From: Candidatus Omnitrophota bacterium
GTDB lineage: Bacteria > Omnitrophota > Gorgyraeia > Tantalellales > Tantalellaceae
Reading direction: 5' to 3'
Length of the DNA stretch: 64,000 bases
Assembly (NCBI GenBank): GCA_049642065.1
Contig: JBAROK010000032.1
Coordinates: 4,100-68,099, forward strand
Part shown: positions 1 through 64,000 of the stretch, piece by piece
Layout of the letters: the number at the start of each line of letters is the position of its first letter
Numbering within the stretch: the first letter of the stretch is position 1
Position numbers and translations under genes: made by a program
The notes under the pieces: model-generated
Database searches by the model: none
What the model was told of the DNA's origin: nothing
What the model saw: only the letters and a program-made list of their open reading frames with translations

Positions 1-41
1 ACAGTAACAGAAAGATTCTATAAGTCAAAAAGGGAGGAATA

Positions 42-398
42 ATGGCGAAAAAGAAGACGGATCTAAGCAAATTGATGAAACAGTACGAGCCTGTTGTAAA
101 GAAGGCCGGAGAACAGATATCAAAGGCCATAAAAGCAGCGGAAAAAGATGTTGCCAGGATGTACAGAGTCGCTGAAACGCATGTCGAAATACAGATGAAG
201 AACATCCAGAAGGAAAAGCTTTACTATGACATAGGCAAGGAAGTAGCTTGCAAGATTATGAAAGGCGGAATATCCGAGGAGGATATCGAAAAATTCAGAA
301 AAAAGATAAACAAAATAGACTCCGAATCTGCCAAAAAGAAAAAGCAGCTTTCCAGGGTTGGCAAGACAGCTAAAAAGAAAACTGCTAAGAAAAAATAG
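42..398 (+). CDS. Lysine-rich hypothetical protein with a basic KKKTAKKK C-terminal tail (histone H1 / phasin-like low-complexity).
   Basis: ORF with an AGGAGG Shine-Dalgarno 5 nt upstream of the ATG. Composition is highly basic with a K-rich C-terminus. No specific family recognised. Confidence 0.5.
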   Translation: MAKKKTDLSKLMKQYEPVVKKAGEQISKAIKAAEKDVARMYRVAETHVEIQMKNIQKEKLYYDIGKEVACKIMKGGISEEDIEKFRKKINKIDSESAKKKKQLSRVGKTAKKKTAKKK

Positions 399-427
399 CC
401 ACAAGAACCAGCAAAAGGGGGATTAAG

Positions 428-1471
428 ATGATCAAGAAGGTACTAATAGCGGTTCTTTTGATGGGGCTGGTCGGTGTGCATCAGACGGCACATGCGTTCA
501 TAGAATTACCTCATTTCACGCATCCTAAGGGAAAAGAATACAAGATAAAACGGTTAGTTTCTCAGCTATACGACAAAAGACAGGCGGTTGAAGCGCAGAG
601 ACAACTTTCAACCTATGGTACCGAAGTTACCCAGTATCTGATGCCCGTTCTCAAACAGAAGGATGACGAATCGGCTAAAATAGCGGCTCTTCGCATTATA
701 GCCGCTGTTGACGATCCTCAGGCGGAGGACCAGGTGATGGCCATGCTGAAGGACAGGAATCACAGGGTCAGGCAAGAAGCTGCCAGAACGCTGAGCACTA
801 TAGCGAAGAAACAGTCTTCTATTGAAGCGTTGAAAAAACTTACGACCGATTATTATCCTAACGTGAGATATAACGCTATAAGGGCTCTGGCAAGGATGGC
901 GCCGGAGGAGGATACGGATCTATTTATAAGCGTTCTTGGTGACAGCGATCCGCGTATACGCATGTTCGCAGTTGCGGCACTTGGCAGGATAAAGTCGGCT
1001 AAAGCTGTTCCTTATCTCACACAAATGGTAAGGGATTATGATCCTAATGTTCGACGTGCGCTAGTAATAGCCTTTGCGAATATTGGTACGCAGGATTGCC
1101 TACAGCCGATTGTATGGCTGATGAGGGATCCAGATCTTGGTGTCAGGATGCTGGCCGTGGAAAAGGTCGGAAAAATGAAAGTAAAAGGCGCGGATGAGCC
1201 GTTGGCGGAAGAGGCTAACAGTTACGATCCCAGGGTAGCCGGCAAAGCGATTATAGCGCTTGCTGACAGAAAAAGTCCTATGGCTCTAGAGATTGCAAAG
1301 GAGCATATTGAGGATGAATACCTGTCTGTGATTCTTGTATCCATAGAGGTCGTGGGTAGAATGGGCGGTAAAGAAGAAAAACCGCTTCTTGAATCGCTTC
1401 TTACGGCTGAATCCAGTAAGGTCAGGAAGCAGGCCCAGAAGGCTCTTGCGGAGGTTAACTCGAGAACATGA
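428..1471 (+). CDS. HEAT-repeat (PBS-lyase-like) domain protein with an N-terminal signal peptide.
   Basis: Hydrophobic signal-like N-terminus. Repeated DPNVR / DPRIR / DLGVR ...A..AL..I motifs recur with HEAT-repeat periodicity. AAAGGGGG SD upstream. Confidence 0.7.
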   Translation: MIKKVLIAVLLMGLVGVHQTAHAFIELPHFTHPKGKEYKIKRLVSQLYDKRQAVEAQRQLSTYGTEVTQYLMPVLKQKDDESAKIAALRIIAAVDDPQAEDQVMAMLKDRNHRVRQEAARTLSTIAKKQSSIEALKKLTTDYYPNVRYNAIRALARMAPEEDTDLFISVLGDSDPRIRMFAVAALGRIKSAKAVPYLTQMVRDYDPNVRRALVIAFANIGTQDCLQPIVWLMRDPDLGVRMLAVEKVGKMKVKGADEPLAEEANSYDPRVAGKAIIALADRKSPMALEIAKEHIEDEYLSVILVSIEVVGRMGGKEEKPLLESLLTAESSKVRKQAQKALAEVNSRT

Positions 1472-2592
1472 GCGCTGAAAACGCTCGCGCAAGATCAAAA
1501 AAATACGCTGCAATAAAGACAAAGATCTTTGTAGCAGACATTATTCTCTCAGTAGTCGCACTCGGGGCGTTCCAGTTATTACTGTCGCGCCCCGTTTCGC
1601 GTTTCGCGTTCGAAGCTCATCATAATTTTTACATTGCCTGTTTTATCTATACTGCAGTGTTCCTTGGGTTTATGTATGTGGCATCTTTTCCGCTAAATAT
1701 CACCGGTTCTTTTTTTGTGGAGAAGTCTTTTGCGCTTTCCAAACAGAGTTTCTTCGCATGGGTCTGTGACGAAGCGAAATCGGTGGCGCTATCTTTTGTG
1801 CTGTACATGGCGTGTATAGAGGTATTTTACCTGATTCTCAGGAATTTCCCGACTTTCTGGTGGGCCATAGCGGCGGGAGCATGGATATTCTTTTCAGTTG
1901 TACTCGCTAGGCTCATGCCGGTTCTACTTATACCCATATTCTTCAAATATTCTCCTATAGAGGACGCTTCATTAAAAGAAAAGATAATGGCGCTGGCCGA
2001 AAAATCAAGGATACGTCTTACCGAAGTGTGCCAGATAGATTTTAGCCGTAAAACCACTAAAGCCAATGCCGCGCTTGTGGGGCTCGGCGGGACAAGGAAA
2101 GTTATTCTTGCCGACACACTAATGAACGAGTTTGAACAGGATGAAGTCGTAGCAGTAGTGGCTCATGAGTTTGGCCACCAGAAATACAGGCATATATGGC
2201 AGCTTTTAGCGTTCTCGGCTGTTATGACGACGGCAGGGTTTTTTGTTCTTTCACGTGTTGCGGAAAAAGTGGTGGCTTTAGCGGGAGCCACTGGGTTGAC
2301 TGATCTCTATATATTTCCGGTACTGGTTTTTTTGATGCTGGCTTTTGGGATACTGCTGTTGCCCATACAGAACTATTTTTCCCGCGTACTTGAACGCCAG
2401 GCAGACAGGTTTGTTTTTGAAGTTACAGGTAAACCCGATGCTTTTATAGCGGTTATGAGGAAGTTGGCGGATACGAACCTAGCGGATATGAACCCATCCT
2501 TTCTTAAGAAGATATTCATGTATAACCATCCGCCCGTTAGTGAGAGGATCGAGATGGGTGAAAGAGAAAAATCTAAGACCGAAAATATATGA
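1468..2592 (+). CDS. M48-family (Ste24/HtpX-like) integral-membrane zinc metallopeptidase.
   Basis: Multiple TM segments followed by a VVAHEFGHQ HExxH zinc motif. The start overlaps the upstream stop (ATGA). Confidence 0.75.
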   Translation: MSAENARARSKKYAAIKTKIFVADIILSVVALGAFQLLLSRPVSRFAFEAHHNFYIACFIYTAVFLGFMYVASFPLNITGSFFVEKSFALSKQSFFAWVCDEAKSVALSFVLYMACIEVFYLILRNFPTFWWAIAAGAWIFFSVVLARLMPVLLIPIFFKYSPIEDASLKEKIMALAEKSRIRLTEVCQIDFSRKTTKANAALVGLGGTRKVILADTLMNEFEQDEVVAVVAHEFGHQKYRHIWQLLAFSAVMTTAGFFVLSRVAEKVVALAGATGLTDLYIFPVLVFLMLAFGILLLPIQNYFSRVLERQADRFVFEVTGKPDAFIAVMRKLADTNLADMNPSFLKKIFMYNHPPVSERIEMGEREKSKTENI

Positions 2593-3242
2593 AACGTATA
2601 GCCGGTAAACTTAAAAAGATATACGATCTTTTAGATAAACATTTCGGGGACTTGGCGTGGTGGCCGGCAGATACGGATTTTGAGGTCATGGTAGGCGCAA
2701 TGCTTACCCAGAATACGGCTTGGTCTAATGTAGAAAAGGCGATAGAGGGGTTAAAGAGCTCGGGGCTTTTAACGCCAGCTAAGATGTCGGGAGTGGACTT
2801 ACGACGCCTAGCAAGCGTTATCCGCCCGGCCGGTTATTTCAGGGTCAAGGCGCGCCGGCTCAAAGAGATGTGCCGATTCTTAATAGCCGAATGCGGCGGC
2901 AGAATAAAAACTCTCAGGAAAAGAGATGCCGCGTCTCTCAGGAAAATGCTTCTATCGTTAAACGGTATTGGTCCCGAAACAGCTGATTCAATACTTATCT
3001 TTGCGCTTGAAAAACCCGTGTTCGTTGTGGATGCTTATACGAGGCGCATATTCTCGCGTCATGGTCTTGCAGAAGAAGACGCATCTTATGAGGAGCTGCA
3101 GGCGCTGGTACGGGAGAACTTTCCGGTTGAAGTTAAAAAACTGAACCAGTTTCATGCTTTGATTGTCGAAGCCTCTAAGCGGTATTGCAAGAAACGAAAT
3201 CCATTGTGTGAAGAGTGTCCATTAGGTATACTCTTAAAGTGA
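2589..3242 (+). CDS. Endonuclease III-like HhH-GPD family protein (DNA glycosylase-like).
   Basis: NGIGPETADSILIFAL helix-hairpin-helix, a GPD-region Asp, and C-terminal Cys residues (CKKRNPLCEECP). ATGA overlap with the upstream gene. Confidence 0.65.
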   Translation: MKRIAGKLKKIYDLLDKHFGDLAWWPADTDFEVMVGAMLTQNTAWSNVEKAIEGLKSSGLLTPAKMSGVDLRRLASVIRPAGYFRVKARRLKEMCRFLIAECGGRIKTLRKRDAASLRKMLLSLNGIGPETADSILIFALEKPVFVVDAYTRRIFSRHGLAEEDASYEELQALVRENFPVEVKKLNQFHALIVEASKRYCKKRNPLCEECPLGILLK

Positions 3243-3285
3243 CAGGGCACTTATAGCGTACAGCTTTAAAAAAGGGAGGTGGGTT

Positions 3286-3576
3286 ATGGTATTCGGCCTT
3301 TTTGGTAAGAAAGAATCAGAAGAGGTTCTTGTCGGTGAAGTGATACATTATTTCCGCAAGGTTAAAGCCGCTGTTGTGAAAGTCAAGGAGAACAAAGTCG
3401 CTGTTGGGGACAGCATAAGGGTAAAAGGGAACACCACGGATTTTACCGAGAAAATTAAATCTATGCAGATCGACCACGAGATTGTGAACAGCGCTTCTAA
3501 GGGTAAAGAGGTGGCCATACAGATGAAAAAGAAAACAAGAAGGGGAGACAGAGTTTTTATCCTGAAGGAAAAATAA
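3286..3576 (+). CDS. Small hypothetical protein (96 aa), possibly a beta-barrel fold.
   Basis: GGAGGTGGG SD upstream of the ATG. The stop abuts the suhB start. No family recognised. Confidence 0.45.
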   Translation: MVFGLFGKKESEEVLVGEVIHYFRKVKAAVVKVKENKVAVGDSIRVKGNTTDFTEKIKSMQIDHEIVNSASKGKEVAIQMKKKTRRGDRVFILKEK

Positions 3577-4353
3577 ATGGACGAACTTAAAAAGATAAAG
3601 GAAGTAGCCGAGGCGGTTGCCAGGGAGGCAGGAGAATATGTTTACAGTCGCATGGGACGGTTAAAGGAGGTCTCTCATAAAAGCGGTATTAACGATCTTG
3701 TGACAGATGTAGATAAAGGTTCCGAACGCATAATAATCGAGAAGATTAAGGAGAATTTCCCGGACCATTCCATACTAGCCGAAGAAAGTGGGGAAGACAG
3801 TTCGGGGGGTGCTTTTAGGTGGGTTATTGATCCGCTTGATGGGACGACAAATTATACGCATTCGTTCCCTTTTTTCTGCGTATCCATCGGGGTCTTCTAC
3901 GATGATAAAGTAAAGATAGGGGTTGTGTATGATCCTTGCCGGGACGAGCTTTTTATTGCCGGTAAGGGAAACGGTGCTTTTTTGAACGGCAGTCCGATAA
4001 ATGTATCCGGAAGACAAACTCTAAGTGATTCGATGATAGCTACGGGGTTTGCATACAATATGGAGACAAAAAAAGCCAACTTGGGGCATTTCGGGATAAT
4101 GATGGAAACTGCCCAGTCGGTAAGGCGTGCTGGTTCTGCGGCATTGGACCTGTGTTATGTGGCCTGTGGCAGGTTCGACGGTTTTTGGGAACTAGGGCTT
4201 CACCCGTGGGATACTGCAGCAGGCCAGCTAATAGTTACTGAAGCGGGTGGTAAGGTGACAGATATGAGCGGCAAAGATTTTGATATATTCAAAAAAAATA
4301 TAATTGCCACTAACAGCAAGATTCATTTCGAGATGGTAAACCTGCTAAAATAA
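3577..4353 (+). CDS. suhB: Inositol monophosphatase family protein (SuhB-like).
   Basis: Classic WVIDPLDGTTNY metal-binding motif, EESG motif and a C-terminal WD...AG motif. Confidence 0.85.
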   Translation: MDELKKIKEVAEAVAREAGEYVYSRMGRLKEVSHKSGINDLVTDVDKGSERIIIEKIKENFPDHSILAEESGEDSSGGAFRWVIDPLDGTTNYTHSFPFFCVSIGVFYDDKVKIGVVYDPCRDELFIAGKGNGAFLNGSPINVSGRQTLSDSMIATGFAYNMETKKANLGHFGIMMETAQSVRRAGSAALDLCYVACGRFDGFWELGLHPWDTAAGQLIVTEAGGKVTDMSGKDFDIFKKNIIATNSKIHFEMVNLLK

Positions 4354-4383
4354 CACCTAATTGTTAGTTTAATAAAAGTTAAA

Positions 4384-4418
4384 AATCCTCTAAATACTAA
4401 TATTTAGAGGATTTTTTT
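4384..4418 (+). terminator. Rho-independent terminator after suhB.
   Basis: 13-bp perfect stem AATCCTCTAAATA / TATTTAGAGGATT with a 4-nt loop, followed by a T7 run. Confidence 0.8.
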
Positions 4419-4458
4419 ATACTATTTTATCCCTAATGTTAGGATATAAAAAAGTTAA

Positions 4459-4487
4459 TTGACTTGCGGCTCAAGGAAGGGTAAAAT
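4459..4487 (+). promoter_or_regulatory. Sigma70-like promoter TTGACT-17-TAAAAT upstream of ORF 4537.
   Basis: -35 hexamer at 4459-4464, 17-nt spacer, -10 hexamer at 4482-4487. A second AATTGACTT copy sits at 4511-4519. Confidence 0.5.
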
Positions 4488-4536
4488 TGTAAATGTAAAG
4501 AAAGTAAGGTGAATTGACTTCGTAGGGGGTAGCAAC

Positions 4537-4908
4537 ATGAAATATCGGACAGTTATTGAGCTCATATGTGAAGCAGCGGATGAGGAAGAGGCTACGAATA
4601 TCGCAGGTGAGTATCTGAGAGGCGAAATGGATTTTGGCGTGGAAATGGGGTGCAAGACAGTATCTCTCTGGTCACACAAGATGAAAAAATGTGCGATTTA
4701 CACTGCAATGACATTTCTTGTATTTTCAGCACTGCTTTTTAAGGTTACGCCGCTAGATGGTAATGAAAAGATACGCAATACCGTCGGACCGGGACTTAGA
4801 GGCACTTATACGATAATGCCAGCTTTGAAGACAAAGCACAGATCCGACTTCAAGAAAGAGTGGGAACAGAAAAAACAGGAAGCTGTTCTTGACTTCCTGA
4901 AAAAATAA
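4537..4908 (+). CDS. Hypothetical protein with one predicted TM helix.
   Basis: ORF preceded by a GGGGG SD and followed by a terminator. No family recognised. Confidence 0.4.
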   Translation: MKYRTVIELICEAADEEEATNIAGEYLRGEMDFGVEMGCKTVSLWSHKMKKCAIYTAMTFLVFSALLFKVTPLDGNEKIRNTVGPGLRGTYTIMPALKTKHRSDFKKEWEQKKQEAVLDFLKK

Positions 4909-4938
4909 ACGAACCCTTTTAAGTGGTAGGGGACAAAG

Positions 4939-4970
4939 GAAGAAGAAGCCTGGAGGCTTCTTCTTTTTTT
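4939..4970 (+). terminator. Rho-independent terminator.
   Basis: Stem GAAGAAGAAGCC / GGCTTCTTCTT with a TGGA loop, followed by a T-run. Confidence 0.8.
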
Positions 4971-4999
4971 ATGCCCGGGGGAGCTGAAGCGGTAAGACC

Positions 5000-5028
5000 T
5001 TGAAAATCTGCAAAGTGTTATGTATACT
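5000..5028 (+). promoter_or_regulatory. Sigma70-like promoter TTGAAA-17-TATACT for the response-regulator gene.
   Basis: -35 at 5000-5005, 17-nt spacer, -10 at 5023-5028. An AT-rich leader runs to the ATG at 5102. Confidence 0.5.
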
Positions 5029-5101
5029 TTACACGAGTTCTATATAATAGTCTTTATAAGCATATTTATTTATATTTACTGGATTAGTTGGAGCGCATAA
5101 T

Positions 5102-5533
5102 ATGAACGAAGAAAAGCAGAAAAAGAAACACAAGATACTTGTTGTTGATGACCAGGTTGGTATAGTGTCTTTTTTGTATGACTTTTTTACGATTAAAGAT
5201 TATGACGTATTGCAGGCCACCAACGGAAAAAAAGCGGTAAAACTTGTTGCAGAAGAAAAACCCGTATTGGTGCTTCTGGACGTTCGCCTGGGTTGGGGCA
5301 TGGACGGGATCGAGGTTCTCAGGGAAATAAAGGAGATCGCGCCCAATGTACGCGTGATAATGATGACAAGCGTGGCCGATGAGGACGTGATCGAAGAAGC
5401 CTTCAGTCTCGGAGCGGACGACTATGTTATCAAACCTTTCAGTTTGAAATACCTTGAAAAAGTCGTAATGCTCAAGGTGCTTAATCTGGAGATCGAACGG
5501 CTTGGGGAAGGCGGAAGTGGGCAAGCAGAGTAA
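5102..5533 (+). CDS. Stand-alone response-regulator receiver domain protein (CheY-like).
   Basis: VVDDQ acidic pocket, phospho-acceptor D in LLDVRL, T in MMTSV and K in VIKPF. There is no output domain and no kinase nearby. Confidence 0.8.
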   Translation: MNEEKQKKKHKILVVDDQVGIVSFLYDFFTIKDYDVLQATNGKKAVKLVAEEKPVLVLLDVRLGWGMDGIEVLREIKEIAPNVRVIMMTSVADEDVIEEAFSLGADDYVIKPFSLKYLEKVVMLKVLNLEIERLGEGGSGQAE

Positions 5534-6026
5534 AAAGGTTTTTGACGGCCGTCTTCTTAAGGTTTTCAAGACATATCAAAAACTTCCCAACGGTAAAAAA
5601 GCTTATCTGGAAGAAGTGCGCCATCCCGGTGCGGCGATAATAGTCCCTTTTGTGAATAATAAGATAGTGTTCATACGGCAGTATCGGCCGGTGATTGGCA
5701 AATATATCTGGGAGCTTCCTGCAGGGACTCTCGATGCTAAAGAGACTCCGCACGCCTGTGCCAAAAGGGAAGTGACTGAAGAGACGGGTTACCTCGCTGG
5801 GAAACTAAGTAAGCTGGGGTATATCTATACGACCCCGGGTTTTTGTACCGAAAAGATACATGTTTACAGGGCTGACTGTAAAGGGAAGAGAGAGACCTGT
5901 AGGGATGAGGATGAGATAATCGATGTACGCCTGTTAAGTAAGGCTGAGGTGCGTAAAAAGTTCCAGAATGGCCGGATTAATGACGCTAAGACTATTAGCG
6001 CATTGAAGTTCGCCGGGGTATTATGA
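5502..6026 (+). CDS. NUDIX hydrolase (ADP-ribose pyrophosphatase-like).
   Basis: NUDIX box G(x5)E(x7)REVTEETG is present. The start overlaps the upstream gene by 32 nt, so it may be slightly later. Confidence 0.8.
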   Translation: MGKAEVGKQSKKVFDGRLLKVFKTYQKLPNGKKAYLEEVRHPGAAIIVPFVNNKIVFIRQYRPVIGKYIWELPAGTLDAKETPHACAKREVTEETGYLAGKLSKLGYIYTTPGFCTEKIHVYRADCKGKRETCRDEDEIIDVRLLSKAEVRKKFQNGRINDAKTISALKFAGVL

Positions 6027-6103
6027 GAAGTTTTCCCCGCGGCTGTCTCTTGACAATTGATATTATATAATATATACTTCAACAAAGGTTAAAGGGGGTG
6101 GAG

Positions 6104-6403
6104 ATGAGAAAGCTTTTAATATTATTAGTTATATTTGTGTTGTTACTTAACGTAAACGCTTTTGCTTCCAGGAATGAGCCGTTAAAGAACCTCGGTGAGG
6201 GGCTTGATGATATGGCATATGGTACGATGGAGACTCCTGACAGCATTGATGAAACAGGCACCAAGGGAACGCCGGCTTATCCGAGTTGTACAGAAAAGAC
6301 CAGTGATGACTTTGGTAGAGGGGTAGCAAGGTTCGTGGGAGGAATTTGGAGGATAGCCACATTCTGGTATCCGGAAGATGATGCCTCAACTGCTGCTAAA
6401 TAA
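6104..6403 (+). CDS. Small secreted hypothetical protein.
   Basis: Signal peptide (LLILLVIFVLLLNVNAFA). AAAGGGGG SD upstream. The ATG at 6104 is preferred over the GTG at 6098. Confidence 0.4.
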   Translation: MRKLLILLVIFVLLLNVNAFASRNEPLKNLGEGLDDMAYGTMETPDSIDETGTKGTPAYPSCTEKTSDDFGRGVARFVGGIWRIATFWYPEDDASTAAK

Positions 6404-6426
6404 ATAGAGAAGACTTTTTAATGAAA

Positions 6427-6460
6427 AAGCCCATCTTTGAGAAAAGATGGGCTTTTTTTT
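6427..6460. terminator. Bidirectional rho-independent terminator between convergent genes.
   Basis: Stem AAGCCCATCTT / AAGATGGGCTT with a 6-nt loop. It is flanked by an A-run on the 5' side and a T8 run on the 3' side. Confidence 0.8.
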
Positions 6461-6480
6461 ATTGTTATTGAAGGTTGAGC

Positions 6481-7023
6481 TCAGTATTTATTGTAACCGA
6501 TAACCTCATTTTTATCCTTCATCGGTTTTTCGCGCAATTCTCGTTCTCCCGGATAACCCATGGAAACAACAAGCTCTATTCTTCTTGTGCGCGGAACGAA
6601 AAGTATCTTTTTTAGCTTTTTCTCATTAAACCAGCCCAGGATGCATGTGCCTATGCCCAGCTCCTGTGCTTGTAGCGCCAAATGTTCGCAAGCTATCCCT
6701 ATGTCGATTTTACGGAAATCGGTCCTTCTCAGTTTATTGCCGACCCATGCGGGTAATTTCATCTTCTCGGCGACAATTACGATAAATGCCGCAGCTTCAC
6801 GGGCAAAAGCGTTCATCTGATACGCTCCGGAAAAGACGTTATCCGCTATTTTGCTCCGGGTATCGGGATCGTCTGCTATGATGAATTTCCAGGGCTGTGA
6901 GTTGCAGGCGGATGGTGCATGACGAGCAGCTTCAACGCATAAGTTCAGGTCTTCACGCGATATTTTACGGCCGTTATAAGCACGGATGCTTCTTCTAGAT
7001 CTTGCCAGCTCAAGAAAATCCAT
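6481..7023 (-). CDS. Nitroreductase family protein (FMN-dependent).
   Basis: The N-terminus MDFLELARSRRSIRAY is the nitroreductase signature. The start is the internal ATG at 7023, which has an AGGAGG SD. The longer track ORF to 7203 is an artefactual extension. Confidence 0.8.
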   Translation of the reverse strand: MDFLELARSRRSIRAYNGRKISREDLNLCVEAARHAPSACNSQPWKFIIADDPDTRSKIADNVFSGAYQMNAFAREAAAFIVIVAEKMKLPAWVGNKLRRTDFRKIDIGIACEHLALQAQELGIGTCILGWFNEKKLKKILFVPRTRRIELVVSMGYPGERELREKPMKDKNEVIGYNKY

Positions 7024-7072
7024 ATTTCCTCCTGTCTTGTTTATAACTATAGTTTTGATTATAATATAACAC

Positions 7073-7891
7073 ATGAGAAAAGCCCAGACTATATTCATCT
7101 TTCTGTGTCTTGCTTTGGTCCTGCAGGGTTGTGCTAGTACCGGTACGGTAAAACAGTTAAAACCGCAAAGCGACATTTCAGAAGAAAGAGCCATACAGGA
7201 CATATCCGCAAGAACACGTTTTCATACCGGTAAAAGACTGATATATCTTATTGCCTGGAATGGTATACCCGTGGGCAGGATAGTTACCGAGACTGGGGGG
7301 ATAATTAACTATAGGGGGCGCGACGTGCATGTCGTGAAACTTGTTACAGAGTCCAATAAGTTCCTTTCAAGGATATACAGGGTGGAGGATACGTACATCT
7401 CATATATAGATGCCGAGACGATGACTAGCCGGCGTTACGAAGCGGACAGAAAAGAAGGTAATTACAGGAAGCACCTTATCATGGAATATGATTTTGACAA
7501 GATGGAGGCCATATATACCAACCTTACTGATGGATCCGTTAAAAGATGCTCAATCAAGGAGAACGTGCAGGACCCTTTAAGCGCCATGTGTTATTTTATG
7601 ACGCTTCCTATCAAGCTCGGGGAGAAGATAAACATTACCGTCAACCTTAACGAAAAGAATTACGAGCTTTTTGCCAGGGTGGAAGATATAGATATGGTGA
7701 AGCTGCGCGGATTAGGGTCGTACCCCGCATTTAAGGTCAGGCCATACGCTGAGCTAAGGGGGGAACGCGTTAGAAAAGGAAGAGCTTGGATGCATTTTGC
7801 AGCGAATGAAGATCGATATCCGCTTTATGGTGTTGTGCGTATACCTTTCGGAAGGGTAACTGCATCTTTAAGGTCAGTAGAAGATATATAA
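7073..7891 (+). CDS. Putative lipoprotein (DUF3108-like beta-barrel?), function unknown.
   Basis: Lipobox LVLQGC following a signal peptide. Confidence 0.5.
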   Translation: MRKAQTIFIFLCLALVLQGCASTGTVKQLKPQSDISEERAIQDISARTRFHTGKRLIYLIAWNGIPVGRIVTETGGIINYRGRDVHVVKLVTESNKFLSRIYRVEDTYISYIDAETMTSRRYEADRKEGNYRKHLIMEYDFDKMEAIYTNLTDGSVKRCSIKENVQDPLSAMCYFMTLPIKLGEKINITVNLNEKNYELFARVEDIDMVKLRGLGSYPAFKVRPYAELRGERVRKGRAWMHFAANEDRYPLYGVVRIPFGRVTASLRSVEDI

Positions 7892-7999
7892 GTTTCTTGA
7901 CAGACATAAAAATAATATTAATATGTAAGGTATAGAAAATAGCGTATAATAAGCAATAATCAATAGTTTGGATTCTATCGTGGGTAAAGGGGAGGGGAC

Positions 8000-8476
8000 A
8001 TGAAGAAGATAGCGATCATCTATTATTCCAAGACAGGTAACACCGAAGCCATGGCGAGGCTCATAGAAGAGGGGGCGCGTATGGAGCCGGATGTTCAGGT
8101 GGATCTGAGGAAAATCGAGAATTTCCCGACTGAAAAGGCCTTGGACTATGACGCGTTGATTGTAGGCTCACCAACGTATTACGGGTCCATGGCGCATCAA
8201 CTCAAGAAATTCTTCGATGATTCAGTTGCTTTTCACGGTAAATTGTCCGGGAAGGTCGGTGCGGCTTTTTCTTCGGCGGCAAACGTCGGTGGCGGGAACG
8301 AAACTACAATAAACGATATATTGAACGCGATGCTTATTCACGGAATGATCGTTCAGGGCGAGCATGCAGGAGACCATTATGGACCAGTTTCGATAGGTGT
8401 CCCTGATGACCGAGCGGAAAGGCAGTGCCGTGCTTTGGGTAAAAAAGTAGCCGCACTGGTCAAGAGGGTCTGCTGA
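8000..8476 (+). CDS. Flavodoxin-family FMN-binding protein (WrbA/NADPH-FMN reductase-like).
   Basis: MKKIAIIYYSKTGNTE FMN-phosphate loop and a GSPTYYG motif. GGGGAGGGG SD upstream. Confidence 0.7.
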   Translation: MKKIAIIYYSKTGNTEAMARLIEEGARMEPDVQVDLRKIENFPTEKALDYDALIVGSPTYYGSMAHQLKKFFDDSVAFHGKLSGKVGAAFSSAANVGGGNETTINDILNAMLIHGMIVQGEHAGDHYGPVSIGVPDDRAERQCRALGKKVAALVKRVC

Positions 8477-8504
8477 AATTTTAAACTTATCAAAGAAGGA
8501 GAAT

Positions 8505-9827
8505 ATGAGAAAAACATTTGTGCTGGACACGAACGTAATATTACATAACCCCAATTCTCTTATTTCATTCGGGGACAATATCGTTCTTTTACCGATAGAA
8601 GTGCTGGAGGAGCTGGATACTTTTAAAAGAAGCCACGATGAAAAAGGCAGGAATGCAAGAGTAGCCATACGTATGTTGGATGAAATGCGTAAGAAGGGAA
8701 CGCCCGGGGAGGGGCTTCCTCTTGAGAACGGAGGGATACTTAAGATTGCTACTGGAGTTGATTATGAGAGCATTTCCAAGACTGGCCTTTCCAAAAGTAC
8801 TGCAGATAACAGGATATTGATTGTCGCTTATATGCTGAAAGAAAAGGGAGAACACGTAATATTCGTTTCAAAGGATATAAATGCCAGGATCAAGGCCGAT
8901 GCGTTGGGTGTTGAGGCCGTTGATTTTGAAAAACACAAGGTAGATTTTGAACATCTTTACAGCGGGTGGCATCCGGTGGATGTTGAAAGAAAAGATATAG
9001 ATGTTTTTTATAAAGAAAAAAAATATGACGTAAAAGAGGGAGAGTTTTTCCCGAATGAGTTTGCTCTGTTGGTAGATAAAGAAGATGCCAAACACACCGC
9101 CATAGGGAGGTATAAGGAAGAGTTTGGCATACTTATGCCGCTTATTTTTAACAAGACCCATGTGATGTCGATACGACCGCGCAACAAAGAGCAAGCCATG
9201 GCCACAGAGCTTTTACTCAACAACGATATAAATCTGGTCACACTGGTCGGCCCGGCGGGTACAGGTAAAACCCTTCTGGCTATAGCCGCGGGTCTTCAGA
9301 AAGTCGTCAAGGATAAGTCCTATGGAGGGCTTTTGATATCACGTCCTGTTATGCCTCTGGGGAAGGATATTGGGTATCTGCCTGGTACCAAGCAAGAGAA
9401 ACTGGAGAGCTGGATGGGTCCAATATATGATAACCTTGAATTTATCTTCAACGCCGAGAGAAAAGATCGGGAAATGAAGGTCAAGGCCAAGACTCAGATA
9501 GATAAATACATTAAAGATGAGATAGTAGAGCTTGAAGCGATGACGTTCATGAGGGGCAGGAGCATCCCGGATCGGTTTATAATAATAGACGAGGCCCAGA
9601 ATATGACACCACACGAGGTTAAAACCGTAATAAGCCGTGCAGGGAATCATACTAAGATGGTCTTAACGGGAGATCCTTATCAGATAGACAATCCGTACCT
9701 CGATTCTTCCAGTAACGGGTTAACATATTGCGTCGAGAAGATGAAGGGGCAGAAGATGTTCGGTCATATGACATTCGCGAAAAGCGAAAGAAGTTCACTG
9801 GCATCTCTCGCCGCGGAACTGTTATAA
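8505..9827 (+). CDS. PhoH2-type protein: N-terminal PIN domain fused to a PhoH-like ATPase.
   Basis: VLDTNVIL PIN acidic motif. Walker A GPAGTGKT and Walker B IIIDEAQN are present. Confidence 0.85.
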   Translation: MRKTFVLDTNVILHNPNSLISFGDNIVLLPIEVLEELDTFKRSHDEKGRNARVAIRMLDEMRKKGTPGEGLPLENGGILKIATGVDYESISKTGLSKSTADNRILIVAYMLKEKGEHVIFVSKDINARIKADALGVEAVDFEKHKVDFEHLYSGWHPVDVERKDIDVFYKEKKYDVKEGEFFPNEFALLVDKEDAKHTAIGRYKEEFGILMPLIFNKTHVMSIRPRNKEQAMATELLLNNDINLVTLVGPAGTGKTLLAIAAGLQKVVKDKSYGGLLISRPVMPLGKDIGYLPGTKQEKLESWMGPIYDNLEFIFNAERKDREMKVKAKTQIDKYIKDEIVELEAMTFMRGRSIPDRFIIIDEAQNMTPHEVKTVISRAGNHTKMVLTGDPYQIDNPYLDSSSNGLTYCVEKMKGQKMFGHMTFAKSERSSLASLAAELL

Positions 9828-9847
9828 ATCTAAGATTTAGGGCTAAA

Positions 9848-10162
9848 ATGGGTGAAGGCAGACCAAAAAAAAAGCGTATAATAAGAGAAAAACCGGAAAG
9901 TTTCAAGTTCAGCCCGCGGGGCAAAAGGGGCAAGCCCGATAACGTTATATTGAAGATGGAGGAGTTCGAGGCTTTGCGTTTGGCCGACCATCTTTCCAAG
10001 ACGCACGAGGAAGCTGCCTCTTCGATGCAAGTCTCGCGTCAGACGTTCGAAAGGATACTAAAAAGAGCTCGTAAGACCGTTTCCGAGGCTATTGTTAACG
10101 GTAAAGGGATAAAGATATGGGGAGGGTCGTACGGTTTTGGTGACGAGGATGGTAACTGTTAG
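9848..10162 (+). CDS. DUF134 (UPF0251) family predicted DNA-binding protein.
   Basis: The GRPKKKR...F.P.G......V.L..EEFEALRLAD....EEAA..M.VSRQTF.RIL..ARK.V..A...G....I pattern matches the DUF134 consensus. The ATG at 9848 is preferred because the longer ORF overlaps the phoH2 end. Confidence 0.7.
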   Translation: MGEGRPKKKRIIREKPESFKFSPRGKRGKPDNVILKMEEFEALRLADHLSKTHEEAASSMQVSRQTFERILKRARKTVSEAIVNGKGIKIWGGSYGFGDEDGNC

Positions 10163-10192
10163 ATCATTTTAAAGAGGAAGGAGATAGAAACC

Positions 10193-10870
10193 ATGAAAAA
10201 AGTTGTTTTTGCTATTGCTATTATTTGCTGTGCGTTCTTACTCGCTACGGATGTTTTCGCAGACAGTACTTCTAAATTGAATACGAGGATTAGAGATGCA
10301 AGGATCGTGCTGGAAGAGATGCAAGAGATGCCCGATACGTCCATTCCAAGCGATCTTGTCAAAAAATGTGCAGGTATCGCCATATATCCATCGGTCGTCA
10401 AGGCAGCCTTTGGTATAGGAGGGCAGTATGGCCAGGGGGTGTTATTAGCTAAAGATGACGCGGGCAATTGGAGTCCACCGGTTTTTGTGTCACTTGGAGG
10501 AGCCAGCATTGGGTTTCAGATAGGGGGACAGGCTGCGGACGTAGTGCTTGTGATCATGGGCAAAAGGGGTGTTGAAAGTTTTTCACACAATAACGTAACA
10601 TTGGGTGGTGATGCTTCGGTAGCTGCTGGTCCTGTGGGTCGGAGTGCTCAGATGGATACGGATGTACTCTTGAAAGCCGGGGTGTTTTCGTATTCAAGGA
10701 CAAAGGGGTTGTTTGCCGGTATCAGTCTGAAAGGGGCTGTAGTCGGTCCTATGAAGAATCTGAACGAGGATTATTATGGGGATTCTGATGTGGACGATAT
10801 ACTGTTCGAAGGCAAGGCTAAGCCGACAGAAGAAGGACAGAAACTTATAGACCTGTTGAAGAAATATTAA
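10193..10870 (+). CDS. Secreted SYLF (Ysc84-like, DUF500) lipid-binding domain protein.
   Basis: Signal peptide followed by GIAIYPSVVKAAFGIGGQYGQGVL ... GFQIGGQ ... VTLGGDASVAAGPVGR, the SYLF glycine-rich repeat signature. Confidence 0.75.
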   Translation: MKKVVFAIAIICCAFLLATDVFADSTSKLNTRIRDARIVLEEMQEMPDTSIPSDLVKKCAGIAIYPSVVKAAFGIGGQYGQGVLLAKDDAGNWSPPVFVSLGGASIGFQIGGQAADVVLVIMGKRGVESFSHNNVTLGGDASVAAGPVGRSAQMDTDVLLKAGVFSYSRTKGLFAGISLKGAVVGPMKNLNEDYYGDSDVDDILFEGKAKPTEEGQKLIDLLKKY

Positions 10871-10880
10871 TCTAGGGTCG

Positions 10881-11072
10881 GTGGATATGAGGATAAACAT
10901 AAGATATATAAAAGAAAACGATATTTTCGAGGTGCAGGCGATTGAGAAAAAAGTGCGGGCACATTTTCTTCTTTCGAGGGCGGAACTCAACAAACTGAGG
11001 ACCATACTTGAGAAAGCGCTTCTTGATAGCAGGAAGAAAGGGAAAAGAAAAGAAAAGGACGCGGATAAATGA
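10881..11072 (+). CDS. Small hypothetical protein (63 aa).
   Basis: ORF only, with a weak RBS. It overlaps the next gene by 4 nt. Confidence 0.3.
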   Translation: MDMRINIRYIKENDIFEVQAIEKKVRAHFLLSRAELNKLRTILEKALLDSRKKGKRKEKDADK

Positions 11073-11533
11073 CGATAAATGCGATCTTGGAAAAAAGACT
11101 GTCAGTAATTATAGTCTGCGTTTTTGTTTTTGCTTGCGTAATGGCAGGCCAGGTAGCTGAAGCCCAGAAAAAAGAAAAATGGGTTAAGTCTAAGACAGGA
11201 CTCAGTAGTCTTATACAGCTCGGCAAGGATAGGGGAGCAATGGAGAAAGAGTTCTCCATAGAGACGAAGGCCTACAATTCCCTAAAAAAAGCTATAGATA
11301 GGGGCGAGCTTAAAGAAGGGATGACTGCTAAGGATGTAAGCAGAAAGTTTGGCGCGCCCGTAATAGAATTTCCCGGCAACAAGGGTGATACGGCCGAATG
11401 GGTGTATAAGCCGGGAACTGAAAATTTTCTTGATGGGACGGACAAAATTTCCCTAATTTTTGATGACAGCGGCAATCTTATGGAATGGAAGAGCGTCAAG
11501 AAGAAGGAAAAGCCCACAGAAGAAAAGAAATAA
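11069..11533 (+). CDS. Secreted hypothetical protein.
   Basis: Signal peptide and a K/E-rich C-terminus. No family recognised. Confidence 0.4.
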   Translation: MTINAILEKRLSVIIVCVFVFACVMAGQVAEAQKKEKWVKSKTGLSSLIQLGKDRGAMEKEFSIETKAYNSLKKAIDRGELKEGMTAKDVSRKFGAPVIEFPGNKGDTAEWVYKPGTENFLDGTDKISLIFDDSGNLMEWKSVKKKEKPTEEKK

Positions 11534-11548
11534 AGTTAGCTGACTGCT

Positions 11549-12598
11549 TTAAACGGTACCAGCCTTATAATGCGCTTCGAGTATTTTTTGCGCCGGTTTA
11601 TTTTGAGGAGTGAACTGACGGTTATGCTCTCCGCCGGCGTTGATGTTCGTATCCCATCTCCACCAGTATACTCCCGCAAGCCATGAGCAGCCCCAGACAG
11701 TATCGAAGAAAGCCTTGTAGCATTTTGCCTGAACGTCCGTGGCAGCATTGCCTTGCTTACCGCCTTCCCAAGGGTACATAGGCGCGTAAGCAGTGCTGGC
11801 GTAACCAATTTCAGTGAAGATTATGGGTTTATTAATACTGGTGTGCCAGAGACGTATCTCTTGTTTCCATTTTTCCCAACCCCGGATTATTTCTGTTACC
11901 GAAGGGTTGGGCCGGTACGTAAGAGGGAAATAAGCATCTATTCCTATATAGTCAAGCTTGTCCCAGAACCTCACGGCCTGATAGTTGTCCCAATTAGCTG
12001 CATAGATCAGTTTGCCACTATAAACTTCTCGTACCTTTGATATTACGTGTTCACGCCAGAGGGTATCTTTCTGTGTGGTAAACGCAAGTTCGGTGCCCAC
12101 ACAAAAAAGTTCCACATTCAGTTCTTCCGCTATCTCTGCGAAATGTAAAATGAATTTCTGGTATTCACCGAACCATTTTATCCAGTCTTCGTCGTCAGTG
12201 AACCCTATATCAGCTCGCCAGTATCCTTCGGTCGTGCCGTTTACCAAATCTATGTGAGGTTTGAGCAGTACTTTCATACCCAACTCTTGGGCTTTTTTAA
12301 TCGCGTGGATCACACTGCTGTCAGTGGGGCTTTGTTCTGTGGGGAATATACGTGTAGTATCGCGTTTCTGCTGATAGTAAGTAGGGCATATAGCTATATA
12401 TTCAGCGCCCGTTTTGGAAAGTTCCTCAAGCGACTGGTCCGAATAAGATGAAGCGAACTTATTCTTATCCCAGGTTGCGTAACACATGCCTTTCTGAACG
12501 GGGTGAGCATTCTCTTGGGAATATGATTGAGCAGAAAAAGACCCCAGTATCACCAGGAGGCCGGACAGGGCGGATATTCTTAACGTATTCTTAATCAT
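11549..12598 (-). CDS. Secreted (beta/alpha)8 glycoside hydrolase, clan GH-A-like (GH113/GH26/GH5-like; family not resolvable by eye).
   Basis: Signal peptide. The IIFTEIGY motif looks like a retaining nucleophile. A candidate acid/base Glu lies in FCVGTELAFT. The protein is aromatic-rich and ends in W-rich strands. Confidence 0.55.
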   Translation of the reverse strand: MIKNTLRISALSGLLVILGSFSAQSYSQENAHPVQKGMCYATWDKNKFASSYSDQSLEELSKTGAEYIAICPTYYQQKRDTTRIFPTEQSPTDSSVIHAIKKAQELGMKVLLKPHIDLVNGTTEGYWRADIGFTDDEDWIKWFGEYQKFILHFAEIAEELNVELFCVGTELAFTTQKDTLWREHVISKVREVYSGKLIYAANWDNYQAVRFWDKLDYIGIDAYFPLTYRPNPSVTEIIRGWEKWKQEIRLWHTSINKPIIFTEIGYASTAYAPMYPWEGGKQGNAATDVQAKCYKAFFDTVWGCSWLAGVYWWRWDTNINAGGEHNRQFTPQNKPAQKILEAHYKAGTV

Positions 12599-12729
12599 GT
12601 TTTTTATATATGTGTATAGTTAGTGTTCTACAAAGTAATATTAATGGTGCCAAACGCAGTTTATCATAAAACAGAAAAAGATTAAAGTGAAAGATTTGTT
12701 GCTTTTGCTGATGAAAGTTCCAGCCGTTC

Positions 12730-13824
12730 TTACTGAAGGTTTTCCTGGGCAGCGTACGCAATATCCCTGTCACAGCCTTTATAATATGTCTCAAGCACGT
12801 CTTGAGCAGGCTTATTCTGCGGGGTGAACTGACGGTTGTGTTTGCCGCCAGCACTCGTATTGGTATCCCATTTCCACCAGTATACGCCTGCAAGCCATGG
12901 TTCTTCCCACATGGTATCGAAGAATGCTTCGTAACACTGGGCCTGTAAGTCGGGATTGGCGTTACCATCTGTGCCGCTTTTCCAAGGAGTGTAAGGGGCA
13001 TGGGAAGTGCTGGGGTAACCGATCTCGGTGAATATTACAGGTTTATTCACGCGTTTCTGCCACTGTTCGATATCGTCTTTCCATTTTTCCCAACCTTTTT
13101 TCAGATCTTCTTTTGACGGGGAAGGCGCGTAAGTAAGTGGGAAATAAGCATCTATTCCTATATAGTCGAGCTCGTCCCAGAACCGTATGTTCTTGAAGTT
13201 ATCCCAGTTTGCGGCATACACGAGCTCACCGGAATAGACCTTTCTTACTTCGGCAATGAGCTTGCGCCACTCAGGATCCTTTTGTGTGGTGAAGGAAAGT
13301 TCTGTGCCTATGCAAAGCAGCTCGACCTTAAGCCTTTTTGACATATTGGCATAATGAAGGATGAGCTTTTGATATTCGCTGAACCATTTTTCCCATTCTT
13401 TTTCGCTGGCAAAACCTATGTCAGCTCGCCAATAGGTGCCGTCGTATTTATCTATCAGGTCGATATGAGGTTTAAGCATGATTTTCATGCCGAGTTTATG
13501 GGCTCGTTTAATGACATGGGTAAGGCTTATCTTGCTGGGAGTCTTATCTGTTCTTTTTATCTTTGTAGAATTGTATTTTTCCTGGTAATGCGTTGTGCAT
13601 ATCGATAAATATTCAACGCCCAGCGAGGCCAGTTTTTCAAGCGACGCGTCTGAATACTCTGAGGCAAAACGGTCCTTATCCCATGTTACATAGCACATGC
13701 CTTTTTGCAGCGGGAGTAATATTGCCTGAGAGTGCAGAGATGCAGTAGGCAGAAGAAGAGACGATATTATTGCCATCGAAACAATAACGCTTAGTGATTT
13801 TATTTTTAACTGACGAAATCCCAT
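12730..13824 (-). CDS. Secreted (beta/alpha)8 glycoside hydrolase, tandem paralog of 11549..12598.
   Basis: Collinear with the downstream paralog. Shared blocks include CY.TWDK.RFAS.YSD, MK.LKPHIDL, WRADIGF, IGTEL.FTT, YAANWDN and VIFTEIGY. Confidence 0.55.
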   Translation of the reverse strand: MGFRQLKIKSLSVIVSMAIISSLLLPTASLHSQAILLPLQKGMCYVTWDKDRFASEYSDASLEKLASLGVEYLSICTTHYQEKYNSTKIKRTDKTPSKISLTHVIKRAHKLGMKIMLKPHIDLIDKYDGTYWRADIGFASEKEWEKWFSEYQKLILHYANMSKRLKVELLCIGTELSFTTQKDPEWRKLIAEVRKVYSGELVYAANWDNFKNIRFWDELDYIGIDAYFPLTYAPSPSKEDLKKGWEKWKDDIEQWQKRVNKPVIFTEIGYPSTSHAPYTPWKSGTDGNANPDLQAQCYEAFFDTMWEEPWLAGVYWWKWDTNTSAGGKHNRQFTPQNKPAQDVLETYYKGCDRDIAYAAQENLQ

Positions 13825-14243
13825 TTCCCAACCTCCAAATAAAAAACCCTATTCGATAAGGACAGGCCTTAACAAATAGGGCTACAAAAGCGCTGGAGGT
13901 GACTGTTCGCCAGCACACTGATTTCGGTAATCCGACAACCATACCCTATAAGAATAGGGGTTAGGCTCAAGACTTTGCAGCCCCACTTTTTCAAGTGGTT
14001 TGCCCTTATCGATCAATCGATTTTTTTTGTTTAAAAAGAACTTTTCCCAGTACAATTAGAAGTTTAATGATAAAACATACAAAAAGCAAGATACTAACAT
14101 CAAACTTTTTAATTTTTAACGCATTTAGAATGAAATTTATTATAATAGTCCCTGCAAAACGATATTTCATTTGAGTTAAATATTTAAATACATTATAATT
14201 AGGGGTAAAATTATCCGGTGATTTTTTGTGAAAGGAAGGTAAA

Positions 14244-14720
14244 ATGGCGAAGGGCAGAATATCATTAACACGCGAAGGGCGGGATAAACTGGTCCGGGAT
14301 CTTGAACTATTAAAGGGTGAAAAGAGGCGGGAAATAGCAAAACAGCTGGCAGAGGCCAGGGAGCACGGAGATCTCAGTGAGAATGCCGAGTATGATGCTG
14401 CCAAGGAAGCTCAGGCTCATAATGAGAAAAGGATATCCGGGCTGGAGGATACCCTGATACAGGCGCAGATTATAGATGAAGATGCTATGCCTAAGGATGA
14501 AGCTCTTTTGGGGGCTACTGTTAAAGTGAAGGACCAGTCTTCCGGATTCGAGTATGATTACGTCTTGGTATCCGAGGAGGAATCGGATTTTGAGAACGAT
14601 CGGATATCTATTTCTTCTCCGGTAGGTAAGGCTCTTCTTGGCCATAAGGTCGGCGATATAGTGGATATACAGGTTCCGGCAGGGACTCTTAAATACGAGA
14701 TAATCAATATAAGCAGGTAG
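14244..14720 (+). CDS. greA: Transcription elongation factor GreA.
   Basis: N-terminal coiled-coil with an acidic tip (GDLSENAEYDAAKE) and a C-terminal FKBP-like domain. Confidence 0.9.
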   Translation: MAKGRISLTREGRDKLVRDLELLKGEKRREIAKQLAEAREHGDLSENAEYDAAKEAQAHNEKRISGLEDTLIQAQIIDEDAMPKDEALLGATVKVKDQSSGFEYDYVLVSEEESDFENDRISISSPVGKALLGHKVGDIVDIQVPAGTLKYEIINISR

Positions 14721-14728
14721 GAGGAACA

Positions 14729-15286
14729 ATGAGAAAAGAACTGGATCTGGGGCTTGCAACAAGGCTGATAAACCATGGCCCCGTTGTGTTTGTTAGCTCT
14801 GCTCATGGAGACAAAGTTGATATAACTCCTGTAGCATGGAATATGCCAGTCCAAAAAAACCCTCCTATGATAGTGCTGGAAATAAGCGAAAGGCATTTCA
14901 TTTATGAATGCATAATGAAAACGGGTGATTTCGCAGTTAATATTCCCGGAAAGTCGCTTAGCGAAGAAGTGGTTAAATGCGGTTCTGTCTCGGGAAGAGA
15001 TACAGATAAATTCGCGATGTGCGGTCTAAATACTGAGCCGGGCAAGACGATCAGCTCTCCAGTGCTTAAAGAGGCTCTTGCGGTCTTGGAGTGTTCTCTA
15101 GTAAAGGATGAACATCTCTTGACGGAATACAACATGGTCGTGGGGGAAGTTAAACGTGCTGAAGTAGAAGAAGGTGCTTTTGATGAGCACTGGTTATTCG
15201 ATAAGGACGAGATAAGAACCGTTCATCATCTGGGTGACAAGACGTTCTGTTTCCCGGGCGGTGGAGTGATCGACTTAAGGAAATAA
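14729..15286 (+). CDS. Flavin reductase-like (FMN-binding split-barrel) domain protein.
   Basis: PVVFVSSAHGDKVDITPVAW is typical of the flavin reductase / DIM6 fold. Confidence 0.7.
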   Translation: MRKELDLGLATRLINHGPVVFVSSAHGDKVDITPVAWNMPVQKNPPMIVLEISERHFIYECIMKTGDFAVNIPGKSLSEEVVKCGSVSGRDTDKFAMCGLNTEPGKTISSPVLKEALAVLECSLVKDEHLLTEYNMVVGEVKRAEVEEGAFDEHWLFDKDEIRTVHHLGDKTFCFPGGGVIDLRK

Positions 15287-15301
15287 GGAAAGGAACAGGA
15301 T

Positions 15302-16330
15302 ATGAACTGGAAAAAGCTTTTGCTGGGTATTTTTATTGCCATAGTTGTGTGGTCTTTTTTGCCGCTTATACCTTTCTGGTTTATGGAAGGCGCTTCGCCG
15401 GAAGACAATAACGAAGCCAATGTCGAGCGGCTGGAAGAGAACAAGGGCGGGTATTTCTCGTTCATCGTTTTTGGTGATAACCATGCGGGACTTATTTTCA
15501 ACGATGCCGCTACCTTGAAAGAAATATGGCACATGAACAGGGAAGACAGGTTTCAGAAGGTCCCGATCGATTTTGTTTTAAGCGTTGGGGATGTAACGCT
15601 CGACGGAAAAAGATCGCACTTTCTGGCCTACAAAAAGATGCAGGAGCTTATTAAATATCCGGTTATCGCTACTATAGGTAACCACGATGACCGGAAACTT
15701 TTTGAAGAGTTTTGTGGCAAAAAAGAATTTAGTTTTGTTAACAGGAACAGCTTCTTTATAATTCTCGATAACGAGGAAGGGGCTTTAAGCGAAGCGCAGT
15801 TCAGCTGGCTGGAAGAAGAGCTTAAAAGGGGACAGGAATATGATCATATTTTTATCGCGTTACATAAGCCCCCGTTCGATCCGTATCAGCAGGAATGGTA
15901 TAACGAAGATAACAGCCCTTGGGCCTACAGGTTCCGCAAGCTCTGCGGACAGTATAAGGTAGATATGGTATTTTCGGGGCACAAGCACATGTTCAAAAGC
16001 GAAGATTTCGATGGTGTTGAGAATATTGTCACTGGCGGGGGCGGAATGCTTCTTGAGATACCCGAGGTGGATGGAGGTTATTTTCATTATGTTCGCGTTA
16101 TGGTCAACAATGATTATGTTACTTATGAAGTGCGGAAGGTATCACCACCTCTATGGGAATACATAACGTACTATTTCTGGAAAGAAGCGCTTTACTGGGC
16201 GAGGAATCTTTATGGCGTGGGTTATATTTTTAACAGGAATACTAAGGTCCAACCGCTAAGGGTTTCGGGGCTTAATGACAAGGAGTACTGGATGTGGACA
16301 CCTAAAAAGAGGGGGTACCGGGCCAGATGA
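15302..16330 (+). CDS. Membrane-anchored calcineurin-like metallophosphoesterase.
   Basis: N-terminal TM helix. Motifs GDNH, GNHDD, HKPPF and GHKH are present. Confidence 0.75.
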   Translation: MNWKKLLLGIFIAIVVWSFLPLIPFWFMEGASPEDNNEANVERLEENKGGYFSFIVFGDNHAGLIFNDAATLKEIWHMNREDRFQKVPIDFVLSVGDVTLDGKRSHFLAYKKMQELIKYPVIATIGNHDDRKLFEEFCGKKEFSFVNRNSFFIILDNEEGALSEAQFSWLEEELKRGQEYDHIFIALHKPPFDPYQQEWYNEDNSPWAYRFRKLCGQYKVDMVFSGHKHMFKSEDFDGVENIVTGGGGMLLEIPEVDGGYFHYVRVMVNNDYVTYEVRKVSPPLWEYITYYFWKEALYWARNLYGVGYIFNRNTKVQPLRVSGLNDKEYWMWTPKKRGYRAR

Positions 16331-16360
16331 TTTCGTGTTAATTGAGAATATAAGAAATAG

Positions 16361-16388
16361 AAAACCCGGGCCAGCACCCGGGTTTTTT
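16361..16388 (+). terminator. Rho-independent terminator.
   Basis: Stem AAAACCCGGG / CCCGGGTTTT with loop CCAGCA, followed by a T-run. Confidence 0.75.
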
Positions 16389-16402
16389 ATTAAGTAAATT
16401 CT

Positions 16403-16431
16403 TGACTTATTGTTCCCTATATGATATTCTA
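16403..16431 (+). promoter_or_regulatory. Sigma70-like promoter TTGACT-17-TATTCT for the Rrf2 / metY operon.
   Basis: Hexamers at 16403-16408 and 16426-16431, with a 17-nt spacer. Confidence 0.45.
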
Positions 16432-16460
16432 CCCATTGTCTATAGGGAAATAGGAGAATT

Positions 16461-18228
<1,768 letters not shown>

Positions 18229-18236
18229 TGGTTAAC

Positions 18237-18275
18237 ATGTAGTGTGTGAGCTGATCTATAGCTCACACACTACAT
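18237..18275 (+). promoter_or_regulatory. Perfect 16-bp inverted repeat (stem-loop) between metY and cysK.
   Basis: ATGTAGTGTGTGAGCT - 7-nt loop - AGCTCACACACTACAT. No U-tract follows. It ends 20 nt before the cysK ATG and 6 nt before its SD. Confidence 0.6.
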
Positions 18276-18294
18276 TAGATAAAAGGAGACCTTC

Positions 18295-19227
18295 ATGAAG
18301 ATATACGACAACATAACGCAAACAATAGGTAATACGCCTCTTGTGCGAATGCCTAAGATAGATAAGGATCTCCCGGGGAATATTGTTGCTAAGGCGGAGT
18401 TTTTCAATCCCTTGGCTAGCGTCAAGGACAGGATAGGGCTTGCGATGATAGAAGCGGCAGAGAAAGAGGGCAAGCTTAAGAAGGATTCGATCATCATCGA
18501 GCCAACAAGTGGGAACACGGGTATTGCGCTTGCTTTCGTGTGTGCGGCCAAAGGGTACAAGCTTATGCTGACAATGCCTGATACGATGAGCAACGAACGG
18601 CGTGCGCTTCTAAAGATACTGGGTGCTGAGCTTGTGCTTACCCCCGGGGAGAAGGGGATGAAGGGTGCCGTTGACAAAGCGGAAGAGCTTGTTCAAAAGA
18701 CACCGGATGCGTTCATGCCTCAGCAGTTCGAGAACCCGGCAAACCCCGAAGTGCATAGAAGAACCACTGCGCAGGAAATATGGGACGATACCGATGGCAA
18801 CGTTGACATATTCGTAGCAGGTATTGGCACCGGTGGGACGATAACGGGAGTAGGAGAATTCTTTAAGAAGAAGAAGCCTGATGTGAAACTAGTCGGAGTA
18901 GAGCCTTCAGATTCGCCGGTACTTTCCGGGGGGGAGCCTGGGCCGCACAAGATACAGGGAATAGGGGCGGGATTCGTGCCTAAAGTCTTGAAAAAAGAAC
19001 TGTTAGATGAGATAATAACCATTCCTGATGATGAGGCGGGAGAATACGCGCGCCGTTTGGCTAGGGAAGAAGGTTTGCTTGTCGGGATATCTTCCGGCGC
19101 GAACGTGGCGGCAGCAGTAAAAGTAGCGTCTAGGGAAGAAAATAAAGGCAAGAATATTATTGTGGTTCTTCCCGATAGTGGCGAAAGATATTTAAGTACA
19201 TGGTTGTTTCAGGATTATTTGGACTAA
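18295..19227 (+). CDS. cysK: Cysteine synthase A (O-acetylserine sulfhydrylase).
   Basis: [11 protein letters not shown]-Lys in ASVKDR, TSGNTG and GIGTGGT motifs. About 310 aa. Confidence 0.9.
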
Positions 19228-19239
19228 TATAGAGGTAAA

Positions 19240-20379
19240 ATGGCAGAAAAGAAACAGTACGTAGAGACAAAATACTATAATATGTCCGCGGGCGAGAAAT
19301 TCGTTCTTGAAAGCGGCGTGAAGCTTAAAGAGCTTAAAATAGCTTATGAGACCTACGGTGAATTGAACGATGAGAAAAACAACGCCGTTCTTATATGTCA
19401 TGCTCTTTCAGGCGATGCTCATGCGGCAGGATATCATCGTGGAGAGCAAAAGCCCGGTTGGTGGGATGATATGATAGGTCCCGGCAAGGCTTTTGATACC
19501 GATAAGTATTTTGTGATCTGTTCGAATATCATAGGCGGATGTAAAGGATCAAGCGGTCCTAATTCTATCAACCCGGATACTGGTAAACCGTATGGCCTGA
19601 GTTTCCCGATCGTGTCGATCAAGGACATGGTGAATGCACAGAAGAAACTGGTGGATTTTCTGGGTATAGAGAAGTTACTTTCGGTATCTGGCGGGTCAAT
19701 GGGAGGCATGCAGGCGCTTGAATGGGTGATCTCTCATCCGGAAAATGTTGTTTCTTGTATCCCTATTGCCACATCGTATAAACATTCTGCCCAGCAGATA
19801 GCATTCGATGAGGTGGGCCGCCAGGCGATAATGTCCGATCCGGCATGGAACGCTGGTGATTATTATGAAAAGGACCATCCTTCAGCGGGTCTTGCGGTCG
19901 CTCGTATGATAGGCCATATCACGTACATGAGCTATAAATCCATGGAGAAAAAATTTGGCAGGATGCTGAAAAAAGAGAAGCTTGGGTACGAGTTCACGAC
20001 GGAATTCGAAGTGGAAGGATACTTAAGATATAGAGGCGACAGTTTCGTTAAGAGGTTCGATGCTAACTCCTATCTTTATTTAACAAAGGCAATGGATCAT
20101 TTCGACCTGGAACAAGACGAAAAGCTGATCCAGGTTTTTAAAGGTGTGGAATCACGGTTCCTGGTAATTGCGTTCAGTTCAGATTGGCTTTATCCTCCAT
20201 ACCAGTCTAAGGAAATAGTCAAAGCTCTTAAGATGAACGGGATAGACGTGACACATTGTGAGATAAGTTCGGATTACGGGCACGATGCGTTCCTGCTCGA
20301 GTTCGCTGAAGAAACAAAACTCATTAAGCATTTTCTTAATAACACGCATAAGAAACTGGAGAAGAAGAGTGGCAAGTAA
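19240..20379 (+). CDS. metX: Homoserine O-acetyltransferase.
   Basis: Alpha/beta hydrolase fold. Nucleophile elbow GGSMGG and C-terminal catalytic D/H. Confidence 0.9.
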
Positions 20380-20974
20380 GGTAAAAGAAGATTTAAGGCT
20401 CGACCATAAGGCGATCGGGGAGATGATATCGTCCGAGTCCATGGTGCTTGATATGGGCTGTGGGGACGGAGATCTTCTCGAATACCTTGTTCTGCAAAAG
20501 GACGTTAGGGGTAGTGGTGTCGAGATCAGCGAAGAAGCCATATATAAGTGTGTGGAAAAAGGGCTAAGTGTATCCCACGGCGACATAGATTCAGGGCTTA
20601 GAGAATATCCCGACGGGATGTTCGATTACGTCATTTTCAACCAGACGATGCAGCAGGTATATAGGCCGAAGGAAGCCATCATGGAGGCGCTGCGTATCGG
20701 TAAAGAAGTGATAATCGGATTTCCCAACTTCTGTTATCTGGGTGCCAGGCTACAGATATTTTTTACAGGGCATGTGCCTGTTACGCCTTCTTTGCCGTAT
20801 TCATGGTATGATACGCCGAACCTGCATTTTTTGAGTATCAAGGATTTCATCGAATTCTGCAAGGATCAGGATATAACTATTGAAAAAAGCGTTTTCCTTT
20901 CTGAGAAGGGGACGGTAAGGTTTCTGCCGAACCTTTTCGCTGTCAACGCTGTTTTTCAGATATCAAAAAAATAG
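20369..20974 (+). CDS. metW: Methionine biosynthesis protein MetW (SAM-MTase-like).
   Basis: [12 protein letters not shown] motif immediately after the metX stop. The GTG at 20369 is the likely start. The track's ATG at 20285 would overlap metX by 95 nt, and the ATG at 20423 would truncate the conserved N-terminus. Confidence 0.75.
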
Positions 20975-21006
20975 AGCTTAAAGGGCTCTAACCATTCCGG
21001 TTCAAT

Positions 21007-24000
21007 ATGGACACCTTTCAGGAACATTATGACTGTTTGAACGACGAGCAGAAAGAAGTCGTTGATATTATTGACGGGCCTCTCTTAGTCTTGGCAGGAC
21101 CTGGTACGGGAAAGACGCAGCTTCTTTCGGTACGGGCTGCGAATATCCTGTCAAAAAAAGAAATCCTTCCGGAAAACGTCCTTATACTGACCTTTACTAA
21201 CGCTGCGGCTCGCGCTATGCGGGATAGACTTGCCCGTATTGTTGGACACCACGGGTATAATGTCGAAGTTGAGACTTTCCATAGTTTTGCTAATTCCATT
21301 GTTCTGGAGTCAGAAGGTGCCATAAAATATGTGAAAGACAAGATAGAGATAGGAGAAGTTGAAAAGGTAAGGGCGCTGGAACACATAATCGATACCGTTA
21401 AAGGTATAAAGGAATTGAGACCGTTCGGCGCCCCGTATATACACCGCAGGGAAATAGAGAAAAAGATAAGCGAGCTCAAGAATGAAGGTATCCTACCGGA
21501 CGATTTCAAAAAAATGGTTAAAATTATTAAGCCGGACGGTGTCAACCTGGAGGATAAGCACGTTTCGCGATTAAAAGAGCTGGCGACCATCTATGAGAAC
21601 TATGAAAGACTCAAGGATAAGGATGCTACTGTACTTTTTGATGAGAGAGGGCGGATAGATTACGATGATATGATTCTTATAGCTTTAGATGCTCTTAAGA
21701 ATGACAAGGAGCTTCGTGATGTTTTCAGGAACCAGTACAAATACATAATGGTAGACGAGTACCAGGATACCAACGGGGCTCAGCTGGAACTATTATTCGC
21801 GATAATGGACCCTGAAAAACCCAACATATGTTGTGTTGGTGATGATGACCAGGCGATTTACAGGTTCCAGGGTGCGACTCTGGCGAACTTCCGTATACTG
21901 AAGGAAAGAGTGCCATCGGTAAAGAGTATCACCTTGAAGAACAATTATCGGTCTACAGACGGCATCATAAAACTTTCAGACGAAATAATATCCCAGCTGC
22001 CGGAAGATGAACGCATATCTGTTAAAGAGCTCGTCTCTTGCAAGAATTATAGAGAGAAGGGAATAGATTTTCTGGAATTTATGACCGAAGAGGAAGAGCT
22101 TGGGTTTATGATAAGCGAGATAAAACGGCAGGCTGAGGTAATAAGAAAAGATGCGTCGCTTGATACCGAAGAGAGAGAAAAACCTTTCAATAATATTGCC
22201 GTACTTGTGCGTAAACGTGCTCATATACTGAAGATAATAGATGCTTTCCTGCAGGCAGGCATTCCGTACGCTACAGATGGGGAAGAAGATATTCGGCAGG
22301 AAAAGCGTGTTCGGCAGATGCTGGACGTGCTTGAACTCGCCACTCTTGGAGCCGAGAGCATTGAAAGAAAGTCGCTTGCTTTGTACAAGGTGCTTACTTC
22401 GGATTATATCGGTGCTTCCCATTCCGACATACTCAAGTTTATCGGATATGTGAATAGTGAAAAACGCTCAGCAAGGGATAAAGGTGTAGGGCTATACAAG
22501 TCTTTTAACCTGTTCCAGAAGTTCCAGGAACATTTCTCTAAGTTCCAAAAGAACAATGAAAAAGAGATCCTTCCACCTGTTCCCGAAGAATCGGAAGTTT
22601 TAGATATCGCAAGGAAGCTTGAGCTAGAAGATCCGCATTCTTTGCACAGAGCCGCTTGGGCGATCGAGCGTCTGGTTTCGGACGCTGCAAATCGTCCAGT
22701 CCATGATATTTTGCTGAGATACGTGAATGATACGCGGCTTTATGGTTTCATACTGGACAGATACGAGGACGACAAAGTACTCCGCGTAAGGGACCTAAGA
22801 GCGCTTGTATCGTTCATTAATATGGTCAAGCAAGCTGATCTATCCGATCCTGCTTTGGGGCTTGAAGACTTCATGCGGGAAATGGACTTAAGAGAGGTTC
22901 ATGGTATGCCCCTAAAGGGAAAGATGGCGACTTTAAGTCAGGATGGGGTTCGTGTATATACAGCACATGCTTCAAAAGGACTTGAATTCCATACTGTGTT
23001 TTTGCCGTTCTGTCTTGAACAAAAAAGTTGGCCGGTACGCAGAAAAGGAGAAGTTGTAAGAATCCCCCCGGATATATACAAAAGCAGGGAAAGGGTAGAT
23101 GAAAAGGAAAAGATAAAATTATTGGATTATTACGATGAGCTCAGGCTTTTCTACGTGGCGTCTTCCCGAGCTAAAGCGCGGTTAGTGTACACGGCCACAC
23201 CGGCGGAGAAAGTCATAATGAGCCGGTTCTTTGAGCACATGGACATAGAGCCAAAACAGGCTTCGCCCGGCGACGAAGAAAAATTTCTGAGTCAGTTTCT
23301 TAAAGTAGAAAACAGGCCGGATCCCTTCCGTGATACCGGCGAGATACTAAAGGATATGGTAACGCGTCTTTCACTGAATCCTACGAGTTTGAACAATTAC
23401 ATACAATGCAAAAGGAAGTTTCTGTATGATAACGTTCTTATGCTTCCCGGCAGGAAAAACCAGCATCTGGTGTTTGGAAACTGCGCTCATAGAGCGCTAG
23501 AGGAAACGTACACGTATTTCATGGACAAGGGTAAATTTCCGGATTTTCCGGTTTTTAAGAATTCTTTCAGGAAGGAGTTGGAATACGAAGGCGTAAGTGA
23601 AGCTATTAAGAACTGGTGTTTTGTTAAACTTGACCAGCTAGAAGATTGGTATGCCAAAGCATCCAGGGATCCGGTCATGCCGCTTGATCTAGAGAATAAG
23701 CTTGAGATATCGCTACCTGAAGGTTTGGTCTTTAGGGGCACCTTTGACAAAATAGAGAAAGAGGATGAAGGAGCCATAAGGGTCATAGATTACAAGACCG
23801 GTAAACCCGACAAACACATTAAAGCTATCCGTAACTGCAGGGACGTCTTTAGCTACGAATGTGACGACTATTACCGTCAGCTTATCTCTTACAAGATGTT
23901 GTACGAAAGGTCCAAGGGTAAGAAAACGAATGAAGTGGTCGCTAAAGGGGTGCTTCAGTTTCTTGAAAAGACTGGCGAGACTGTGAAAAAATACGAACTT

Positions 24001-24180
24001 GAAAAAGGAACTTACCGGGACGAGGTTGTGGAGCTTTCGGACAGCATGGTCGAGGAGCTAGAGAAGGTTCTTATGCAGTGCTGGAGAGGAATACAGGCGC
24101 TGGATTTTAATAAACCGCCAGAAAGAGATGAAAAAAGATGCGGGCGGTGCGAATATAATTCTATTTGTTGGAAGGATTGA
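21007..24180 (+). CDS. UvrD/PcrA-family helicase fused to a C-terminal Cas4/AddB-like PD-(D/E)xK nuclease with an Fe-S cysteine cluster.
   Basis: Walker A AGPGTGKT and helicase motif VDEYQDTN. The C-terminus has VIDYKTGKP, QLISYK and C...CGRCEYNSIC (C-x2-C-x5-C). Confidence 0.8.
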   Translation: MDTFQEHYDCLNDEQKEVVDIIDGPLLVLAGPGTGKTQLLSVRAANILSKKEILPENVLILTFTNAAARAMRDRLARIVGHHGYNVEVETFHSFANSIVLESEGAIKYVKDKIEIGEVEKVRALEHIIDTVKGIKELRPFGAPYIHRREIEKKISELKNEGILPDDFKKMVKIIKPDGVNLEDKHVSRLKELATIYENYERLKDKDATVLFDERGRIDYDDMILIALDALKNDKELRDVFRNQYKYIMVDEYQDTNGAQLELLFAIMDPEKPNICCVGDDDQAIYRFQGATLANFRILKERVPSVKSITLKNNYRSTDGIIKLSDEIISQLPEDERISVKELVSCKNYREKGIDFLEFMTEEEELGFMISEIKRQAEVIRKDASLDTEEREKPFNNIAVLVRKRAHILKIIDAFLQAGIPYATDGEEDIRQEKRVRQMLDVLELATLGAESIERKSLALYKVLTSDYIGASHSDILKFIGYVNSEKRSARDKGVGLYKSFNLFQKFQEHFSKFQKNNEKEILPPVPEESEVLDIARKLELEDPHSLHRAAWAIERLVSDAANRPVHDILLRYVNDTRLYGFILDRYEDDKVLRVRDLRALVSFINMVKQADLSDPALGLEDFMREMDLREVHGMPLKGKMATLSQDGVRVYTAHASKGLEFHTVFLPFCLEQKSWPVRRKGEVVRIPPDIYKSRERVDEKEKIKLLDYYDELRLFYVASSRAKARLVYTATPAEKVIMSRFFEHMDIEPKQASPGDEEKFLSQFLKVENRPDPFRDTGEILKDMVTRLSLNPTSLNNYIQCKRKFLYDNVLMLPGRKNQHLVFGNCAHRALEETYTYFMDKGKFPDFPVFKNSFRKELEYEGVSEAIKNWCFVKLDQLEDWYAKASRDPVMPLDLENKLEISLPEGLVFRGTFDKIEKEDEGAIRVIDYKTGKPDKHIKAIRNCRDVFSYECDDYYRQLISYKMLYERSKGKKTNEVVAKGVLQFLEKTGETVKKYELEKGTYRDEVVELSDSMVEELEKVLMQCWRGIQALDFNKPPERDEKRCGRCEYNSICWKD

Positions 24181-25196
24181 TGATCATGGATAAAAAATTC
24201 ATAAAAGACCTTAAGGTAAATGAGCAGGTAGATTCGGCGTTCATGCTCAATAAAAAAGAGCTTAAACTTACTAAGTATGATAAGCCGTATCTTCAGATAA
24301 CCCTTTCCGATAATACGGGAAAGGTAGAAGCGCGGCTCTGGGACAATGCCGAGAAGTATAATGAAGCAGCTGAGGTGGGTGATGTTGTCAGGGTCAAGGG
24401 AACGGTAGATAAGTATCGCGAAGAGAAGCAGATGAAAATAGATTATATAGAGAGAGCAGACGACAGATCTTTCAAGTACGAAGATATGGTGCGAGTTGCG
24501 GAGAATAGAGATAAGATATTCGGCCATATCCTGAATTATCTTGAAAGTGTTGAGAACACGTGGCTTTCTCAGCTGAAAAACCGTTTTGTTGAGGATGAAA
24601 ACTTGATGAGAATGTTCAAGGACGGTCTTGGAGGCAAGATGTGGCACAACGCCTATATCGGGGGTCTGATGGAACACACCTATGAAGTGATGTATATCGT
24701 GGATAACATGTGCAGCATATATCCTGAGGTGAACAGGGATATCACTTTACTGGGGGCTTTTATACACGATATCGGAAAGGTATATGAGCTGGATCCAAGA
24801 AAAGTTGAGTATACCATTGAAGGCGGTCTTGTGGGGCATATTGTTATAGGGCACAAGATACTTATGGAGAAAATAAGCGATATCGAAGATTTTCCTGCTG
24901 ACTTGCGTTTGAGGCTTGAACATATAATATTGAGCCATCACGGAGAATACGAGCAGCAGTCCCCGGTTCTGCCAAAAACGCTGGAAGCGACGATTGTGTA
25001 CCATGCTGACGAGCTTGCGTCGCAGGCCAACGCGATAAAGGAGATTCAGAAATCTCAGGCCGAAGAAGGTAAAGTATGGAGCCATTTCGTGGGGATAAAG
25101 AACAGGAAATACTACATAAAAGACGTAGGGGAAGAGGATTGGGGCACAGGAGCAAGCGAACATTCCTCGGGAAAGGCAGATCTTTTTGAACAATGA
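24180..25196 (+). CDS. OB-fold + HD-domain nuclease, YhaM-like 3'-5' exonuclease.
   Basis: N-terminal OB fold. HD motifs in HIILSHHGEYE and AFIHDIGK. Start is ambiguous among 24165, 24180 and 24186. TGATG coupling to the upstream gene favours 24180. Confidence 0.7.
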   Translation: MIMDKKFIKDLKVNEQVDSAFMLNKKELKLTKYDKPYLQITLSDNTGKVEARLWDNAEKYNEAAEVGDVVRVKGTVDKYREEKQMKIDYIERADDRSFKYEDMVRVAENRDKIFGHILNYLESVENTWLSQLKNRFVEDENLMRMFKDGLGGKMWHNAYIGGLMEHTYEVMYIVDNMCSIYPEVNRDITLLGAFIHDIGKVYELDPRKVEYTIEGGLVGHIVIGHKILMEKISDIEDFPADLRLRLEHIILSHHGEYEQQSPVLPKTLEATIVYHADELASQANAIKEIQKSQAEEGKVWSHFVGIKNRKYYIKDVGEEDWGTGASEHSSGKADLFEQ

Positions 25197-25561
25197 AACG
25201 CGAAGAGTTTGAAAAACTTGTAATAAAAGCACTGGAAGACCTTCCTCGGGTTTTCAAGGATAGACTTGAGAACGTTGACGTTGTGGTAGAAGATGAACCG
25301 ACCACTGAACAGGCCGGGGCGGTTGACGTTTCTCACAGACGTATGGTGCTTGGAATTTATCATGGAGTGCCATTAGTCAGAAGAAGCCATTATTATGGTA
25401 TGGTCATGCCAGACAAAGTGTCTATATTCCAGAAGAACATTGAGAGGGCGTGTAAAAACAAAGAGGATATAGTGCGTCTTGTGAGCCATACTGTGCAACA
25501 CGAGCTTGCCCACCATTTCGGAATATCAGATCAGAGACTTAAAGATCTGGGAATATACTAG
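25193..25561 (+). CDS. Minimal zinc metallopeptidase-like protein (MMP-like / DUF1025-COG3824 type).
   Basis: HELAHH zinc-binding motif in a 122-aa protein. ATGA overlap with the upstream gene. Confidence 0.65.
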   Translation: MKREEFEKLVIKALEDLPRVFKDRLENVDVVVEDEPTTEQAGAVDVSHRRMVLGIYHGVPLVRRSHYYGMVMPDKVSIFQKNIERACKNKEDIVRLVSHTVQHELAHHFGISDQRLKDLGIY

Positions 25562-25574
25562 ATTATTCTGAAAA

Positions 25575-26528
25575 TTATTTTTGTTCTTCTGTCGGATAGA
25601 TCGTGATATTGTCTATGAAGAAGGGTCCTTTATAGGCAGGTTTGTTGGATTCTATTCTTATCGCGATTTTGCGGATATCTTCCTTAAAGGCTTTATCTAC
25701 TGTTGTTCTTCTCCAGACGGTATTGTTCCCTTCTGAGATATCGGCTGAAATAGTGGTCCATTTGCCCGGGCTGAGCCGAGTTGTACGTGTCATCTCTACG
25801 AACTTCCAATCTTCGCCGATGGTGAGCATTAGTTTTCCGCGAAGTCCTGCAGGGGCCTCTGGGGGGAGGTATATGTCAACAGAGATCTTATCGTATCCTG
25901 AGAGGTCTAGGTACTGCTGGATCTCAACAAGGGCCCCGGACCATTTATTGCCTGGGAATTCAGAGTAGACACCGAGAGCCCATGAACCATTGCTAGAGAT
26001 ATTGCTGACCGGTTCCATGGAAACAGCGACATGGTCCGTTTTATCAAAAGCCCAGGACGGTATTTCCCAGCCATTATTGTCTTTTTCAAAATCATACAGG
26101 GTCTTGCCACCTTCTTCAGATTTAATAGCTTGAGGAGCTGTATATTTATTCCATTCAGTGAATACAGGTTCGGCTCCTTTCCCGGATGTTTCGGTAGAAC
26201 TTTTTTCAGAAGGAACCATTTTTACAGCAGAAGGTATATATTTGTTGCTGAAAAAATAAACCGCGAAAATAACAACTACTCCGACAATCAGAAGTGGCAC
26301 TAATAAAGGTTTTCGGATTTGAGGACGGGCAGGACGACTATTTGGTTTATCCTTAGTCTGCTTGAGGCCCTCTTTAGGTTGCTCATCCTTCTTTTGCTGA
26401 GTTTCTTCAGGCTTTTTTTCTTCAGGTTTTGACTCTTGCGGTACGATTTCTGGCGTTTTTGAAGTATTGCCGAAATACGTTCTTGAAAGTTCCAAGTCTA
26501 TTTTGTCTTGAATTCTTCTGTTGTCCAT
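25575..26528 (-). CDS. Type II membrane protein with a K/P/E-rich basic cytoplasmic tail, one TM helix and an extracytoplasmic beta-sandwich (carbohydrate-binding-like) domain.
   Basis: The first ~75 aa are a low-complexity KPEEKKPEETQQKK region. TM segment LLVPLLIVGVVVIFAVYFF. The C-terminal ~200 aa are W/G/Y-rich beta strands. Confidence 0.5.
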   Translation of the reverse strand: MDNRRIQDKIDLELSRTYFGNTSKTPEIVPQESKPEEKKPEETQQKKDEQPKEGLKQTKDKPNSRPARPQIRKPLLVPLLIVGVVVIFAVYFFSNKYIPSAVKMVPSEKSSTETSGKGAEPVFTEWNKYTAPQAIKSEEGGKTLYDFEKDNNGWEIPSWAFDKTDHVAVSMEPVSNISSNGSWALGVYSEFPGNKWSGALVEIQQYLDLSGYDKISVDIYLPPEAPAGLRGKLMLTIGEDWKFVEMTRTTRLSPGKWTTISADISEGNNTVWRRTTVDKAFKEDIRKIAIRIESNKPAYKGPFFIDNITIYPTEEQK

Positions 26529-26727
26529 GTTTATTATTTTAACACAATAGGTGAGATATGGCTATACCCATTCGCTCTTGCAATGAACTTTTCATAAGGC
26601 AAAAAAGTGTGTTATATAAGTAAAATGCCATTTACATTATTATATTAATATGATATACTCATACACAAATAGCACAAAATATTCCGCTATATAACCTTTA
26701 CGACCACAAAATGTATGGGGGAGGGAA

Positions 26728-27771
26728 ATGAAGATAATCTCTATCGCTAATCAGAAAGGCGGTTGTGGTAAAACGACACTGGCGGTTAATATAGCCGCGG
26801 CGCTTGCCAGGCTAGGCAGCGAAACTCTTCTTATAGATCTGGATCCCCAGGCCCACGCCACGTTCGCTCTTGGTTACAGTAAAAAATCTTCCGAAAGAAA
26901 AACATCTTATGATATATTTCGTTCACATTTTGATAATACTGAAGTACCGTTCGAAGATATATTGATAACAGAAAGGAAGAAACTTTCTTTTATCCCGGCG
27001 AATATGATGCTTAGTGCCGCTGAGATAAACCTAGGCGGCGTTAACGGAGCAGCAGCCATATTACACAAGACGCTTCGTAATCCCTTTTTCTCGAAATACG
27101 AATACGTTATCATTGATTCTCCCCCCAGTTTTGGATTTCTGACACTAAACTCTATGTACGCTGCGGATATGATCCTCGTGCCGATGGATCTTAGTTATTT
27201 CTCGTTCAACGGCATAAACAGCGTTTACAGGGTAACGAGCCTGCTTAGTGCGGAAACGGGAAGAGAGCCTTCGGTCTTTTTCGTGATAAACATATTTGAC
27301 AAAAGATCGAATTTTGCGAAACAGTTCGAAAAAGACGCTAAAAAGAAGCTCGGGTCGTATTTGCTGCCAACGAAAGTACGTTCAAGTGTGCGTTTACGGG
27401 AGATCGCAAGACAAGGCAATACGATATTTGAGCACGATCCGAAATGCCCGGTAGCGCTTGACTTCTATAATCTTACCAGCGAGATACTCAACGCTGACAC
27501 CAAAGAGATAGCCGAGGAAATACGCGAGTTTACACTTCACGCTCCGGGAGCGGGTGCAGTGTATGTTCTCGGAGATTTTAACTGCTGGCAGAAGACCGAT
27601 GCGAGCCGTCTCAGTAAACTGGAAGACGGGCGCTGGTCGGCTCATTTCACGTTGCCTAAAGGGGAATATAGATACAAGTTCCTGGTAGACGATGAATGGC
27701 AACCCGATCCGAAGAACGTGAGTTCCGAAACCAATGTCTTCGGCACAGTTGACTCAATCCTGAAAATATAG
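26728..27771 (+). CDS. ParA/MinD-family P-loop ATPase fused to a C-terminal CBM48 (AMPK beta-type glycogen-binding) domain.
   Basis: Deviant Walker A NQKGGCGKTT with the signature Lys. ParA-like core of ~255 aa. The C-terminal ~85 aa read GDFNCWQ....W.....LPKGEYRYKFLVDDEWQPDP, the CBM48 signature. Confidence 0.8.
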   Translation: MKIISIANQKGGCGKTTLAVNIAAALARLGSETLLIDLDPQAHATFALGYSKKSSERKTSYDIFRSHFDNTEVPFEDILITERKKLSFIPANMMLSAAEINLGGVNGAAAILHKTLRNPFFSKYEYVIIDSPPSFGFLTLNSMYAADMILVPMDLSYFSFNGINSVYRVTSLLSAETGREPSVFFVINIFDKRSNFAKQFEKDAKKKLGSYLLPTKVRSSVRLREIARQGNTIFEHDPKCPVALDFYNLTSEILNADTKEIAEEIREFTLHAPGAGAVYVLGDFNCWQKTDASRLSKLEDGRWSAHFTLPKGEYRYKFLVDDEWQPDPKNVSSETNVFGTVDSILKI

Positions 27772-27788
27772 AAGGCGACCCTTCTGAT

Positions 27789-28208
27789 ATGGCCGGATTC
27801 AAGATCACCCCCTTAAAAGAGAAGAACCTTAAGGCGAAGATGCGAAGGTGTGGGGTGAAGGAAAAGGACCTTAGAGAGAATTTCATTCGGTCCGGGGGAC
27901 GAGGCGGCCAGCATGTCAACAAGAACGCGACCTGCGTTTATCTAAAACATCTACCGACAGGATTAGAAGTAAAATGTTCCAGGGAACGGTCCCAGAGCGT
28001 TAACCGTTTCCTGGCGCGTAAGATACTTTTAGGTAAGATTGAGAAAAAAGCCTACGAAAAAGCTGCTAGAGCTTTGTATAAAAAAGAAAAACTGCGCCGG
28101 CAAAAACGAGGCAGGTCCAAAAAAGGCAAAGAGAAAATGCTCGAGGACAAAAAAAAGCGTTCCCGGAAAAAAGAGCTTCGTAAAAGGGTCAGTTCCGAGG
28201 CAGAGTAG
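27789..28208 (+). CDS. arfB: Alternative ribosome-rescue factor ArfB (peptidyl-tRNA hydrolase, GGQ family).
   Basis: SGGRGGQHVNK GGQ motif in a ~140-aa protein with a strongly basic K/R C-terminal tail. Confidence 0.8.
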   Translation: MAGFKITPLKEKNLKAKMRRCGVKEKDLRENFIRSGGRGGQHVNKNATCVYLKHLPTGLEVKCSRERSQSVNRFLARKILLGKIEKKAYEKAARALYKKEKLRRQKRGRSKKGKEKMLEDKKKRSRKKELRKRVSSEAE

Positions 28209-28210
28209 TG

Positions 28211-28456
28211 ATGAAAAAGCTCAAACTTGATCTGCATGATATATACAACAAGCACCAGGAGATTGAAAAGGCCCTTCGGGAAGTGCTCCAGGAAGCCAGA
28301 GACACAAAGGTAAAGGTAGTTGAGATAATTCCAGGTAAAGGGTCCGGTCAGCTGAAGAAGAGAGTGCTTAAGTTCCTTGAGAGGAACAGGGACCTCTACG
28401 ACAGGATAGATAAGGATTCAAAGAACTGGGGCAGATTATTCGTTCGTTTTAAGTGA
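28211..28456 (+). CDS. Minimal Smr-domain protein (small MutS-related endonuclease domain).
   Basis: LDLHD....EAL.....L.EA and PGKGSGQLKKRVLKFL match the Smr LDLHG / GKG signature. The start abuts the arfB stop. Confidence 0.7.
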   Translation: MKKLKLDLHDIYNKHQEIEKALREVLQEARDTKVKVVEIIPGKGSGQLKKRVLKFLERNRDLYDRIDKDSKNWGRLFVRFK

Positions 28457-28463
28457 TTTAGAT

Positions 28464-30026
28464 ATGGGTAACAAGATACGAGATTCATGGGGATCCCGAT
28501 TAGGGGTCATTATGGCGGTTGCGGGTTCTGCCGTAGGATTGGGGAACTTCCTTCGCTTTCCTGTTCAGGCGGCAAAGAACGGCGGCGGAGCTTTCATGAT
28601 ACCGTATTTTATCGCTCTACTTTTAGTAGGGATACCACTGATGCTGATAGAGTGGTCAATCGGGCGTTACGGCGGAGGATTCGAACATTCAACAGCGCCT
28701 GGAGTGTTCAATAGCTTGTGGCGAAAGAACCGGTTTATCAAGTATTTTGGTGTTATCGGTATATTTGGACCTCTCGTCATAATGATCTACTACACTTATA
28801 TCGAGTCGTGGACTCTTGCCTACAGCTTTTTCGCTCTTGTTCAAAAATATTCGGGCATAACCGACCAGGCTTCCATGCAGGCTTTTTTGAGGGGGTTCCA
28901 AGGGCTTGAGAAGAACCAGTATTTTTCGAATATATGGCCGGCATACACATTCTTTATCATCACTTTCGTCGTCAATATGGTAGTGCTGGGACACGGCATA
29001 AGGGGAGGCATAGAACGTTTTTGTAAGTTCGCTATGCCTACGCTATTGATATTCGGTGTTATTCTTACCATACGAGTTCTTACTCTAGGGACTCCGGATG
29101 CTGCCAGACCCGACTGGAGCATAGTCAACGGGCTGGGATACTTGTGGAACCCTGATTTCAGCCAACTCAAAAGCGCAAAAATATGGCTTGCCGCTACCGG
29201 TCAGATATTTTTCACATTGAGCGTAGGGATGGGAGTGATCCTGACATATGCCAGTTATCTTTCAAAGGGTGATGACGTAGCGCTTTCCGGGCTTACTGCT
29301 GTTAGCATGAACGAATCCGCCGAAGTACTGCTCGGCGGCAGTATCATCATACCGGCGGCGTTTGCTTTTTTTGGACCACTGGCAATAGGGGCGATAGCCA
29401 ATTCGGGGGCCTTCAATCTAGGGTTCGTAACGATGCCGCTTATTTTGCAGCAAATGCCGTTCTCAGAACTCTTCGGATTTCTATGGTTCGGGTTATTGTT
29501 CTTAGCAGGTGTTACCTCGTCTGTTTCAATGGCCCAGCCGGCTATCGCGTTTCTTGAGGACGAGTTTGATATCTCAAGAAAAAAAGCTGTAGCACTGTTC
29601 GGCGTAGTGACATTCACGTTGTGTAACGGAGCTATTTTCTTTCTGGGAAAAGGCGTGGTCGATGAGCTGGATTTCTGGGGTGGTACGTTCTGTCTGGTGC
29701 TTTTTGCTACAGTCGAAGTGATCCTCTTTGGATGGATATTCGGGATAAACAAAGCGTGGGAAGAAGTGCATCACGGAGCAGACCTTAAAATCCCGGGTAT
29801 ATATAAACATATTATTAAGTACGTGACGCCGTTATTTTTGCTTATAGTTCTAGCTGCGTGGTTTTTTCAGGAATGGCTGCCGATAATACGCATGGACAAT
29901 GTGCCTGCTGAGAACAGGGTATATATAATGGCGACACGTGTTGGTTTGTGTTTGATATTCCTCATATTGGCCGTAATGGTAAAGATAGCCTGGCGCAAAA
30001 AGAAGATAAAGGGGAAGAAGATATGA
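28464..30026 (+). CDS. Neurotransmitter:sodium symporter (NSS/SNF, LeuT-fold) family transporter.
   Basis: The N-terminus SRLGVIMAVAGSAVGLGNFLRFP is the NSS TM1 signature. About 11-12 TM segments. Confidence 0.9.
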   Translation: MGNKIRDSWGSRLGVIMAVAGSAVGLGNFLRFPVQAAKNGGGAFMIPYFIALLLVGIPLMLIEWSIGRYGGGFEHSTAPGVFNSLWRKNRFIKYFGVIGIFGPLVIMIYYTYIESWTLAYSFFALVQKYSGITDQASMQAFLRGFQGLEKNQYFSNIWPAYTFFIITFVVNMVVLGHGIRGGIERFCKFAMPTLLIFGVILTIRVLTLGTPDAARPDWSIVNGLGYLWNPDFSQLKSAKIWLAATGQIFFTLSVGMGVILTYASYLSKGDDVALSGLTAVSMNESAEVLLGGSIIIPAAFAFFGPLAIGAIANSGAFNLGFVTMPLILQQMPFSELFGFLWFGLLFLAGVTSSVSMAQPAIAFLEDEFDISRKKAVALFGVVTFTLCNGAIFFLGKGVVDELDFWGGTFCLVLFATVEVILFGWIFGINKAWEEVHHGADLKIPGIYKHIIKYVTPLFLLIVLAAWFFQEWLPIIRMDNVPAENRVYIMATRVGLCLIFLILAVMVKIAWRKKKIKGKKI

Positions 30027-30127
30027 AGCCGTTCGGCTGGATATTTATGACAGTCTCGTGGGTGATTATAACAGGACTGGTGATTTTTTGCTTCAGGAAG
30101 ATATTTGCTAAGAAACAGTTGGACTAA
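30023..30127 (+). CDS. 34-aa single-TM micro-protein translationally coupled to the NSS transporter (MetS-like small subunit candidate).
   Basis: Not in the ORF track. Its ATG overlaps the transporter stop (ATATGA). It encodes MKPFGWIFMTVSWVIITGLVIFCFRKIFAKKQLD, one TM helix with a basic tail. Confidence 0.4.
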   Translation: MKPFGWIFMTVSWVIITGLVIFCFRKIFAKKQLD

Positions 30128-30300
30128 TGCTTTCCGTTGTGCTCGGAAAGGGAGCGAAACCCTCGATTTTTTGTCTCCTGCAACAAAATTCCATATATTT
30201 TTTGCATTTTATAGAATTATGATATAATATTATGATATATATACCTATATATAAATATAATATGGTGTATGTACATTTCGCGCAAAGAAAGGAGGCGCAA

Positions 30301-30534
30301 ATGGAAAGAGATGTAGCAGTATTCGAAAAGAACAAATATCAGGATGTAAAGATACGCATATCTGAATATCAGGGGAATGACGTAATCGACATCCGAATAT
30401 GGACTCAACCTCCTCAGGGAGACGAGAAGGTCCCGACTGGAAAAGGCATAAACATCAATGTTCGACTTTTTCCAAGACTCAAGGAAGCAATCGATAAACT
30501 TGAGAAGGATCTTAAAGAAGCAAACATGATGTAA
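30301..30534 (+). CDS. PC4/YdbC-like ssDNA-binding family protein (bacterial transcriptional coactivator p15-like).
   Basis: The ISEYQGNDVIDIRIW....G...PTGKGINI pattern is typical of YdbC/PC4. The ATG at 30301 has an AAAGGAGG SD. The upstream extension in the track ORF runs through a low-complexity AT repeat. Confidence 0.55.
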   Translation: MERDVAVFEKNKYQDVKIRISEYQGNDVIDIRIWTQPPQGDEKVPTGKGININVRLFPRLKEAIDKLEKDLKEANMM

Positions 30535-30627
30535 TTCCCATTACATGGATGATTGCACATATTCTTTATCCCTAAGGAAAGAAGATCCTAGCAGTACATA
30601 GTAGGAACACAAAACGCTGGAAACTTA

Positions 30628-31074
30628 ATGGATAACATGGAACACGGCGAGAAAAGACGATTTATAAGACACCTTCTCGTAAACCCTCTTGAATTCAAAA
30701 TATCCGACGCAGAACATTTCGAGAAGACGGAAACCGTTAATGTCAGCGAAGGAGGGCTTCTATTCCTCTCAAAAAAGAGGGTGGAGCCGGGTACTTTCAT
30801 ACAGTTGCAGATGCCGCTGTATGACAAGGTTTTCAAGATAAAAGCCAAAGTCGTTCATATCGAGAAAGACGAAACGACAGGGATGGAGAAGATAGGTGTA
30901 GCGTTCGTAAATTACGCGGATGCTTTCAAGGTAAAGCTTATCGAACAGATTTATCTCATTGAAGAATATCGCGTCCTGCGGTCTCTTCAACTGGGCAGAG
31001 AAATGACCCTTCAAGAAGCTTCCCGGGAATGGATCAAAAGATATTCTGAAAGGTTTGAGAAGCTATATTGGTAA
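30628..31074 (+). CDS. PilZ-domain (c-di-GMP-binding) protein.
   Basis: RRFIRH...... then N.SEGGLLF, i.e. the RxxxR and D/NxSxGG PilZ motifs. Confidence 0.7.
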   Translation: MDNMEHGEKRRFIRHLLVNPLEFKISDAEHFEKTETVNVSEGGLLFLSKKRVEPGTFIQLQMPLYDKVFKIKAKVVHIEKDETTGMEKIGVAFVNYADAFKVKLIEQIYLIEEYRVLRSLQLGREMTLQEASREWIKRYSERFEKLYW

Positions 31075-31235
31075 GGTCCTCTGGTTTCCCCAAAAAACCG
31101 TTAAAATCCTCTAAGCTGTACAAAGATATTTTTCCCTTATAAAATTTTATCACCACTATATTGTGTGGATTGACACATATACCGCTCTATATAATGTGGA
31201 CTTTCTAAAACGGTTTAGAAAGTAGCAATAAACCG

Positions 31236-31264
31236 TTGACAAGGTTTTTAAGGTGGTGTATACT
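31236..31264 (+). promoter_or_regulatory. Consensus-like sigma70 promoter TTGACA-17-TATACT for the dcw cluster (PmraZ).
   Basis: Hexamers at 31236-31241 and 31259-31264. An inverted repeat AACGGTTTA / TAAACCGTT (31208-31236) abuts the -35. A second TTGACA lies at 31170. Confidence 0.6.
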
Positions 31265-31298
31265 TTGATAAGAGTGGGATAAAGTGGAGGTAAGTGGA

Positions 31299-31736
31299 GT
31301 GTTTTACGGAGAATATTTACATAATCTTGATAAGAAGAATCGTCTGATTGTACCGGCAAAGTTCCGCGATGTTATCGGGGAAAAGGGTATAGAGAAATTC
31401 TATATTAACCGGGGCCTGGACGAGTGTCTTTTCATGTTTCCTGAAAGCGAATGGAAAGCTCAGGAAAGCAGGTTCAGGGAGATGTCTTTCACCAAAAGCG
31501 AAGTAAGAAAATTCAGCCGCTTGTTCTTTGCTGGAGCTGTTGAAGTTGTACCGGACAAGCAGTGGCGGATACTTATCCCGGATTATTTGAAAGAATATGC
31601 TAACCTCTCCAGGAACATAATGGTAATAGGCGTTTCCAGTCGCATTGAGATCTGGGATAAGCAGAAGTGGGAAGAGTTCTATAAATATTCGAAACAGAAT
31701 TATGAGGAAATAGCCGAGAGACTAATAGACGTTTAA
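31299..31736 (+). CDS. mraZ: Transcriptional regulator MraZ.
   Basis: FYGEYLHNLDKKNRLIVPAKFR and a second DUF199 repeat. The GTG at 31299 matches the conserved MF.G N-terminus. An alternative GTG lies at 31284. Confidence 0.85.
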   Translation: MFYGEYLHNLDKKNRLIVPAKFRDVIGEKGIEKFYINRGLDECLFMFPESEWKAQESRFREMSFTKSEVRKFSRLFFAGAVEVVPDKQWRILIPDYLKEYANLSRNIMVIGVSSRIEIWDKQKWEEFYKYSKQNYEEIAERLIDV

Positions 31737-31761
31737 AGCGCTTTAATATAGGGGGGTCAGG

Positions 31762-31953
31762 ATGTATAGAAGATATGCCGTGAAGTTAAATAAGAAGCAA
31801 GTGGAGTTCATTAATTGCGTCAATATGGTTGAACGCATTAAAAAAGCGAGAGCTCTTCCTTCCGGTATCGCACATCTTGGCGTGAAGAGGTATGTGGTTT
31901 CTTCTGCCGGACTGGGGAAACAGACATATATAACTGTCAAAGATTGTGAATAA
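31762..31953 (+). CDS. Small basic hypothetical protein (63 aa) inserted between mraZ and rsmH.
   Basis: GGGGGG SD 5 nt upstream of the ATG. No family recognised. Confidence 0.3.
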   Translation: MYRRYAVKLNKKQVEFINCVNMVERIKKARALPSGIAHLGVKRYVVSSAGLGKQTYITVKDCE

Positions 31954-32003
31954 GAGTACGCTATTTTTTGTTCGCCCAAAACAGTGAAAACGGAGGGCCT
32001 GTT

Positions 32004-32189
32004 ATGAAGAAAAAATATTTACAGGCATGTGAAGTAAACGGTTCGATTTATGGCAAGAAGCGTACGACTGACAGAAAAGGCTCCGTTGAAAAGAAACGTG
32101 GAGACAGCGGGGATATGATATCTTCCTATACTAAGTTTTATAGAAGTCAGGTTTCTGCCATGTACAAGGTTCTTCACAGAGACAGGTAA
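32004..32189 (+). CDS. Small very basic hypothetical protein (61 aa) inserted between mraZ and rsmH.
   Basis: GGAGGG SD 5 nt upstream of the ATG. K/R-rich with a disordered look. Confidence 0.3.
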   Translation: MKKKYLQACEVNGSIYGKKRTTDRKGSVEKKRGDSGDMISSYTKFYRSQVSAMYKVLHRDR

Positions 32190-32204
32190 TGGAAAGGATC
32201 CCCC

Positions 32205-33080
32205 TTGCATCTTCCGGTTCTATTATGCGAAGTTTTAGAATATCTTTGCCCTGAGCCCGGGGATGTGATCCTTGACGGTACTCTAGGAGGAGGGGGGCAT
32301 GCCGTCCAGATAATTGAGAAGATAGCTCCTGGCGGCAAGCTTATAGGGATAGACAGGGATCCGGAAGCCATCGAGAGGATAATCCAGAAGTTCGGGAACC
32401 AGGGAATATTCGTTAATGATGATTTCCGCGGCGTTGATCGTATTTTGAAGGAGGTAGGGGCCGACTTGATCGACGGCGCGGTATTTGACCTGGGAGTATC
32501 CTCGTACCAGATCGATGACGGACGGAGGGGATTCAGTTTTTTAAAAGATGGACCGTTGGACATGCGGTTCGACGCGAGTAAAGGGATATCCGCGGAAAAA
32601 GTGGTCAACGAGTTCGGCAAGGAAGAGCTTGCGGACATAATAAAAACATACGGAGAAGAAAGACATGCCAAACTTGTGGCCGGAGCTATTTGCTCAGAAA
32701 GAAGAAAAAAGAGAATCGGTACCACAGGTGATCTTGTTGATGTTATTCGCCGGGCGGTAGGGCGTAAATATACTAGGCAGCGCATACATCCAGCGGCAAG
32801 GACTTTTCAGGCGCTGAGGATCTTTGTCAATGACGAGCTTGGGTCCGTGGAGGAAGCCGTGAAGAGGACTCTTCTTCATCTTCGTCCAGAAGCGAGGATA
32901 TGCGTAATATCGTTTCATTCGCTTGAGGACAGGATCGTCAAGAATATCTTCAGGGATGCCGCTAAGGCTGGAGAGGTGAGATTAGTGACCAAAAAACCGG
33001 TCTCTCCTTCTAAGGAGGAGGTTCGGTCAAATCCAAGGTCAAGAAGCGCAAAACTGCGCGTTGCGGAAAGATTGTCATGA
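32205..33080 (+). CDS. rsmH: 16S rRNA (cytosine1402-N4)-methyltransferase RsmH.
   Basis: HLPVLL.EVL, DGTLGGGGH and GVDRILKEVGADLID motifs. TTG start. Confidence 0.9.
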   Translation: MHLPVLLCEVLEYLCPEPGDVILDGTLGGGGHAVQIIEKIAPGGKLIGIDRDPEAIERIIQKFGNQGIFVNDDFRGVDRILKEVGADLIDGAVFDLGVSSYQIDDGRRGFSFLKDGPLDMRFDASKGISAEKVVNEFGKEELADIIKTYGEERHAKLVAGAICSERRKKRIGTTGDLVDVIRRAVGRKYTRQRIHPAARTFQALRIFVNDELGSVEEAVKRTLLHLRPEARICVISFHSLEDRIVKNIFRDAAKAGEVRLVTKKPVSPSKEEVRSNPRSRSAKLRVAERLS

Positions 33081-33439
33081 GGATGCATAAAACAATAACG
33101 ATGGGTCTAGTTGTTACGGTAATGGCCATAGGCTATGTGCACCAGCAGGTGGAGATAGTCAAGGCCGGATACTCTCTGCAGAAGAGCAGGAAGCACCTCT
33201 CATGCCTCGTTGACCAGAATTCTAAGTTAATGTATAATTTATCAAAGTTGGAATCCCCCAGGAATCTTCTGACTTCGCTGAACGGGGAAGAAATAGAATT
33301 CGCGAGCAACAAGATAAGGCGGACAAACAGTTACCAGATCGCTCAAGCCGATTCGAGTGATGGTGATGCCAGTCAAAGTATTATCGGCAAGTTCCTGGAT
33401 CTATTTACCGTGAATGCCGAAGCGAAGCCCCGTGAATAA
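33077..33439 (+). CDS. ftsL: Cell division protein FtsL-like (bitopic).
   Basis: Single TM helix followed by a coiled-coil, at the canonical position between rsmH and ftsI. Confidence 0.65.
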   Translation: MRMHKTITMGLVVTVMAIGYVHQQVEIVKAGYSLQKSRKHLSCLVDQNSKLMYNLSKLESPRNLLTSLNGEEIEFASNKIRRTNSYQIAQADSSDGDASQSIIGKFLDLFTVNAEAKPRE

Positions 33440-33468
33440 TACAGCGTATACAACCGTTATGAGGGACG

Positions 33469-35172
33469 ATGTTCAGGGCACGCCAATATTTGGTATTTAT
33501 CTTTTTAATAACACTTCTATTATCCCTGTTTTTCAGGCTTTTCTATCTGCAGGTCCTCAATTTCGAAAGGTTCACTGAACTTGCTTCCGGACAGCATAAC
33601 AAGGTTCTTAAAATAGAGCCCCGTAGAGGGGCTATTTTCGACAGGTACTTAGAGCCTTTGGCGATAAATCTTGATGTACCGAGTGTTTACTGTGATCCGC
33701 GTAACGTTAAAGATCCGGAACGGACAGCAGACGTATTAGTGGAAGTACTGGGTGTGGATCGCGATACGGTCCTGGAAAGGATCAAAAGAGACAAGGTCTT
33801 TGTCTGGATAAAACGTAAAATAGACCCTTCCGAAGCAGAAGTCCTGAAAAAAGCGGACCTTAACGGGATATATTTCCTCACTGAAAGCAAAAGGAGCTAC
33901 GGTAACGATAACATGGCCTCGCATGTCGTGGGGTTCGTGGGTATAGACAATAATGGGCTTGAGGGGCTTGAACTTCTCTTTGACGAGCAGCTTAGAGGTA
34001 AACCCGGTTGGAGGCACCTGGTAAGGGATGCTAAAAGAAGAACGGTTCTTTTTAACGAAAAGGAATCTATCCCGGCCCAGAACGGGCACAATCTTGTACT
34101 TACGATCGATAGTGTCATACAATACATAACCGAAGAAGAGCTAAAGAAAGCGGTAGAAAAATACAACGCTTCAAGCGCTTCAGCGATTGTGATGGATCCA
34201 TTTACGGGCAAGATCCTGGCCATGGCGAATTATCCTGATTACGATCTTAACGAGTATTCAGAAACGCCCAGTGATATCATGAAGAACCTTGCTGTCATGA
34301 GCGTCTATGAGCCTGGTAGCGTTTTCAAGATAGTTACTGCAAGCGCGGCACTGGAAGAAGGTGTGGTCGATCTTGAGGAGGAGATTTACTGCGAGAACGG
34401 GGAATATAAGGTAGGGGGCAGGATCCTGCACGATTTTCACCAGTACAAGGATCTTCCTTTCAGGGAAGTGGTGTCAAAGTCGAGTAATATAGGTACGGTG
34501 AAGATAGCAGAACGTCTTGGCAAGGATAAGGTATATGATTATATAGAAAAGTTCGGGTTCGGAGAGAAGACCGGAATAGACTTGCCCGGAGAAAGCGGTG
34601 GCATCAGCCGACCACCGAGAGTGTGGTCGCGTAGCGATATCACAACCATACCTATAGGTCAGGGTATAGCTGTCACTCCTTTGCAGATGACCTGCGCAAT
34701 GAGCGTGATAGCTAACGGCGGATATTTTGTTAGGCCATACGTAGTAGAACGGATAACTACGTGGGAGGGTGAGACCCATAAGGAATTCTTTACGCAGGGA
34801 AAACGAAGGCTTCTGAGCGAAGAAACTTGTGAAGAAATGAAAGATGCCTTAAGTCATGTTGTCTCCAGCGGTACTGGCAGGCGTGCAAGCTCCAAGTTGT
34901 TCGAAGTATGTGGTAAAACGGGTACCGCTCAGATGGTCCGGCCAGAAGGTGGGTATTACGAGAATAAGTATAACGCTACATTTGTTGGGTTCGCACCCAA
35001 GGAAAACCCCGTTGTGACTATTTTAGTAACAGCGCGAGACCCGCACCCGGTGCATTTTGGCGGCAGTGTAGCAGGTCCTGCGTTCAAAAAAATAGCCGAA
35101 GGTTCGATTCAGTATCTCGGATCCGGTAAAACCAATAAAGTTAAAGTGCTTAGCAAGGACGAAAAACAATAA
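33469..35172 (+). CDS. ftsI: Peptidoglycan D,D-transpeptidase FtsI (PBP3, class B).
   Basis: N-terminal TM and PBP dimerisation domain. SVFK (SxxK), SSN and KTGTAQ motifs. Confidence 0.9.
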   Translation: MFRARQYLVFIFLITLLLSLFFRLFYLQVLNFERFTELASGQHNKVLKIEPRRGAIFDRYLEPLAINLDVPSVYCDPRNVKDPERTADVLVEVLGVDRDTVLERIKRDKVFVWIKRKIDPSEAEVLKKADLNGIYFLTESKRSYGNDNMASHVVGFVGIDNNGLEGLELLFDEQLRGKPGWRHLVRDAKRRTVLFNEKESIPAQNGHNLVLTIDSVIQYITEEELKKAVEKYNASSASAIVMDPFTGKILAMANYPDYDLNEYSETPSDIMKNLAVMSVYEPGSVFKIVTASAALEEGVVDLEEEIYCENGEYKVGGRILHDFHQYKDLPFREVVSKSSNIGTVKIAERLGKDKVYDYIEKFGFGEKTGIDLPGESGGISRPPRVWSRSDITTIPIGQGIAVTPLQMTCAMSVIANGGYFVRPYVVERITTWEGETHKEFFTQGKRRLLSEETCEEMKDALSHVVSSGTGRRASSKLFEVCGKTGTAQMVRPEGGYYENKYNATFVGFAPKENPVVTILVTARDPHPVHFGGSVAGPAFKKIAEGSIQYLGSGKTNKVKVLSKDEKQ

Positions 35173-35173
35173 T

Positions 35174-36628
35174 ATGAATGAAACTTTGGATCATTTGATC
35201 AGTGTGGGATTTCTTAAGAAGGGAAACATCAAAACGGATTCCCGGAGGGTTAATAGCGGAGATGTGTTCGTTGCTATAAAAGGAACAGCGAATGATGGAC
35301 ATGATTATGTTGCCGAGGCTTTAGCAAAAGGTGCCGCGTTTGTGTTATGTAACCGTGATGTGCAGGGGCTATCGGAGACGGATCGTGGCAGAATATTGTT
35401 CGTAAAAGATACGCGCGAAGCGTTAGGGGATACGGCTAGCCGTGTTTATGGTGATCCTTCCGGGGAACTTAAGGTTTACGGAGTAACCGGAACTAACGGT
35501 AAGACGAGTACAATATTTCTTATAGACGGGATACTTAACAAGATGGGTAAGCCTAGTGGGCTTATAAGCACTGTGTTCACAAAGACTGCAGATGATTCGA
35601 TAGTGCGTTCGTCCATGACTACCCCGGATGTTCTGTCTCTAAACCGTTTGCTTTCAGAGATGGTCGCGGGGTGGAAACAGGCCGCAGCAGTTGAAGTTTC
35701 AAGCCATGCTCTTGACCAGAAGAGGATATGGGGGGTAAAACTGGATAGCGCTGTATTCACAAATATAACCCCGGAACACTTGGATTACCATAGAGATATG
35801 GTCACGTATCTCAGCGACAAATCCCGGATATTTGAGTACCTTAAGCCAGGAGGTATTGGCGTGTTAAACCGGGATGATCCTATGGTTATTGGGCTTAAGG
35901 ATAAAATAGACTTGCCGCATCTTGTAACGTTCGGTCTGGGAGAGGAAGCGGACGTTAGAGCCGACAACATAATTTTATCTGCTGAAGGTGCCGAATTTGA
36001 CTTAGTAACAAAAGATATTGGCACAGCACATGTAAAAACGCCGCTTATCGGCAGGCATAACGTGTATAACATATTGGCGGCCATAACGGCTTTAGTGAAC
36101 AGCGGACTTAACGCGGATGATATGGCACGGGGGATAGAATACGCAAGTCCGGTTCCTGGTCGTCTGGAAGCTATAGATTCGGCAGCGCCCTTCAGGACTT
36201 TTGTGGATTATGCGCATACGCCCAACGCTTTGGAGAATGTGTTAGGGTGCCTGCGTTGTTTGGCAAGAGATCGTCTTATCTGTGTTTTTGGGTGTGGAGG
36301 AGACAGAGACAAGACTAAGCGGCCTGTAATGGGACAGATAGCGGCGGATATTTGTGATATGGTAATAATTACTAGTGATAACCCAAGAACAGAAGATCCG
36401 ATGGATATAATAAGCGATATAGAAAAGGGAGTGCTTAATAAAAGTAACTATAGTATAATGGGACAAAGGCAGGACGCTATAAGAGAGGCTCTAGGAACGG
36501 CTAAAGACGGCGATATCGTGGTTATAGCCGGGAAAGGGCACGAGGATTACCAAATCATAGGCGATAGGGTCACGCATTTCGACGACAGGGAAGTAGCGCG
36601 CGAAGTTCTTAAAGAATTGGGATATTAA
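35174..36628 (+). CDS. murE: UDP-MurNAc-L-Ala-D-Glu:meso-DAP ligase MurE.
   Basis: GVTGTNGKTS P-loop. The DNPR motif indicates meso-DAP specificity. Confidence 0.9.
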   Translation: MNETLDHLISVGFLKKGNIKTDSRRVNSGDVFVAIKGTANDGHDYVAEALAKGAAFVLCNRDVQGLSETDRGRILFVKDTREALGDTASRVYGDPSGELKVYGVTGTNGKTSTIFLIDGILNKMGKPSGLISTVFTKTADDSIVRSSMTTPDVLSLNRLLSEMVAGWKQAAAVEVSSHALDQKRIWGVKLDSAVFTNITPEHLDYHRDMVTYLSDKSRIFEYLKPGGIGVLNRDDPMVIGLKDKIDLPHLVTFGLGEEADVRADNIILSAEGAEFDLVTKDIGTAHVKTPLIGRHNVYNILAAITALVNSGLNADDMARGIEYASPVPGRLEAIDSAAPFRTFVDYAHTPNALENVLGCLRCLARDRLICVFGCGGDRDKTKRPVMGQIAADICDMVIITSDNPRTEDPMDIISDIEKGVLNKSNYSIMGQRQDAIREALGTAKDGDIVVIAGKGHEDYQIIGDRVTHFDDREVAREVLKELGY

Positions 36629-36642
36629 GGTGTTCACCCAAC

Positions 36643-38019
36643 ATGATAAACATCACAGTAAAAGAAATAGCTCAGGCGACGGGCGGACGGGTATATTCAA
36701 GAAAAGAAAATGAAACCGTAAATGGTTTTTCCATAGATTCCCGCACGACAGTACCCGGCGATATTTTCATAGCTATTAAAGGGTCGAATTTCGACGGACA
36801 TGATTTTATCGGCGAAGCGTTGGATAAGGGCGCCAGCGGGATTATCGTTCAAGAAAAAGCAGGGATCAGTCTTCCTTCGAACGCTTCTCATCTTATAGCC
36901 GTTGAAGATACGCTTGAAGCGTTGGGTAGGGTTGCTGCTGAGATAAGAAGCCGTGTAGATATCCCCGTGGTTTGTATAACGGGAACGAATGGTAAGACTA
37001 CGGTGAAAGATATACTTTCACGGTTGCTTTCCGCAGAATACAAAGTGCTCAAGAGCGATAAGTCGTATAATAATATTATTGGTCTCAGCCTGACGCTGTT
37101 TGACCTTGATTCTTCTTATGATGTAGTCGTGCTGGAGCTAGGGACGAATCATCCGGGTGAGATACCGGTACTTGCACGTATAGCTGCTCCGCATATCGCG
37201 ATCATAACGAATATAGGTGACGGTCACCTGCAGTATTTCGTTGATAGGGAAGGCGTGTTTGTAGAAAAGATAAGTCTTTTGGACTATCTGCCCGATACGG
37301 GCATGGCGTTTCTTAATAGGGACGATCCGCTTTTGGCCAGGGCCGCGACACGCGGTGTGACAAGGAAGTTTTACGGCAGCTCAGAAGGGTCGGATTTTCT
37401 GATATCAGATTTTTCACGTAAGAATGACGGGTACGAATTTTCTCTTAATGGTGACGTTTTTTTTGTCCCTCTAAAAGGCGAGCATAACATTTATAACGCG
37501 GCTTCAGCGGTAGCGGTAGCCGGGTATTTCGGCATATCAGTAGATAACATACGACAGCTACTTAAGGAAATATCCCTTCCGGGTATGCGTCTTGAGAAAG
37601 TGACAGCGGAGAATATCACATTTATCAATGATTCGTATAACGCTAACCCAGATTCTTTTGAGTGTGCTCTTATGGTTCTGAAAGAGAATGATGAAGGCCG
37701 GAAAAAGGGAGTGGTAGCGGGAGATATGATGGAGCTTGGGGAAAAATCCGACGAGTTTCACGAGATGATCGGCAAAAGCATACAGGATAAAGGGTTTGAT
37801 TTTCTGATAACGTTGGGTAAGAGTGCAGGCCATATCGCAGATGGAGCTTTGGAAGAAGGCATGTCAAAGGATCGGGTTCTGCGCGTAGAGACTCACGAAG
37901 AAGCCGCTGTAATGATAAAACAAATGGCAGATAAAGATGCGGTGGTTCTGTTAAAAGGATCACGCGCGTCACGAATGGAGGAAGTGCTTAAGTGTTTTAC
38001 TATTTCTTGTACCCACTGA
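36643..38019 (+). CDS. murF: UDP-MurNAc-tripeptide:D-Ala-D-Ala ligase MurF.
   Basis: ITGTNGKTT P-loop and Mur ligase middle and C-terminal domains. Confidence 0.9.
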   Translation: MINITVKEIAQATGGRVYSRKENETVNGFSIDSRTTVPGDIFIAIKGSNFDGHDFIGEALDKGASGIIVQEKAGISLPSNASHLIAVEDTLEALGRVAAEIRSRVDIPVVCITGTNGKTTVKDILSRLLSAEYKVLKSDKSYNNIIGLSLTLFDLDSSYDVVVLELGTNHPGEIPVLARIAAPHIAIITNIGDGHLQYFVDREGVFVEKISLLDYLPDTGMAFLNRDDPLLARAATRGVTRKFYGSSEGSDFLISDFSRKNDGYEFSLNGDVFFVPLKGEHNIYNAASAVAVAGYFGISVDNIRQLLKEISLPGMRLEKVTAENITFINDSYNANPDSFECALMVLKENDEGRKKGVVAGDMMELGEKSDEFHEMIGKSIQDKGFDFLITLGKSAGHIADGALEEGMSKDRVLRVETHEEAAVMIKQMADKDAVVLLKGSRASRMEEVLKCFTISCTH

Positions 38020-39080
38020 GAGAGTTCTGGTTTGGGTTCAATGTTTTTAGGTACATAACCTTCCGGGCTAGCATGGCTGCGGTTACGGCTTTTGCTATGT
38101 GCATCATATTCGGACCTCCCATAATCAAATGGCTTAAAAGCTTAAAAGCGGGGCAGTATGTAAGAAAAGAGCATGTTGAAGGGCTCTATGACCTGCATAA
38201 ACACAAGGAGGGTACTCCTACCATGGGAGGGCTTCTGATCCTGGTGGCGGTACTGGTTTCAACGCTCCTGTGGGGCAGGCTGGATAACGATTATGTTTTT
38301 CTAGCACTTGCCGGGATGACATGGCTGGGGATAGTAGGGTTCATTGATGACATGATCAAGATCCGTAATAAAAGTGCCAGAGGCATACAGGGCGCTACGA
38401 AACTTATAGGGCAGGTCTCGCTGGCTCTTATAGTGGGGATATTTGTTATAACCAACAAGGCGATAGGGGCGGATCTGTATTTACCTTTTATGAAGAACGC
38501 TGTAGCTAATCTGGGGTTATTCTACATACTTTTCGTGCTCTTGGTCATTGTCGGAGCGAGTAACGCGGTCAATCTTACCGATGGTATAGATGGGCTTGCG
38601 GTTGGATGTGTGGTATTTATTGCGCTGACTTATTCTGTGATGAGTTATATAACCGGTAACGCAATGATCAGCAAGTATCTACAGGTATTTTATTTGCCGG
38701 GATCCGGTGAGCTCACGGTTTTTTGTTCGGCCTTAATGGGGGCATCTCTAGGGTTTCTCTGGTTCAATAGCCATCCGGCTAATATTTTCATGGGAGACAC
38801 CGGAGCACTTTCTTTAGGTGGCGCGATTGCAATAGTAAGCGTGCTTATTAAAAAAGAGGTACTCTTGATACTTACAGGGGGTGTGCTGGTAATAGAAGCG
38901 CTTTCGGTGATCTTGCAAGTGCTATATTTCAAGGTAAGAAAAAAACGACTTTTCCTTATGTCCCCCATACACCACCATTTTCAGATCAAAGGATGGCACG
39001 AATCTAAGATTACGGTGCGTTTCTGGATAATAGCCGCTATACTTGCACTTCTAAGTATGGCGACACTGAAAGTTCGATAA
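37992..39080 (+). CDS. mraY: Phospho-MurNAc-pentapeptide translocase MraY.
   Basis: FNVFRYITFRA N-terminus and ~10 TM segments. GTG start. DDxxD-region motif. Confidence 0.9.
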   Translation: MFYYFLYPLREFWFGFNVFRYITFRASMAAVTAFAMCIIFGPPIIKWLKSLKAGQYVRKEHVEGLYDLHKHKEGTPTMGGLLILVAVLVSTLLWGRLDNDYVFLALAGMTWLGIVGFIDDMIKIRNKSARGIQGATKLIGQVSLALIVGIFVITNKAIGADLYLPFMKNAVANLGLFYILFVLLVIVGASNAVNLTDGIDGLAVGCVVFIALTYSVMSYITGNAMISKYLQVFYLPGSGELTVFCSALMGASLGFLWFNSHPANIFMGDTGALSLGGAIAIVSVLIKKEVLLILTGGVLVIEALSVILQVLYFKVRKKRLFLMSPIHHHFQIKGWHESKITVRFWIIAAILALLSMATLKVR

Positions 39081-39088
39081 TCAAAATT

Positions 39089-40426
39089 ATGTTCGATGTA
39101 AAAAATAAAAAAATCATCGTAGTAGGGCTAGGATTGAGTGGCCGTGCGGCGGCGCAGTTGCTTTCCGAGAGGGGAGCGGAAGTAAAAGTCACCGAGAGTG
39201 CTGAGCATGAAAAAGTACAGAAGCATCTTGATGCGCTGACTGGATGTTCGATTGAGTTTGAGCTCGGACGGCATACGGAAGAGTTTTGCAAAGATGCCTA
39301 TATGGTCGTAACGAGTCCTGGGGTGGATCCTGAGGCTCTGCCCTTGACGGTCGCAAGAAGCCGGAATATACCTATAATCGGAGAATTAGAACTGGGATAT
39401 TTATTTTGTTGCGCTCCGGTAATAGCGATTACGGGGACGAACGGCAAGAGTACCACGACCGAACTTATAGGGGATATACTTGCCTGTTCGGGGAAACACA
39501 CTATTGTTTGCGGTAATATTGGCAACCCGTTAAGCGGTGAAGTAGATAAGCTTACCGAGGATAGTGTGGCTGTCGTGGAAGTAAGCTCCTTCCAGCTGGA
39601 GACTATAAAGGATTTCAGGCCTTACATAGGCGTTCTTCTTAACGTTTCAGAGGACCATTATGAGAGGCACGGTAACCTTGATGCGTATAAAATGGAAAAG
39701 TTCAAGATCTTCAGAAACCAGGCTTCGGATGACTGGGCGGTTTTGCATTCCGATTTTCAGAAAGACAGTATGGCCTCTCAAGTGAAAAGCAGAACCGTGT
39801 TTTTTGGGCAGAAAGATTCTATGGTTTTGGCCGAAGATGGTAGGGTTGTGGCAGATGCCGGAAAATTCATACTGGAAGAGTGCGATATACCTCTTAAGGG
39901 TATCCATAATATGGAGAATGTTGCGTGTGCAGTGCTTGTATCGAAGATCATGGGAGTTACCGAAGAGAATATTCGTGAAGGGATTAGCGCTTTCAGAGCT
40001 CTTCATCACAGGTTTGAAAAAGTTGCCGAGTTTGAGGGGGTAGAATTTATTGACGATTCCAAGGCTACTAACATTGACGCGACACGCCGGGCGCTTGAAT
40101 CGATGAATAAGAAAGTGGTGTTAATAGCTGGGGGAAGGGATAAGGGCGGAGATTACCGTTCGATTCTTCCCTTGATAAAAGAGAAAGTGAAAACAGTGGT
40201 GGTTATTGGAGAGGCTAGTAGTAATATCACCAGTGCTTTCGGAGAAACTATTCCGGTGGTGTCTGCAGATAGCATGTCGGATGCAGTTGAAGTATCTATG
40301 CAGACCGCGAATAGTGGGGAAGCTGTAATGCTTTCGCCGATGTGTTCCAGCTTTGATATGTACACGGATTATAAGCATCGAGGAAAGGTTTTTCAGCAGG
40401 AAGTCCGTAAGTTAACCGGACAATAA
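39089..40426 (+). CDS. murD: UDP-MurNAc-L-Ala:D-Glu ligase MurD.
   Basis: ITGTNGKSTT P-loop and an N-terminal Rossmann domain. Confidence 0.9.
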   Translation: MFDVKNKKIIVVGLGLSGRAAAQLLSERGAEVKVTESAEHEKVQKHLDALTGCSIEFELGRHTEEFCKDAYMVVTSPGVDPEALPLTVARSRNIPIIGELELGYLFCCAPVIAITGTNGKSTTTELIGDILACSGKHTIVCGNIGNPLSGEVDKLTEDSVAVVEVSSFQLETIKDFRPYIGVLLNVSEDHYERHGNLDAYKMEKFKIFRNQASDDWAVLHSDFQKDSMASQVKSRTVFFGQKDSMVLAEDGRVVADAGKFILEECDIPLKGIHNMENVACAVLVSKIMGVTEENIREGISAFRALHHRFEKVAEFEGVEFIDDSKATNIDATRRALESMNKKVVLIAGGRDKGGDYRSILPLIKEKVKTVVVIGEASSNITSAFGETIPVVSADSMSDAVEVSMQTANSGEAVMLSPMCSSFDMYTDYKHRGKVFQQEVRKLTGQ

Positions 40427-40427
40427 T

Positions 40428-41516
40428 ATGAACAAAGACGCAAAAATAGTTTTTCTGACGATGTGCGTTCTGCTCATGCTGGGCGTGGTAATGATATATT
40501 CATCAAGTGCTGTGTATGCTTATGGTGAATACGATGACAGCATGTTCTTCGTTAAAAAACACCTTATCTATCTTGCAACGGGACTTGCTGCCGCGGTTCT
40601 ATGTATGATTCTGCCGGCGGGGCGCATACAGGATTCAGCGAGATGGGTGCTATTCGTAGCGATGATTCTACTGGTCGCGGTGCTGGTTCCCGGGATAGGC
40701 CGGCAGATCGGTGGTGCGCGAAGATGGATGCGGTTTTTCGGGTTTGGATTTCAACCGTCGGAGGTCGCTAAATTCGCACTTATAATTTATCTGGCTGATT
40801 TTACTGCCCGCAGACGGTATTTGATGCAGGACCTGAAGTACGGTTTTCTGCCTCCATTGTTCGTTACTGGGTTAGTCGGAGGCCTTGTGCTTTTAGAACC
40901 AGATATGGGTACGTCCGTGGCTATACTTTTTATCGGATTTATTATGATGTTTGTATCAGGAGCTCGACTAAGGCATCTTGTGTTCATTACGAGCTGTGCG
41001 CTGCCTGTGCTGGCGCTTGCCGTTATTTGCGAGCCTTACCGCGTTAGGCGCGTGCTAGCTTTCTGTAACCCCTGGAAGGACGCTAAGGGTTCCGGTTTTC
41101 AGCTTATACAGTCTTTCATTGCATTAGGTTCTGGCGGTATCTTAGGTGTTGGGCTCGGCGGATCAAAGCAGAAACTTTTTTATCTCCCCGAATCCCATAC
41201 CGATTTTATATTTTCAATAATCGGGGAAGAACTGGGATTTTTAGGAGCAGCCTCAGTGCTTATGCTTTTTGCGGCAATTATATGGTTCTTGTTAAGGTTA
41301 GCGCTTAAGATAAAGGACCAATTTGCTTCACGGGTTGTTCTAGGGATAACTGTGATGATAGCTTTTGAGGTTATTGTCAATATAGGTGTTTCTACGGGTA
41401 TGTTTCCGACTAAGGGGCTGCCGCTTCCTTTTATAAGTTACGGAGGCAGTTCTCTTGTATGTCATCTGGCAGCTATGGGTATTGTTTTCAATATGGCAAG
41501 GAGGGTAGAGGAGTGA
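40428..41516 (+). CDS. ftsW: SEDS-family peptidoglycan polymerase FtsW.
   Basis: 10-TM SEDS pattern with PESHTDFIFS, in the canonical dcw position. Confidence 0.85.
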   Translation: MNKDAKIVFLTMCVLLMLGVVMIYSSSAVYAYGEYDDSMFFVKKHLIYLATGLAAAVLCMILPAGRIQDSARWVLFVAMILLVAVLVPGIGRQIGGARRWMRFFGFGFQPSEVAKFALIIYLADFTARRRYLMQDLKYGFLPPLFVTGLVGGLVLLEPDMGTSVAILFIGFIMMFVSGARLRHLVFITSCALPVLALAVICEPYRVRRVLAFCNPWKDAKGSGFQLIQSFIALGSGGILGVGLGGSKQKLFYLPESHTDFIFSIIGEELGFLGAASVLMLFAAIIWFLLRLALKIKDQFASRVVLGITVMIAFEVIVNIGVSTGMFPTKGLPLPFISYGGSSLVCHLAAMGIVFNMARRVEE

Positions 41517-42616
41517 GGATCATCCTGGCAGCAGGAGGTTCGGGAGGACATATTTTTCCTTCAGTAGCATTGGCTACGGAACTGGAAAAAGCCGGAGTAA
41601 ATGATGTGTATTTTGTGTCCAGCAAAAGACGGCTGGATAAGAATATGCTTAAAGATAACGAACATAAATGTTTTTTTCTTTCAGTTAACCCGATGCCTCT
41701 TAAGTTCAGGCCACTGCGTATCATTGGGTTCATTGGCAAACTAGTCGCCGATACCATGGCATCGATGTTTATAATACTGAAGCTGCGGCCGAGTGTCGTA
41801 GTTGGGTTCGGGGGGTATGCTTCGGGCACGATAGTAGGTGTAGCGAAACTGTTCGGCGTGCCGGTATTGATACACGAGCAGAACCTTCTACCCGGAAGGG
41901 CTAACAGGATATTGTCGCGTGTAGCTGATCGCATCGCGGTAAGTTTTAAAGATTCAGTCAGATATTTTCCGCGTGCTGCCGATAAAGTCGTTTATTCGGG
42001 TAATCCTTTAAGGGTAGACATCCTCTCCAACGACAGGTCTGAAGCGTCGAGACGTCTAGGTCTATCGCCGGAGAAGTTCACGGTACTTATCATGGGCGGA
42101 AGCCAGGGATCCACGTTTTTGAATAGGACAGCTTCCGAAGCGGCGCAGATTATAAAAAATGAAAAAGGTGATATGGTACAATTCATACATCTTACCGGCA
42201 GGAAAGATATCGACCAGGTAAAAGAGTTTTATCAGAAGAACGGTATACAGGCAAAGGCGTTCCCCTTTCTGGAAAGGGTGGATGACGCGTATGCCGCCAG
42301 CGACATGGCAATAAGCAGATCCGGTGCTGCTGCAGTCTTTGAGTTGGCGTTCTATGCAAAGCCCATGATACTTGTTCCGTACCCGAACCCGAAGAATAAC
42401 CAGAGATCGAACGCGAAATATTTTTCTGAATCTGGTGCTGCGATATACAAAGAAGAGAAGGATCTTTCTGCCAGTGGGCTTGCGAAGGAAGTGTTGGATG
42501 TATTGGGTGATAGTGAAAAACGCGAAAGTATCTCCAAGGCCGCGGGCAGCTTAAGCGTGCCGGAAGCGGGTAGAAAGCTGGCCGAAGAAGTGATAAAATT
42601 AGCTGGGAAGAGATGA
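41513..42616 (+). CDS. murG: UDP-GlcNAc:lipid I GlcNAc transferase MurG.
   Basis: ILAAGGSGGHIFP G-loop. The GTG at 41513 has an AAGGAGGG SD. The track ATG at 41459 would overlap ftsW by 58 nt. Confidence 0.85.
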   Translation: MRIILAAGGSGGHIFPSVALATELEKAGVNDVYFVSSKRRLDKNMLKDNEHKCFFLSVNPMPLKFRPLRIIGFIGKLVADTMASMFIILKLRPSVVVGFGGYASGTIVGVAKLFGVPVLIHEQNLLPGRANRILSRVADRIAVSFKDSVRYFPRAADKVVYSGNPLRVDILSNDRSEASRRLGLSPEKFTVLIMGGSQGSTFLNRTASEAAQIIKNEKGDMVQFIHLTGRKDIDQVKEFYQKNGIQAKAFPFLERVDDAYAASDMAISRSGAAAVFELAFYAKPMILVPYPNPKNNQRSNAKYFSESGAAIYKEEKDLSASGLAKEVLDVLGDSEKRESISKAAGSLSVPEAGRKLAEEVIKLAGKR

Positions 42617-43989
42617 ATAAAATACACTTTATAGGAATAGGCGGGATAGGTATGAGCGGATTGGCAGAGATCCTGCTGAGCCAAGGAAAAGAGGTATCAG
42701 GTTCCGATCTAAGGCCTAATTCCATCACGGATCGTCTCAAGGATAAAGGTGCGGTCATTTACAAGGGGCATTCGCCTAGTAATATAACGGATGGTCTGGA
42801 TCTTGTAGTGGTATCTACGTGTATAAGGGATGATAATCCCGAGTTTGTAAAGGCCCGTAAGGTGGGAATTACCGTTGTTACGCGCGGAGAACTTCTTAAA
42901 CAGTTCATGGACGAAGCGCCTGTGTCGGTAGCAGTTACCGGCACGCACGGTAAGACAACGACAAGCGGGCTTATATCTCACGTTACAGAATTCTGTGGGA
43001 TAGAACCTACATCGGTAATCGGCGGGGAACTTGAAATTATCGGCGGAAACGCAAAATACGGACGGGGAGATGTGCTCGTCGCAGAACTCGACGAAAGCGA
43101 CGGGTTTTTCCGGAACGTCAGGTCCACTTACGGTATTATTACAAATATCGAAAGAGAACATATGGAGCATTACGGCTCCATGGAAAATCTCTTAAGCGCC
43201 TATAAAGAGTTTATCGGTCGCATACCGGAAAATGGAATCTTTTTCTATAACGGGGAAGATAAAGTTCTGCAGGGTTTTTCTGAAAAGACCTCTGCGAAAA
43301 AGATAGATTTCGGTATAGACGGGCATTATAAAGTTACCTGCAGGAATTATAGCTGCGCTAGGTGTATCGAGTTCGATCTTTACATAACGGGGAAGAAAAG
43401 TGTCAAGATAAAGAGTCCCCTGGTGGGGCGGCACAACGTAATGAATATCCTTACTGCTATTTCCGTATGCCTGGAGCTTGGATTGGATCCTCAAAGTATC
43501 GCGAAGGCTGTAGAATCCTTCAGGGGGGTTGGCAGGAGGTTCGATAGGATAGGTAAGATAGGTACGATCGAGGTTATTGAGGATTACGCACATCATCCTA
43601 CGGAACTTTCAGCGGTTATACGTGCCGCAAAAGATTATGGAGAAGGTCGCGTGATATCTATTTTTCAGCCGCATAGGCATTCCAGGACCAATGATCTTGC
43701 CGATGATTTTGTGAAATGTTTCAACGATTCCGATATTGTTATACTTACGGATGTTTATTCTGCGGACGAGGATCCAGTAAGCGGCGTGGGGATAAAGGAC
43801 GTCTATGAAAAGATGGATAAAGGTAGTTTTGAAGTCTTGAATTTTGTTGAAATGAACGATATCCCCGAATACGTTTCGGGAATAGTTAAAGATAAAGACG
43901 TGGTGCTGGTGCTTGGAGCGGGAGATATACGGGATATATCCGGTTCGCTTGTTGATGAGATAGAAAGAAAAAAGGGACATGCTGAATAA
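42613..43989 (+). CDS. murC: UDP-MurNAc:L-Ala ligase MurC.
   Basis: VTGTHGKTTT P-loop and a HFIGIGG N-terminus. Confidence 0.9.
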   Translation: MNKIHFIGIGGIGMSGLAEILLSQGKEVSGSDLRPNSITDRLKDKGAVIYKGHSPSNITDGLDLVVVSTCIRDDNPEFVKARKVGITVVTRGELLKQFMDEAPVSVAVTGTHGKTTTSGLISHVTEFCGIEPTSVIGGELEIIGGNAKYGRGDVLVAELDESDGFFRNVRSTYGIITNIEREHMEHYGSMENLLSAYKEFIGRIPENGIFFYNGEDKVLQGFSEKTSAKKIDFGIDGHYKVTCRNYSCARCIEFDLYITGKKSVKIKSPLVGRHNVMNILTAISVCLELGLDPQSIAKAVESFRGVGRRFDRIGKIGTIEVIEDYAHHPTELSAVIRAAKDYGEGRVISIFQPHRHSRTNDLADDFVKCFNDSDIVILTDVYSADEDPVSGVGIKDVYEKMDKGSFEVLNFVEMNDIPEYVSGIVKDKDVVLVLGAGDIRDISGSLVDEIERKKGHAE

Positions 43990-44896
43990 AGGTACGCGTG
44001 AAAGATTACTGAAAATATGCGAAAGCGGCGCAAGTCGTGTGATATTTGATGAGCCTCTTTGTGAACACAGTACTATCGCAATAGGAGGTAAGGTACTTGC
44101 GTGGGTAAGAGTATCGTCGCCGGAAGACCTTGTGGGCGTGAATAGGGCTCTTAAAAGCGTTGGCGCACGGTCCATCGTGGTCGGTAATTGCAGCAATATG
44201 TTATTCCCTGACAGTGTACTGGATGCGGCAATTCTTGAGCTTACGGGCGAAGCGTTTCGGAAATTAGATTTTGATGGGGGAACGGCATGTGTAGGCGCCG
44301 GGGTAATGCTGGCAGACCTTATCTCATACTGCTGCGATAGGGGTCTTTCTGGGATGGAAGGGCTTGTAGGTATACCGGCAACGGTTGGTGGGGCGCTTGC
44401 CAATAATGCTTCTTACTTGTCTAGTGTAAGCGATCGTCTTGTTAGCGTAAGGGTTCTTGACAGAGGGTTAAATGCTGAGTGGATAGAAAAAGAAGACATA
44501 GAGTTCGGGTACCGGTATTCGTCTTTGAAAAGTGAAGGCACTATACTTGAAGCTGTTTTTAAATTGGAGGAGGGAGATCCAGCCGGATTAAAACAAAGAC
44601 TGAAAAAGCTTTTCCTTGATAAGAAAGAGAAGCAGCCGCTTGGAAAAAAGACATTGGGTTGTGTTTTTAAAAATCCCGATGAAGGGGATATTACCAGCGG
44701 TGAGATTATAGATAAAGCCGGCATGAAAGGCTCCCGGGTTGGCGGGGCTATTGTTTCAGTGAAACACGCTAATTTCATAGAAAACGCAGGTGGAGCAAGC
44801 GCTGCGGATGTGTGCAGCCTTATTACAAAAGTAAAAAGTACAGTTAAAGAAAAGTTCGAGGTAGAACTCGAACCCGAGATCGAAATAATAAAGTAA
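43979..44896 (+). CDS. murB: UDP-N-acetylenolpyruvoylglucosamine reductase MurB.
   Basis: FAD-binding domain pattern (GG.V.AWV, VGNCSN) and a C-terminal MurB domain. Confidence 0.85.
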   Translation: MLNKGTRERLLKICESGASRVIFDEPLCEHSTIAIGGKVLAWVRVSSPEDLVGVNRALKSVGARSIVVGNCSNMLFPDSVLDAAILELTGEAFRKLDFDGGTACVGAGVMLADLISYCCDRGLSGMEGLVGIPATVGGALANNASYLSSVSDRLVSVRVLDRGLNAEWIEKEDIEFGYRYSSLKSEGTILEAVFKLEEGDPAGLKQRLKKLFLDKKEKQPLGKKTLGCVFKNPDEGDITSGEIIDKAGMKGSRVGGAIVSVKHANFIENAGGASAADVCSLITKVKSTVKEKFEVELEPEIEIIK

Positions 44897-44904
44897 TAAC
44901 CATC

Positions 44905-45849
44905 ATGATAAGTTATTTAGAAGTATTGAATAAGCACAGGGTAGGAGTACTTGCGGGCGGGCCTTCCAGCGAAAGGGACATAAGTCTTAAAAGCGGTGAA
45001 GCGGTCAGCAAGGCGCTTGTTAATGTAGGGCTTGATCATGTGGTGTTTCTCGATGTTAACGAAGAAGATTTTGAAGATATTATCAAAGAATCAAAAATAG
45101 ATCTGGCTTTTATAGCCTTGCATGGAAGGTTCGGGGAGGATGGTACCGTTCAGAGATCGCTCGAAGAGATGAAAGTGCCTTATACTGGTTCCGGTCCGGA
45201 ATCTTCGGCCCTGGCACTTGATAAGCTCTTGTCCAGAGACCATTTTATTGATAACGGTTTGAAGGTACCTGAACACATGGTTGTACATCATGGGGCGGAT
45301 CTTTCAGTGATGGATATACGGTTCCCGTGTGTGGTCAAGCCGAGATTCGAAGGTTCGAGTATTGGGCTTTCTATTGTTCAGGCCGAATCTGGTATTTATT
45401 CGGCTGTAGATAAAGCCTTTGCTTTTGGGGAGGAAGTGATCATCGAAAGATTCGTATCGGGTAGGGAGATCACGGTAGGTATACTTGCCGGGAAAGCCCT
45501 GCCGGTAGTCGAGATAATCCCGCACGAAGGTGTGTACGATTTTACGGCTAAATATGAAGCGGATACTACAAAATACGTGGTTCCAGCTGAGCTTGATGAA
45601 AAGGATTACTTGCTCGCCCAGGAGATAGGCCTTAAAGCACATAATGCGCTTGGGTGCAGAGGGTTCTCGAGGGTGGACATGCGCCTGTCTGATGAAGAGC
45701 AGATATATGTTCTTGAGGTTAATACGATTCCTGGTCTTACAGAGAGGAGCCTTTTGCCTATGGCGGCAAAAGCCGCGGGACTGGATTTTCCTCAATTATG
45801 TGTTAAGATGCTTTACGGAGCTGTCCATGAAAACGGAGAGTTGTGGTAA
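44905..45849 (+). CDS. ddl: D-alanine--D-alanine ligase.
   Basis: ATP-grasp fold. GVLAGGPSSERDISL N-terminus and EVNTIPG motif. Confidence 0.9.
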   Translation: MISYLEVLNKHRVGVLAGGPSSERDISLKSGEAVSKALVNVGLDHVVFLDVNEEDFEDIIKESKIDLAFIALHGRFGEDGTVQRSLEEMKVPYTGSGPESSALALDKLLSRDHFIDNGLKVPEHMVVHHGADLSVMDIRFPCVVKPRFEGSSIGLSIVQAESGIYSAVDKAFAFGEEVIIERFVSGREITVGILAGKALPVVEIIPHEGVYDFTAKYEADTTKYVVPAELDEKDYLLAQEIGLKAHNALGCRGFSRVDMRLSDEEQIYVLEVNTIPGLTERSLLPMAAKAAGLDFPQLCVKMLYGAVHENGELW

Positions 45850-45877
45850 TATATAGGACTAAAAAAGGAGAGTAGTA

Positions 45878-46675
45878 GTGGCAAGGAAAAAGAGTTCAAA
45901 AAAAACAAAGAAGAAACCACGCCGAAGCAGAAGTTCCTCGGGCGGAGGTTTCCCCGCAAAGATCGTTCTTACAGTGCTTGTGCTTGGCGTACTTATAGCT
46001 GGCACGGGATACGGCATATGGTATTTTTTTCTTAATAGTAAGTTCTTTGCTATAAACGAAATCATTGTGAACAAGGACCAGGGCTATTCTTTCCGTATGG
46101 AAGAGAAGAAACTCGCAAAAAGGTATGAGGGGAGAAATATTTTCAGCGTTAATATGCGCCAGGTTCAAACCCTTATAAAGAACGATTTTCCGCAGCTTAA
46201 AAAAGTGGAAGTAAGAAGGAATCTGCCTGATACGCTCGAGATAGATATAGTTTCAAGGGATCCGATAGCTGTTATAGAATCAGGTGGCGGAATAGTCATA
46301 GACTCTGAAGGTGTGGTTCTTAATATCGGAGAAGAGGAGAAAGGGCTTGTAAAGATAAAAGGTATAAGTTTCTTTCTGAATATGCCCGAAAGAGGTGAAA
46401 AAATCAGTAACCGTGTTTTGGACAGGGCGCTTCTTCTTTTGGAAGTATTACGTAAAAAGATGAGCAGCGAAAAGAAGAACATCGAGTATATAGATATATC
46501 CGACAGGAACAACCTTATCCTCGGTATTTCCGGGGCGACAGTGAAAATGGGGTCGGACGATTTTTTTAGGAAGATAGAGCAGCTTAGGAGCATAATCAAC
46601 GATCCTAACGTTAAAATGAAAGACATTAGATACATTGACCTCAGGTTTGAAGACGCAGTAATTGCGCCGAAATAA
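45878..46675 (+). CDS. ftsQ: Cell division protein FtsQ/DivIB (POTRA domain) with a basic N-terminal tail.
   Basis: K/R/S-rich cytoplasmic tail, one TM helix and a POTRA-like region. GTG start with an AAGGAG SD. Confidence 0.7.
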   Translation: MARKKSSKKTKKKPRRSRSSSGGGFPAKIVLTVLVLGVLIAGTGYGIWYFFLNSKFFAINEIIVNKDQGYSFRMEEKKLAKRYEGRNIFSVNMRQVQTLIKNDFPQLKKVEVRRNLPDTLEIDIVSRDPIAVIESGGGIVIDSEGVVLNIGEEEKGLVKIKGISFFLNMPERGEKISNRVLDRALLLLEVLRKKMSSEKKNIEYIDISDRNNLILGISGATVKMGSDDFFRKIEQLRSIINDPNVKMKDIRYIDLRFEDAVIAPK

Positions 46676-46683
46676 GGAGATAG

Positions 46684-47736
46684 ATGAGTAAATATTTTGC
46701 CGTACTGGATGTAGGGAGCAACGAGATATCGGCTGTTGCCGCCAGATGGATCAGAAACGGCGATTACGTGATCGAAGGGTTCTGCCGGGTGCCTTCAAAA
46801 GGGTTTCGCAGAGGGTTGGTCTCGGACCAGTCGCTAGCGACTGATTCTGTAGCCGGAGCTTTGAACAAACTGAAAGAGAAGACCGGCAGGAAGATCCGGG
46901 ACGTGTATGCGGGAGTGAGTTCCACTTCAGTAGGTTTGATCAAGTCTTCCGGAGCGGTACTCTTGTCCAAGTACGGCAGGGAGATAACTGAGAACGATGT
47001 TAAAAAATGCGTAAAAATAGCGGCAACCGTAAAGACTCCGCTTGATAAAGAGCCTTTGCACAGGATAGTACGGGGATTCTCAATCGACGGGGACGGAGAG
47101 ATAGCGAATCCATTAAATCTTGAAGGGGTAAAACTTGAAGCTGACGTTAATATCCTTATGATAAATTCTTCCGTACTGCGCAACATGTCAAAATGTATCT
47201 CGCAGGCCGGGTTTCTTTCTGAGGGGTTCGTTTTCTCGGGGCTTGCTTCCTCGTATAGGGTTCTGAATAATGATGACCGTGGGGTGAACGTAGCGGTTCT
47301 TGATATATCCAGGGATCTTACTGAGGCTATGGTTTTTTTTAAGGGAAGGATGATTGGTTGTAAAGTCTTATCAGCTGGTGCCGGATCACTTCTGACAGAG
47401 AGCGGCAATATCGATCCTGAAGGGCTTGAGGGGCTTTCTTCACGGGTATCGTCACTGAGAGGGTGGAGAGACGTTAGGAAGATGCTGGTGACCGGAGAGG
47501 GAGCGCTGGAGCACGAGATGATTGAATCCTTGGAGAAAATATTTACCTTTCCGGTAAAAGCAGGGACCTGTATCGCTAAACCATTCGAGGATCTTCCCCC
47601 AGATAGGGCAGGATATATTGGCAGCCTTGGCATACTGGACTACCTTCAGGAGGAAAAAAATGGACAGAAACTGGCAGGGAACCTTCTGAGCAAGATATAT
47701 TACAGGATTCTAAGCTTTATTGACAGATATTTTTAA
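46684..47736 (+). CDS. ftsA: Actin-like cell division ATPase FtsA (short, 350 aa).
   Basis: AVLDVGSNEISAV and GVSS phosphate-binding motifs, in the canonical dcw position. About 70 aa shorter than typical FtsA. Confidence 0.7.
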   Translation: MSKYFAVLDVGSNEISAVAARWIRNGDYVIEGFCRVPSKGFRRGLVSDQSLATDSVAGALNKLKEKTGRKIRDVYAGVSSTSVGLIKSSGAVLLSKYGREITENDVKKCVKIAATVKTPLDKEPLHRIVRGFSIDGDGEIANPLNLEGVKLEADVNILMINSSVLRNMSKCISQAGFLSEGFVFSGLASSYRVLNNDDRGVNVAVLDISRDLTEAMVFFKGRMIGCKVLSAGAGSLLTESGNIDPEGLEGLSSRVSSLRGWRDVRKMLVTGEGALEHEMIESLEKIFTFPVKAGTCIAKPFEDLPPDRAGYIGSLGILDYLQEEKNGQKLAGNLLSKIYYRILSFIDRYF

Positions 47737-47820
47737 AAGCCAGACATATTCCTCACCATAAAACCTTTAAATTAAATAACTTATAATATGTTAGAGATAC
47801 AACACTTAGCTAGCTTTAAC

Positions 47821-47849
47821 TTGTCTTAACTAAACTAAAATGTTATAAT
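47821..47849 (+). promoter_or_regulatory. Sigma70-like promoter TTGTCT-17-TATAAT with an extended TG, driving an ORF-less transcript.
   Basis: Hexamers at 47821-47826 and 47844-47849, with TG at 47842-47843. Confidence 0.5.
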
Positions 47850-47855
47850 GATACA

Positions 47856-47989
47856 GTCCTGAATGAAGGCAATTCTGCAGTTGTGTAGGGTGCAAAGTTC
47901 AGGCACTAATAAAGTAAAATTGAACAACAAAGCTTGGCACGGTTTAGATGGCCGGACTGTCCATAAGAGATGGGCAGTCCGGTTTTTTT
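47856..47989 (+). ncRNA. Candidate small non-coding RNA (~130 nt) bounded by a promoter and an intrinsic terminator. Identity unknown.
   Basis: There is no ORF with an RBS. Internal helix CCTGAA (47858-63) / TTCAGG (47898-903). It ends in a strong terminator. Confidence 0.3.
47951..47989 (+). terminator. Rho-independent terminator.
   Basis: Stem CCGGACTG / CAGTCCGG with a 15-nt loop, followed by a T7 run. Confidence 0.8.
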
Positions 47990-48133
47990 AAAGCTGTAGG
48001 CGCCATTTTCCTACCGATAGGTGTAAAAAAGGACTCTTCTTATCACCTAAACTATATTCATATACATTTATTGACATCATGCTTAAAGTGTGATAATTTT
48101 AACCATTAATATAATTGCCTGAAGAGGTATATC

Positions 48134-48931
48134 ATGAACAATTTTACTGTAGGGATAATAGGATGCGGCAATATGGGCGGAGCTATCGCCAAGGGTATGG
48201 TGGCTAGCAATGTCCTTAGCGCTGAGTCTATCTTCTTATATGACAAGGACATAGAAAAGGCTAAGGATCTTGCCGAAAAAACCGGTTGTGCTCTGGGAGA
48301 GCTGTCTCAGATGGTGCGAGGGTCTGAGGTGCTTATAATAGCGGTCAAGCCACAGGATTCTGACGGTCTTTTAAAGGAAATAGCCGCTGATATTACTGAT
48401 CAGACGATAGTATCGGTAATGGCAGGGGTCAGGATAAACTCGATTACCGGTAAACTGGGCAAAGAGGTTCCTGTAGTAAGGGCTATGCCTAACATGGCGG
48501 CGTTTGTTTCTGAAAGCATTACCTCTATAGCCTGTAACAGTCTTGTCAAGAGAACTGAAGAAGTGAAAAGTGTTTTCGCCGGAATAGGTGAAGTTGTCGA
48601 GGTGGAAGAAGGTCTTATGGATGCTGTTACAGCCGTTTCAGGTAGCGGTCCGGCGTATTTATTTCATTTGGCTGAAGCTATGGTGGAGGCGGCTATAGAG
48701 GTAGGGTTTGATACTGAAGTGGCTGAGAAGCTGGTGGTCCAGACGCTTTATGGTTCTTCGCTTCTTTTACGCGAATCAAAAGAAGCTCCGGCAGATCTGA
48801 TAAAGAAAGTATCCTCAAAAGGAGGGACTACTGAAGCTGCTTTAACCGTCTTGGAAAAAGAGCTGAAAGATATAATGAAGGCTGCTATAAAACGGGCCAA
48901 AGAACGGTCCGAGGAGTTATCGAAGGGGTAG
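48134..48931 (+). CDS. proC: Pyrroline-5-carboxylate reductase.
   Basis: IGIIGCGNMGGAI NADP Rossmann motif and the C-terminal GGTTEAAL motif. Confidence 0.9.
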   Translation: MNNFTVGIIGCGNMGGAIAKGMVASNVLSAESIFLYDKDIEKAKDLAEKTGCALGELSQMVRGSEVLIIAVKPQDSDGLLKEIAADITDQTIVSVMAGVRINSITGKLGKEVPVVRAMPNMAAFVSESITSIACNSLVKRTEEVKSVFAGIGEVVEVEEGLMDAVTAVSGSGPAYLFHLAEAMVEAAIEVGFDTEVAEKLVVQTLYGSSLLLRESKEAPADLIKKVSSKGGTTEAALTVLEKELKDIMKAAIKRAKERSEELSKG

Positions 48932-48933
48932 AG

Positions 48934-49230
48934 ATGTTCGTTGTTGCGGAAGTTGTAAGGAGTTTAGCACTACTGGTATCACTGCTATTTAACGTCCTGT
49001 ATTTTATACTCATCATCAGGATAATCATGTCGTGGATCAACCCTGATCCGTACAATGAGGTAGTCCGGATAATATACAGGGTGAGCGATCCGATACTGGT
49101 GCCGTTTCGCAGGTTGCCCCTGCAGATGGGCGGTATGGATTTTTCGCCTATACTGGCGTTTGTGGTACTGAGCGTTCTAAGGAATTTCATCGTCAATATT
49201 CTTTATCATATCGCTTACAGGATAGGGTGA
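48934..49230 (+). CDS. yggT: YggT-family membrane protein.
   Basis: MSWINPDPYN....DPIL.PFRR, the YGGT signature. Conserved position downstream of proC. Confidence 0.8.
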   Translation: MFVVAEVVRSLALLVSLLFNVLYFILIIRIIMSWINPDPYNEVVRIIYRVSDPILVPFRRLPLQMGGMDFSPILAFVVLSVLRNFIVNILYHIAYRIG

Positions 49231-49234
49231 GCTG

Positions 49235-49456
49235 TTGCGTTTAGAAATAAAGGTTTTTCCAAAGTCTTCGAGGGAAGAGCTGGTCGAAAAAGACGGTGTG
49301 TTGAAGGCGTATATAAAAGCTGCACCAGATAAGGGTAAGGCGAACAAGGCTCTAGTAGCGCTTATTGCGAAAAAATACAAAGTGAAAAAGAATGAGGTGA
49401 CAATAGTCACGGGTCAGACCAGCCGTAACAAGGTCGTGGAGGTGTCGGGCATATGA
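49235..49456 (+). CDS. DUF167 (YggU / UPF0235) family protein.
   Basis: L.IKV.P.S.....V..DG.LKA.I.A.P..GKAN.AL...IAK pattern in a 73-aa protein. Confidence 0.75.
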   Translation: MRLEIKVFPKSSREELVEKDGVLKAYIKAAPDKGKANKALVALIAKKYKVKKNEVTIVTGQTSRNKVVEVSGI

Positions 49457-50316
49457 GTAGGATTGGGATTATTGGTGGCAGCTCGCTATATAAAATAGAA
49501 GGCCTTAATGTAAAGGAGAGAAGGGATGTATCAACGCCTTTCGGGGAGCCTTCGGATGAGTTTGTTATAGGTGAACTGGCGGGTAAAGAGGTTGTTTTTC
49601 TTCCTAGGCACCAGAGAACCCATAGCTTGCTTCCTACGGAGATAAATTACAGGGCTAATATCTTCGCAATGAAACTACTCGGTGTTGACAGGATAATCTC
49701 TGTTTCTGCTGTTGGCAGCCTGAAAGAAGAAGTGAAGCCTTTGGACATTCTTCTTGTCGACCAGTTCATCGACAGGACGAACCAGGGCAGGTCAACGACC
49801 TTTTTCGGAGACGGTATAGTGGCTCATGTAGCGTTCGCGGAGCCTGTGTGTATTGAGCTTAAGGATCTTATATACAAGACCAATAAAGCGCTTGATATCA
49901 AAATACACGACGGAGGCACTTACATTAACATGGAAGGTCCGACTTTTTCGACCAAGGCCGAATCGTATCTTTATAAAAGCTGGGGAGCGGATGTCATCGG
50001 TATGACGAATATACAGGAAGCTCGCTTGGCTAGGGAAGCCGGTATATGTTATTCCACTATAGCTATGATAACGGACTATGACTGCTGGTATCTTAGTCCC
50101 GAGGTTGAGACGGTATCAGTAGACGTGATTATGGAAAACCTCAATAAGAACGCCGAGAACGCGAAGAAAATACTGGTGGATACCATCAAGAACATGCCGG
50201 AGGAGAGAACCTGCGATTGCGGTGAAGCTCTTCGTCATGCGATAGTTACCAGTAAAGACGCAGTTTCGAAGGAGACTCTGGAGAAACTCAAACCGATACT
50301 TGACGGGTTTATATAA
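49453..50316 (+). CDS. mtnP: S-methyl-5'-thioadenosine phosphorylase.
   Basis: IGIIGGSSLY N-terminus, PNP/MTAP fold and the VIGMT motif. Confidence 0.85.
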   Translation: MSRIGIIGGSSLYKIEGLNVKERRDVSTPFGEPSDEFVIGELAGKEVVFLPRHQRTHSLLPTEINYRANIFAMKLLGVDRIISVSAVGSLKEEVKPLDILLVDQFIDRTNQGRSTTFFGDGIVAHVAFAEPVCIELKDLIYKTNKALDIKIHDGGTYINMEGPTFSTKAESYLYKSWGADVIGMTNIQEARLAREAGICYSTIAMITDYDCWYLSPEVETVSVDVIMENLNKNAENAKKILVDTIKNMPEERTCDCGEALRHAIVTSKDAVSKETLEKLKPILDGFI

Positions 50317-50319
50317 CAA

Positions 50320-53133
50320 ATGAGCAAAGAAAAGACCAAGAATTACAAAGAGACGTTAAACCTTCCGAAAACATCCTTTCCGATGAAGGCTAGCCTTCCG
50401 CAGAGAGAGCCTGAGACCCTGAAAAAGTGGAAAGAAGCCGATATATATAAAAAGGTTCTAGACAGCCGTAAGGATGCGGGGAAGACGTTCATTTTGCATG
50501 ACGGGCCTCCGTACGCGAACGGCCACATACACATGGGGCACGTTCTTAACAAGATGCTGAAAGATATATGCGTGAAGTATTTCACCATGAAGGGATATGA
50601 GTCCCCATATATTCCCGGATGGGATTGCCACGGTCTTCCGGTAGAGCATCAGCTTTTCAAGGAGCTTAACATATCGAAACACGATATCGACCAGGTCAAG
50701 TTCCGCAAGAAAGCGTATAAGTACGCCATGAAGTTCGTAGGGATACAGGCTAAAGAGTTTGAGAGACTGGGCGTTTTCGGTGACTGGGAGAATCCGTATC
50801 TTACACTGACAAAAGATTACGAGGCAGATATACTTTCCGCGCTTGCTGAGCTTTACGAAAAAGGTTACATATACAAGGACCTGAAACCGGTTAACTGGTG
50901 TAAAGAATGCGAAACTGCTTTAGCAGAAGCCGAAGTCGAGTATGAGGATAAGACGTCGCCTTCGGTATACGTAAAATTCAAGGCAGAGAAAGAATCAGAC
51001 GGCAAGTCTGTTTACTTCGTCATTTGGACGACTACACCATGGACGCTTTTAGCGAACGTAGCTGTTGCTCTTCATCCGGAATTTGTCTATGCGTTTGTGA
51101 AGGTAGGGGACGAAGTCTGGATAATAGATGAAGATAGAGTAACGGTTCTTATGGGAAATGCCGGTATCCAGGGATATGAGATTATTGGTAAAAAGAAGGG
51201 TAAAGAGGTCATACGGGAGTTCAAGTCGCTCAAGCACCCCTTCATCGACAGGGAATCGCTTTTAGTCCCTGCTGAGTACGTGACAAAAGAAGACGGTACA
51301 GGATGCGTGCATACCGCGCCCGGACACGGACAAGATGACTACGTAACGGGTAAAAAACACGGACTTCCAGTGGTGATGCCCGTGGATGACCAGGGTAAGT
51401 TCAAGAAAGAAGCGGGAGAGTTCGCCGGCGAGGACGTTATAAAAGCCAATAAAGGTATCATAGAAAAGATGCGTTCGAATGGAACTCTTATATATTCGGA
51501 AGAAGTCGTTCATTCATATCCGCATTGCTGGCGCTGCAAAAAACCTATTATATTCCGCGCTACTGAACAGTGGTTCATGAATATAGACCATAAAGACCTG
51601 CGCGGCAGAATGGCTAATGCCATAGAGAACGATGTTGAATGGATCCCCCCCTCAGGTGAAGAGCGTATAGGATCTATGGTAAAGATGAGGCCTGACTGGT
51701 GTCTTTCGCGTCAGAGGTACTGGGGTGTGCCGATACCGGCGTTCAAGTGCGCTTCCTGCGGCGAATCTTTTACAAGTGCCGAAGTGATCCAGAAAGTTTC
51801 TGATCTTACCAGGGAAGGGGGAGCGGATGTCTGGTTCGAAAAGAGTATAGAAGAGCTAATCCCCGTAGATGTTAGCTGCAAGTGTGGCAGCAAGGAATTT
51901 AAGAAAGAAGACAATATACTTGACGTGTGGTTCGATTCGGGTGTGAGCCATAAAGCCGTAATAGACGCGCGTGATGAACTTTCGTATCCGTGCGATCTCT
52001 ATCTTGAAGGGTCCGACCAGCACAGGGGATGGTTTCAGGCCGCACTTATCACCGCGATGGCCACGAAAGAACAGCCGCCGTACAGGAAAGTGCTCACTCA
52101 CGGGTTTGTCGTGGACGGAGAAGGCAAGAAAATGTCAAAGTCTGTCGGCAACGTTATAAGTCCCGAGGATGTTATGAAAAAATATGGTGCAGATATCCTC
52201 AGGTTATGGGTCGCTTCAAGCGATTATGTGGGCGATATAAAACTTTCGCCAGAAATATTAGAACGCTTGGCTGATGGGTACAGAAAGATACGCAATACTT
52301 TCAGGTTTCTTTTAAGTAACCTTTATGACTTCGATCCAGTCAAGGACGTGGCATCAATAGAAGAGATGGCCGAGACCGACAGATGGATGCTTTCAGCTCT
52401 CCACAGGCTGGTAAAAGACACTACTTCTTACTACGATAAATGGGAGTTTTACAAGGTATACAGGTCGGTTTATAATTTCTGCGTATATGAGGTAAGCGCT
52501 TTTTATCTTGACGTAATGAAAGACCTGTTGTATATACTTTCACCAGACGATTCTGCGAGAAGGTCGACACAAACTGTCATGTTCAGGATACTGCATACTC
52601 TGGTACGCGTACTTGCTCCAATACTTTCATTTACCGCAGAAGAAGTATGGGACCATATGGCTCTTGTAGGTAAAGAAGATAGTGTCCATACAGCCTACTG
52701 GCCGGATATTAAAAAAGAGATGCACGGGTGGGAGGACAAAGAGCTGGATGCGAAGTGGAAAGACATGCTTCAGATAAGGGACGGCATTATGAAGTCCCTG
52801 GAGTTAAAACGTGAAGAAGCGCTTATAGGAAGTTCTTTAGAAGCAAAGGTAACACTTTATTCGGATGATACCGGTGTTCTGGATTTTCTCTACGAGAACG
52901 CAAAACTCTTTCCGGGGCTTTTAAAAGTATCTCAGGTTAAGGTATCCGATAAGGCCGAAGAGGGGATGGAAGATGTTTCAGGTACTTCCCTAAAAGCGAA
53001 GATAGAACGTGCATCAGGAGAGAAATGCCAAAGATGTTGGAATTTTAGTGAAACAGTTGGGCAAAATAAAGATAACCCGGATCTGTGTGGACGGTGTTAT
53101 AATGTAATTTCGGAAAGGAGCAAGAATGGATAA
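50320..53133 (+). CDS. ileS: Isoleucyl-tRNA synthetase.
   Basis: HMGH (HIGH) and KMSKS motifs, CP1 editing domain, and C-terminal zinc knuckles C.RCW...CGRC. Confidence 0.95.
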   Translation: MSKEKTKNYKETLNLPKTSFPMKASLPQREPETLKKWKEADIYKKVLDSRKDAGKTFILHDGPPYANGHIHMGHVLNKMLKDICVKYFTMKGYESPYIPGWDCHGLPVEHQLFKELNISKHDIDQVKFRKKAYKYAMKFVGIQAKEFERLGVFGDWENPYLTLTKDYEADILSALAELYEKGYIYKDLKPVNWCKECETALAEAEVEYEDKTSPSVYVKFKAEKESDGKSVYFVIWTTTPWTLLANVAVALHPEFVYAFVKVGDEVWIIDEDRVTVLMGNAGIQGYEIIGKKKGKEVIREFKSLKHPFIDRESLLVPAEYVTKEDGTGCVHTAPGHGQDDYVTGKKHGLPVVMPVDDQGKFKKEAGEFAGEDVIKANKGIIEKMRSNGTLIYSEEVVHSYPHCWRCKKPIIFRATEQWFMNIDHKDLRGRMANAIENDVEWIPPSGEERIGSMVKMRPDWCLSRQRYWGVPIPAFKCASCGESFTSAEVIQKVSDLTREGGADVWFEKSIEELIPVDVSCKCGSKEFKKEDNILDVWFDSGVSHKAVIDARDELSYPCDLYLEGSDQHRGWFQAALITAMATKEQPPYRKVLTHGFVVDGEGKKMSKSVGNVISPEDVMKKYGADILRLWVASSDYVGDIKLSPEILERLADGYRKIRNTFRFLLSNLYDFDPVKDVASIEEMAETDRWMLSALHRLVKDTTSYYDKWEFYKVYRSVYNFCVYEVSAFYLDVMKDLLYILSPDDSARRSTQTVMFRILHTLVRVLAPILSFTAEEVWDHMALVGKEDSVHTAYWPDIKKEMHGWEDKELDAKWKDMLQIRDGIMKSLELKREEALIGSSLEAKVTLYSDDTGVLDFLYENAKLFPGLLKVSQVKVSDKAEEGMEDVSGTSLKAKIERASGEKCQRCWNFSETVGQNKDNPDLCGRCYNVISERSKNG

Positions 53134-53536
53134 TAAGAAAAATACAGGCAAGAAAAAGCCTTATACAAAAAAGGACCTGGAGGCTATAAGAAAACTGCTG
53201 GTCAAAGAGAAGGCCAAGATACTTGAGGAGATAATCAGCCTGCAGGGAGATTCCGTAAAAAAATCCCTTAAAGACGCCTCAGGGGATCTTTCCGGGTATT
53301 CTTTCCACATGGCCGACATGGCGACCGACCTGTATGATAGAGAATTTTCACTTGAGCTGGCCGAAACAGAACGCGAAAGATTGTTTGAGCTGGATGATGC
53401 GATAAAACGCATAGACGAGGGCATGTACGGTAAATGTAGCGCCTGTGGTTGCCAGATCACAAAACAACGCCTAAAATTCGTGCCAATGGCGGAATTTTGC
53501 ATAAAATGCCAGGAAGAGAAAGAAAAAGCCGCATAG
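53126..53536 (+). CDS. DksA/TraR-family C4 zinc-finger protein.
   Basis: C-terminal CSACGCQI...CIKCQ C4 finger and an N-terminal coiled-coil. Confidence 0.7.
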   Translation: MDNKKNTGKKKPYTKKDLEAIRKLLVKEKAKILEEIISLQGDSVKKSLKDASGDLSGYSFHMADMATDLYDREFSLELAETERERLFELDDAIKRIDEGMYGKCSACGCQITKQRLKFVPMAEFCIKCQEEKEKAA

Positions 53537-53991
53537 AAATAACGCTGATCTACGTTGCCGTTTTTCTTGTGTTTCTGTTGGACCAGGCGTCAAAGTATTT
53601 TGTTATGGCGCTCATCGAGCAGGGGCAAAGTGTTCCGGTCATAAAGAACTTGTTACATATCACACTGGTCTACAATACCGGAGCTGCTTTTGGTATGCTG
53701 AAAGCCCAGCCTCGGTTGTTCGTCATAATAGCTATCCTAGCAATAATACTTATCAATTACATTCTTCTTCGAAGGTCTTTCAATCTGAATATAATGGAAA
53801 AAGTGGCTTTGTGTTTTATCTTGGCCGGTACGCTGGGTAACCTAGCTGATCGATTGCGTTTGGGGTATGTCGTGGATTTCATAGACTTGAGGATCTGGCC
53901 GGTATTCAACCTGGCCGATAGTTTTATTGCCATAGGCGCCGTGATACTTGCATGGTCACTGTTTCTAGGAGCGAGAAGAAAAAATGCATAG
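53506..53991 (+). CDS. lspA: Lipoprotein signal peptidase II.
   Basis: NTGAAFG and VVDFID..IWPVFNLAD motifs. The ATG at 53506 is preferred. The track ATG at 53449 would overlap the upstream gene by 88 nt. Confidence 0.85.
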   Translation: MPGRERKSRIEITLIYVAVFLVFLLDQASKYFVMALIEQGQSVPVIKNLLHITLVYNTGAAFGMLKAQPRLFVIIAILAIILINYILLRRSFNLNIMEKVALCFILAGTLGNLADRLRLGYVVDFIDLRIWPVFNLADSFIAIGAVILAWSLFLGARRKNA

Positions 53992-54742
53992 AATCTTATT
54001 TGACATAGGGCCTTTTACGGTATATTCCTATGGGCTAATGGTGGCTTTAGGGTTTTTGCTGTCAACTTTCCTTATACTCAGAGATTCAAAAAAGTTTGGT
54101 TTTTCAAAAGATGATGTGTTTGATTGTCTTATTGCCATACTTATTGGCGGGATCATTGGAGGTAGGATACTATTCGCAGTGATAAACAGTGAATATTTTA
54201 TACAACATCCTCTTAAGGTGTTTATGCTTAACGAAGGAGGGCTGGCTATACAGGGTGCGATCGTAGCGGCTGTTCTGGCGGGTATTTTAATAGCAAGGAT
54301 AAAGAAACTGCCTTTTTGGAAATGCAGTGATCTTATCGTGCCGTATATTGCTCTCGGGCAAGCGATCGGGCGTATCGGGTGTTTTCTGAACGGCTGTTGT
54401 TACGGTCGGGAGGCAGGAAGTGCTCTGGCGGTAACGTTCCCCGGAGATACAGTTGCAAGGATACCGGTCCAGATATATTCCAGTATTTCTCTTATTCTTA
54501 TATTTATGGTTCTATTGTCTTTGAGGGATAAGCGGCCGTTTGATGGGTATCTTTTTGTTATGTACCTTGTCCTGTACTCGTTCTTCAGGTTCTTTATGGA
54601 TTTCTTCCGGGGAGACGACTTGGCTTCCTGGGGAGGTATGACACTTTCACAGCTGATAAGTATTGGCATGTTCTCATGCGGTACTATTATCTTTTTCGTT
54701 CTCTGGATTGGCAGTAAAAAGAAGAAACAAGAAACTGCATAA
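53984..54742 (+). CDS. lgt: Prolipoprotein diacylglyceryl transferase.
   Basis: The Lgt signature G.RI.FGC..NGCCYG is present (GRIGCFLNGCCYGRE). Multi-TM. Confidence 0.9.
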   Translation: MHRILFDIGPFTVYSYGLMVALGFLLSTFLILRDSKKFGFSKDDVFDCLIAILIGGIIGGRILFAVINSEYFIQHPLKVFMLNEGGLAIQGAIVAAVLAGILIARIKKLPFWKCSDLIVPYIALGQAIGRIGCFLNGCCYGREAGSALAVTFPGDTVARIPVQIYSSISLILIFMVLLSLRDKRPFDGYLFVMYLVLYSFFRFFMDFFRGDDLASWGGMTLSQLISIGMFSCGTIIFFVLWIGSKKKKQETA

Positions 54743-54750
54743 AACTATTT

Positions 54751-55665
54751 ATGGAAGAAGTAAAATTCACAATCGGCCCGGAAAACTCGGGCGGACGGAT
54801 CGATAAATGTATAGCGGATAAGCTGGGAGAGGCTTATTCCCGCAGCTATGTAAAGTTCCTGATGGATAACGGTTTTGTGCTGGTTAACGGCCAGAACATG
54901 AAACCGAAATATATCGCTAAACCGGGAGATGAAGTATCCCTGAAACTTGCGTCTCTGCCGAAAGACGATGTCATGGAAGCGGAAGAGATACCGCTTGAGA
55001 TCGTTTTTGAGGACGAAGACCTGGTGGTTGTGAATAAGCCGGCGGGAATGGTTGTCCATCCTGCGGCAGGGAACTGGAGTGGGACACTTGTAAACGCGCT
55101 TCTATTTCATTGCGGGAGCCTTGCGGAGACAGAAGATACCCGGAGGCCAGGAATAGTACACAGGCTGGATAAGGATACATCGGGGCTTATTGTAGTAGCT
55201 AAGAACGATCGGGCTATGAGGTCTTTAGCAAAACAGTTCCAGCAAAGGACCGTCAAGAAAAAGTACATAGCACTTGTCAAAGGACGCGTAGAAATGGATA
55301 ATGGTCTGGTAGACGTGCCGATAGGCAGGCATCCGGTTCACAGGATTAAAATGGATGCAGGAGCAGAAAACGCTAAAGAAGCCAGGACGGTCTATCACGT
55401 TATTAAGAGGTACAAGGATTTCACTAAGCTGGAAGTGAGGCCTGAAACCGGCAGGATGCATCAGATAAGGGTCCACATGAAACATATAGGTTATCCTATC
55501 TTGGGTGATACTTTATATGGGAGCGACCGCAGATTTCCGCGTCAGGCGCTTCATGCGGAGATGATAGAGTTCACTCATCCCGGGACGGGTAAACATGTGG
55601 AGTTTCATGTTCCGATACCGGATGATATGCGGGAATTCATCGAAAAAGGGGAAAGTGAGAGTTAA
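54751..55665 (+). CDS. rluD: RluA-family 23S rRNA pseudouridine synthase (RluD-like) with an S4 domain.
   Basis: HRLDKDTSGLIVVAKN catalytic-Asp motif and an N-terminal S4-like region. Confidence 0.85.
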   Translation: MEEVKFTIGPENSGGRIDKCIADKLGEAYSRSYVKFLMDNGFVLVNGQNMKPKYIAKPGDEVSLKLASLPKDDVMEAEEIPLEIVFEDEDLVVVNKPAGMVVHPAAGNWSGTLVNALLFHCGSLAETEDTRRPGIVHRLDKDTSGLIVVAKNDRAMRSLAKQFQQRTVKKKYIALVKGRVEMDNGLVDVPIGRHPVHRIKMDAGAENAKEARTVYHVIKRYKDFTKLEVRPETGRMHQIRVHMKHIGYPILGDTLYGSDRRFPRQALHAEMIEFTHPGTGKHVEFHVPIPDDMREFIEKGESES

Positions 55666-55666
55666 G

Positions 55667-56959
55667 ATGGACTGGAAGGTAAAAAAAGCCGTAACTGGAT
55701 TAAAGGGAGAATTAACGGTACCGCCTGATAAGAGTATATCTCATCGGGCAATAATGTTCGGATCCATATCTAACGGCAAATGCGAAGTGCGTAACTTTCT
55801 TTTTTCTGAAGACTGCATGAGCACCCTTAAAGCTTTTCATGCTCTTGGTACGGAGATAACAAGAGAAGGAGAGACCGTTACGGTAAAGGGTAAAGGGCTT
55901 AAAGGGCTTCAGCCCCCTTCGGGCGAGCTTTACCTTGGTAATTCCGGAACGACTATGCGCATAATATCCGGTATACTTGCCGGTCAATCTTTTGAGACGC
56001 TTTTAACCGGTGACGAATCGCTTTCCAAAAGACCCATGCGACGTATAATCGATCCGCTTTCTCTTATGGGAGCTGAAATAGAACCTACCGAAGGCGGAGA
56101 TCACGCGCCTTTAAAGATAAAAGGTAAAACTGTACCGCTTAAAGCGATCGACTATAGTTTACCCATGGCCAGTGCTCAGGTTAAGTCATGTGTCCTGGCA
56201 GCAGGGCTTTATGCTGATGGTAAAACACAGGTTATCGAACCTTACCAGTCCCGTGATCATACGGAACGCATGATGAAGTATTTCTCGGCAGACATAAGAC
56301 GGGACGGTCTTCTCACTGAAGTGCAGGGACTTAAAGAACTCATTTCCAAAGACCTTGTAGTACCCGGTGACATATCCAGCGCGGCTTTTTTTATGGTAGG
56401 GGCGCTTATTGTCCATGGATCACATCTTGTAATACGCGAGGTTGGGATGAACCCTACACGCACGGGGATCATTGAGGTCCTGAAAAGAATGGGCGCAGAC
56501 ATACGTGTGCTTGATCTCAGGGAAGGACTTGAACCTGTCGGTGATTTTGAAGTGCGGCATTCCGATCTTAAGGGGACGGTAGTGGAAGAAGACGAGGTAC
56601 CTCTACTCATAGACGAGATACCGATCCTTGCGGTAGCGGCCTGCATGGCCGAAGGGGAGACGGTGATCAAGGGCATAAAGGAGCTCAAGGTCAAGGAAAC
56701 CGACAGAGTGAAAAGCGTTACAGAAAATCTTTCCCAAATGGGGATTCGCGCAGAGGAAGAAAACAACTCTCTCATTATCCCGGGCAAATCAGCCGGACTT
56801 GCTGCAGCTGAACTTGACAGTTTTGGTGACCATCGTATTGCTATGAGCTCAGCAATAGCGGCACTGGTATCCGACGGCGAGTGCGTGATTCTCAACACAG
56901 CCTGCACAGACACCTCTTATCCTAACTTTTTAGGCGACCTGCACAAAGTCACAGGATAA
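55667..56959 (+). CDS. aroA: 3-phosphoshikimate 1-carboxyvinyltransferase (EPSP synthase).
   Basis: LPPDKSISHRA and GNSGTTMR motifs. The ATG at 55667 is 1 nt after the rluD stop. The track start at 55595 overlaps rluD. Confidence 0.9.
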   Translation: MDWKVKKAVTGLKGELTVPPDKSISHRAIMFGSISNGKCEVRNFLFSEDCMSTLKAFHALGTEITREGETVTVKGKGLKGLQPPSGELYLGNSGTTMRIISGILAGQSFETLLTGDESLSKRPMRRIIDPLSLMGAEIEPTEGGDHAPLKIKGKTVPLKAIDYSLPMASAQVKSCVLAAGLYADGKTQVIEPYQSRDHTERMMKYFSADIRRDGLLTEVQGLKELISKDLVVPGDISSAAFFMVGALIVHGSHLVIREVGMNPTRTGIIEVLKRMGADIRVLDLREGLEPVGDFEVRHSDLKGTVVEEDEVPLLIDEIPILAVAACMAEGETVIKGIKELKVKETDRVKSVTENLSQMGIRAEEENNSLIIPGKSAGLAAAELDSFGDHRIAMSSAIAALVSDGECVILNTACTDTSYPNFLGDLHKVTG

Positions 56960-57051
56960 AACCATATAAACAGTAGGGTTGTATATTTTTAGTACCTACC
57001 AAAAATATTTACAGGCTTCAAAAGGCCATAGTGCCAAAAAATAAAAAAAAT

Positions 57052-57080
57052 TTGACATCCTATATTTAATCTGTTACTAT
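57052..57080 (+). promoter_or_regulatory. Sigma70 promoter TTGACA-17-TACTAT for the mre operon.
   Basis: Hexamers at 57052-57057 and 57075-57080, with an AT-rich UP-like region upstream. Confidence 0.55.
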
Positions 57081-57133
57081 TCATATAGTTATAAACATAT
57101 AACAATATCAGTTTACTATTAACTATCGAGGTT

Positions 57134-58195
57134 ATGATGTGGCAACAATTCAATAAATATTTCGACCGTATACTGGGTATGTTCTCCAGTGATATGGGGA
57201 TAGACCTTGGAACTGCTTCCACCCTTGTTTATCTCAAGAATGAAGGTATCGTCCTTTGTGAGCCTTCAGTCGTTGCTATTGAAGCGGGAACTTCCAATGT
57301 TCTCGCCGTAGGTGAAGAAGCTAAACGTATGCTTGGGAGGACCCCCGGCAACATCATAGCTATACGGCCTATGAGGGACGGGGTAATAGCTGATTTCGAA
57401 ATTACCGAAAGCATGCTGAGATATTTTATTAAAAAAGTTCACAATTCACGTAGGCTGGTTCGCCCCCGTATAGTCATCGCTGTTCCGTCCGGTATCACTG
57501 AAGTGGAAAAAAGAGCCGTTAAAGATTCTGCTCTTCATGCCGGTGCAAGGGAGGTCTTTATGCTGGAAGAACCTGTTGCAGCTTCGATAGGTGTGGGTCT
57601 GCCGATACAGGAACCTTCCGGTAACATGATAATCGATATCGGCGGAGGGACGACGGAGATGGCCGTTATTTCTCTGGCGGGTGTGGTGTTTTCAAAATCT
57701 ATCCGTATCGGTGGAGATGAGATGGATGAAGCACTTATAAACTATCTGAAGAGGACATATAATCTCATGGTGGGAGAAAGAACCGCTGAGGAGATCAAGA
57801 TCAGGATAGGCTCCGGGTATCCCATGGAAGAAGAGATGACGATGGATGTTCGTGGCCGTGATCTGGTAGCGGGACTTCCGAAGATGATCACTATAACCAG
57901 CGAAGAGGTCCGGGAATCTCTTGCAGAACCCATCGCTCAGATAGTGGAAGCGGTAAGGATAACCCTTGAAAGGACACCACCGGAACTGTCGGCAGACCTT
58001 ATTGAAAAAGGTCTTATCCTGGCAGGTGGCGGTGCGCTCCTCAGAGGTATTGATAAACTCATCGCTGAAGAGACGGGCTTGCCCGTTCATCTTGCCGATG
58101 ATCCGTTAACAGCTGTTGTACTGGGCACAGGTAAAGTTTTAAGCGAGTTAAGGTACCTTAAAAGACTAACAGTTGCGCCCAGGTTGCAGAAATAA
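57134..58195 (+). CDS. mreB: Rod-shape-determining actin homolog MreB.
   Basis: [18 protein letters not shown] and IDIGGGTTE phosphate-binding motifs. Confidence 0.9.
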
Positions 58196-58211
58196 GCAAT
58201 AATTATTCGAT

Positions 58212-58988
58212 GTGCAGAGACTTTTCAAAGAAAAACGAATCTGGATATTCATTACCACAGTTCTTGTGGTAGTGCTTCTACTTTTTCTTGTTCCACCGCT
58301 TTCCGCGGGAATTAAAAACCTCTCTTTAAAGATGATTTCAATACCGGCAGATGTCGTTACAGGCATCGGCCGTCATTTCCGTTCGAAACACGATCTTGAA
58401 GAAGAGAACAGACTCTTACGCAAAGAGGTCGGTGAACTTTCACTCCAGGTCGGTCAGTTCGAAGAACTTCGTAACGAGAACAAGCGCCTCAGAGATTTGC
58501 TCCTGTTTAAGGATGCTGTAGGGTTTGATACCGTTTCTGCGGAGGTTATCGCACGCAACCCTAACGATTGGGAAGGCACGTTCGTTATCAACAAGGGAAC
58601 TAGTGATGGGTTACGCAAGAATATGGCGGTTTGTTCGTCAAAAGGTCTTCTGGGTAAGACGATAGAGGTCCAAAAGGGAATTAGTTCAGTTATGCTGATA
58701 ACTCATCCGGGGTTTAAAGCGGGTGGTACTATCAAGGATACCCGGATCAATGGGGTTATTATGGGTGCGGGAAAGGGAATGGTCAGGATGCTTTATATCC
58801 CCGTGGACGCGGAAGTCAAAAAGGGCGAAATTGTGATTACCTCTGGGTTCAGCCGTATTTTCCCAAAAGGTATCACTGTAGGAGAGATCGTTTCGGTAGG
58901 TAAGAGCAAAACAGGGCTCTATAAATACGCTCTGGTAAAGCCTTCCGCAGATCCCAGTATCCAGGAAGAAGTTCTTTGCATCAAGTAA
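58212..58988 (+). CDS. mreC: Rod-shape-determining protein MreC.
   Basis: TM helix, coiled-coil and beta-rich domains. GTG start. Lies between mreB and mreD. Confidence 0.8.
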   Translation: MQRLFKEKRIWIFITTVLVVVLLLFLVPPLSAGIKNLSLKMISIPADVVTGIGRHFRSKHDLEEENRLLRKEVGELSLQVGQFEELRNENKRLRDLLLFKDAVGFDTVSAEVIARNPNDWEGTFVINKGTSDGLRKNMAVCSSKGLLGKTIEVQKGISSVMLITHPGFKAGGTIKDTRINGVIMGAGKGMVRMLYIPVDAEVKKGEIVITSGFSRIFPKGITVGEIVSVGKSKTGLYKYALVKPSADPSIQEEVLCIK

Positions 58989-59006
58989 CAGAACTCATAT
59001 TAAAAG

Positions 59007-59495
59007 ATGGAAAAAAAGACGAAACAACGACTATATCTTTACGGGCTGCTATTTGTGGCATTGTTGGCGCAGGTTTCTTTTATGGGGCGTGCGGCATGGT
59101 GTCCTGATCTTATTCTGCTTGTGGTGGTTTTTACCGGCATATTCTGGGGAGCCAAAGAAGGGTTTACACTTGGGCTAGTTGCGGGGTTTTTAAGAGGATG
59201 TTTTTCTCCGAATATGTTTCCCCTGGATATAATTCTTTTTTCCGCTGTAGGTGCCGCTTCAGCCGTAATGGCCAAGATGTTCTACCGTCAGAATCCTTCC
59301 GCCCAGATGTTTACCGCTGCGGTTGCGACACTGGCGGTAATTTTAGCACATACTTTATATCAGAATGCGTTAAGCGGTAACGATATTGAGCTTTCACTGG
59401 TTATCTACAGTAGCAGGAGAACTCTGATAAGCACTGTGTTTGTAGCGCCGCTACTATTCGTGCCACTTCAGGGATGGTTGAAACTGGAAGAATAA
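59007..59495 (+). CDS. mreD: Rod-shape-determining protein MreD.
   Basis: Polytopic small membrane protein in the conserved mreBCD position. Confidence 0.7.
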   Translation: MEKKTKQRLYLYGLLFVALLAQVSFMGRAAWCPDLILLVVVFTGIFWGAKEGFTLGLVAGFLRGCFSPNMFPLDIILFSAVGAASAVMAKMFYRQNPSAQMFTAAVATLAVILAHTLYQNALSGNDIELSLVIYSSRRTLISTVFVAPLLFVPLQGWLKLEE

Positions 59496-59502
59496 TAGAG
59501 TT

Positions 59503-61227
59503 ATGAGAACGAAGATATATGCTTTAATTTTATCTATATTTTTTGTGCTGCTTCTGTGCGGCTTAGGATACGTACAGATACACAGGCACGCTAAGTATAA
59601 GGTGATGTCGGAAGAGAACCGGCTAAAGGTCATACCACTTATGGCGCCCAGAGGGTCTATCCTGGACAGAAACGGCAAAGATATGGTAAAGGATGTTTTG
59701 AGCTTTGATGTTTCTATAATATACAGTCAGATCAAGAGCATGGACGAACTAGCAGATATCCTTAGTTCTGTTTTAAATGTGCCTGCGGAGGAGATAAAAA
59801 CAAAAATAAAAAAAAGTCGCTGGAGACCCTATTCCCCGACGGTTATCGTGGAAGATATCGGTGTTGAGAATGGGATATACCTTGAAGAGATAGCGATGGA
59901 CTATCCGGCGCTGTTGATAGATGTTTCCGCGAAAAGGGAGTATGTCAAAGGAGAAGGGGGAGCGAATGTTCTGGGGTATCTCGGGCTGATAAACCGGTCT
60001 GAATTCGATAGGTTGAAGCATTATGGTTATAGGATGAACGATCTTGTGGGAAGAGGCGGAGTTGAAAAGGTATATGACGATTATTTGAGAGGGACGCACG
60101 GGGGCAAGCAGGTAGAAGTAGACCACAGAGGGCGCGAGATCATGTTGCTGGGCCTTAAGGAACCGGTTCCGGGGAAAGACCTGTATCTTACGATCGATCT
60201 GGATCTGCAGGAGTATTGCGATGAACTTTTGGAAGGGAAAAGAGGTGCTATTATAGCGATGGAGCCCGATACGGGAGCTATTCTGGCAATGGCCAGCGCA
60301 CCGTCATATGATCCTGAGATATTCATCGATAGCAGAAGAAAAGCAGAAGTAACTGATGTGTTGAAGGATAAAAAATATCCTTTGCTTAATAGGGCTATCA
60401 CCGGTGCGTACCCGCCCGGATCGGTTTTTAAGGCTATACTAGCCACGGCTGGACTGGAAACGGGAGTGATAACACTGTATACGACTTTTGATTGTATGGG
60501 TAGCATCAAACTAGGCAGAAGGACTTTCCATTGCTGGAAAAAAGGTGGACATGGTACCCAGGCACTGGAAGAGGCCATAAAGAACTCCTGTAACGTGTAT
60601 TTCTGGAGATTGGGAAGTCTTCTCGGTGTGGATAATATAGCTGAGTATGCCGAGATGTTCGGTGTAGGTAAAAAGACAGGGGTAGATCTTCCCGGCGAGG
60701 TGGCGGGTCTATTGCCGAGCAGAGAATGGAAAAAGAAAGAGTATAAAGAATCCTGGTATAAAGGTGAGACGCTGAACTATTCAGTAGGGCAGGGATATGT
60801 ATTATGCTCTCCACTTCAGCTTTGCCGCATTATGGCGGTTTTTGCCAACGGGGGATACCTTGTTAGGCCTTACATCGCCGCAAGTGTGGAAGGTGTTTCC
60901 CTGAACAGTCCTGAAAGGACGCGGCTGGATATCTCGGAAGAGACTTTAGAGCACGTTAGAGAAGGATTAAAAAAAGTAGTTAACGATAAAAGGGGTACCG
61001 GCATGAAAGCGTGTCAACCTGATGTGGTGGTCGCAGGGAAGACCGGTACGGCACAGACCTCAAAAGGGAAAAGCCACGGCTGGTTCGCAGGATTCGCGCC
61101 TTTTGATAACCCAAAATTAACAGTAATTGTTTTTGATGAGTATGGCGGTAAAGGCGGATATTATGCTGCTGCAACGGCCGGGAAAGTATTCAAAAGATCT
61201 AACGAATTAGGGCTTTTAAAACCGTAA
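59503..61227 (+). CDS. mrdA: Peptidoglycan D,D-transpeptidase MrdA (PBP2, class B).
   Basis: SVFK, SCN and KTGTAQ motifs. N-terminal TM and dimerisation domain. Confidence 0.9.
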   Translation: MRTKIYALILSIFFVLLLCGLGYVQIHRHAKYKVMSEENRLKVIPLMAPRGSILDRNGKDMVKDVLSFDVSIIYSQIKSMDELADILSSVLNVPAEEIKTKIKKSRWRPYSPTVIVEDIGVENGIYLEEIAMDYPALLIDVSAKREYVKGEGGANVLGYLGLINRSEFDRLKHYGYRMNDLVGRGGVEKVYDDYLRGTHGGKQVEVDHRGREIMLLGLKEPVPGKDLYLTIDLDLQEYCDELLEGKRGAIIAMEPDTGAILAMASAPSYDPEIFIDSRRKAEVTDVLKDKKYPLLNRAITGAYPPGSVFKAILATAGLETGVITLYTTFDCMGSIKLGRRTFHCWKKGGHGTQALEEAIKNSCNVYFWRLGSLLGVDNIAEYAEMFGVGKKTGVDLPGEVAGLLPSREWKKKEYKESWYKGETLNYSVGQGYVLCSPLQLCRIMAVFANGGYLVRPYIAASVEGVSLNSPERTRLDISEETLEHVREGLKKVVNDKRGTGMKACQPDVVVAGKTGTAQTSKGKSHGWFAGFAPFDNPKLTVIVFDEYGGKGGYYAAATAGKVFKRSNELGLLKP

Positions 61228-61240
61228 CTAAGACTGAAAA

Positions 61241-62335
61241 ATGTTAAAAGAAGTAAGAGGACAGGTAGATCACGTATTATTATTCGCTATTCTGGTGATA
61301 GTGATCCTGGGTATATGTTTTATCTATAGTGCTACGTGGGATCCGGTATCTGCAGGCAGCGGTTTGCACACGCTCGTAGTTAAGCAGATGGTCTGGGTAG
61401 CGGCAGGGTTTGCGATGGCGTTTTTGATCGCTAACATCGATTATTTAAGACTAGTGAATTACGCGTATCTTATTTATGCGCTTAATCTGGTCGCACTGGT
61501 CTTTCTTCTGATCTTCGGGGGAGAGAGCCATGGCGCCAGACGATGGATAAACCTCGGGCCGGTATCTCTTCAGCCTTCAGAATTCATGAAGGTTACAGTG
61601 ATACTGGTTTTAGCGGCTTTTCTAGGAGAACGGCGCGAGAAAGCCGGTTCTTTTGAAAATTTTGCGGGAGCGATTCTTTTAATATTGCCTGCTGCACTTT
61701 TAATATTCTTGCAGCCGGATCTGGGGACCGCGTTCGTGCTTGTCCCGATACTCTTCACGATGTTATTTATTTGCGGAGAGAACATCAAGTATATACTTTC
61801 CAGCATAACCATTGGATTGGCTAGCATGCCGCTATTCTGGATGCTTCTTAAAGATTATCAGAAAGACCGGCTCATGGTTTTTATTAATCCGGACATAGAT
61901 CCTCTTGGGGCGGGATATACCATAATACAATCGAAGATAGCGATAGGGTCCGGCGGGCTTTTTGGGAAAGGGTGGCTTAATGGTACACAAAGCCATCTGA
62001 AATTCCTGCCCGAAAGGCATACAGATTTTATTTTTTCTGTTGTAGGAGAAGAATGGGGGTTCGTGGGAGCGTTTTTACTGGTAGGGTTTTATGCGCTGGT
62101 TATAGCCAGGGGAATAAGGATAATAGCCGGCTCAACTGACGTGTACGGAAGAGCTATTGCTGCCGGTATAGTTACGTTGGTGGCGTTCCAGGTTTTCGTG
62201 AATATCTCTATGACAATAGGGATGATGCCCGTTGTGGGACTTCCTCTTCCGGCGGTCAGTTACGGGGGATCGAACACAGTCGCATCACTTATATGTATAG
62301 GATTCTTGTTAAGTATCAGCCGGAGAGTTAGCTAA
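61241..62335 (+). CDS. rodA: SEDS-family peptidoglycan polymerase RodA.
   Basis: SEDS 10-TM pattern with PERHTDFIFS. Follows mrdA. Confidence 0.85.
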   Translation: MLKEVRGQVDHVLLFAILVIVILGICFIYSATWDPVSAGSGLHTLVVKQMVWVAAGFAMAFLIANIDYLRLVNYAYLIYALNLVALVFLLIFGGESHGARRWINLGPVSLQPSEFMKVTVILVLAAFLGERREKAGSFENFAGAILLILPAALLIFLQPDLGTAFVLVPILFTMLFICGENIKYILSSITIGLASMPLFWMLLKDYQKDRLMVFINPDIDPLGAGYTIIQSKIAIGSGGLFGKGWLNGTQSHLKFLPERHTDFIFSVVGEEWGFVGAFLLVGFYALVIARGIRIIAGSTDVYGRAIAAGIVTLVAFQVFVNISMTIGMMPVVGLPLPAVSYGGSNTVASLICIGFLLSISRRVS

Positions 62336-62337
62336 AA

Positions 62338-64000
62338 ATGGACGATCAGCTGAAAAACATATTAACAAGGGTACAGAAACCCGGCAGGTATATAGGCGGG
62401 GAGACGAACAGTGTGCGCAAAGATCATACGAAGGATAAAGTCTCTGTCGCACTTGCGTATCCCGATCTTTACGAAGTGGGTATGAGCTATCTGGGGATGC
62501 GTATACTCTATCACCTGCTTAACGAAAAAGATGATGTAGTTTGTGAACGCGTGTTCGCGCCTTGGTCGGATATGGAAGATGAGCTAAAGAAAGAAGGCCG
62601 TAAACTGTTCGGTCTTGAGACCAGTACCGATCTTGATAAGTTCGATATTATAGGTTTTTCGGTTGTTTATGAGCTAACTTACACCAATGTGCTGAACATG
62701 CTTCATCTCGGGGGAGTGCCAGTCAGGGCAACCGATAGAAGTGATAGTGATCCGCTTGTTATAGCTGGCGGAGCGTGTTGTTATAACCCAGAACCCATGA
62801 GCGAGTTTTTCGATGCGTTCGTGATAGGTGACGGCGAAGAAGTTCTTCCCAGGATAGTCGATGAATGCCGGCGCCTCAAGAAAAGCGGTGCGGGAAGAGA
62901 CATTATTCTGAAAGAGTTATCCCGCATTGAAGGAGTGTACGTGCCGTCTTATTATGAGCCGGAATATAAAGATGGATGGTTCTTGCATATTAAACCCTTG
63001 GAAGAGGGCGTACCCGCAAAGATAAAAAGAATATTTATCAAGGACCTGGAAAGTGCGTATTATCCGACAAAACAGATAGTCCCCTTGATCAGGATCGTTC
63101 ATGACAGGATCGCAGTAGAGATTATGAGAGGGTGTCCGAACAAGTGCCGGTTCTGTCAGGCCAGTGCGGTTAACCGTCCGGTAAGGTTAAGAAGTCCGGA
63201 AAAAATAAAAGAACTTTGTCGTGACACCTATAGCAAAACTGGGTATGAGAATATAGCGCTTTTGTCGCTTTCAAGCGTGAATTACCCGTATCTCACGGAA
63301 CTGGTTGCTGGCTTGAACGAGGATTTTCGTGATAAGGGGGTAGGTATTTCGATACCTTCGTTACGGGTGGATGAGGCGTTCTATGAGATACCTGAGATGA
63401 TTTCAACGATAAAGAAAGCAGGGCTCACTTTTGCGCCGGAGACCGCAAGTGAAGTAGTGAGGGAATCAATAGGCAAAGAGATTGACGTCGAGATACTTTG
63501 CAAGTCAGCGTTACTTGCGTATCGTCATGGCTGGCGGAAATTGAAACTCTATTTCATGGTCGGGTTTCCCGGTGAACCTAAAGAAGAAGCAAACAGGATA
63601 CTTGAACTGGCTAGGGAGCTTTCCAGCCTGAAAAAGAAGATATCTAAAAGCGCAGCTGAAATAAAGCTCAGCGTCAACCCGTTCATACCGAAACCTCATA
63701 CGCCTCTTCAGTGGCTCGGAATGCGTAATGCGGATGATCTTGCGGAAATAAAAAGTCTTATGCAATCGAATTCTTCAAAGAAAGTTAAGATAGATTTTCA
63801 TGACATAGATCAAACCGTTCTTGAGGCGTGTATGGCAAGGGGGGATCGGAGAGTAGGGGAAATCATATTCAGGGCTTGGGAAAAGGGCGCGAAGATGGAT
63901 GCTTGGAGAGAGTTCTTTGATCTTTCTGTTTGGAAAGAATCTTTTGATGAGAGCGGTCTGGAAATGCGGCAGCTTGCACAGAAAACGTATTCTATTGATG
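62338..64000 (+). CDS. Radical SAM family protein (TIGR03960-like), 3' partial (runs off the window).
   Basis: GCPNKCRFCQ CxxxCxxC cluster. The N-terminus VQKPGRYIGGE...SVALAYPDLYEVGMSYLG is typical of the uncharacterised B12-like radical SAM family. No stop codon before position 64000. Confidence 0.75.
   Translation, partial: MDDQLKNILTRVQKPGRYIGGETNSVRKDHTKDKVSVALAYPDLYEVGMSYLGMRILYHLLNEKDDVVCERVFAPWSDMEDELKKEGRKLFGLETSTDLDKFDIIGFSVVYELTYTNVLNMLHLGGVPVRATDRSDSDPLVIAGGACCYNPEPMSEFFDAFVIGDGEEVLPRIVDECRRLKKSGAGRDIILKELSRIEGVYVPSYYEPEYKDGWFLHIKPLEEGVPAKIKRIFIKDLESAYYPTKQIVPLIRIVHDRIAVEIMRGCPNKCRFCQASAVNRPVRLRSPEKIKELCRDTYSKTGYENIALLSLSSVNYPYLTELVAGLNEDFRDKGVGISIPSLRVDEAFYEIPEMISTIKKAGLTFAPETASEVVRESIGKEIDVEILCKSALLAYRHGWRKLKLYFMVGFPGEPKEEANRILELARELSSLKKKISKSAAEIKLSVNPFIPKPHTPLQWLGMRNADDLAEIKSLMQSNSSKKVKIDFHDIDQTVLEACMARGDRRVGEIIFRAWEKGAKMDAWREFFDLSVWKESFDESGLEMRQLAQKTYSID

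What the first reader, a model, noticed from the sequence alone, without database searches (positions are those of the whole stretch)
26728..27771. ParA-type positioning ATPase fused to a CBM48 glycogen-binding domain
The N-terminal ~255 aa is a classical ParA/MinD deviant-Walker-A ATPase (KGGCGKT with the signature Lys). The C-terminal ~85 aa carry the CBM48 (AMPK beta-subunit / glycogen-branching-enzyme N-terminal) signature W...LPKGEYRYKFLVDDEWQPDP. ParA-family ATPases are known to position chromosomes, plasmids, carboxysomes (McdA), chemoreceptor arrays and PHB granules. A direct fusion to a glycogen/starch-binding module suggests a system that positions glycogen or another alpha-glucan granule. 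I do not recognise this arrangement as described. The gene is followed by arfB and smr. It is divergent from a membrane protein with a long basic disordered tail, the property McdB-type adaptor proteins have.
Basis: partly seen in the sequence, partly recalled or inferred. Interest (0 to 1): 0.7.

Follow-up and report, generated by a model that had tools for sequence, protein, structure and literature searches.

The report
ParA ATPase with tethered glycogen-binding module
This gene encodes a ParA-type "positioning" ATPase permanently fused to a glycogen-binding module; the fusion is real, found across many bacterial phyla and apparently unstudied, and may be the first dedicated machinery for organising sugar-storage granules inside bacterial cells.

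Summary
ORF 26728-27771 (+) encodes 347 aa: a Soj-type ParA ATPase with all catalytic residues intact, then an AMPK-beta-type CBM48 (45 bits, cutoff 26.8). The fusion is not an artefact. It has over 100 full-length Omnitrophota homologs, and an exhaustive search found 787 representatives below E 1e-30, many of the best being full-length fusions. It also occurs in Krumholzibacteriota, Desulfobacterota, Rokubacteria, Gammaproteobacteria and others. The two sugar-stacking tryptophans are kept in 81 of 81 proteins. The tether between the domains varies from a few to about 280 residues.

New here: the ATPase nearly always has a conserved neighbour with a short conserved N-terminal peptide. In the window this is the divergent membrane protein (25575-26528), whose outer domain has a carbohydrate-binding-module fold. 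In other phyla the neighbour is usually soluble and carries a ParB-like LGRGLEDISHLFLS peptide.

Links to alpha-glucan enzymes are partial: GH57 lies two genes upstream in about 22 loci, and GlgB is adjacent in one. One 91%-complete MAG with the fusion has no annotated glycogen synthesis.

I found no publication on this architecture. The most likely function is ATP-gated, bivalent attachment of glycogen to the nucleoid and/or envelope. That is inferred, not shown.

The parts
26728..27771 (+). Gene for the 347-aa ParA-CBM48 fusion protein (end coordinate includes the stop codon)
   Evidence: Over 100 full-length homologs at 40-95% identity. AF2 model has pLDDT 91 and pTM 0.89.
26728..27501 (+). 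Soj-type ParA ATPase domain (residues 1-258)
   Evidence: Pfam AAA_31 and CbiA. PDB sequence hits 8ray, 1wcv and 6iub. Foldseek TM-score 0.86-0.93 relative to the Soj/ParA targets.
26752..26775 (+). Deviant Walker A, QKGGCGKT (residues 9-16), with signature Lys10 and P-loop Lys15
   Evidence: Invariant in alignment A1. QKGGCGKT also dominates in the unbiased HMMER representatives, so the Cys is a family signature.
26836..26850 (+). Switch I / Walker A' motif DLDPQ (residues 37-41; D37 and D39)
   Evidence: Invariant. The loci were selected using this peptide, so that part of the evidence is circular.
27109..27126 (+). Walker B region IIDSPP (residues 128-133; D130)
   Evidence: D130 is kept in 81/81 proteins and P133 in 81/81.
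27304..27306 (+). Arg193, which aligns with the Arg of the D-x-R motif in T. thermophilus Soj. From my own knowledge, this is the non-specific DNA-binding Arg189 of B. subtilis Soj.
   Evidence: Aligned to the 1wcv 'ydgRt' segment. Arg in 79/81 proteins.
27514..27768 (+). CBM48 / AMPK-beta-type alpha-glucan-binding module (residues 263-347), an all-beta domain
   Evidence: Pfam AMPK1_CBM, 45-49 bits. AMPK beta1 CBM, E 1e-9. The model shows strands only, with pLDDT above 90.
27586..27588 (+). Trp287, equivalent to the AMPK beta1 W100 sugar-stacking residue
   Evidence: Trp in 81/81 proteins. The residue roles in AMPK come from my knowledge of Polekhina et al. 2005.
27676..27678 (+). Lys317, equivalent to AMPK beta1 K126
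   Evidence: K in 32, R in 40 and Q in 9 of 81 proteins.
27697..27699 (+). Trp324, equivalent to the AMPK beta1 W133 sugar-stacking residue
   Evidence: Trp in 81/81 proteins.
26529..26727 (.). AT-rich divergent intergenic region shared by the ATPase and partner genes
   Evidence: Promoter-like sites on both strands: + 26631-26659 (10 of 12 matches, extended -10) and - 26564-26536. These are consensus matches only. No centromere-like repeat array was found.
25575..26528 (-). Candidate partner gene: a 317-aa single-pass membrane protein
   Evidence: The same architecture is adjacent to the ATPase in 41-47 loci, either same-strand upstream or divergent. Full-length Omnitrophota homologs exist.
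26472..26507 (-). Partner N-terminal conserved peptide DKIDLELSRTYF (residues 8-19), predicted to form a helix; candidate ATPase-contact peptide
   Evidence: It is the only conserved cytoplasmic element in alignment A2: F19 invariant and D8, I10, D11, E13, L14 and Y18 at 90% or more. The model shows a helix at residues 9-19. Interaction with the ATPase is inferred.
26304..26471 (-). Partner disordered charged linker (residues 20-75)
   Evidence: pLDDT is mostly below 50 across this stretch. Length and sequence vary across A2.
26241..26303 (-). Partner transmembrane helix (residues 76-96)
   Evidence: Hydropathy 2.96. Model helix at 76-96. Six basic residues lie just N-terminal to it, which implies an N-in topology (read from the sequence).
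25593..26111 (-). Partner extracytoplasmic beta-jelly-roll domain (residues 140-312), with a carbohydrate-binding-module fold
   Evidence: Pfam CBM27, 30 bits against a cutoff of 20. Foldseek matches a mannanase CBM (1wky, E 2.5e-9), then CBM28, CBM27, CBM11 and CBM22. Six invariant Trp residues.

Best explanation
The gene encodes an orphan ParA-family ATPase, separate from the chromosomal ParAB system, whose C-terminus carries a tethered CBM48 module that binds intracellular alpha-1,4-glucan (glycogen).

Proposed mechanism:
1. ATP drives the usual ParA sandwich dimer.
2. The dimer presents two CBM48 modules, so weak monovalent sugar binding becomes avid binding to a glycogen particle. This parallels how MinD dimerisation doubles its C-terminal membrane-targeting helix.
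3. The ATPase body meanwhile binds its other surface. That surface is the nucleoid (through the Soj-type Arg193 face) and/or the partner protein.
4. The partner's conserved N-terminal peptide triggers ATP hydrolysis, and the attachment falls apart.

The net effect would be ATP-gated tethering and distribution of glycogen granules relative to the nucleoid and, in Omnitrophota, to an inner-membrane partner.

Shown: the domain identities, the conservation of catalytic and sugar-binding residues, the fusion's breadth across phyla, and the conserved adjacent partner genes. Inferred: glycogen binding, dimer avidity, DNA binding, the peptide-ATPase contact, and granule positioning.
For: **Domains.** Both domains score above Pfam thresholds. 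The ATPase is closest to Soj/ParA by sequence and by fold. The CBM is closest to the AMPK beta glycogen-binding module.

**Active-site conservation.** Catalytic residues K10, K15, T16, D37, D39 and D130 are invariant. The Soj R189 equivalent is Arg in 79/81 proteins.

**Sugar-site conservation.** W100, W133, Y125 and G147 equivalents are kept in 81/81 proteins. The K126 equivalent is K, R or Q, and the N150 equivalent is N or D. This holds across Omnitrophota, Krumholzibacteriota, Desulfobacterota, Rokubacteria, Gammaproteobacteria and others.

**Breadth.** The fusion is conserved from 31% to 95% identity. An exhaustive search found 787 representatives (50% clustering) below E 1e-30, many of the best being full-length fusions.

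**Tether.** The distance from the ATPase to the CBM ranges from 267 to 551 residues. Long-linker examples P0156 and P0223 confirm the layout. This behaviour fits a tethered binding module rather than a rigid structural domain.

**Specificity.** The same CBM subtype occurs in tandem arrays fused to an alpha-amylase catalytic domain (P0180).

**Gene neighbours.** GH57 lies two genes upstream in 20-22 loci. GlgB is adjacent in L063.

**Partners.** An adjacent gene with a conserved N-terminal peptide is present in 58 of 81 loci. In non-Omnitrophota loci that peptide contains LGRGLE, the hallmark of ParB N-terminal ParA-activating peptides (my own knowledge).

**Organism.** Omnitrophota MAGs are reported to encode glycogen synthesis (PMC8542988).
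Against: - There is no experimental evidence of any kind.
- Ca. Aadella gelida (91%-complete MAG) carries the fusion (P0050) but is annotated with trehalose synthesis only, not glycogen synthesis.
- No glycogen gene lies in the 64-kb window. Apart from GH57 and one GlgB, none lies within 10 kb in the 81 loci.
- In classical ParA systems the cargo carries the activating partner. Here the ATPase itself would hold the cargo, and the Omnitrophota partner sits in the membrane with an extracytoplasmic beta-glycan-type CBM. The simple granule-partition picture does not explain that arrangement.
- The Omnitrophota partner peptide could not be shown to be homologous to the ParB-like peptide of other phyla.
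- DNA binding rests on a single conserved Arg.
Confidence: 0.5

Rival explanations
1. Glycogen is a signal or a scaffold rather than the cargo. As in AMPK, the CBM48 reports carbohydrate-storage status, or it anchors the ATPase on glycogen as a matrix. The real job of the ATPase would then be to regulate or localise its partner, which is an envelope protein in Omnitrophota and a soluble protein elsewhere.
For: In classical ParA systems the partner, not the ATPase, marks the cargo (my own knowledge). The partners' C-terminal parts are diverse: TM plus an extracytoplasmic CBM fold, HTH plus TM plus RodZ_C, AAA_22, or no known domain. This looks like one ATPase module serving different clients. 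In the window's clade the gene sits just upstream of the dcw cluster. The closest solved homolog of the CBM is the AMPK beta module, which my own knowledge says has been proposed to act as a glycogen sensor.
Against: The variable-length tether suits a reach-and-bind module better than an allosteric sensor. No cargo can be named for the soluble partners. The dcw synteny is confined to one clade and is absent from more distant relatives.
Confidence: 0.2
2. The C-terminal domain has the CBM48 fold but binds something other than alpha-glucan. Candidates are another cytoplasmic glycan or glycoconjugate, or a protein. In that case the system has nothing to do with glycogen.
For: Ca. Aadella gelida has the fusion without annotated glycogen synthesis. 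The window's surroundings point to mannan: the partner's CBM27/mannanase-type fold, two GH113 genes, and GH130 next to the gene in relatives. From my own knowledge, CBM48/E-set domains can also mediate protein contacts.
Against: The residues that contact sugar in AMPK beta (both Trp, Lys/Arg, Asn/Asp) are the most conserved positions in the domain across all phyla. The domain scores best against the glycogen-binding AMPK1_CBM model. Its nearest non-ParA relatives are attached to an alpha-amylase catalytic domain. The mannan-related domains lie outside the cytoplasm or are confined to one clade.
Confidence: 0.15
3. It is simply this organism's chromosome-segregation ParA (Soj) with an accessory domain.
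For: The ATPase is closest to chromosomal Soj/ParA structures. The Soj DNA-binding Arg is conserved. JGI and one NCBI record name homologs as 'chromosome partitioning protein'.
Against: No ParB gene is adjacent here or in the related loci whose genes I examined. GC skew stays positive across the whole window, so no origin is nearby. The family also occurs in Gammaproteobacteria and Desulfobacterota, lineages that from my own knowledge normally have a standard parAB. The partner genes are not ParB, since they lack HTH/ParB domains. I did not check whether a separate parAB exists in this genome.
Confidence: 0.07
4. The fusion is an assembly or annotation artefact: two genes joined by a frameshift.
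For: None found.
Against: The reading frame is uninterrupted. Nearly all of the hundred-plus full-length homologs from independent assemblies and sources are 347-348 aa, the same length as the window protein. The fusion is present in many phyla. The model is confident through the junction.
Confidence: 0.01

Closest known systems
Chromosomal Soj/ParA (T. thermophilus Soj 1wcv/2bek, H. pylori Soj 6iub, ParA 8ray)
   Same: Best match by sequence and by fold (E 4e-35; TM-score about 0.9 relative to the target). It shares the deviant Walker A with signature Lys, the switch Asp residues, and the D-x-R Arg used for non-specific DNA binding.
   Different: No adjacent ParB and no parS-like repeats. It has a Cys in the P-loop (KGGCGKT) and carries an extra C-terminal CBM48 that no solved ParA has.
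McdA-McdB carboxysome positioning system
   Same: Both are orphan ParA ATPases devoted to a non-DNA cytoplasmic body, and both have a neighbouring partner gene with a disordered, charged region. McdA structures are significant fold matches (6non, E 1e-17).
   Different: McdA reaches its cargo only through McdB, whereas here the cargo-binding module is fused to the ATPase. The window's partner is an inner-membrane protein with an extracytoplasmic CBM fold, not a soluble adaptor on the cargo. There are no carboxysome genes nearby.
MinD
   Same: Both are ParA/MinD-fold ATPases with a surface-binding element at the extreme C-terminus. In MinD, that element binds effectively only when ATP-driven dimerisation doubles it (my own knowledge). 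The same avidity logic is proposed here.
   Different: The appended element is an 85-aa carbohydrate-binding domain on a variable tether, not an amphipathic membrane helix. There are no MinC or MinE neighbours. The sequence is nearer to Soj than to MinD.
AMPK beta-subunit carbohydrate-binding module (CBM48; 1z0m, 4yef)
   Same: It is the closest solved homolog of the C-terminal domain (E 1e-9). The W100, K126, W133 and N150 equivalents are conserved.
   Different: It is attached to a bacterial P-loop ATPase rather than a eukaryotic kinase scaffold subunit. The N150 equivalent is Asp in the window protein, and the L146 equivalent is aromatic.
BcsQ (ParA/MinD-family ATPase of cellulose secretion)
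   Same: Both are ParA/MinD-fold ATPases linked to a polysaccharide system and to membrane partners. There are weak Pfam and NCBIfam hits and fold matches (6ybb).
   Different: Scores fall far below the family cutoff (74.7 against 157.85 bits). No bcs genes are present. BcsQ has no CBM.

Membership tests
ParA/MinD (deviant Walker A) ATPase superfamily | Deviant Walker A, KGGxxGK[ST], with the N-terminal signature lysine | tested here: met
   The motif is QKGGCGKT at residues 9-16. K10 and K15 are invariant.
ParA/MinD (deviant Walker A) ATPase superfamily | Switch I / Walker A' aspartates and the Walker B aspartate | tested here: met
   D37, D39 and D130 are kept in 81/81 proteins. D37 and D39 lie partly within the search pattern used, but they are also invariant in A1.
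ParA/MinD (deviant Walker A) ATPase superfamily | ParA/Soj three-dimensional fold | tested here: met
   AF2 model with pLDDT 91. Foldseek matches 8ray, 2bek and 1wcv at TM-score 0.88-0.93 relative to the target.
ParA/MinD (deviant Walker A) ATPase superfamily | ATP-dependent dimerisation and partner-stimulated ATPase activity | not testable with these tools
   This needs biochemistry or multimer modelling. Only single-chain prediction was available.
ParA/MinD (deviant Walker A) ATPase superfamily | A cognate partner protein with an N-terminal ATPase-stimulating peptide, encoded nearby | tested here: inconclusive
   An adjacent conserved gene with a conserved N-terminal peptide is present in 58 of 81 loci. 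The non-Omnitrophota type contains the ParB-like LGRGLE. The window's type (DKIDLELSRTYF) could not be linked to it by HMM. No interaction was tested.
Chromosomal ParABS (Soj-Spo0J) system | parA immediately followed by parB, with parS sites, usually near the origin | tested here: not met
   No ParB is present in the window or in the related loci whose genes I examined. No repeat array was found. GC skew does not switch sign.
Chromosomal ParABS (Soj-Spo0J) system | Non-specific DNA binding through surface Arg/Lys residues (B. subtilis Soj R189) | tested here: inconclusive
   The equivalent R193 is Arg in 79/81 proteins. DNA binding itself was not tested.
CBM48 / AMPK-beta glycogen-binding module | Profile match above the curated threshold | tested here: met
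   AMPK1_CBM scores 45.1 bits (48.7 for the domain alone) against a cutoff of 26.8. CBM_48 scores 25.7-29.1 bits against a cutoff of 22.4.
CBM48 / AMPK-beta glycogen-binding module | Carbohydrate-contact residues (AMPK beta1 W100, K126, W133, N150) | tested here: met
   Both Trp positions are W in 81/81 proteins. The K126 equivalent is K, R or Q. The N150 equivalent is N in 42 and D in 38. In the window protein these are W287, K317, W324 and D342.
CBM48 / AMPK-beta glycogen-binding module | Beta-sandwich fold | tested here: inconclusive
   The model shows seven strands over residues 263-346 with pLDDT above 90. I did not run a domain-only fold search. The full-length search returned only ATPase matches.
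CBM48 / AMPK-beta glycogen-binding module | Binding to glycogen, amylose or cyclodextrin | not testable with these tools
   Requires a binding assay.
McdAB carboxysome positioning | A soluble, disordered McdB adaptor that binds the carboxysome shell, with the locus linked to carboxysome genes | tested here: not met
   The partner has a TM helix and an extracytoplasmic CBM fold. There are no carboxysome genes in the window.
MinCDE | A C-terminal amphipathic membrane-targeting helix, with minC and minE neighbours | tested here: not met
   The C-terminus is a CBM48 domain. The neighbours are ArfB, Smr and the CBM-fold membrane protein. The minD NCBIfam models score 42-44 bits against cutoffs above 200.

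The most novel reading that the evidence does not exclude
This is the founding member seen here of a widespread, unstudied class of ParA systems whose ATPase binds a storage polysaccharide directly. It would either be the first active partition or tethering machinery for glycogen granules, or a ParA that uses glycogen instead of the nucleoid or membrane as its working surface. In Omnitrophota it would be wired through an inner-membrane partner to an extracytoplasmic glycan-binding domain, physically linking outside glycan to inside carbon stores.
Probability: 0.4. Interest if true: 0.8.

Novelty: new variant of a known kind. Interest (0 to 1): 0.66.

Why it matters
ParA/MinD ATPases are known to position chromosomes, plasmids, carboxysomes, chemoreceptor arrays, flagella and the divisome. 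As far as I know, and as far as the literature searches show, no dedicated system has been described for glycogen, the most widespread bacterial carbon store.

A ParA family with a built-in glycogen-binding module, spread over many phyla, gives a concrete candidate that can be tested by mutation. It would show whether polysaccharide granules are actively organised and inherited. It would also add a third way for ParA/MinD proteins to attach to a surface: a carbohydrate module, alongside DNA-binding patches and membrane helices.

The paired partner proteins offer a set of natural variations on one ATPase module. The CBM-on-a-tether design could also be reused to target proteins to glycogen.

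Tried and rejected
1. **Unifying the two partner peptides.** I first merged the Omnitrophota peptide (HLAKVYL / ELSRTYF) and the other-phyla peptide (ISHLFLS) under one regular expression. It matched 44 of 310 adjacent ORFs and 0 of 1026 others. An HMM trained only on the ISHLFLS type did not recover the Omnitrophota type. Homology is therefore withdrawn, and only the shared layout and adjacency remain.
2. **Invariance of QKGGCGKT/DLDPQ in the 81 loci.** This was partly circular, because one search used those peptides as its search patterns. I re-checked it on the unbiased HMMER set.
3. **Residue mapping.** My first AMPK residue mapping used a wrong offset. I redid it anchored on FNNW.
4. **Glycogen-gene scan.** Motif and BLAST scans for GlgA, GlgC, GlgP, GH13 and GH57 within 10 kb found only GH57 and one GlgB. 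The motifs are crude and could miss divergent enzymes.
5. **Cluster names.** The listing of cluster members on ten distant representatives gave no useful names or cultured hosts.
6. **Literature.** Eight searches found no description of the fusion. The Gemmatimonadota and CipG papers are unrelated to it.
7. **AFDB50 fold search.** The library was unavailable.
8. **Strict CBM regex.** It missed many true CBMs. The architecture counts from that call are lower bounds only.
Full report
**Observation.** The ORF at 26728-27771 (+) is present exactly as described. It encodes 347 aa and has a strong Shine-Dalgarno sequence. Pfam places AAA_31/CbiA on residues 1-231. It places AMPK1_CBM on residues 274-345 at 45 bits against a cutoff of 26.8, with CBM_48 also above its threshold. 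The stated neighbours are also correct: an ArfB-like RF-1 protein, Smr, and a divergent single-pass membrane protein.

**Source organism.** Homolog names place the window in Candidatus Omnitrophota. It is a core chromosomal region containing a complete dcw cluster and an mreBCD-pbp2-rodA cluster. GC skew is uniformly positive, so no replication origin lies in the window.

**The fusion is real and old.** More than 100 full-length homologs at 40-95% identity come from independent assemblies, and nearly all are 347-348 aa. An exhaustive HMMER search of 1.84 billion cluster representatives found 787 below E 1e-30. Many of the best 150 are full-length fusions. A scan of species-representative genomes found full-length matches in many lineages:
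- Omnitrophota
- Krumholzibacteriota
- Desulfobacterota
- Rokubacteria
- Gemmatimonadales
- Margulisiibacteriota
- Auribacterota
- Gammaproteobacteria (Thiohalobacter, Thiogranum)

The distance from Walker A to the CBM ranges from 267 to 551 residues. Members such as P0156 (624 aa) and P0223 (682 aa) have the ATPase, then a 320-370-aa linker, then a C-terminal AMPK1_CBM. The CBM therefore behaves as a tethered module.

**ATPase half.** By sequence and by fold it is nearest to chromosomal Soj/ParA (8ray, 1wcv/2bek, 6iub). McdA, MinD and BcsQ are more distant. All catalytic residues are invariant. The P-loop cysteine (KGGCGKT) is a family signature that persists in the unbiased search set. Arg193 aligns with the Arg of the Soj D-x-R motif and is Arg in 79/81 proteins. 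From my own knowledge, that residue is the non-specific DNA-binding Arg189 of B. subtilis Soj. No solved structure extends beyond the ATPase domain.

**CBM half.** Its best solved homolog is the AMPK beta1 glycogen-binding module, at E 1e-9. I mapped the AMPK beta1 cyclodextrin-contact residues onto 81 fusion proteins from all the phyla above. The residue roles come from my own knowledge of Polekhina et al. 2005.

| AMPK beta1 residue | State in the 81 fusion proteins |
|---|---|
| W100 | W in 81/81 |
| W133 | W in 81/81 |
| Y125 | Y in 81/81 |
| G147 | G in 81/81 |
| K126 | K, R or Q |
| N150 | N or D |

These are the most conserved positions in the domain, which argues that the canonical sugar site is under selection. 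The same CBM subtype occurs in tandem arrays. One array has 17 copies (P0121), and another is fused to an alpha-amylase catalytic domain (P0180).

**A conserved partner.** I called ORFs in 81 loci and clustered them. The gene next to the ATPase falls into three BLAST-distinct families that share one architecture. Each has a conserved N-terminal peptide, a charged and variable linker, one TM helix and a Trp-rich beta-domain. This type sits upstream on the same strand in most Omnitrophota. In the window's clade it is divergent. Adjacency has therefore survived a rearrangement.

The window's partner (25575-26528) models as follows:
- a helix at residues 9-19, which is the conserved motif;
- a disordered stretch (20-75);
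- a TM helix (76-96);
- a confident beta-jelly roll (140-312).

That beta-domain matches carbohydrate-binding modules: a mannanase CBM (1wky), then CBM28, CBM27, CBM11 and CBM22. Six basic residues immediately before the TM helix imply that the N-terminus is cytoplasmic and the CBM fold is extracytoplasmic.

In other phyla, and in a few Omnitrophota, the conserved neighbour is instead downstream and usually soluble. It starts with a peptide such as KPLGRGLEDVSHLFLS. Its LGRGLE core matches the ParA-activating N-terminus of ParB proteins (my own knowledge). The C-terminal parts of these partners are unrelated to one another: AAA_22/PEP-CTERM-ATPase-like, HTH plus TM plus RodZ_C, or no known domain.

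The two partner types never co-occur: 41 loci have one, 17 have the other, none has both, and 23 have neither by my crude ORF calling. An HMM trained on the second type does not detect the first. Their equivalence is therefore a hypothesis, not a result.

**Link to alpha-glucan metabolism.**

Supporting:
- A GH57 enzyme (231 bits) lies two genes upstream in 20-22 loci of one Omnitrophota clade, next to an AlgE-like porin.
- A bona fide GlgB is adjacent in a Desulfobacterota locus.
- Omnitrophota MAGs are reported to encode glycogen synthesis (PMC8542988).

Against:
- The window has no glycogen genes.
- I saw no other alpha-glucan genes within 10 kb in the 81 loci.
- Ca. Aadella gelida has the fusion but is listed with trehalose synthesis only.

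**Mechanism.** The most economical reading is an ATP-gated, bivalent glycogen tether. ATP-driven dimerisation pairs two weak CBMs, following the logic of MinD's C-terminal helix. The ATPase body engages the nucleoid and/or the partner, and the partner peptide triggers hydrolysis and release. I put this at about 0.5.

The main rival treats glycogen as a signal or a matrix and the partner as the client (0.2). It is favoured by the diversity of the partners and by the odd pairing with an extracytoplasmic CBM. A non-glucan ligand (0.15) and a plain chromosomal ParA (0.07) are less likely, and an artefact is excluded.

**Novelty.** Databases annotate these proteins only as "AAA family ATPase" or "chromosome partitioning protein". 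Eight full-text searches found no description of a ParA-CBM48 protein or of ParA-driven glycogen organisation. The nearest paper concerns CipG, which recruits GlgC to carboxysomes. I classify the finding as a new variant of a known kind. It is a ParA/MinD ATPase with a new, fused surface- or cargo-binding module and its own partner families.

Noticed in passing
window 31284-47736, and 47737-48931: The dcw cluster runs from mraZ through ftsQ and ftsA. It is followed by a pyrroline-5-carboxylate reductase gene rather than ftsZ, and none of the window ORFs I scanned with Pfam is FtsZ. The FtsA-like protein is short (350 aa), and only its SHS2 domain scores.
   Followed up: partly
window 11549-12598 and 12730-13824 (both on the - strand): Two tandem GH113 (beta-mannanase family) genes are among the few minus-strand genes in the window. 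With the partner's CBM27/mannanase-type fold and the GH130 in relatives, they suggest a mannan theme outside the cytoplasm.
   Followed up: no
L001 11209-12201; L002 11255-12202; L003 3517-4464: In close relatives a GH130 (beta-mannoside phosphorylase family) gene follows the ParA-CBM48 gene directly. It is missing from the window, where arfB follows after 17 nt.
   Followed up: no
window 30232-31074: A bacterial PC4-domain protein and a PilZ-domain protein sit just upstream of mraZ. The trio is conserved in relatives L001 and L002.
   Followed up: no
P0121 (1812 aa), P0180 (1409 aa), P0218, P0254: These proteins are built from 5-17 tandem copies of the same AMPK1_CBM-type module. One has an alpha-amylase catalytic domain.
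   Followed up: partly
L018, L026-L083 (Omnitrophota loci): positions -3, +1 and +2 relative to the ATPase gene: There is a conserved gene string around the ATPase. An AlgE-like 'Alginate_exp' outer-membrane porin lies at -3 or -2. A DUF4870 membrane protein lies at +1. A very basic, roughly 130-aa protein with a C-terminal beta-barrel lies at +2. Each occurs in 24-32 loci.
   Followed up: partly
L002 1-2481 and 3561-9809: Two giant ORFs (over 2000 aa each) with no Pfam hits lie immediately upstream of the ParA-CBM48 gene in a 746-kb Omnitrophota contig.
   Followed up: no
whole window: GC skew is strongly and uniformly positive. About 59 of 65 predicted genes are on the + strand.
   Followed up: no
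P0186 (713 aa): A relative has two tandem ParA (AAA_31) domains in one polypeptide, effectively a covalent dimer. It has KGGVGKT rather than KGGCGKT, and no AMPK1_CBM or CBM_48 hit.
   Followed up: no
L078, L080, L084 (Gammaproteobacteria): position -1: A MerR-type HTH protein is conserved immediately upstream of the ATPase gene in the three gammaproteobacterial loci (family 91). The MerR assignment is by eye from the sequence and was not checked against Pfam.
   Followed up: no

What the first reader, a model, noticed from the sequence alone, without database searches (positions are those of the whole stretch)
28464..30127. NSS (LeuT-fold) transporter with a translationally coupled 34-aa single-TM micro-protein, embedded in a Met/Cys-metabolism neighbourhood
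A small ORF (30023..30127, MKPFGWIFMTVSWVIITGLVIFCFRKIFAKKQLD) overlaps the transporter stop codon in the ATGA/ATATGA arrangement typical of coupled subunits. It is below the ORF-track size cutoff. In Corynebacterium the methionine importer MetPS consists of an NSS-family permease plus a small membrane subunit. Here the pair lies within ~10 kb of cymR, metY, cysK, metX, metW and mtnP, so a MetPS-like methionine (or other amino acid) uptake system is plausible. Small accessory subunits of NSS transporters are poorly catalogued.
Basis: partly seen in the sequence, partly recalled or inferred. Interest (0 to 1): 0.55.

Follow-up and report, generated by a model that had tools for sequence, protein, structure and literature searches.

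The report
Conserved micro-protein partner of LeuT-type transporters
A real, conserved 34-residue membrane micro-protein is translated right behind a close relative of the textbook amino-acid transporter LeuT; it belongs to a large uncatalogued family that accompanies most LeuT-type genes, though not Aquifex LeuT itself, and there is no good evidence that the pair is a methionine importer.

Summary
A 520-aa NSS transporter gene (28464-30026, +) ends in ATGA, which starts a 34-aa single-helix ORF (30023-30127).

The micro-ORF is a real gene:
- It is intact behind 76 of 80 orthologous transporters in Omnitrophota and other phyla.
- Third codon positions vary most (pN/pS 0.44).
- 74 of 77 copies start with ATG, 67 of 77 have a Shine-Dalgarno-like motif, and 55 of 77 have the ATGA overlap.
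- Its conserved residues lie on one helix face (p=0.0013).

The MetPS reading is only partly right. The architecture (12 TM plus 1 TM, coupled genes) matches MetPS. However, the transporter is a LeuT-clade protein: 50.7% identical to Aquifex LeuT, against 28-32% to MetS-linked transporters. None of 76 micro-proteins matches the curated MetS models (NF033493, PF16951). The Met/Cys genes lie 7.5 kb away behind seven unrelated genes, and that proximity is not conserved.

New here: the micro-protein family has at least 1,328 clusters at 50% identity, no Pfam or NCBIfam model, and is annotated only as 'hypothetical'. It occurs in the two LeuT-type lineages that bracket Aquificota LeuT, which lacks it, so loss is implied there. 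A paralogous branch sits in trehalose-synthesis operons.

Physical association with the transporter, and the substrate, are inferred and not shown.

The parts
28464..30026 (+). LeuT-clade NSS (SLC6-type) Na+-coupled amino-acid transporter gene, 520 aa, aligned across all 12 TM helices of LeuT
   Evidence: PF00209 at E 2e-56. phmmer against PDB LeuT chains (2A65 and others) gives E 1e-148 over residues 6-513 versus 5-508. It is 50.7% identical to LeuT. All Na1, Na2 and gate residues are conserved. The pocket differs at V104I, F259M, I359M and N21S.
30023..30127 (+). Micro-ORF encoding a 34-aa single-pass membrane protein (predicted N-out/C-in), the inferred 13th-helix partner of the transporter
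   Evidence: ORF seen. Intact homologue behind 76 of 80 orthologous transporters. Per-codon-position identity is 0.58/0.71/0.375 and pN/pS is 0.44. Conservation shows alpha-helical periodicity, p=0.0013. The C-tail averages 3.8 K+R against 0.34 for the N-tail.
30023..30026 (+). ATGA start/stop overlap (translational coupling)
   Evidence: Read directly from the sequence. The same 4-nt overlap occurs in 55 of 77 loci, and an 11-nt overlap in 3.
30009..30015 (+). Shine-Dalgarno-like AAGGGGA inside the transporter's 3' end, 7 nt before the micro-ORF ATG
   Evidence: A match of at least 4 nt to the SD core occurs upstream of the micro-ORF in 67 of 77 loci, against 17% of control windows inside the transporter ORF. 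Caveat: the Lys/Gly-rich tail codons are purine-rich in any case.
30130..30173 (+). Hairpin (CUUUCCG...CGGAAAG) followed about 15 nt later by a T-run after the micro-ORF stop; a possible weak operon end
   Evidence: Fold energy -17.6 kcal/mol but z-score only -1.07, so not significant. The terminator scan did not call it. Promoter-like sites for the next gene follow at 30171-30261.

Best explanation
The pair encodes a two-component Na+-coupled neutral amino-acid importer of the LeuT clade.

The 520-aa protein is the 12-helix LeuT-fold carrier, with complete Na1 and Na2 sites and both gates. The 34-aa product of the overlapping micro-ORF is made from the same mRNA by coupled translation. It inserts as a single helix with its N-terminus outside and its Lys-rich C-terminus in the cytoplasm. 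It packs one conserved face (G5, F8, S12, W13, I16, L19, C23) against the carrier as a peripheral 13th helix. There it would support assembly, stability or activity, as MetS does for MetP and as the collectrin/ACE2 TM helix does for B0AT1.

Shown: the micro-ORF is a protein-coding gene under purifying selection. It is tightly and almost exclusively linked to LeuT-clade genes across several phyla. It has one-sided helical conservation.

Inferred: physical binding to the carrier, its effect on transport, and the substrate. The likely substrates are small or aliphatic neutral amino acids, and methionine may be among them.

The micro-protein is not a recognisable MetS. It defines a separate, uncatalogued family that was probably present in the ancestor of the LeuT clade and was lost in Aquificota, including A. 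aeolicus LeuT.
For: - The ORFs, the ATGA overlap and the SD-like motif are in the sequence.
- The micro-ORF is intact in 76 of 80 orthologous loci. In 3 of 77 copies (L058, L068, L027) it is kept although 146-168 nt separate it from the transporter stop; in L058 and L068 that spacer is an inserted inverted-repeat sequence.
- The flanking genes of the window are shared only by its roughly 14 closest relatives, while the pair persists in the rest.
- The coding signature is present: position-3 identity 0.375 against 0.71 at position 2, pN/pS 0.44, and dN/dS about 0.32.
- 74 of 77 copies start with ATG, 67 of 77 have an SD-like motif against 17% of controls, and 55 of 77 have the ATGA overlap.
- The conservation moment peaks at 100 degrees per residue, permutation p=0.0013.
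- The charge distribution follows the positive-inside rule.
- In a reverse test, a back-translated micro-ORF pattern found 120 metagenome loci. Of the 114 with enough upstream DNA, 99 have a LeuT-like gene ending just upstream.
- The same family lies behind LeuT-like genes that are 63-65% identical to LeuT in Dadabacteria, Thermodesulfobacteriota and two further genomes, with HMM E-values of 5e-6 to 1e-8.
- The transporter matches LeuT at E 1e-148 with all ion-site and gate residues conserved.
- There is precedent for two-subunit NSS carriers. [quoted passage not shown] Each B0AT1 contacts the neck and TM helix of the adjacent ACE2 (PMC7164635).
Against: - There is no direct evidence of translation or of physical association.
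- A mutual-information scan over 120 pairs (Neff 42) was dominated by variable loops and did not locate an interface.
- Only 2 transporter positions distinguish the clades that carry the micro-protein from those that lack it.
- Aquifex LeuT and its close relatives lack the micro-ORF, and LeuT is known to transport on its own (my own knowledge). The helix is therefore not intrinsically required by this fold.
- About 13% of sampled family members form a paralogous branch that is not next to any NSS gene; these sit in trehalose-synthesis operons or next to Rnf and antiporter genes. The module can therefore work in other contexts.
- No transporter-micro-protein fusion appears among the best 147 representatives.
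Confidence: 0.68

Rival explanations
1. It is a true MetPS system: a methionine/alanine importer whose small subunit is a divergent MetS, functionally tied to the nearby Met/Cys biosynthesis genes.
For: - The gene order, overlap, size and predicted topology equal those of MetS-type pairs in Priestia, Bacillus and Acinetobacter.
- In a small NJ tree the MetS-linked transporters are the sister group of the LeuT clade, so the small subunits could share an ancestor.
- hhalign gives a weak alignment, E 6e-4 and probability 28%.
- A Met/Cys cluster is within 8-12 kb in the window, and L022 has Rrf2 and MetY 1.2 kb downstream of its pair.
Against: - 0 of 76 micro-proteins hit NF033493, NF033494 or PF16951 at E<=10, while the controls hit strongly.
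- None of 147 family representatives is significant against a MetS HMM.
- The transporter is only 28-32% identical to MetS-linked carriers, against 50.7% to LeuT.
- Seven unrelated genes, one on the opposite strand, separate the pair from the Met/Cys cluster.
- Met/Cys genes are absent near the pair in 85 of 86 related loci. In L022 a tRNA gene intervenes.
- No SAM riboswitch or T-box was found upstream.
Confidence: 0.1
2. The micro-protein is a genuine small membrane protein that does not bind the transporter. It would be a general membrane-state, osmotic or regulatory peptide that is merely co-transcribed with it.
For: - A paralogous branch (40-50 aa, with a KKGLGGED...KRLKK tail) is not NSS-linked. 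It lies after the TreT trehalose synthase in OtsA-OtsB-DUF5752-TreT clusters, or next to Rnf, Na+/H+ or Na+/Ca2+ exchanger genes.
- LeuT of Aquifex lacks a partner.
- No covariation signal was detected.
Against: - The 30-35-aa branch, to which the window's ORF belongs, is linked to LeuT-clade genes in 76 of 80 and 99 of 114 cases, across phyla and with changing neighbours.
- 58 of 77 copies overlap the transporter's stop codon.
- One-sided helical conservation is what a fixed protein-protein interface predicts. It is not expected of a free lipid-embedded peptide.
Confidence: 0.17
3. The micro-ORF is a split-off C-terminal 13th helix of an ancestrally longer transporter (a gene-fission remnant), or it is a non-coding or chance ORF.
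For: It directly abuts the transporter's 3' end. Small hydrophobic ORFs can arise by chance in AT-rich intergenic DNA.
Against: - Chance is excluded by the amino-acid-level conservation, the codon-position pattern and the conserved length of 30-35 aa in 71 of 77 copies.
- Fission is unlikely on topology. LeuT's TM12 ends in the cytoplasm, so a fused TM13 would run from inside to outside, whereas the charge bias predicts the micro-protein runs N-out to C-in (plus LeuT topology from my own knowledge).
- No fused form appears among 120 LeuT-like proteins or among 147 family representatives, the longest of which is 92 aa.
Confidence: 0.03

Closest known systems
MetPS of Corynebacterium glutamicum and the 'MetS family NSS transporter small subunit' (NCBIfam NF033493/NF033494, Pfam PF16951 MaAIMP_sms)
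   Same: - An NSS carrier plus a single-TM peptide of about 30-60 aa, encoded immediately downstream and often overlapping the stop codon (Priestia L082, Bacillus L085, Acinetobacter L084).
- The same predicted N-out/C-in topology with a basic C-tail.
- A mid-helix W-G motif in both.
   Different: - No detectable sequence-family membership: 0 of 76 hits, and hhalign probability 28%.
- Different conserved motif: GW.F...SWG.I..L..FCF against M..GM.IIWGGL..SI.
- The partner carrier is LeuT-clade, not MetP-like (28-32% identity).
- No evidence here for methionine specificity or regulation.
LeuT of Aquifex aeolicus (aq_2077; PDB 2A65 and many others)
   Same: - Full-length homologue, E 1e-148, 50.7% identity, aligned over all 12 TMs.
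- Identical Na1 residues (A22, N27, T254, N286), Na2 residues (G20, V23, A351, T354, S355), gates (R30-D404, R5-D369, W8, Y268) and E290.
   Different: - The LeuT gene in A. aeolicus VF5 and in relatives 80-88% identical to it is followed directly by sppA or a DUF4149 gene. No micro-ORF of this family lies within the fetched flanks (2-3 kb on each side).
- The window's pocket differs at V104I, F259M (Ile in 76 of 81 orthologues), I359M (Leu in 76 of 81) and N21S.
Eukaryotic SLC6 carriers with single-TM accessory proteins (B0AT1/SLC6A19 or SIT1 with collectrin or ACE2)
   Same: A LeuT-fold NSS carrier that contacts the single TM helix of a separate protein (PMC7164635). That protein is needed for surface expression (abstract of PMC11696832).
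   Different: The eukaryotic partners are large type-I glycoproteins with no sequence relation to this micro-protein. They act in trafficking, which has no direct bacterial equivalent.
Small subunits of other prokaryotic secondary transporters, for example MttS/MttQ of MttP in Methanosarcina
   Same: Small proteins of under 100 aa that are described as subunits regulating a secondary transporter (bioRxiv 10.64898/2025.12.02.691841; title and abstract seen).
   Different: A different transporter family and unrelated sequences. This is an analogy only.

Membership tests
MetS family NSS transporter small subunit (NF033493 / NF033494 / PF16951) | Scores above the curated cut-off of the family HMMs | tested here: not met
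   The window peptide and all 76 orthologous micro-proteins give no hit at E<=10. The positive control, the Priestia small subunit, gives NF033493 at 5e-15 (54.9 bits, cut-off 25) and PF16951 at 6e-7. All MetS-type database hits carry PF16951; none of the 108 micro-family hits does.
MetS family NSS transporter small subunit (NF033493 / NF033494 / PF16951) | Remote homology detectable by profile-profile comparison | tested here: inconclusive
   hhalign of A1 (76 sequences) against A4 (15 MetS sequences) gives probability 28.5% and E 6e-4 over 32 columns, with no motif register. A MetS HMM against 147 family representatives gives a best E of 0.014.
MetS family NSS transporter small subunit (NF033493 / NF033494 / PF16951) | Encoded directly downstream of, and co-oriented with, an NSS carrier gene; single TM; 30-60 aa; basic cytoplasmic C-tail | tested here: met
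   Comparison loci L082, L084 and L085.
MetS family NSS transporter small subunit (NF033493 / NF033494 / PF16951) | The partner carrier belongs to the MetP-type group of NSS transporters | tested here: not met
   The window carrier is 28-32% identical to the three MetS-linked carriers and 50.7% to LeuT. The LeuT clade, which includes the window's carrier, is monophyletic and excludes them in 200 of 200 NJ bootstraps. Sampling is small.
MetS family NSS transporter small subunit (NF033493 / NF033494 / PF16951) | The carrier depends functionally on the small subunit; Met/Ala uptake | not testable with these tools
   This requires transport assays. The primary paper (Trotschel et al. 2008) is not in the held library. 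Only secondary statements were read.
NSS / SLC6 family, LeuT clade (the transporter) | PF00209 domain and full-length alignment to LeuT across TM1-TM12 | tested here: met
   PF00209 at 2e-56. phmmer to LeuT chains at E 1e-148, residues 6-513 against 5-508.
NSS / SLC6 family, LeuT clade (the transporter) | Na1 and Na2 site residues, extracellular and intracellular gate residues, and E290 | tested here: met
   All are identical in the window protein and in at least 78 of 81 orthologues. V23 varies only to Ile or Leu, and its contact is through the backbone carbonyl (LeuT literature, my own knowledge).
NSS / SLC6 family, LeuT clade (the transporter) | Substrate-pocket residues identical to LeuT, which would imply the same specificity | tested here: not met
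   V104I, F259M (Ile in 76 of 81), I359M (Leu in 76 of 81) and N21S. The pocket stays aliphatic, so a neutral amino acid is likely, but the specificity cannot be assigned.
Methionine regulon / Met-Cys functional neighbourhood | Conserved gene proximity or a shared regulatory element (SAM riboswitch, T-box) | tested here: not met
   Only L022 among 86 related loci has Rrf2 and MetY nearby, separated from the pair by a tRNA gene. The 10-kb contexts of L095 and L096 have none. Rfam finds no riboswitch at the pair in the window or in 11 related loci. Limit: most loci carry only 3-kb flanks.

The most novel reading that the evidence does not exclude
The LeuT clade was ancestrally a two-subunit (12+1 helix) transporter. 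On this reading the micro-protein is a stoichiometric 13th helix that controls the activity or stability of most LeuT-type carriers, and the model protein from Aquifex is an atypical member that lost it.

Paralogues of the same helix sit in trehalose-synthesis and cation-antiporter contexts. The module might therefore act as a membrane- or osmotic-state sensor that tunes solute uptake.
Probability: 0.25. Interest if true: 0.75.

Novelty: new variant of a known kind. Interest (0 to 1): 0.55.

Why it matters
LeuT is the structural and mechanistic reference for all neurotransmitter:sodium symporters, and it has been studied as a single polypeptide. These results indicate that the sampled LeuT-type genes outside Aquificota come with a conserved, uncatalogued 30-35-aa membrane helix. 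The family has at least 1,328 clusters at 50% identity, has no Pfam or NCBIfam model and is annotated only as 'hypothetical'.

If the helix is a true subunit, three things follow:
- It gives a simple bacterial model for how single-TM accessory proteins modulate LeuT-fold carriers, comparable to MetS and to collectrin/ACE2 with B0AT1.
- It suggests add-back experiments with LeuT itself.
- It would correct genome annotation for thousands of genomes, where the ORF is usually missed because it is so short.

Conversely, these results remove the tempting but unsupported annotation of this pair as a methionine importer.

Tried and rejected
No complex model was obtained.
I solved this by putting a 43-aa homologue first in the alignment.
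3. The search for related loci with the micro-protein alignment on metagenomes failed because no stretch was conserved enough. I replaced it with a hand-made degenerate DNA pattern.
4. I searched for specificity-determining positions, meaning residues shared by both micro-bearing clades but different in 46 Aquificota sequences. Only A119S and I325V were found, and they do not cluster on a surface.
5. Mutual information with APC correction between 513 carrier columns and 31 micro-protein columns used 120 pairs (Neff 42). The top pairs fall in variable loops and termini. There is a mild excess in TM12 (10 against 3.6 expected), mostly in its variable C-terminal tail. This is inconclusive.
6. I looked for fused 13-TM forms. 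The 614-622-aa Aquificota LeuT-like proteins carry an internal insertion, not a C-terminal micro-protein. No long proteins appear among the 147 best family representatives.
7. The terminator after the micro-ORF is a hairpin that is not better than shuffled sequence, z -1.07.
8. Rfam found no riboswitch or leader at the pair.
9. The exact micro-protein is not on record as a called gene.
10. The literature searches found no paper on small subunits of LeuT-clade carriers. The MetPS primary paper is not held.
11. The best Pfam and NCBIfam near-hits of the peptide (YlaH, TMEM213, MPN207a accessory protein; E 0.01-0.2) were rejected as hydrophobic-helix noise far below the cut-offs.
Full report
**1. 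The observation**

The window carries a 520-aa ORF at 28464-30026 (+) that matches the SNF/NSS family (PF00209, E 2e-56; NCBIfam 'sodium-dependent transporter'). Its stop codon TGA (30024-30026) overlaps the ATG (30023-30025) of a 34-codon ORF that ends at 30127. This ORF encodes MKPFGWIFMTVSWVIITGLVIFCFRKIFAKKQLD. A purine-rich AAGGGGA lies 7 nt upstream of that ATG.

**2. Is the micro-ORF real?**

A scan of one genome per GTDB species returned 80 loci whose transporter is 66-86% identical to the window's. Most are Candidatus Omnitrophota, so the window is from that phylum. Others are labelled Auribacterota, FCPU426, Desulfatiglans/Deltaproteobacteria, Sedimentisphaerales/Phycisphaerae and Verrucomicrobiota.

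Downstream of the transporter:
- 76 loci have an intact homologous ORF.
- One is cut by the contig end.
- Two (L045, L052) carry frameshifted remnants.
- One (L018) lacks it.

The consensus is MxxxGWxFLxxSWGxIxxLxxFCFxKIFxKK. G5, S12, W13, I16, L19 and C23 are at least 90% conserved.

Across the 77 copies, counting the window's:
- Mean pairwise identity is 0.58, 0.71 and 0.375 at codon positions 1, 2 and 3.
- pN/pS is 0.44, and dN/dS is about 0.32 for the less saturated pairs.
- 74 of 77 start with ATG.
- Length is 30-35 aa in 71 of 77.
- 55 have the ATGA overlap, 3 have an 11-nt overlap, and the rest have gaps of -1 to +32 nt.
- 67 of 77 have a match of at least 4 nt to the Shine-Dalgarno core 4-18 nt upstream, against 17% of control windows inside the transporter ORF. 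The Lys/Gly-rich tail codons contribute to this purine richness.

In three loci (L058, L068, L027) 146-168 nt separate the micro-ORF from the transporter stop, yet the ORF is intact. In L058 and L068 that spacer is an inserted inverted-repeat sequence, and the ORF has its own SD-like motif.

The window's flanking genes (ParA-CBM48, RF-1-domain, Smr, PC4-like, PilZ, MraZ) are shared only by its roughly 14 closest relatives. The transporter/micro-ORF pair persists in all the others. Chance and non-coding readings are excluded.

**3. What the micro-protein looks like**

Residues 4-25 form a hydrophobic helix. The C-tail carries on average 3.8 Lys+Arg and the N-tail 0.34, which predicts an N-out/C-in orientation. 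Per-column conservation along residues 4-25 has a helical moment that peaks at 100 degrees per residue, with permutation p=0.0013. G5, F8, S12, W13, I16, L19 and C23 lie on one face, and the variable positions 4, 7, 10, 11, 14, 15, 18, 21 and 25 lie on the other. This pattern is expected for a peripheral helix that packs one face against a partner protein and exposes the other to lipid.

**4. What the transporter is**

Searched against all PDB sequences, the best matches are the Aquifex aeolicus LeuT chains, at E about 1e-148 over residues 6-513 against 5-508. MhsT follows at 1e-44 and the eukaryotic SLC6 carriers at about 1e-32. Identity to LeuT is 50.7% over 503 aligned positions.

All Na1 residues (A22, N27, T254, N286), Na2 residues (G20, V23, A351, T354, S355) and gate residues (R30-D404, R5-D369, W8, Y268, Y108, F253), and also E290, are conserved in the window protein and in at least 78 of 81 orthologues. 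The side-chain pocket differs at V104I, F259M (Ile in 76 of 81), I359M (Leu in 76 of 81) and N21S. It remains an aliphatic pocket, so a Na+-coupled neutral amino-acid carrier is the safe assignment. The preferred substrate cannot be read from the sequence.

**5. Comparison with MetPS**

PGAP annotates a 'methionine/alanine import family NSS transporter small subunit' directly behind NSS genes in Priestia megaterium and Acinetobacter baumannii. A homologous unannotated ORF occupies the same position in Bacillus sp. N5-665. Their sequences (for example MDGSSITMMVVGMVIIWGGLAASIAHAVKKAKESKASG) hit NF033493 at 5e-15 and PF16951 at 6e-7. Database relatives all carry PF16951.

By contrast:
- None of the 76 Omnitrophota-type micro-proteins hits these models, even at E<=10.
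- All 108 database relatives of the window peptide are 'hypothetical' or unnamed (apart from three stray JGI labels such as 'choline-glycine betaine transporter'), with no Pfam domain.
- hhalign between the two families gives only 28% probability.
- The MetS-linked carriers are 28-32% identical to the window's carrier.

The layout and predicted topology are therefore MetPS-like, but family membership fails for both subunits. The secondary literature confirms that MetPS is regarded as a two-subunit NSS carrier (PMC3219685). The primary paper could not be read. My statement that MetP function depends on MetS rests on my recollection of that paper.

**6. The Met/Cys neighbourhood**

An Rrf2-family regulator, metY, cysK, metX and metW lie at 16461-20974. 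Between them and the transporter lie a UvrD/PcrA-like helicase, a YhaM-like HD/OB protein, a zincin-like protein, a minus-strand CBM27-like protein, a ParA-CBM48 protein, an RF-1-domain protein and an Smr protein. The transporter starts 7 nt after Smr and so appears to belong to that operon.

In related genomes:
- Only L022 has Rrf2 and MetY within 3 kb, and a tRNA gene separates them from the pair.
- Two 10-kb contexts show a KTSC-domain gene with a giant glycosyltransferase gene (L095) and trp genes with DUF3568 (L096) instead.
- Rfam finds no SAM riboswitch or T-box near the pair.

The metabolic link is not supported.

**7. Extent of the family and relation to LeuT itself**

LeuT-like genes that are 63-65% identical to LeuT also carry a divergent member of the family overlapping or just after the stop codon. 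These come from two further genomes (contigs of 1.8 and 2.7 Mb), a Dadabacteria MAG and a Thermodesulfobacteriota MAG. An example is METDALIFLIISWGTTLGLLSFCIIKMNKNNKN, and the HMM E-values are 5e-6 to 1e-8.

In contrast, the LeuT gene of A. aeolicus VF5 (AE000657) and its 88% identical relative are followed directly by sppA, which overlaps the stop, and the 80% identical Aquificota relative by a DUF4149 gene. No family member lies within the fetched flanks of 2-3 kb.

An NJ tree places Aquificota LeuT as sister to the 63-65% group. That pair is sister to the Omnitrophota-type group. The whole is sister to the MetS-linked carriers. All of these nodes have 100% support in 200 bootstraps, but the tree has only 31 taxa and 2 outgroups. 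The micro-protein occurs on both sides of the Aquificota branch. The parsimonious reading is ancestral presence in the LeuT clade and loss in Aquificota. An unlinked copy elsewhere in Aquificota genomes was not excluded.

A profile search of 1.84 billion representatives finds 1,328 clusters at E<=0.001 and 99 at E<=1e-10. The listed best hits are all 31-92 aa long, with no fusions, and none matches MetS significantly.

**8. Reverse association**

A degenerate DNA pattern built only from the micro-ORF (G5, W6, F8, S12, W13, I16, L19, FCF) hit 120 metagenome loci. All have a start codon at the expected -12 position. Of the 114 with at least 150 nt upstream, 99 have a LeuT-like gene ending just upstream, 50-82% identical to the window's.

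The other 15 form a distinct branch of 40-50 aa with the signature MKLSGWIFMI.SW.FILSLA.FCF.RIFKKGLGGED..KRLKK. They are not next to an NSS gene:
- Eight lie directly after a TreT-type trehalose synthase, mostly in OtsA-OtsB-DUF5752-TreT clusters.
- Two are followed by a Na+/Ca2+ exchanger gene (one of them, L100, is also one of the eight TreT loci).
- Two lie after RnfA; in L108 a Na+/H+ exchanger gene lies about 1 kb downstream.

The helix module can therefore live outside the NSS context. This tempers the claim that it is an obligate subunit, but it does not affect the tight linkage of the 30-35-aa branch to which the window's ORF belongs.

**9. Mechanism**

Shown:
- The micro-ORF is a coding gene under purifying selection.
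- It has translation signals and start/stop coupling.
- It has single-TM N-out/C-in features and one-face conservation.
- It is linked to LeuT-clade carriers.

Inferred: the peptide docks as a 13th helix on the carrier and supports its assembly, stability or activity. The analogies are MetS, and the TM helix of ACE2/collectrin that contacts B0AT1 (PMC7164635).

A split-gene origin is unlikely. LeuT's TM12 ends in the cytoplasm, whereas the micro-protein is predicted to start outside the cell.

I could not locate the interface:
- The covariation scan was inconclusive.
- The specificity-position scan gave only two positions.

**10. Verdict**

The finding is real. It is best described as a LeuT-clade amino-acid transporter with a conserved, uncatalogued micro-protein partner, and not as a MetPS methionine importer. 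The kind of system, an NSS carrier with a small subunit, has been known since 2008. The family, its breadth, its specific tie to the LeuT clade and its absence from the model LeuT appear to be new, as far as Pfam, NCBIfam, database names and the held literature show.

Interest is moderate, at 0.55. The finding is directly testable and relevant to a paradigm protein, but the functional claims are still inferences.

Noticed in passing
L100, L126, L131, L152, L165, L170, L187, L188 (after TreT); L108, L138 (after RnfA); L139 (before Na_Ca_ex): A paralogous branch of the micro-protein family: 40-50 aa, MKLSGWIFMI.SW.FILSLA.FCF.RIFKKGLGGED..KRLKK. It is not adjacent to any NSS gene. It usually ends an OtsA(GT20)-OtsB-DUF5752-TreT trehalose-synthesis cluster, or lies next to Rnf, Na+/H+ or Na+/Ca2+ exchanger genes. 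This hints at an osmoadaptation context.
   Followed up: partly
L097 (A. aeolicus VF5 AE000657, 3001-4542), L087, L090: The model LeuT gene and its Aquificota relatives lack the micro-ORF. sppA (Peptidase_S49) overlaps the LeuT stop codon by 14 nt instead. An unlinked copy elsewhere in those genomes was not searched for.
   Followed up: partly
L058 about 4534-4700 and L068 about 3437-3605: An insert of about 150-170 nt with nested inverted repeats (TTGACAA...TTGTCAAGGGTC type, MITE-like) lies between the transporter stop and the micro-ORF. The micro-ORF stays intact with its own SD-like motif.
   Followed up: no
L018, L045, L052: These are the three loci without an intact micro-ORF. L018 has none, and L045 and L052 have frameshifted remnants. 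They group together in the NJ tree, next to L017, which has an intact copy. This suggests one secondary loss or decay in that sub-lineage, or assembly errors.
   Followed up: partly
window 13923-14014 (-): A c-di-GMP-I riboswitch aptamer (RF01051, 67.7 bits, gathering score 35, E 9e-11), immediately upstream of the minus-strand gene at 12730-13824.
   Followed up: no
window 26728-27771 (+): A ParA/MinD-type P-loop ATPase (AAA_31, CbiA) with a C-terminal glycogen-binding CBM48/AMPK1_CBM domain, which is an unusual fusion. It heads the apparent operon ParA-CBM48, RF-1-domain protein (ArfB-like), Smr, transporter, micro-ORF.
   Followed up: no
P0293, P0295, P0298, P0300, P0316, P0319, P0322, P0324 and others (614-622 aa): Aquificota LeuT-like proteins about 100 aa longer than LeuT. 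Their N- and C-termini align with LeuT, so the extra sequence is an internal insertion and not a fused micro-protein.
   Followed up: partly
window 28464-30026, residues aligned to LeuT F259 and I359: The window's carrier has Met at both pocket positions (F259M, I359M). Only 4-5 of 81 orthologues share this, and most have Ile/Leu. Its meaning for substrate preference is unknown.
   Followed up: no
L022 5876-7542; L165 6291-7690: Rrf2-regulator plus MetY or CysK-type (PALP) gene pairs recur a little downstream of micro-ORF loci in two unrelated contexts. In L022 the pair is NSS-linked and separated from them by a tRNA gene. In L165 the micro-ORF is trehalose-linked. This is probably coincidence.
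   Followed up: no
window 31284 onwards: The division/cell-wall (dcw) cluster seems to start just downstream, with MraZ at 31284-31736 and RsmH at 32205-33080.
   Followed up: no
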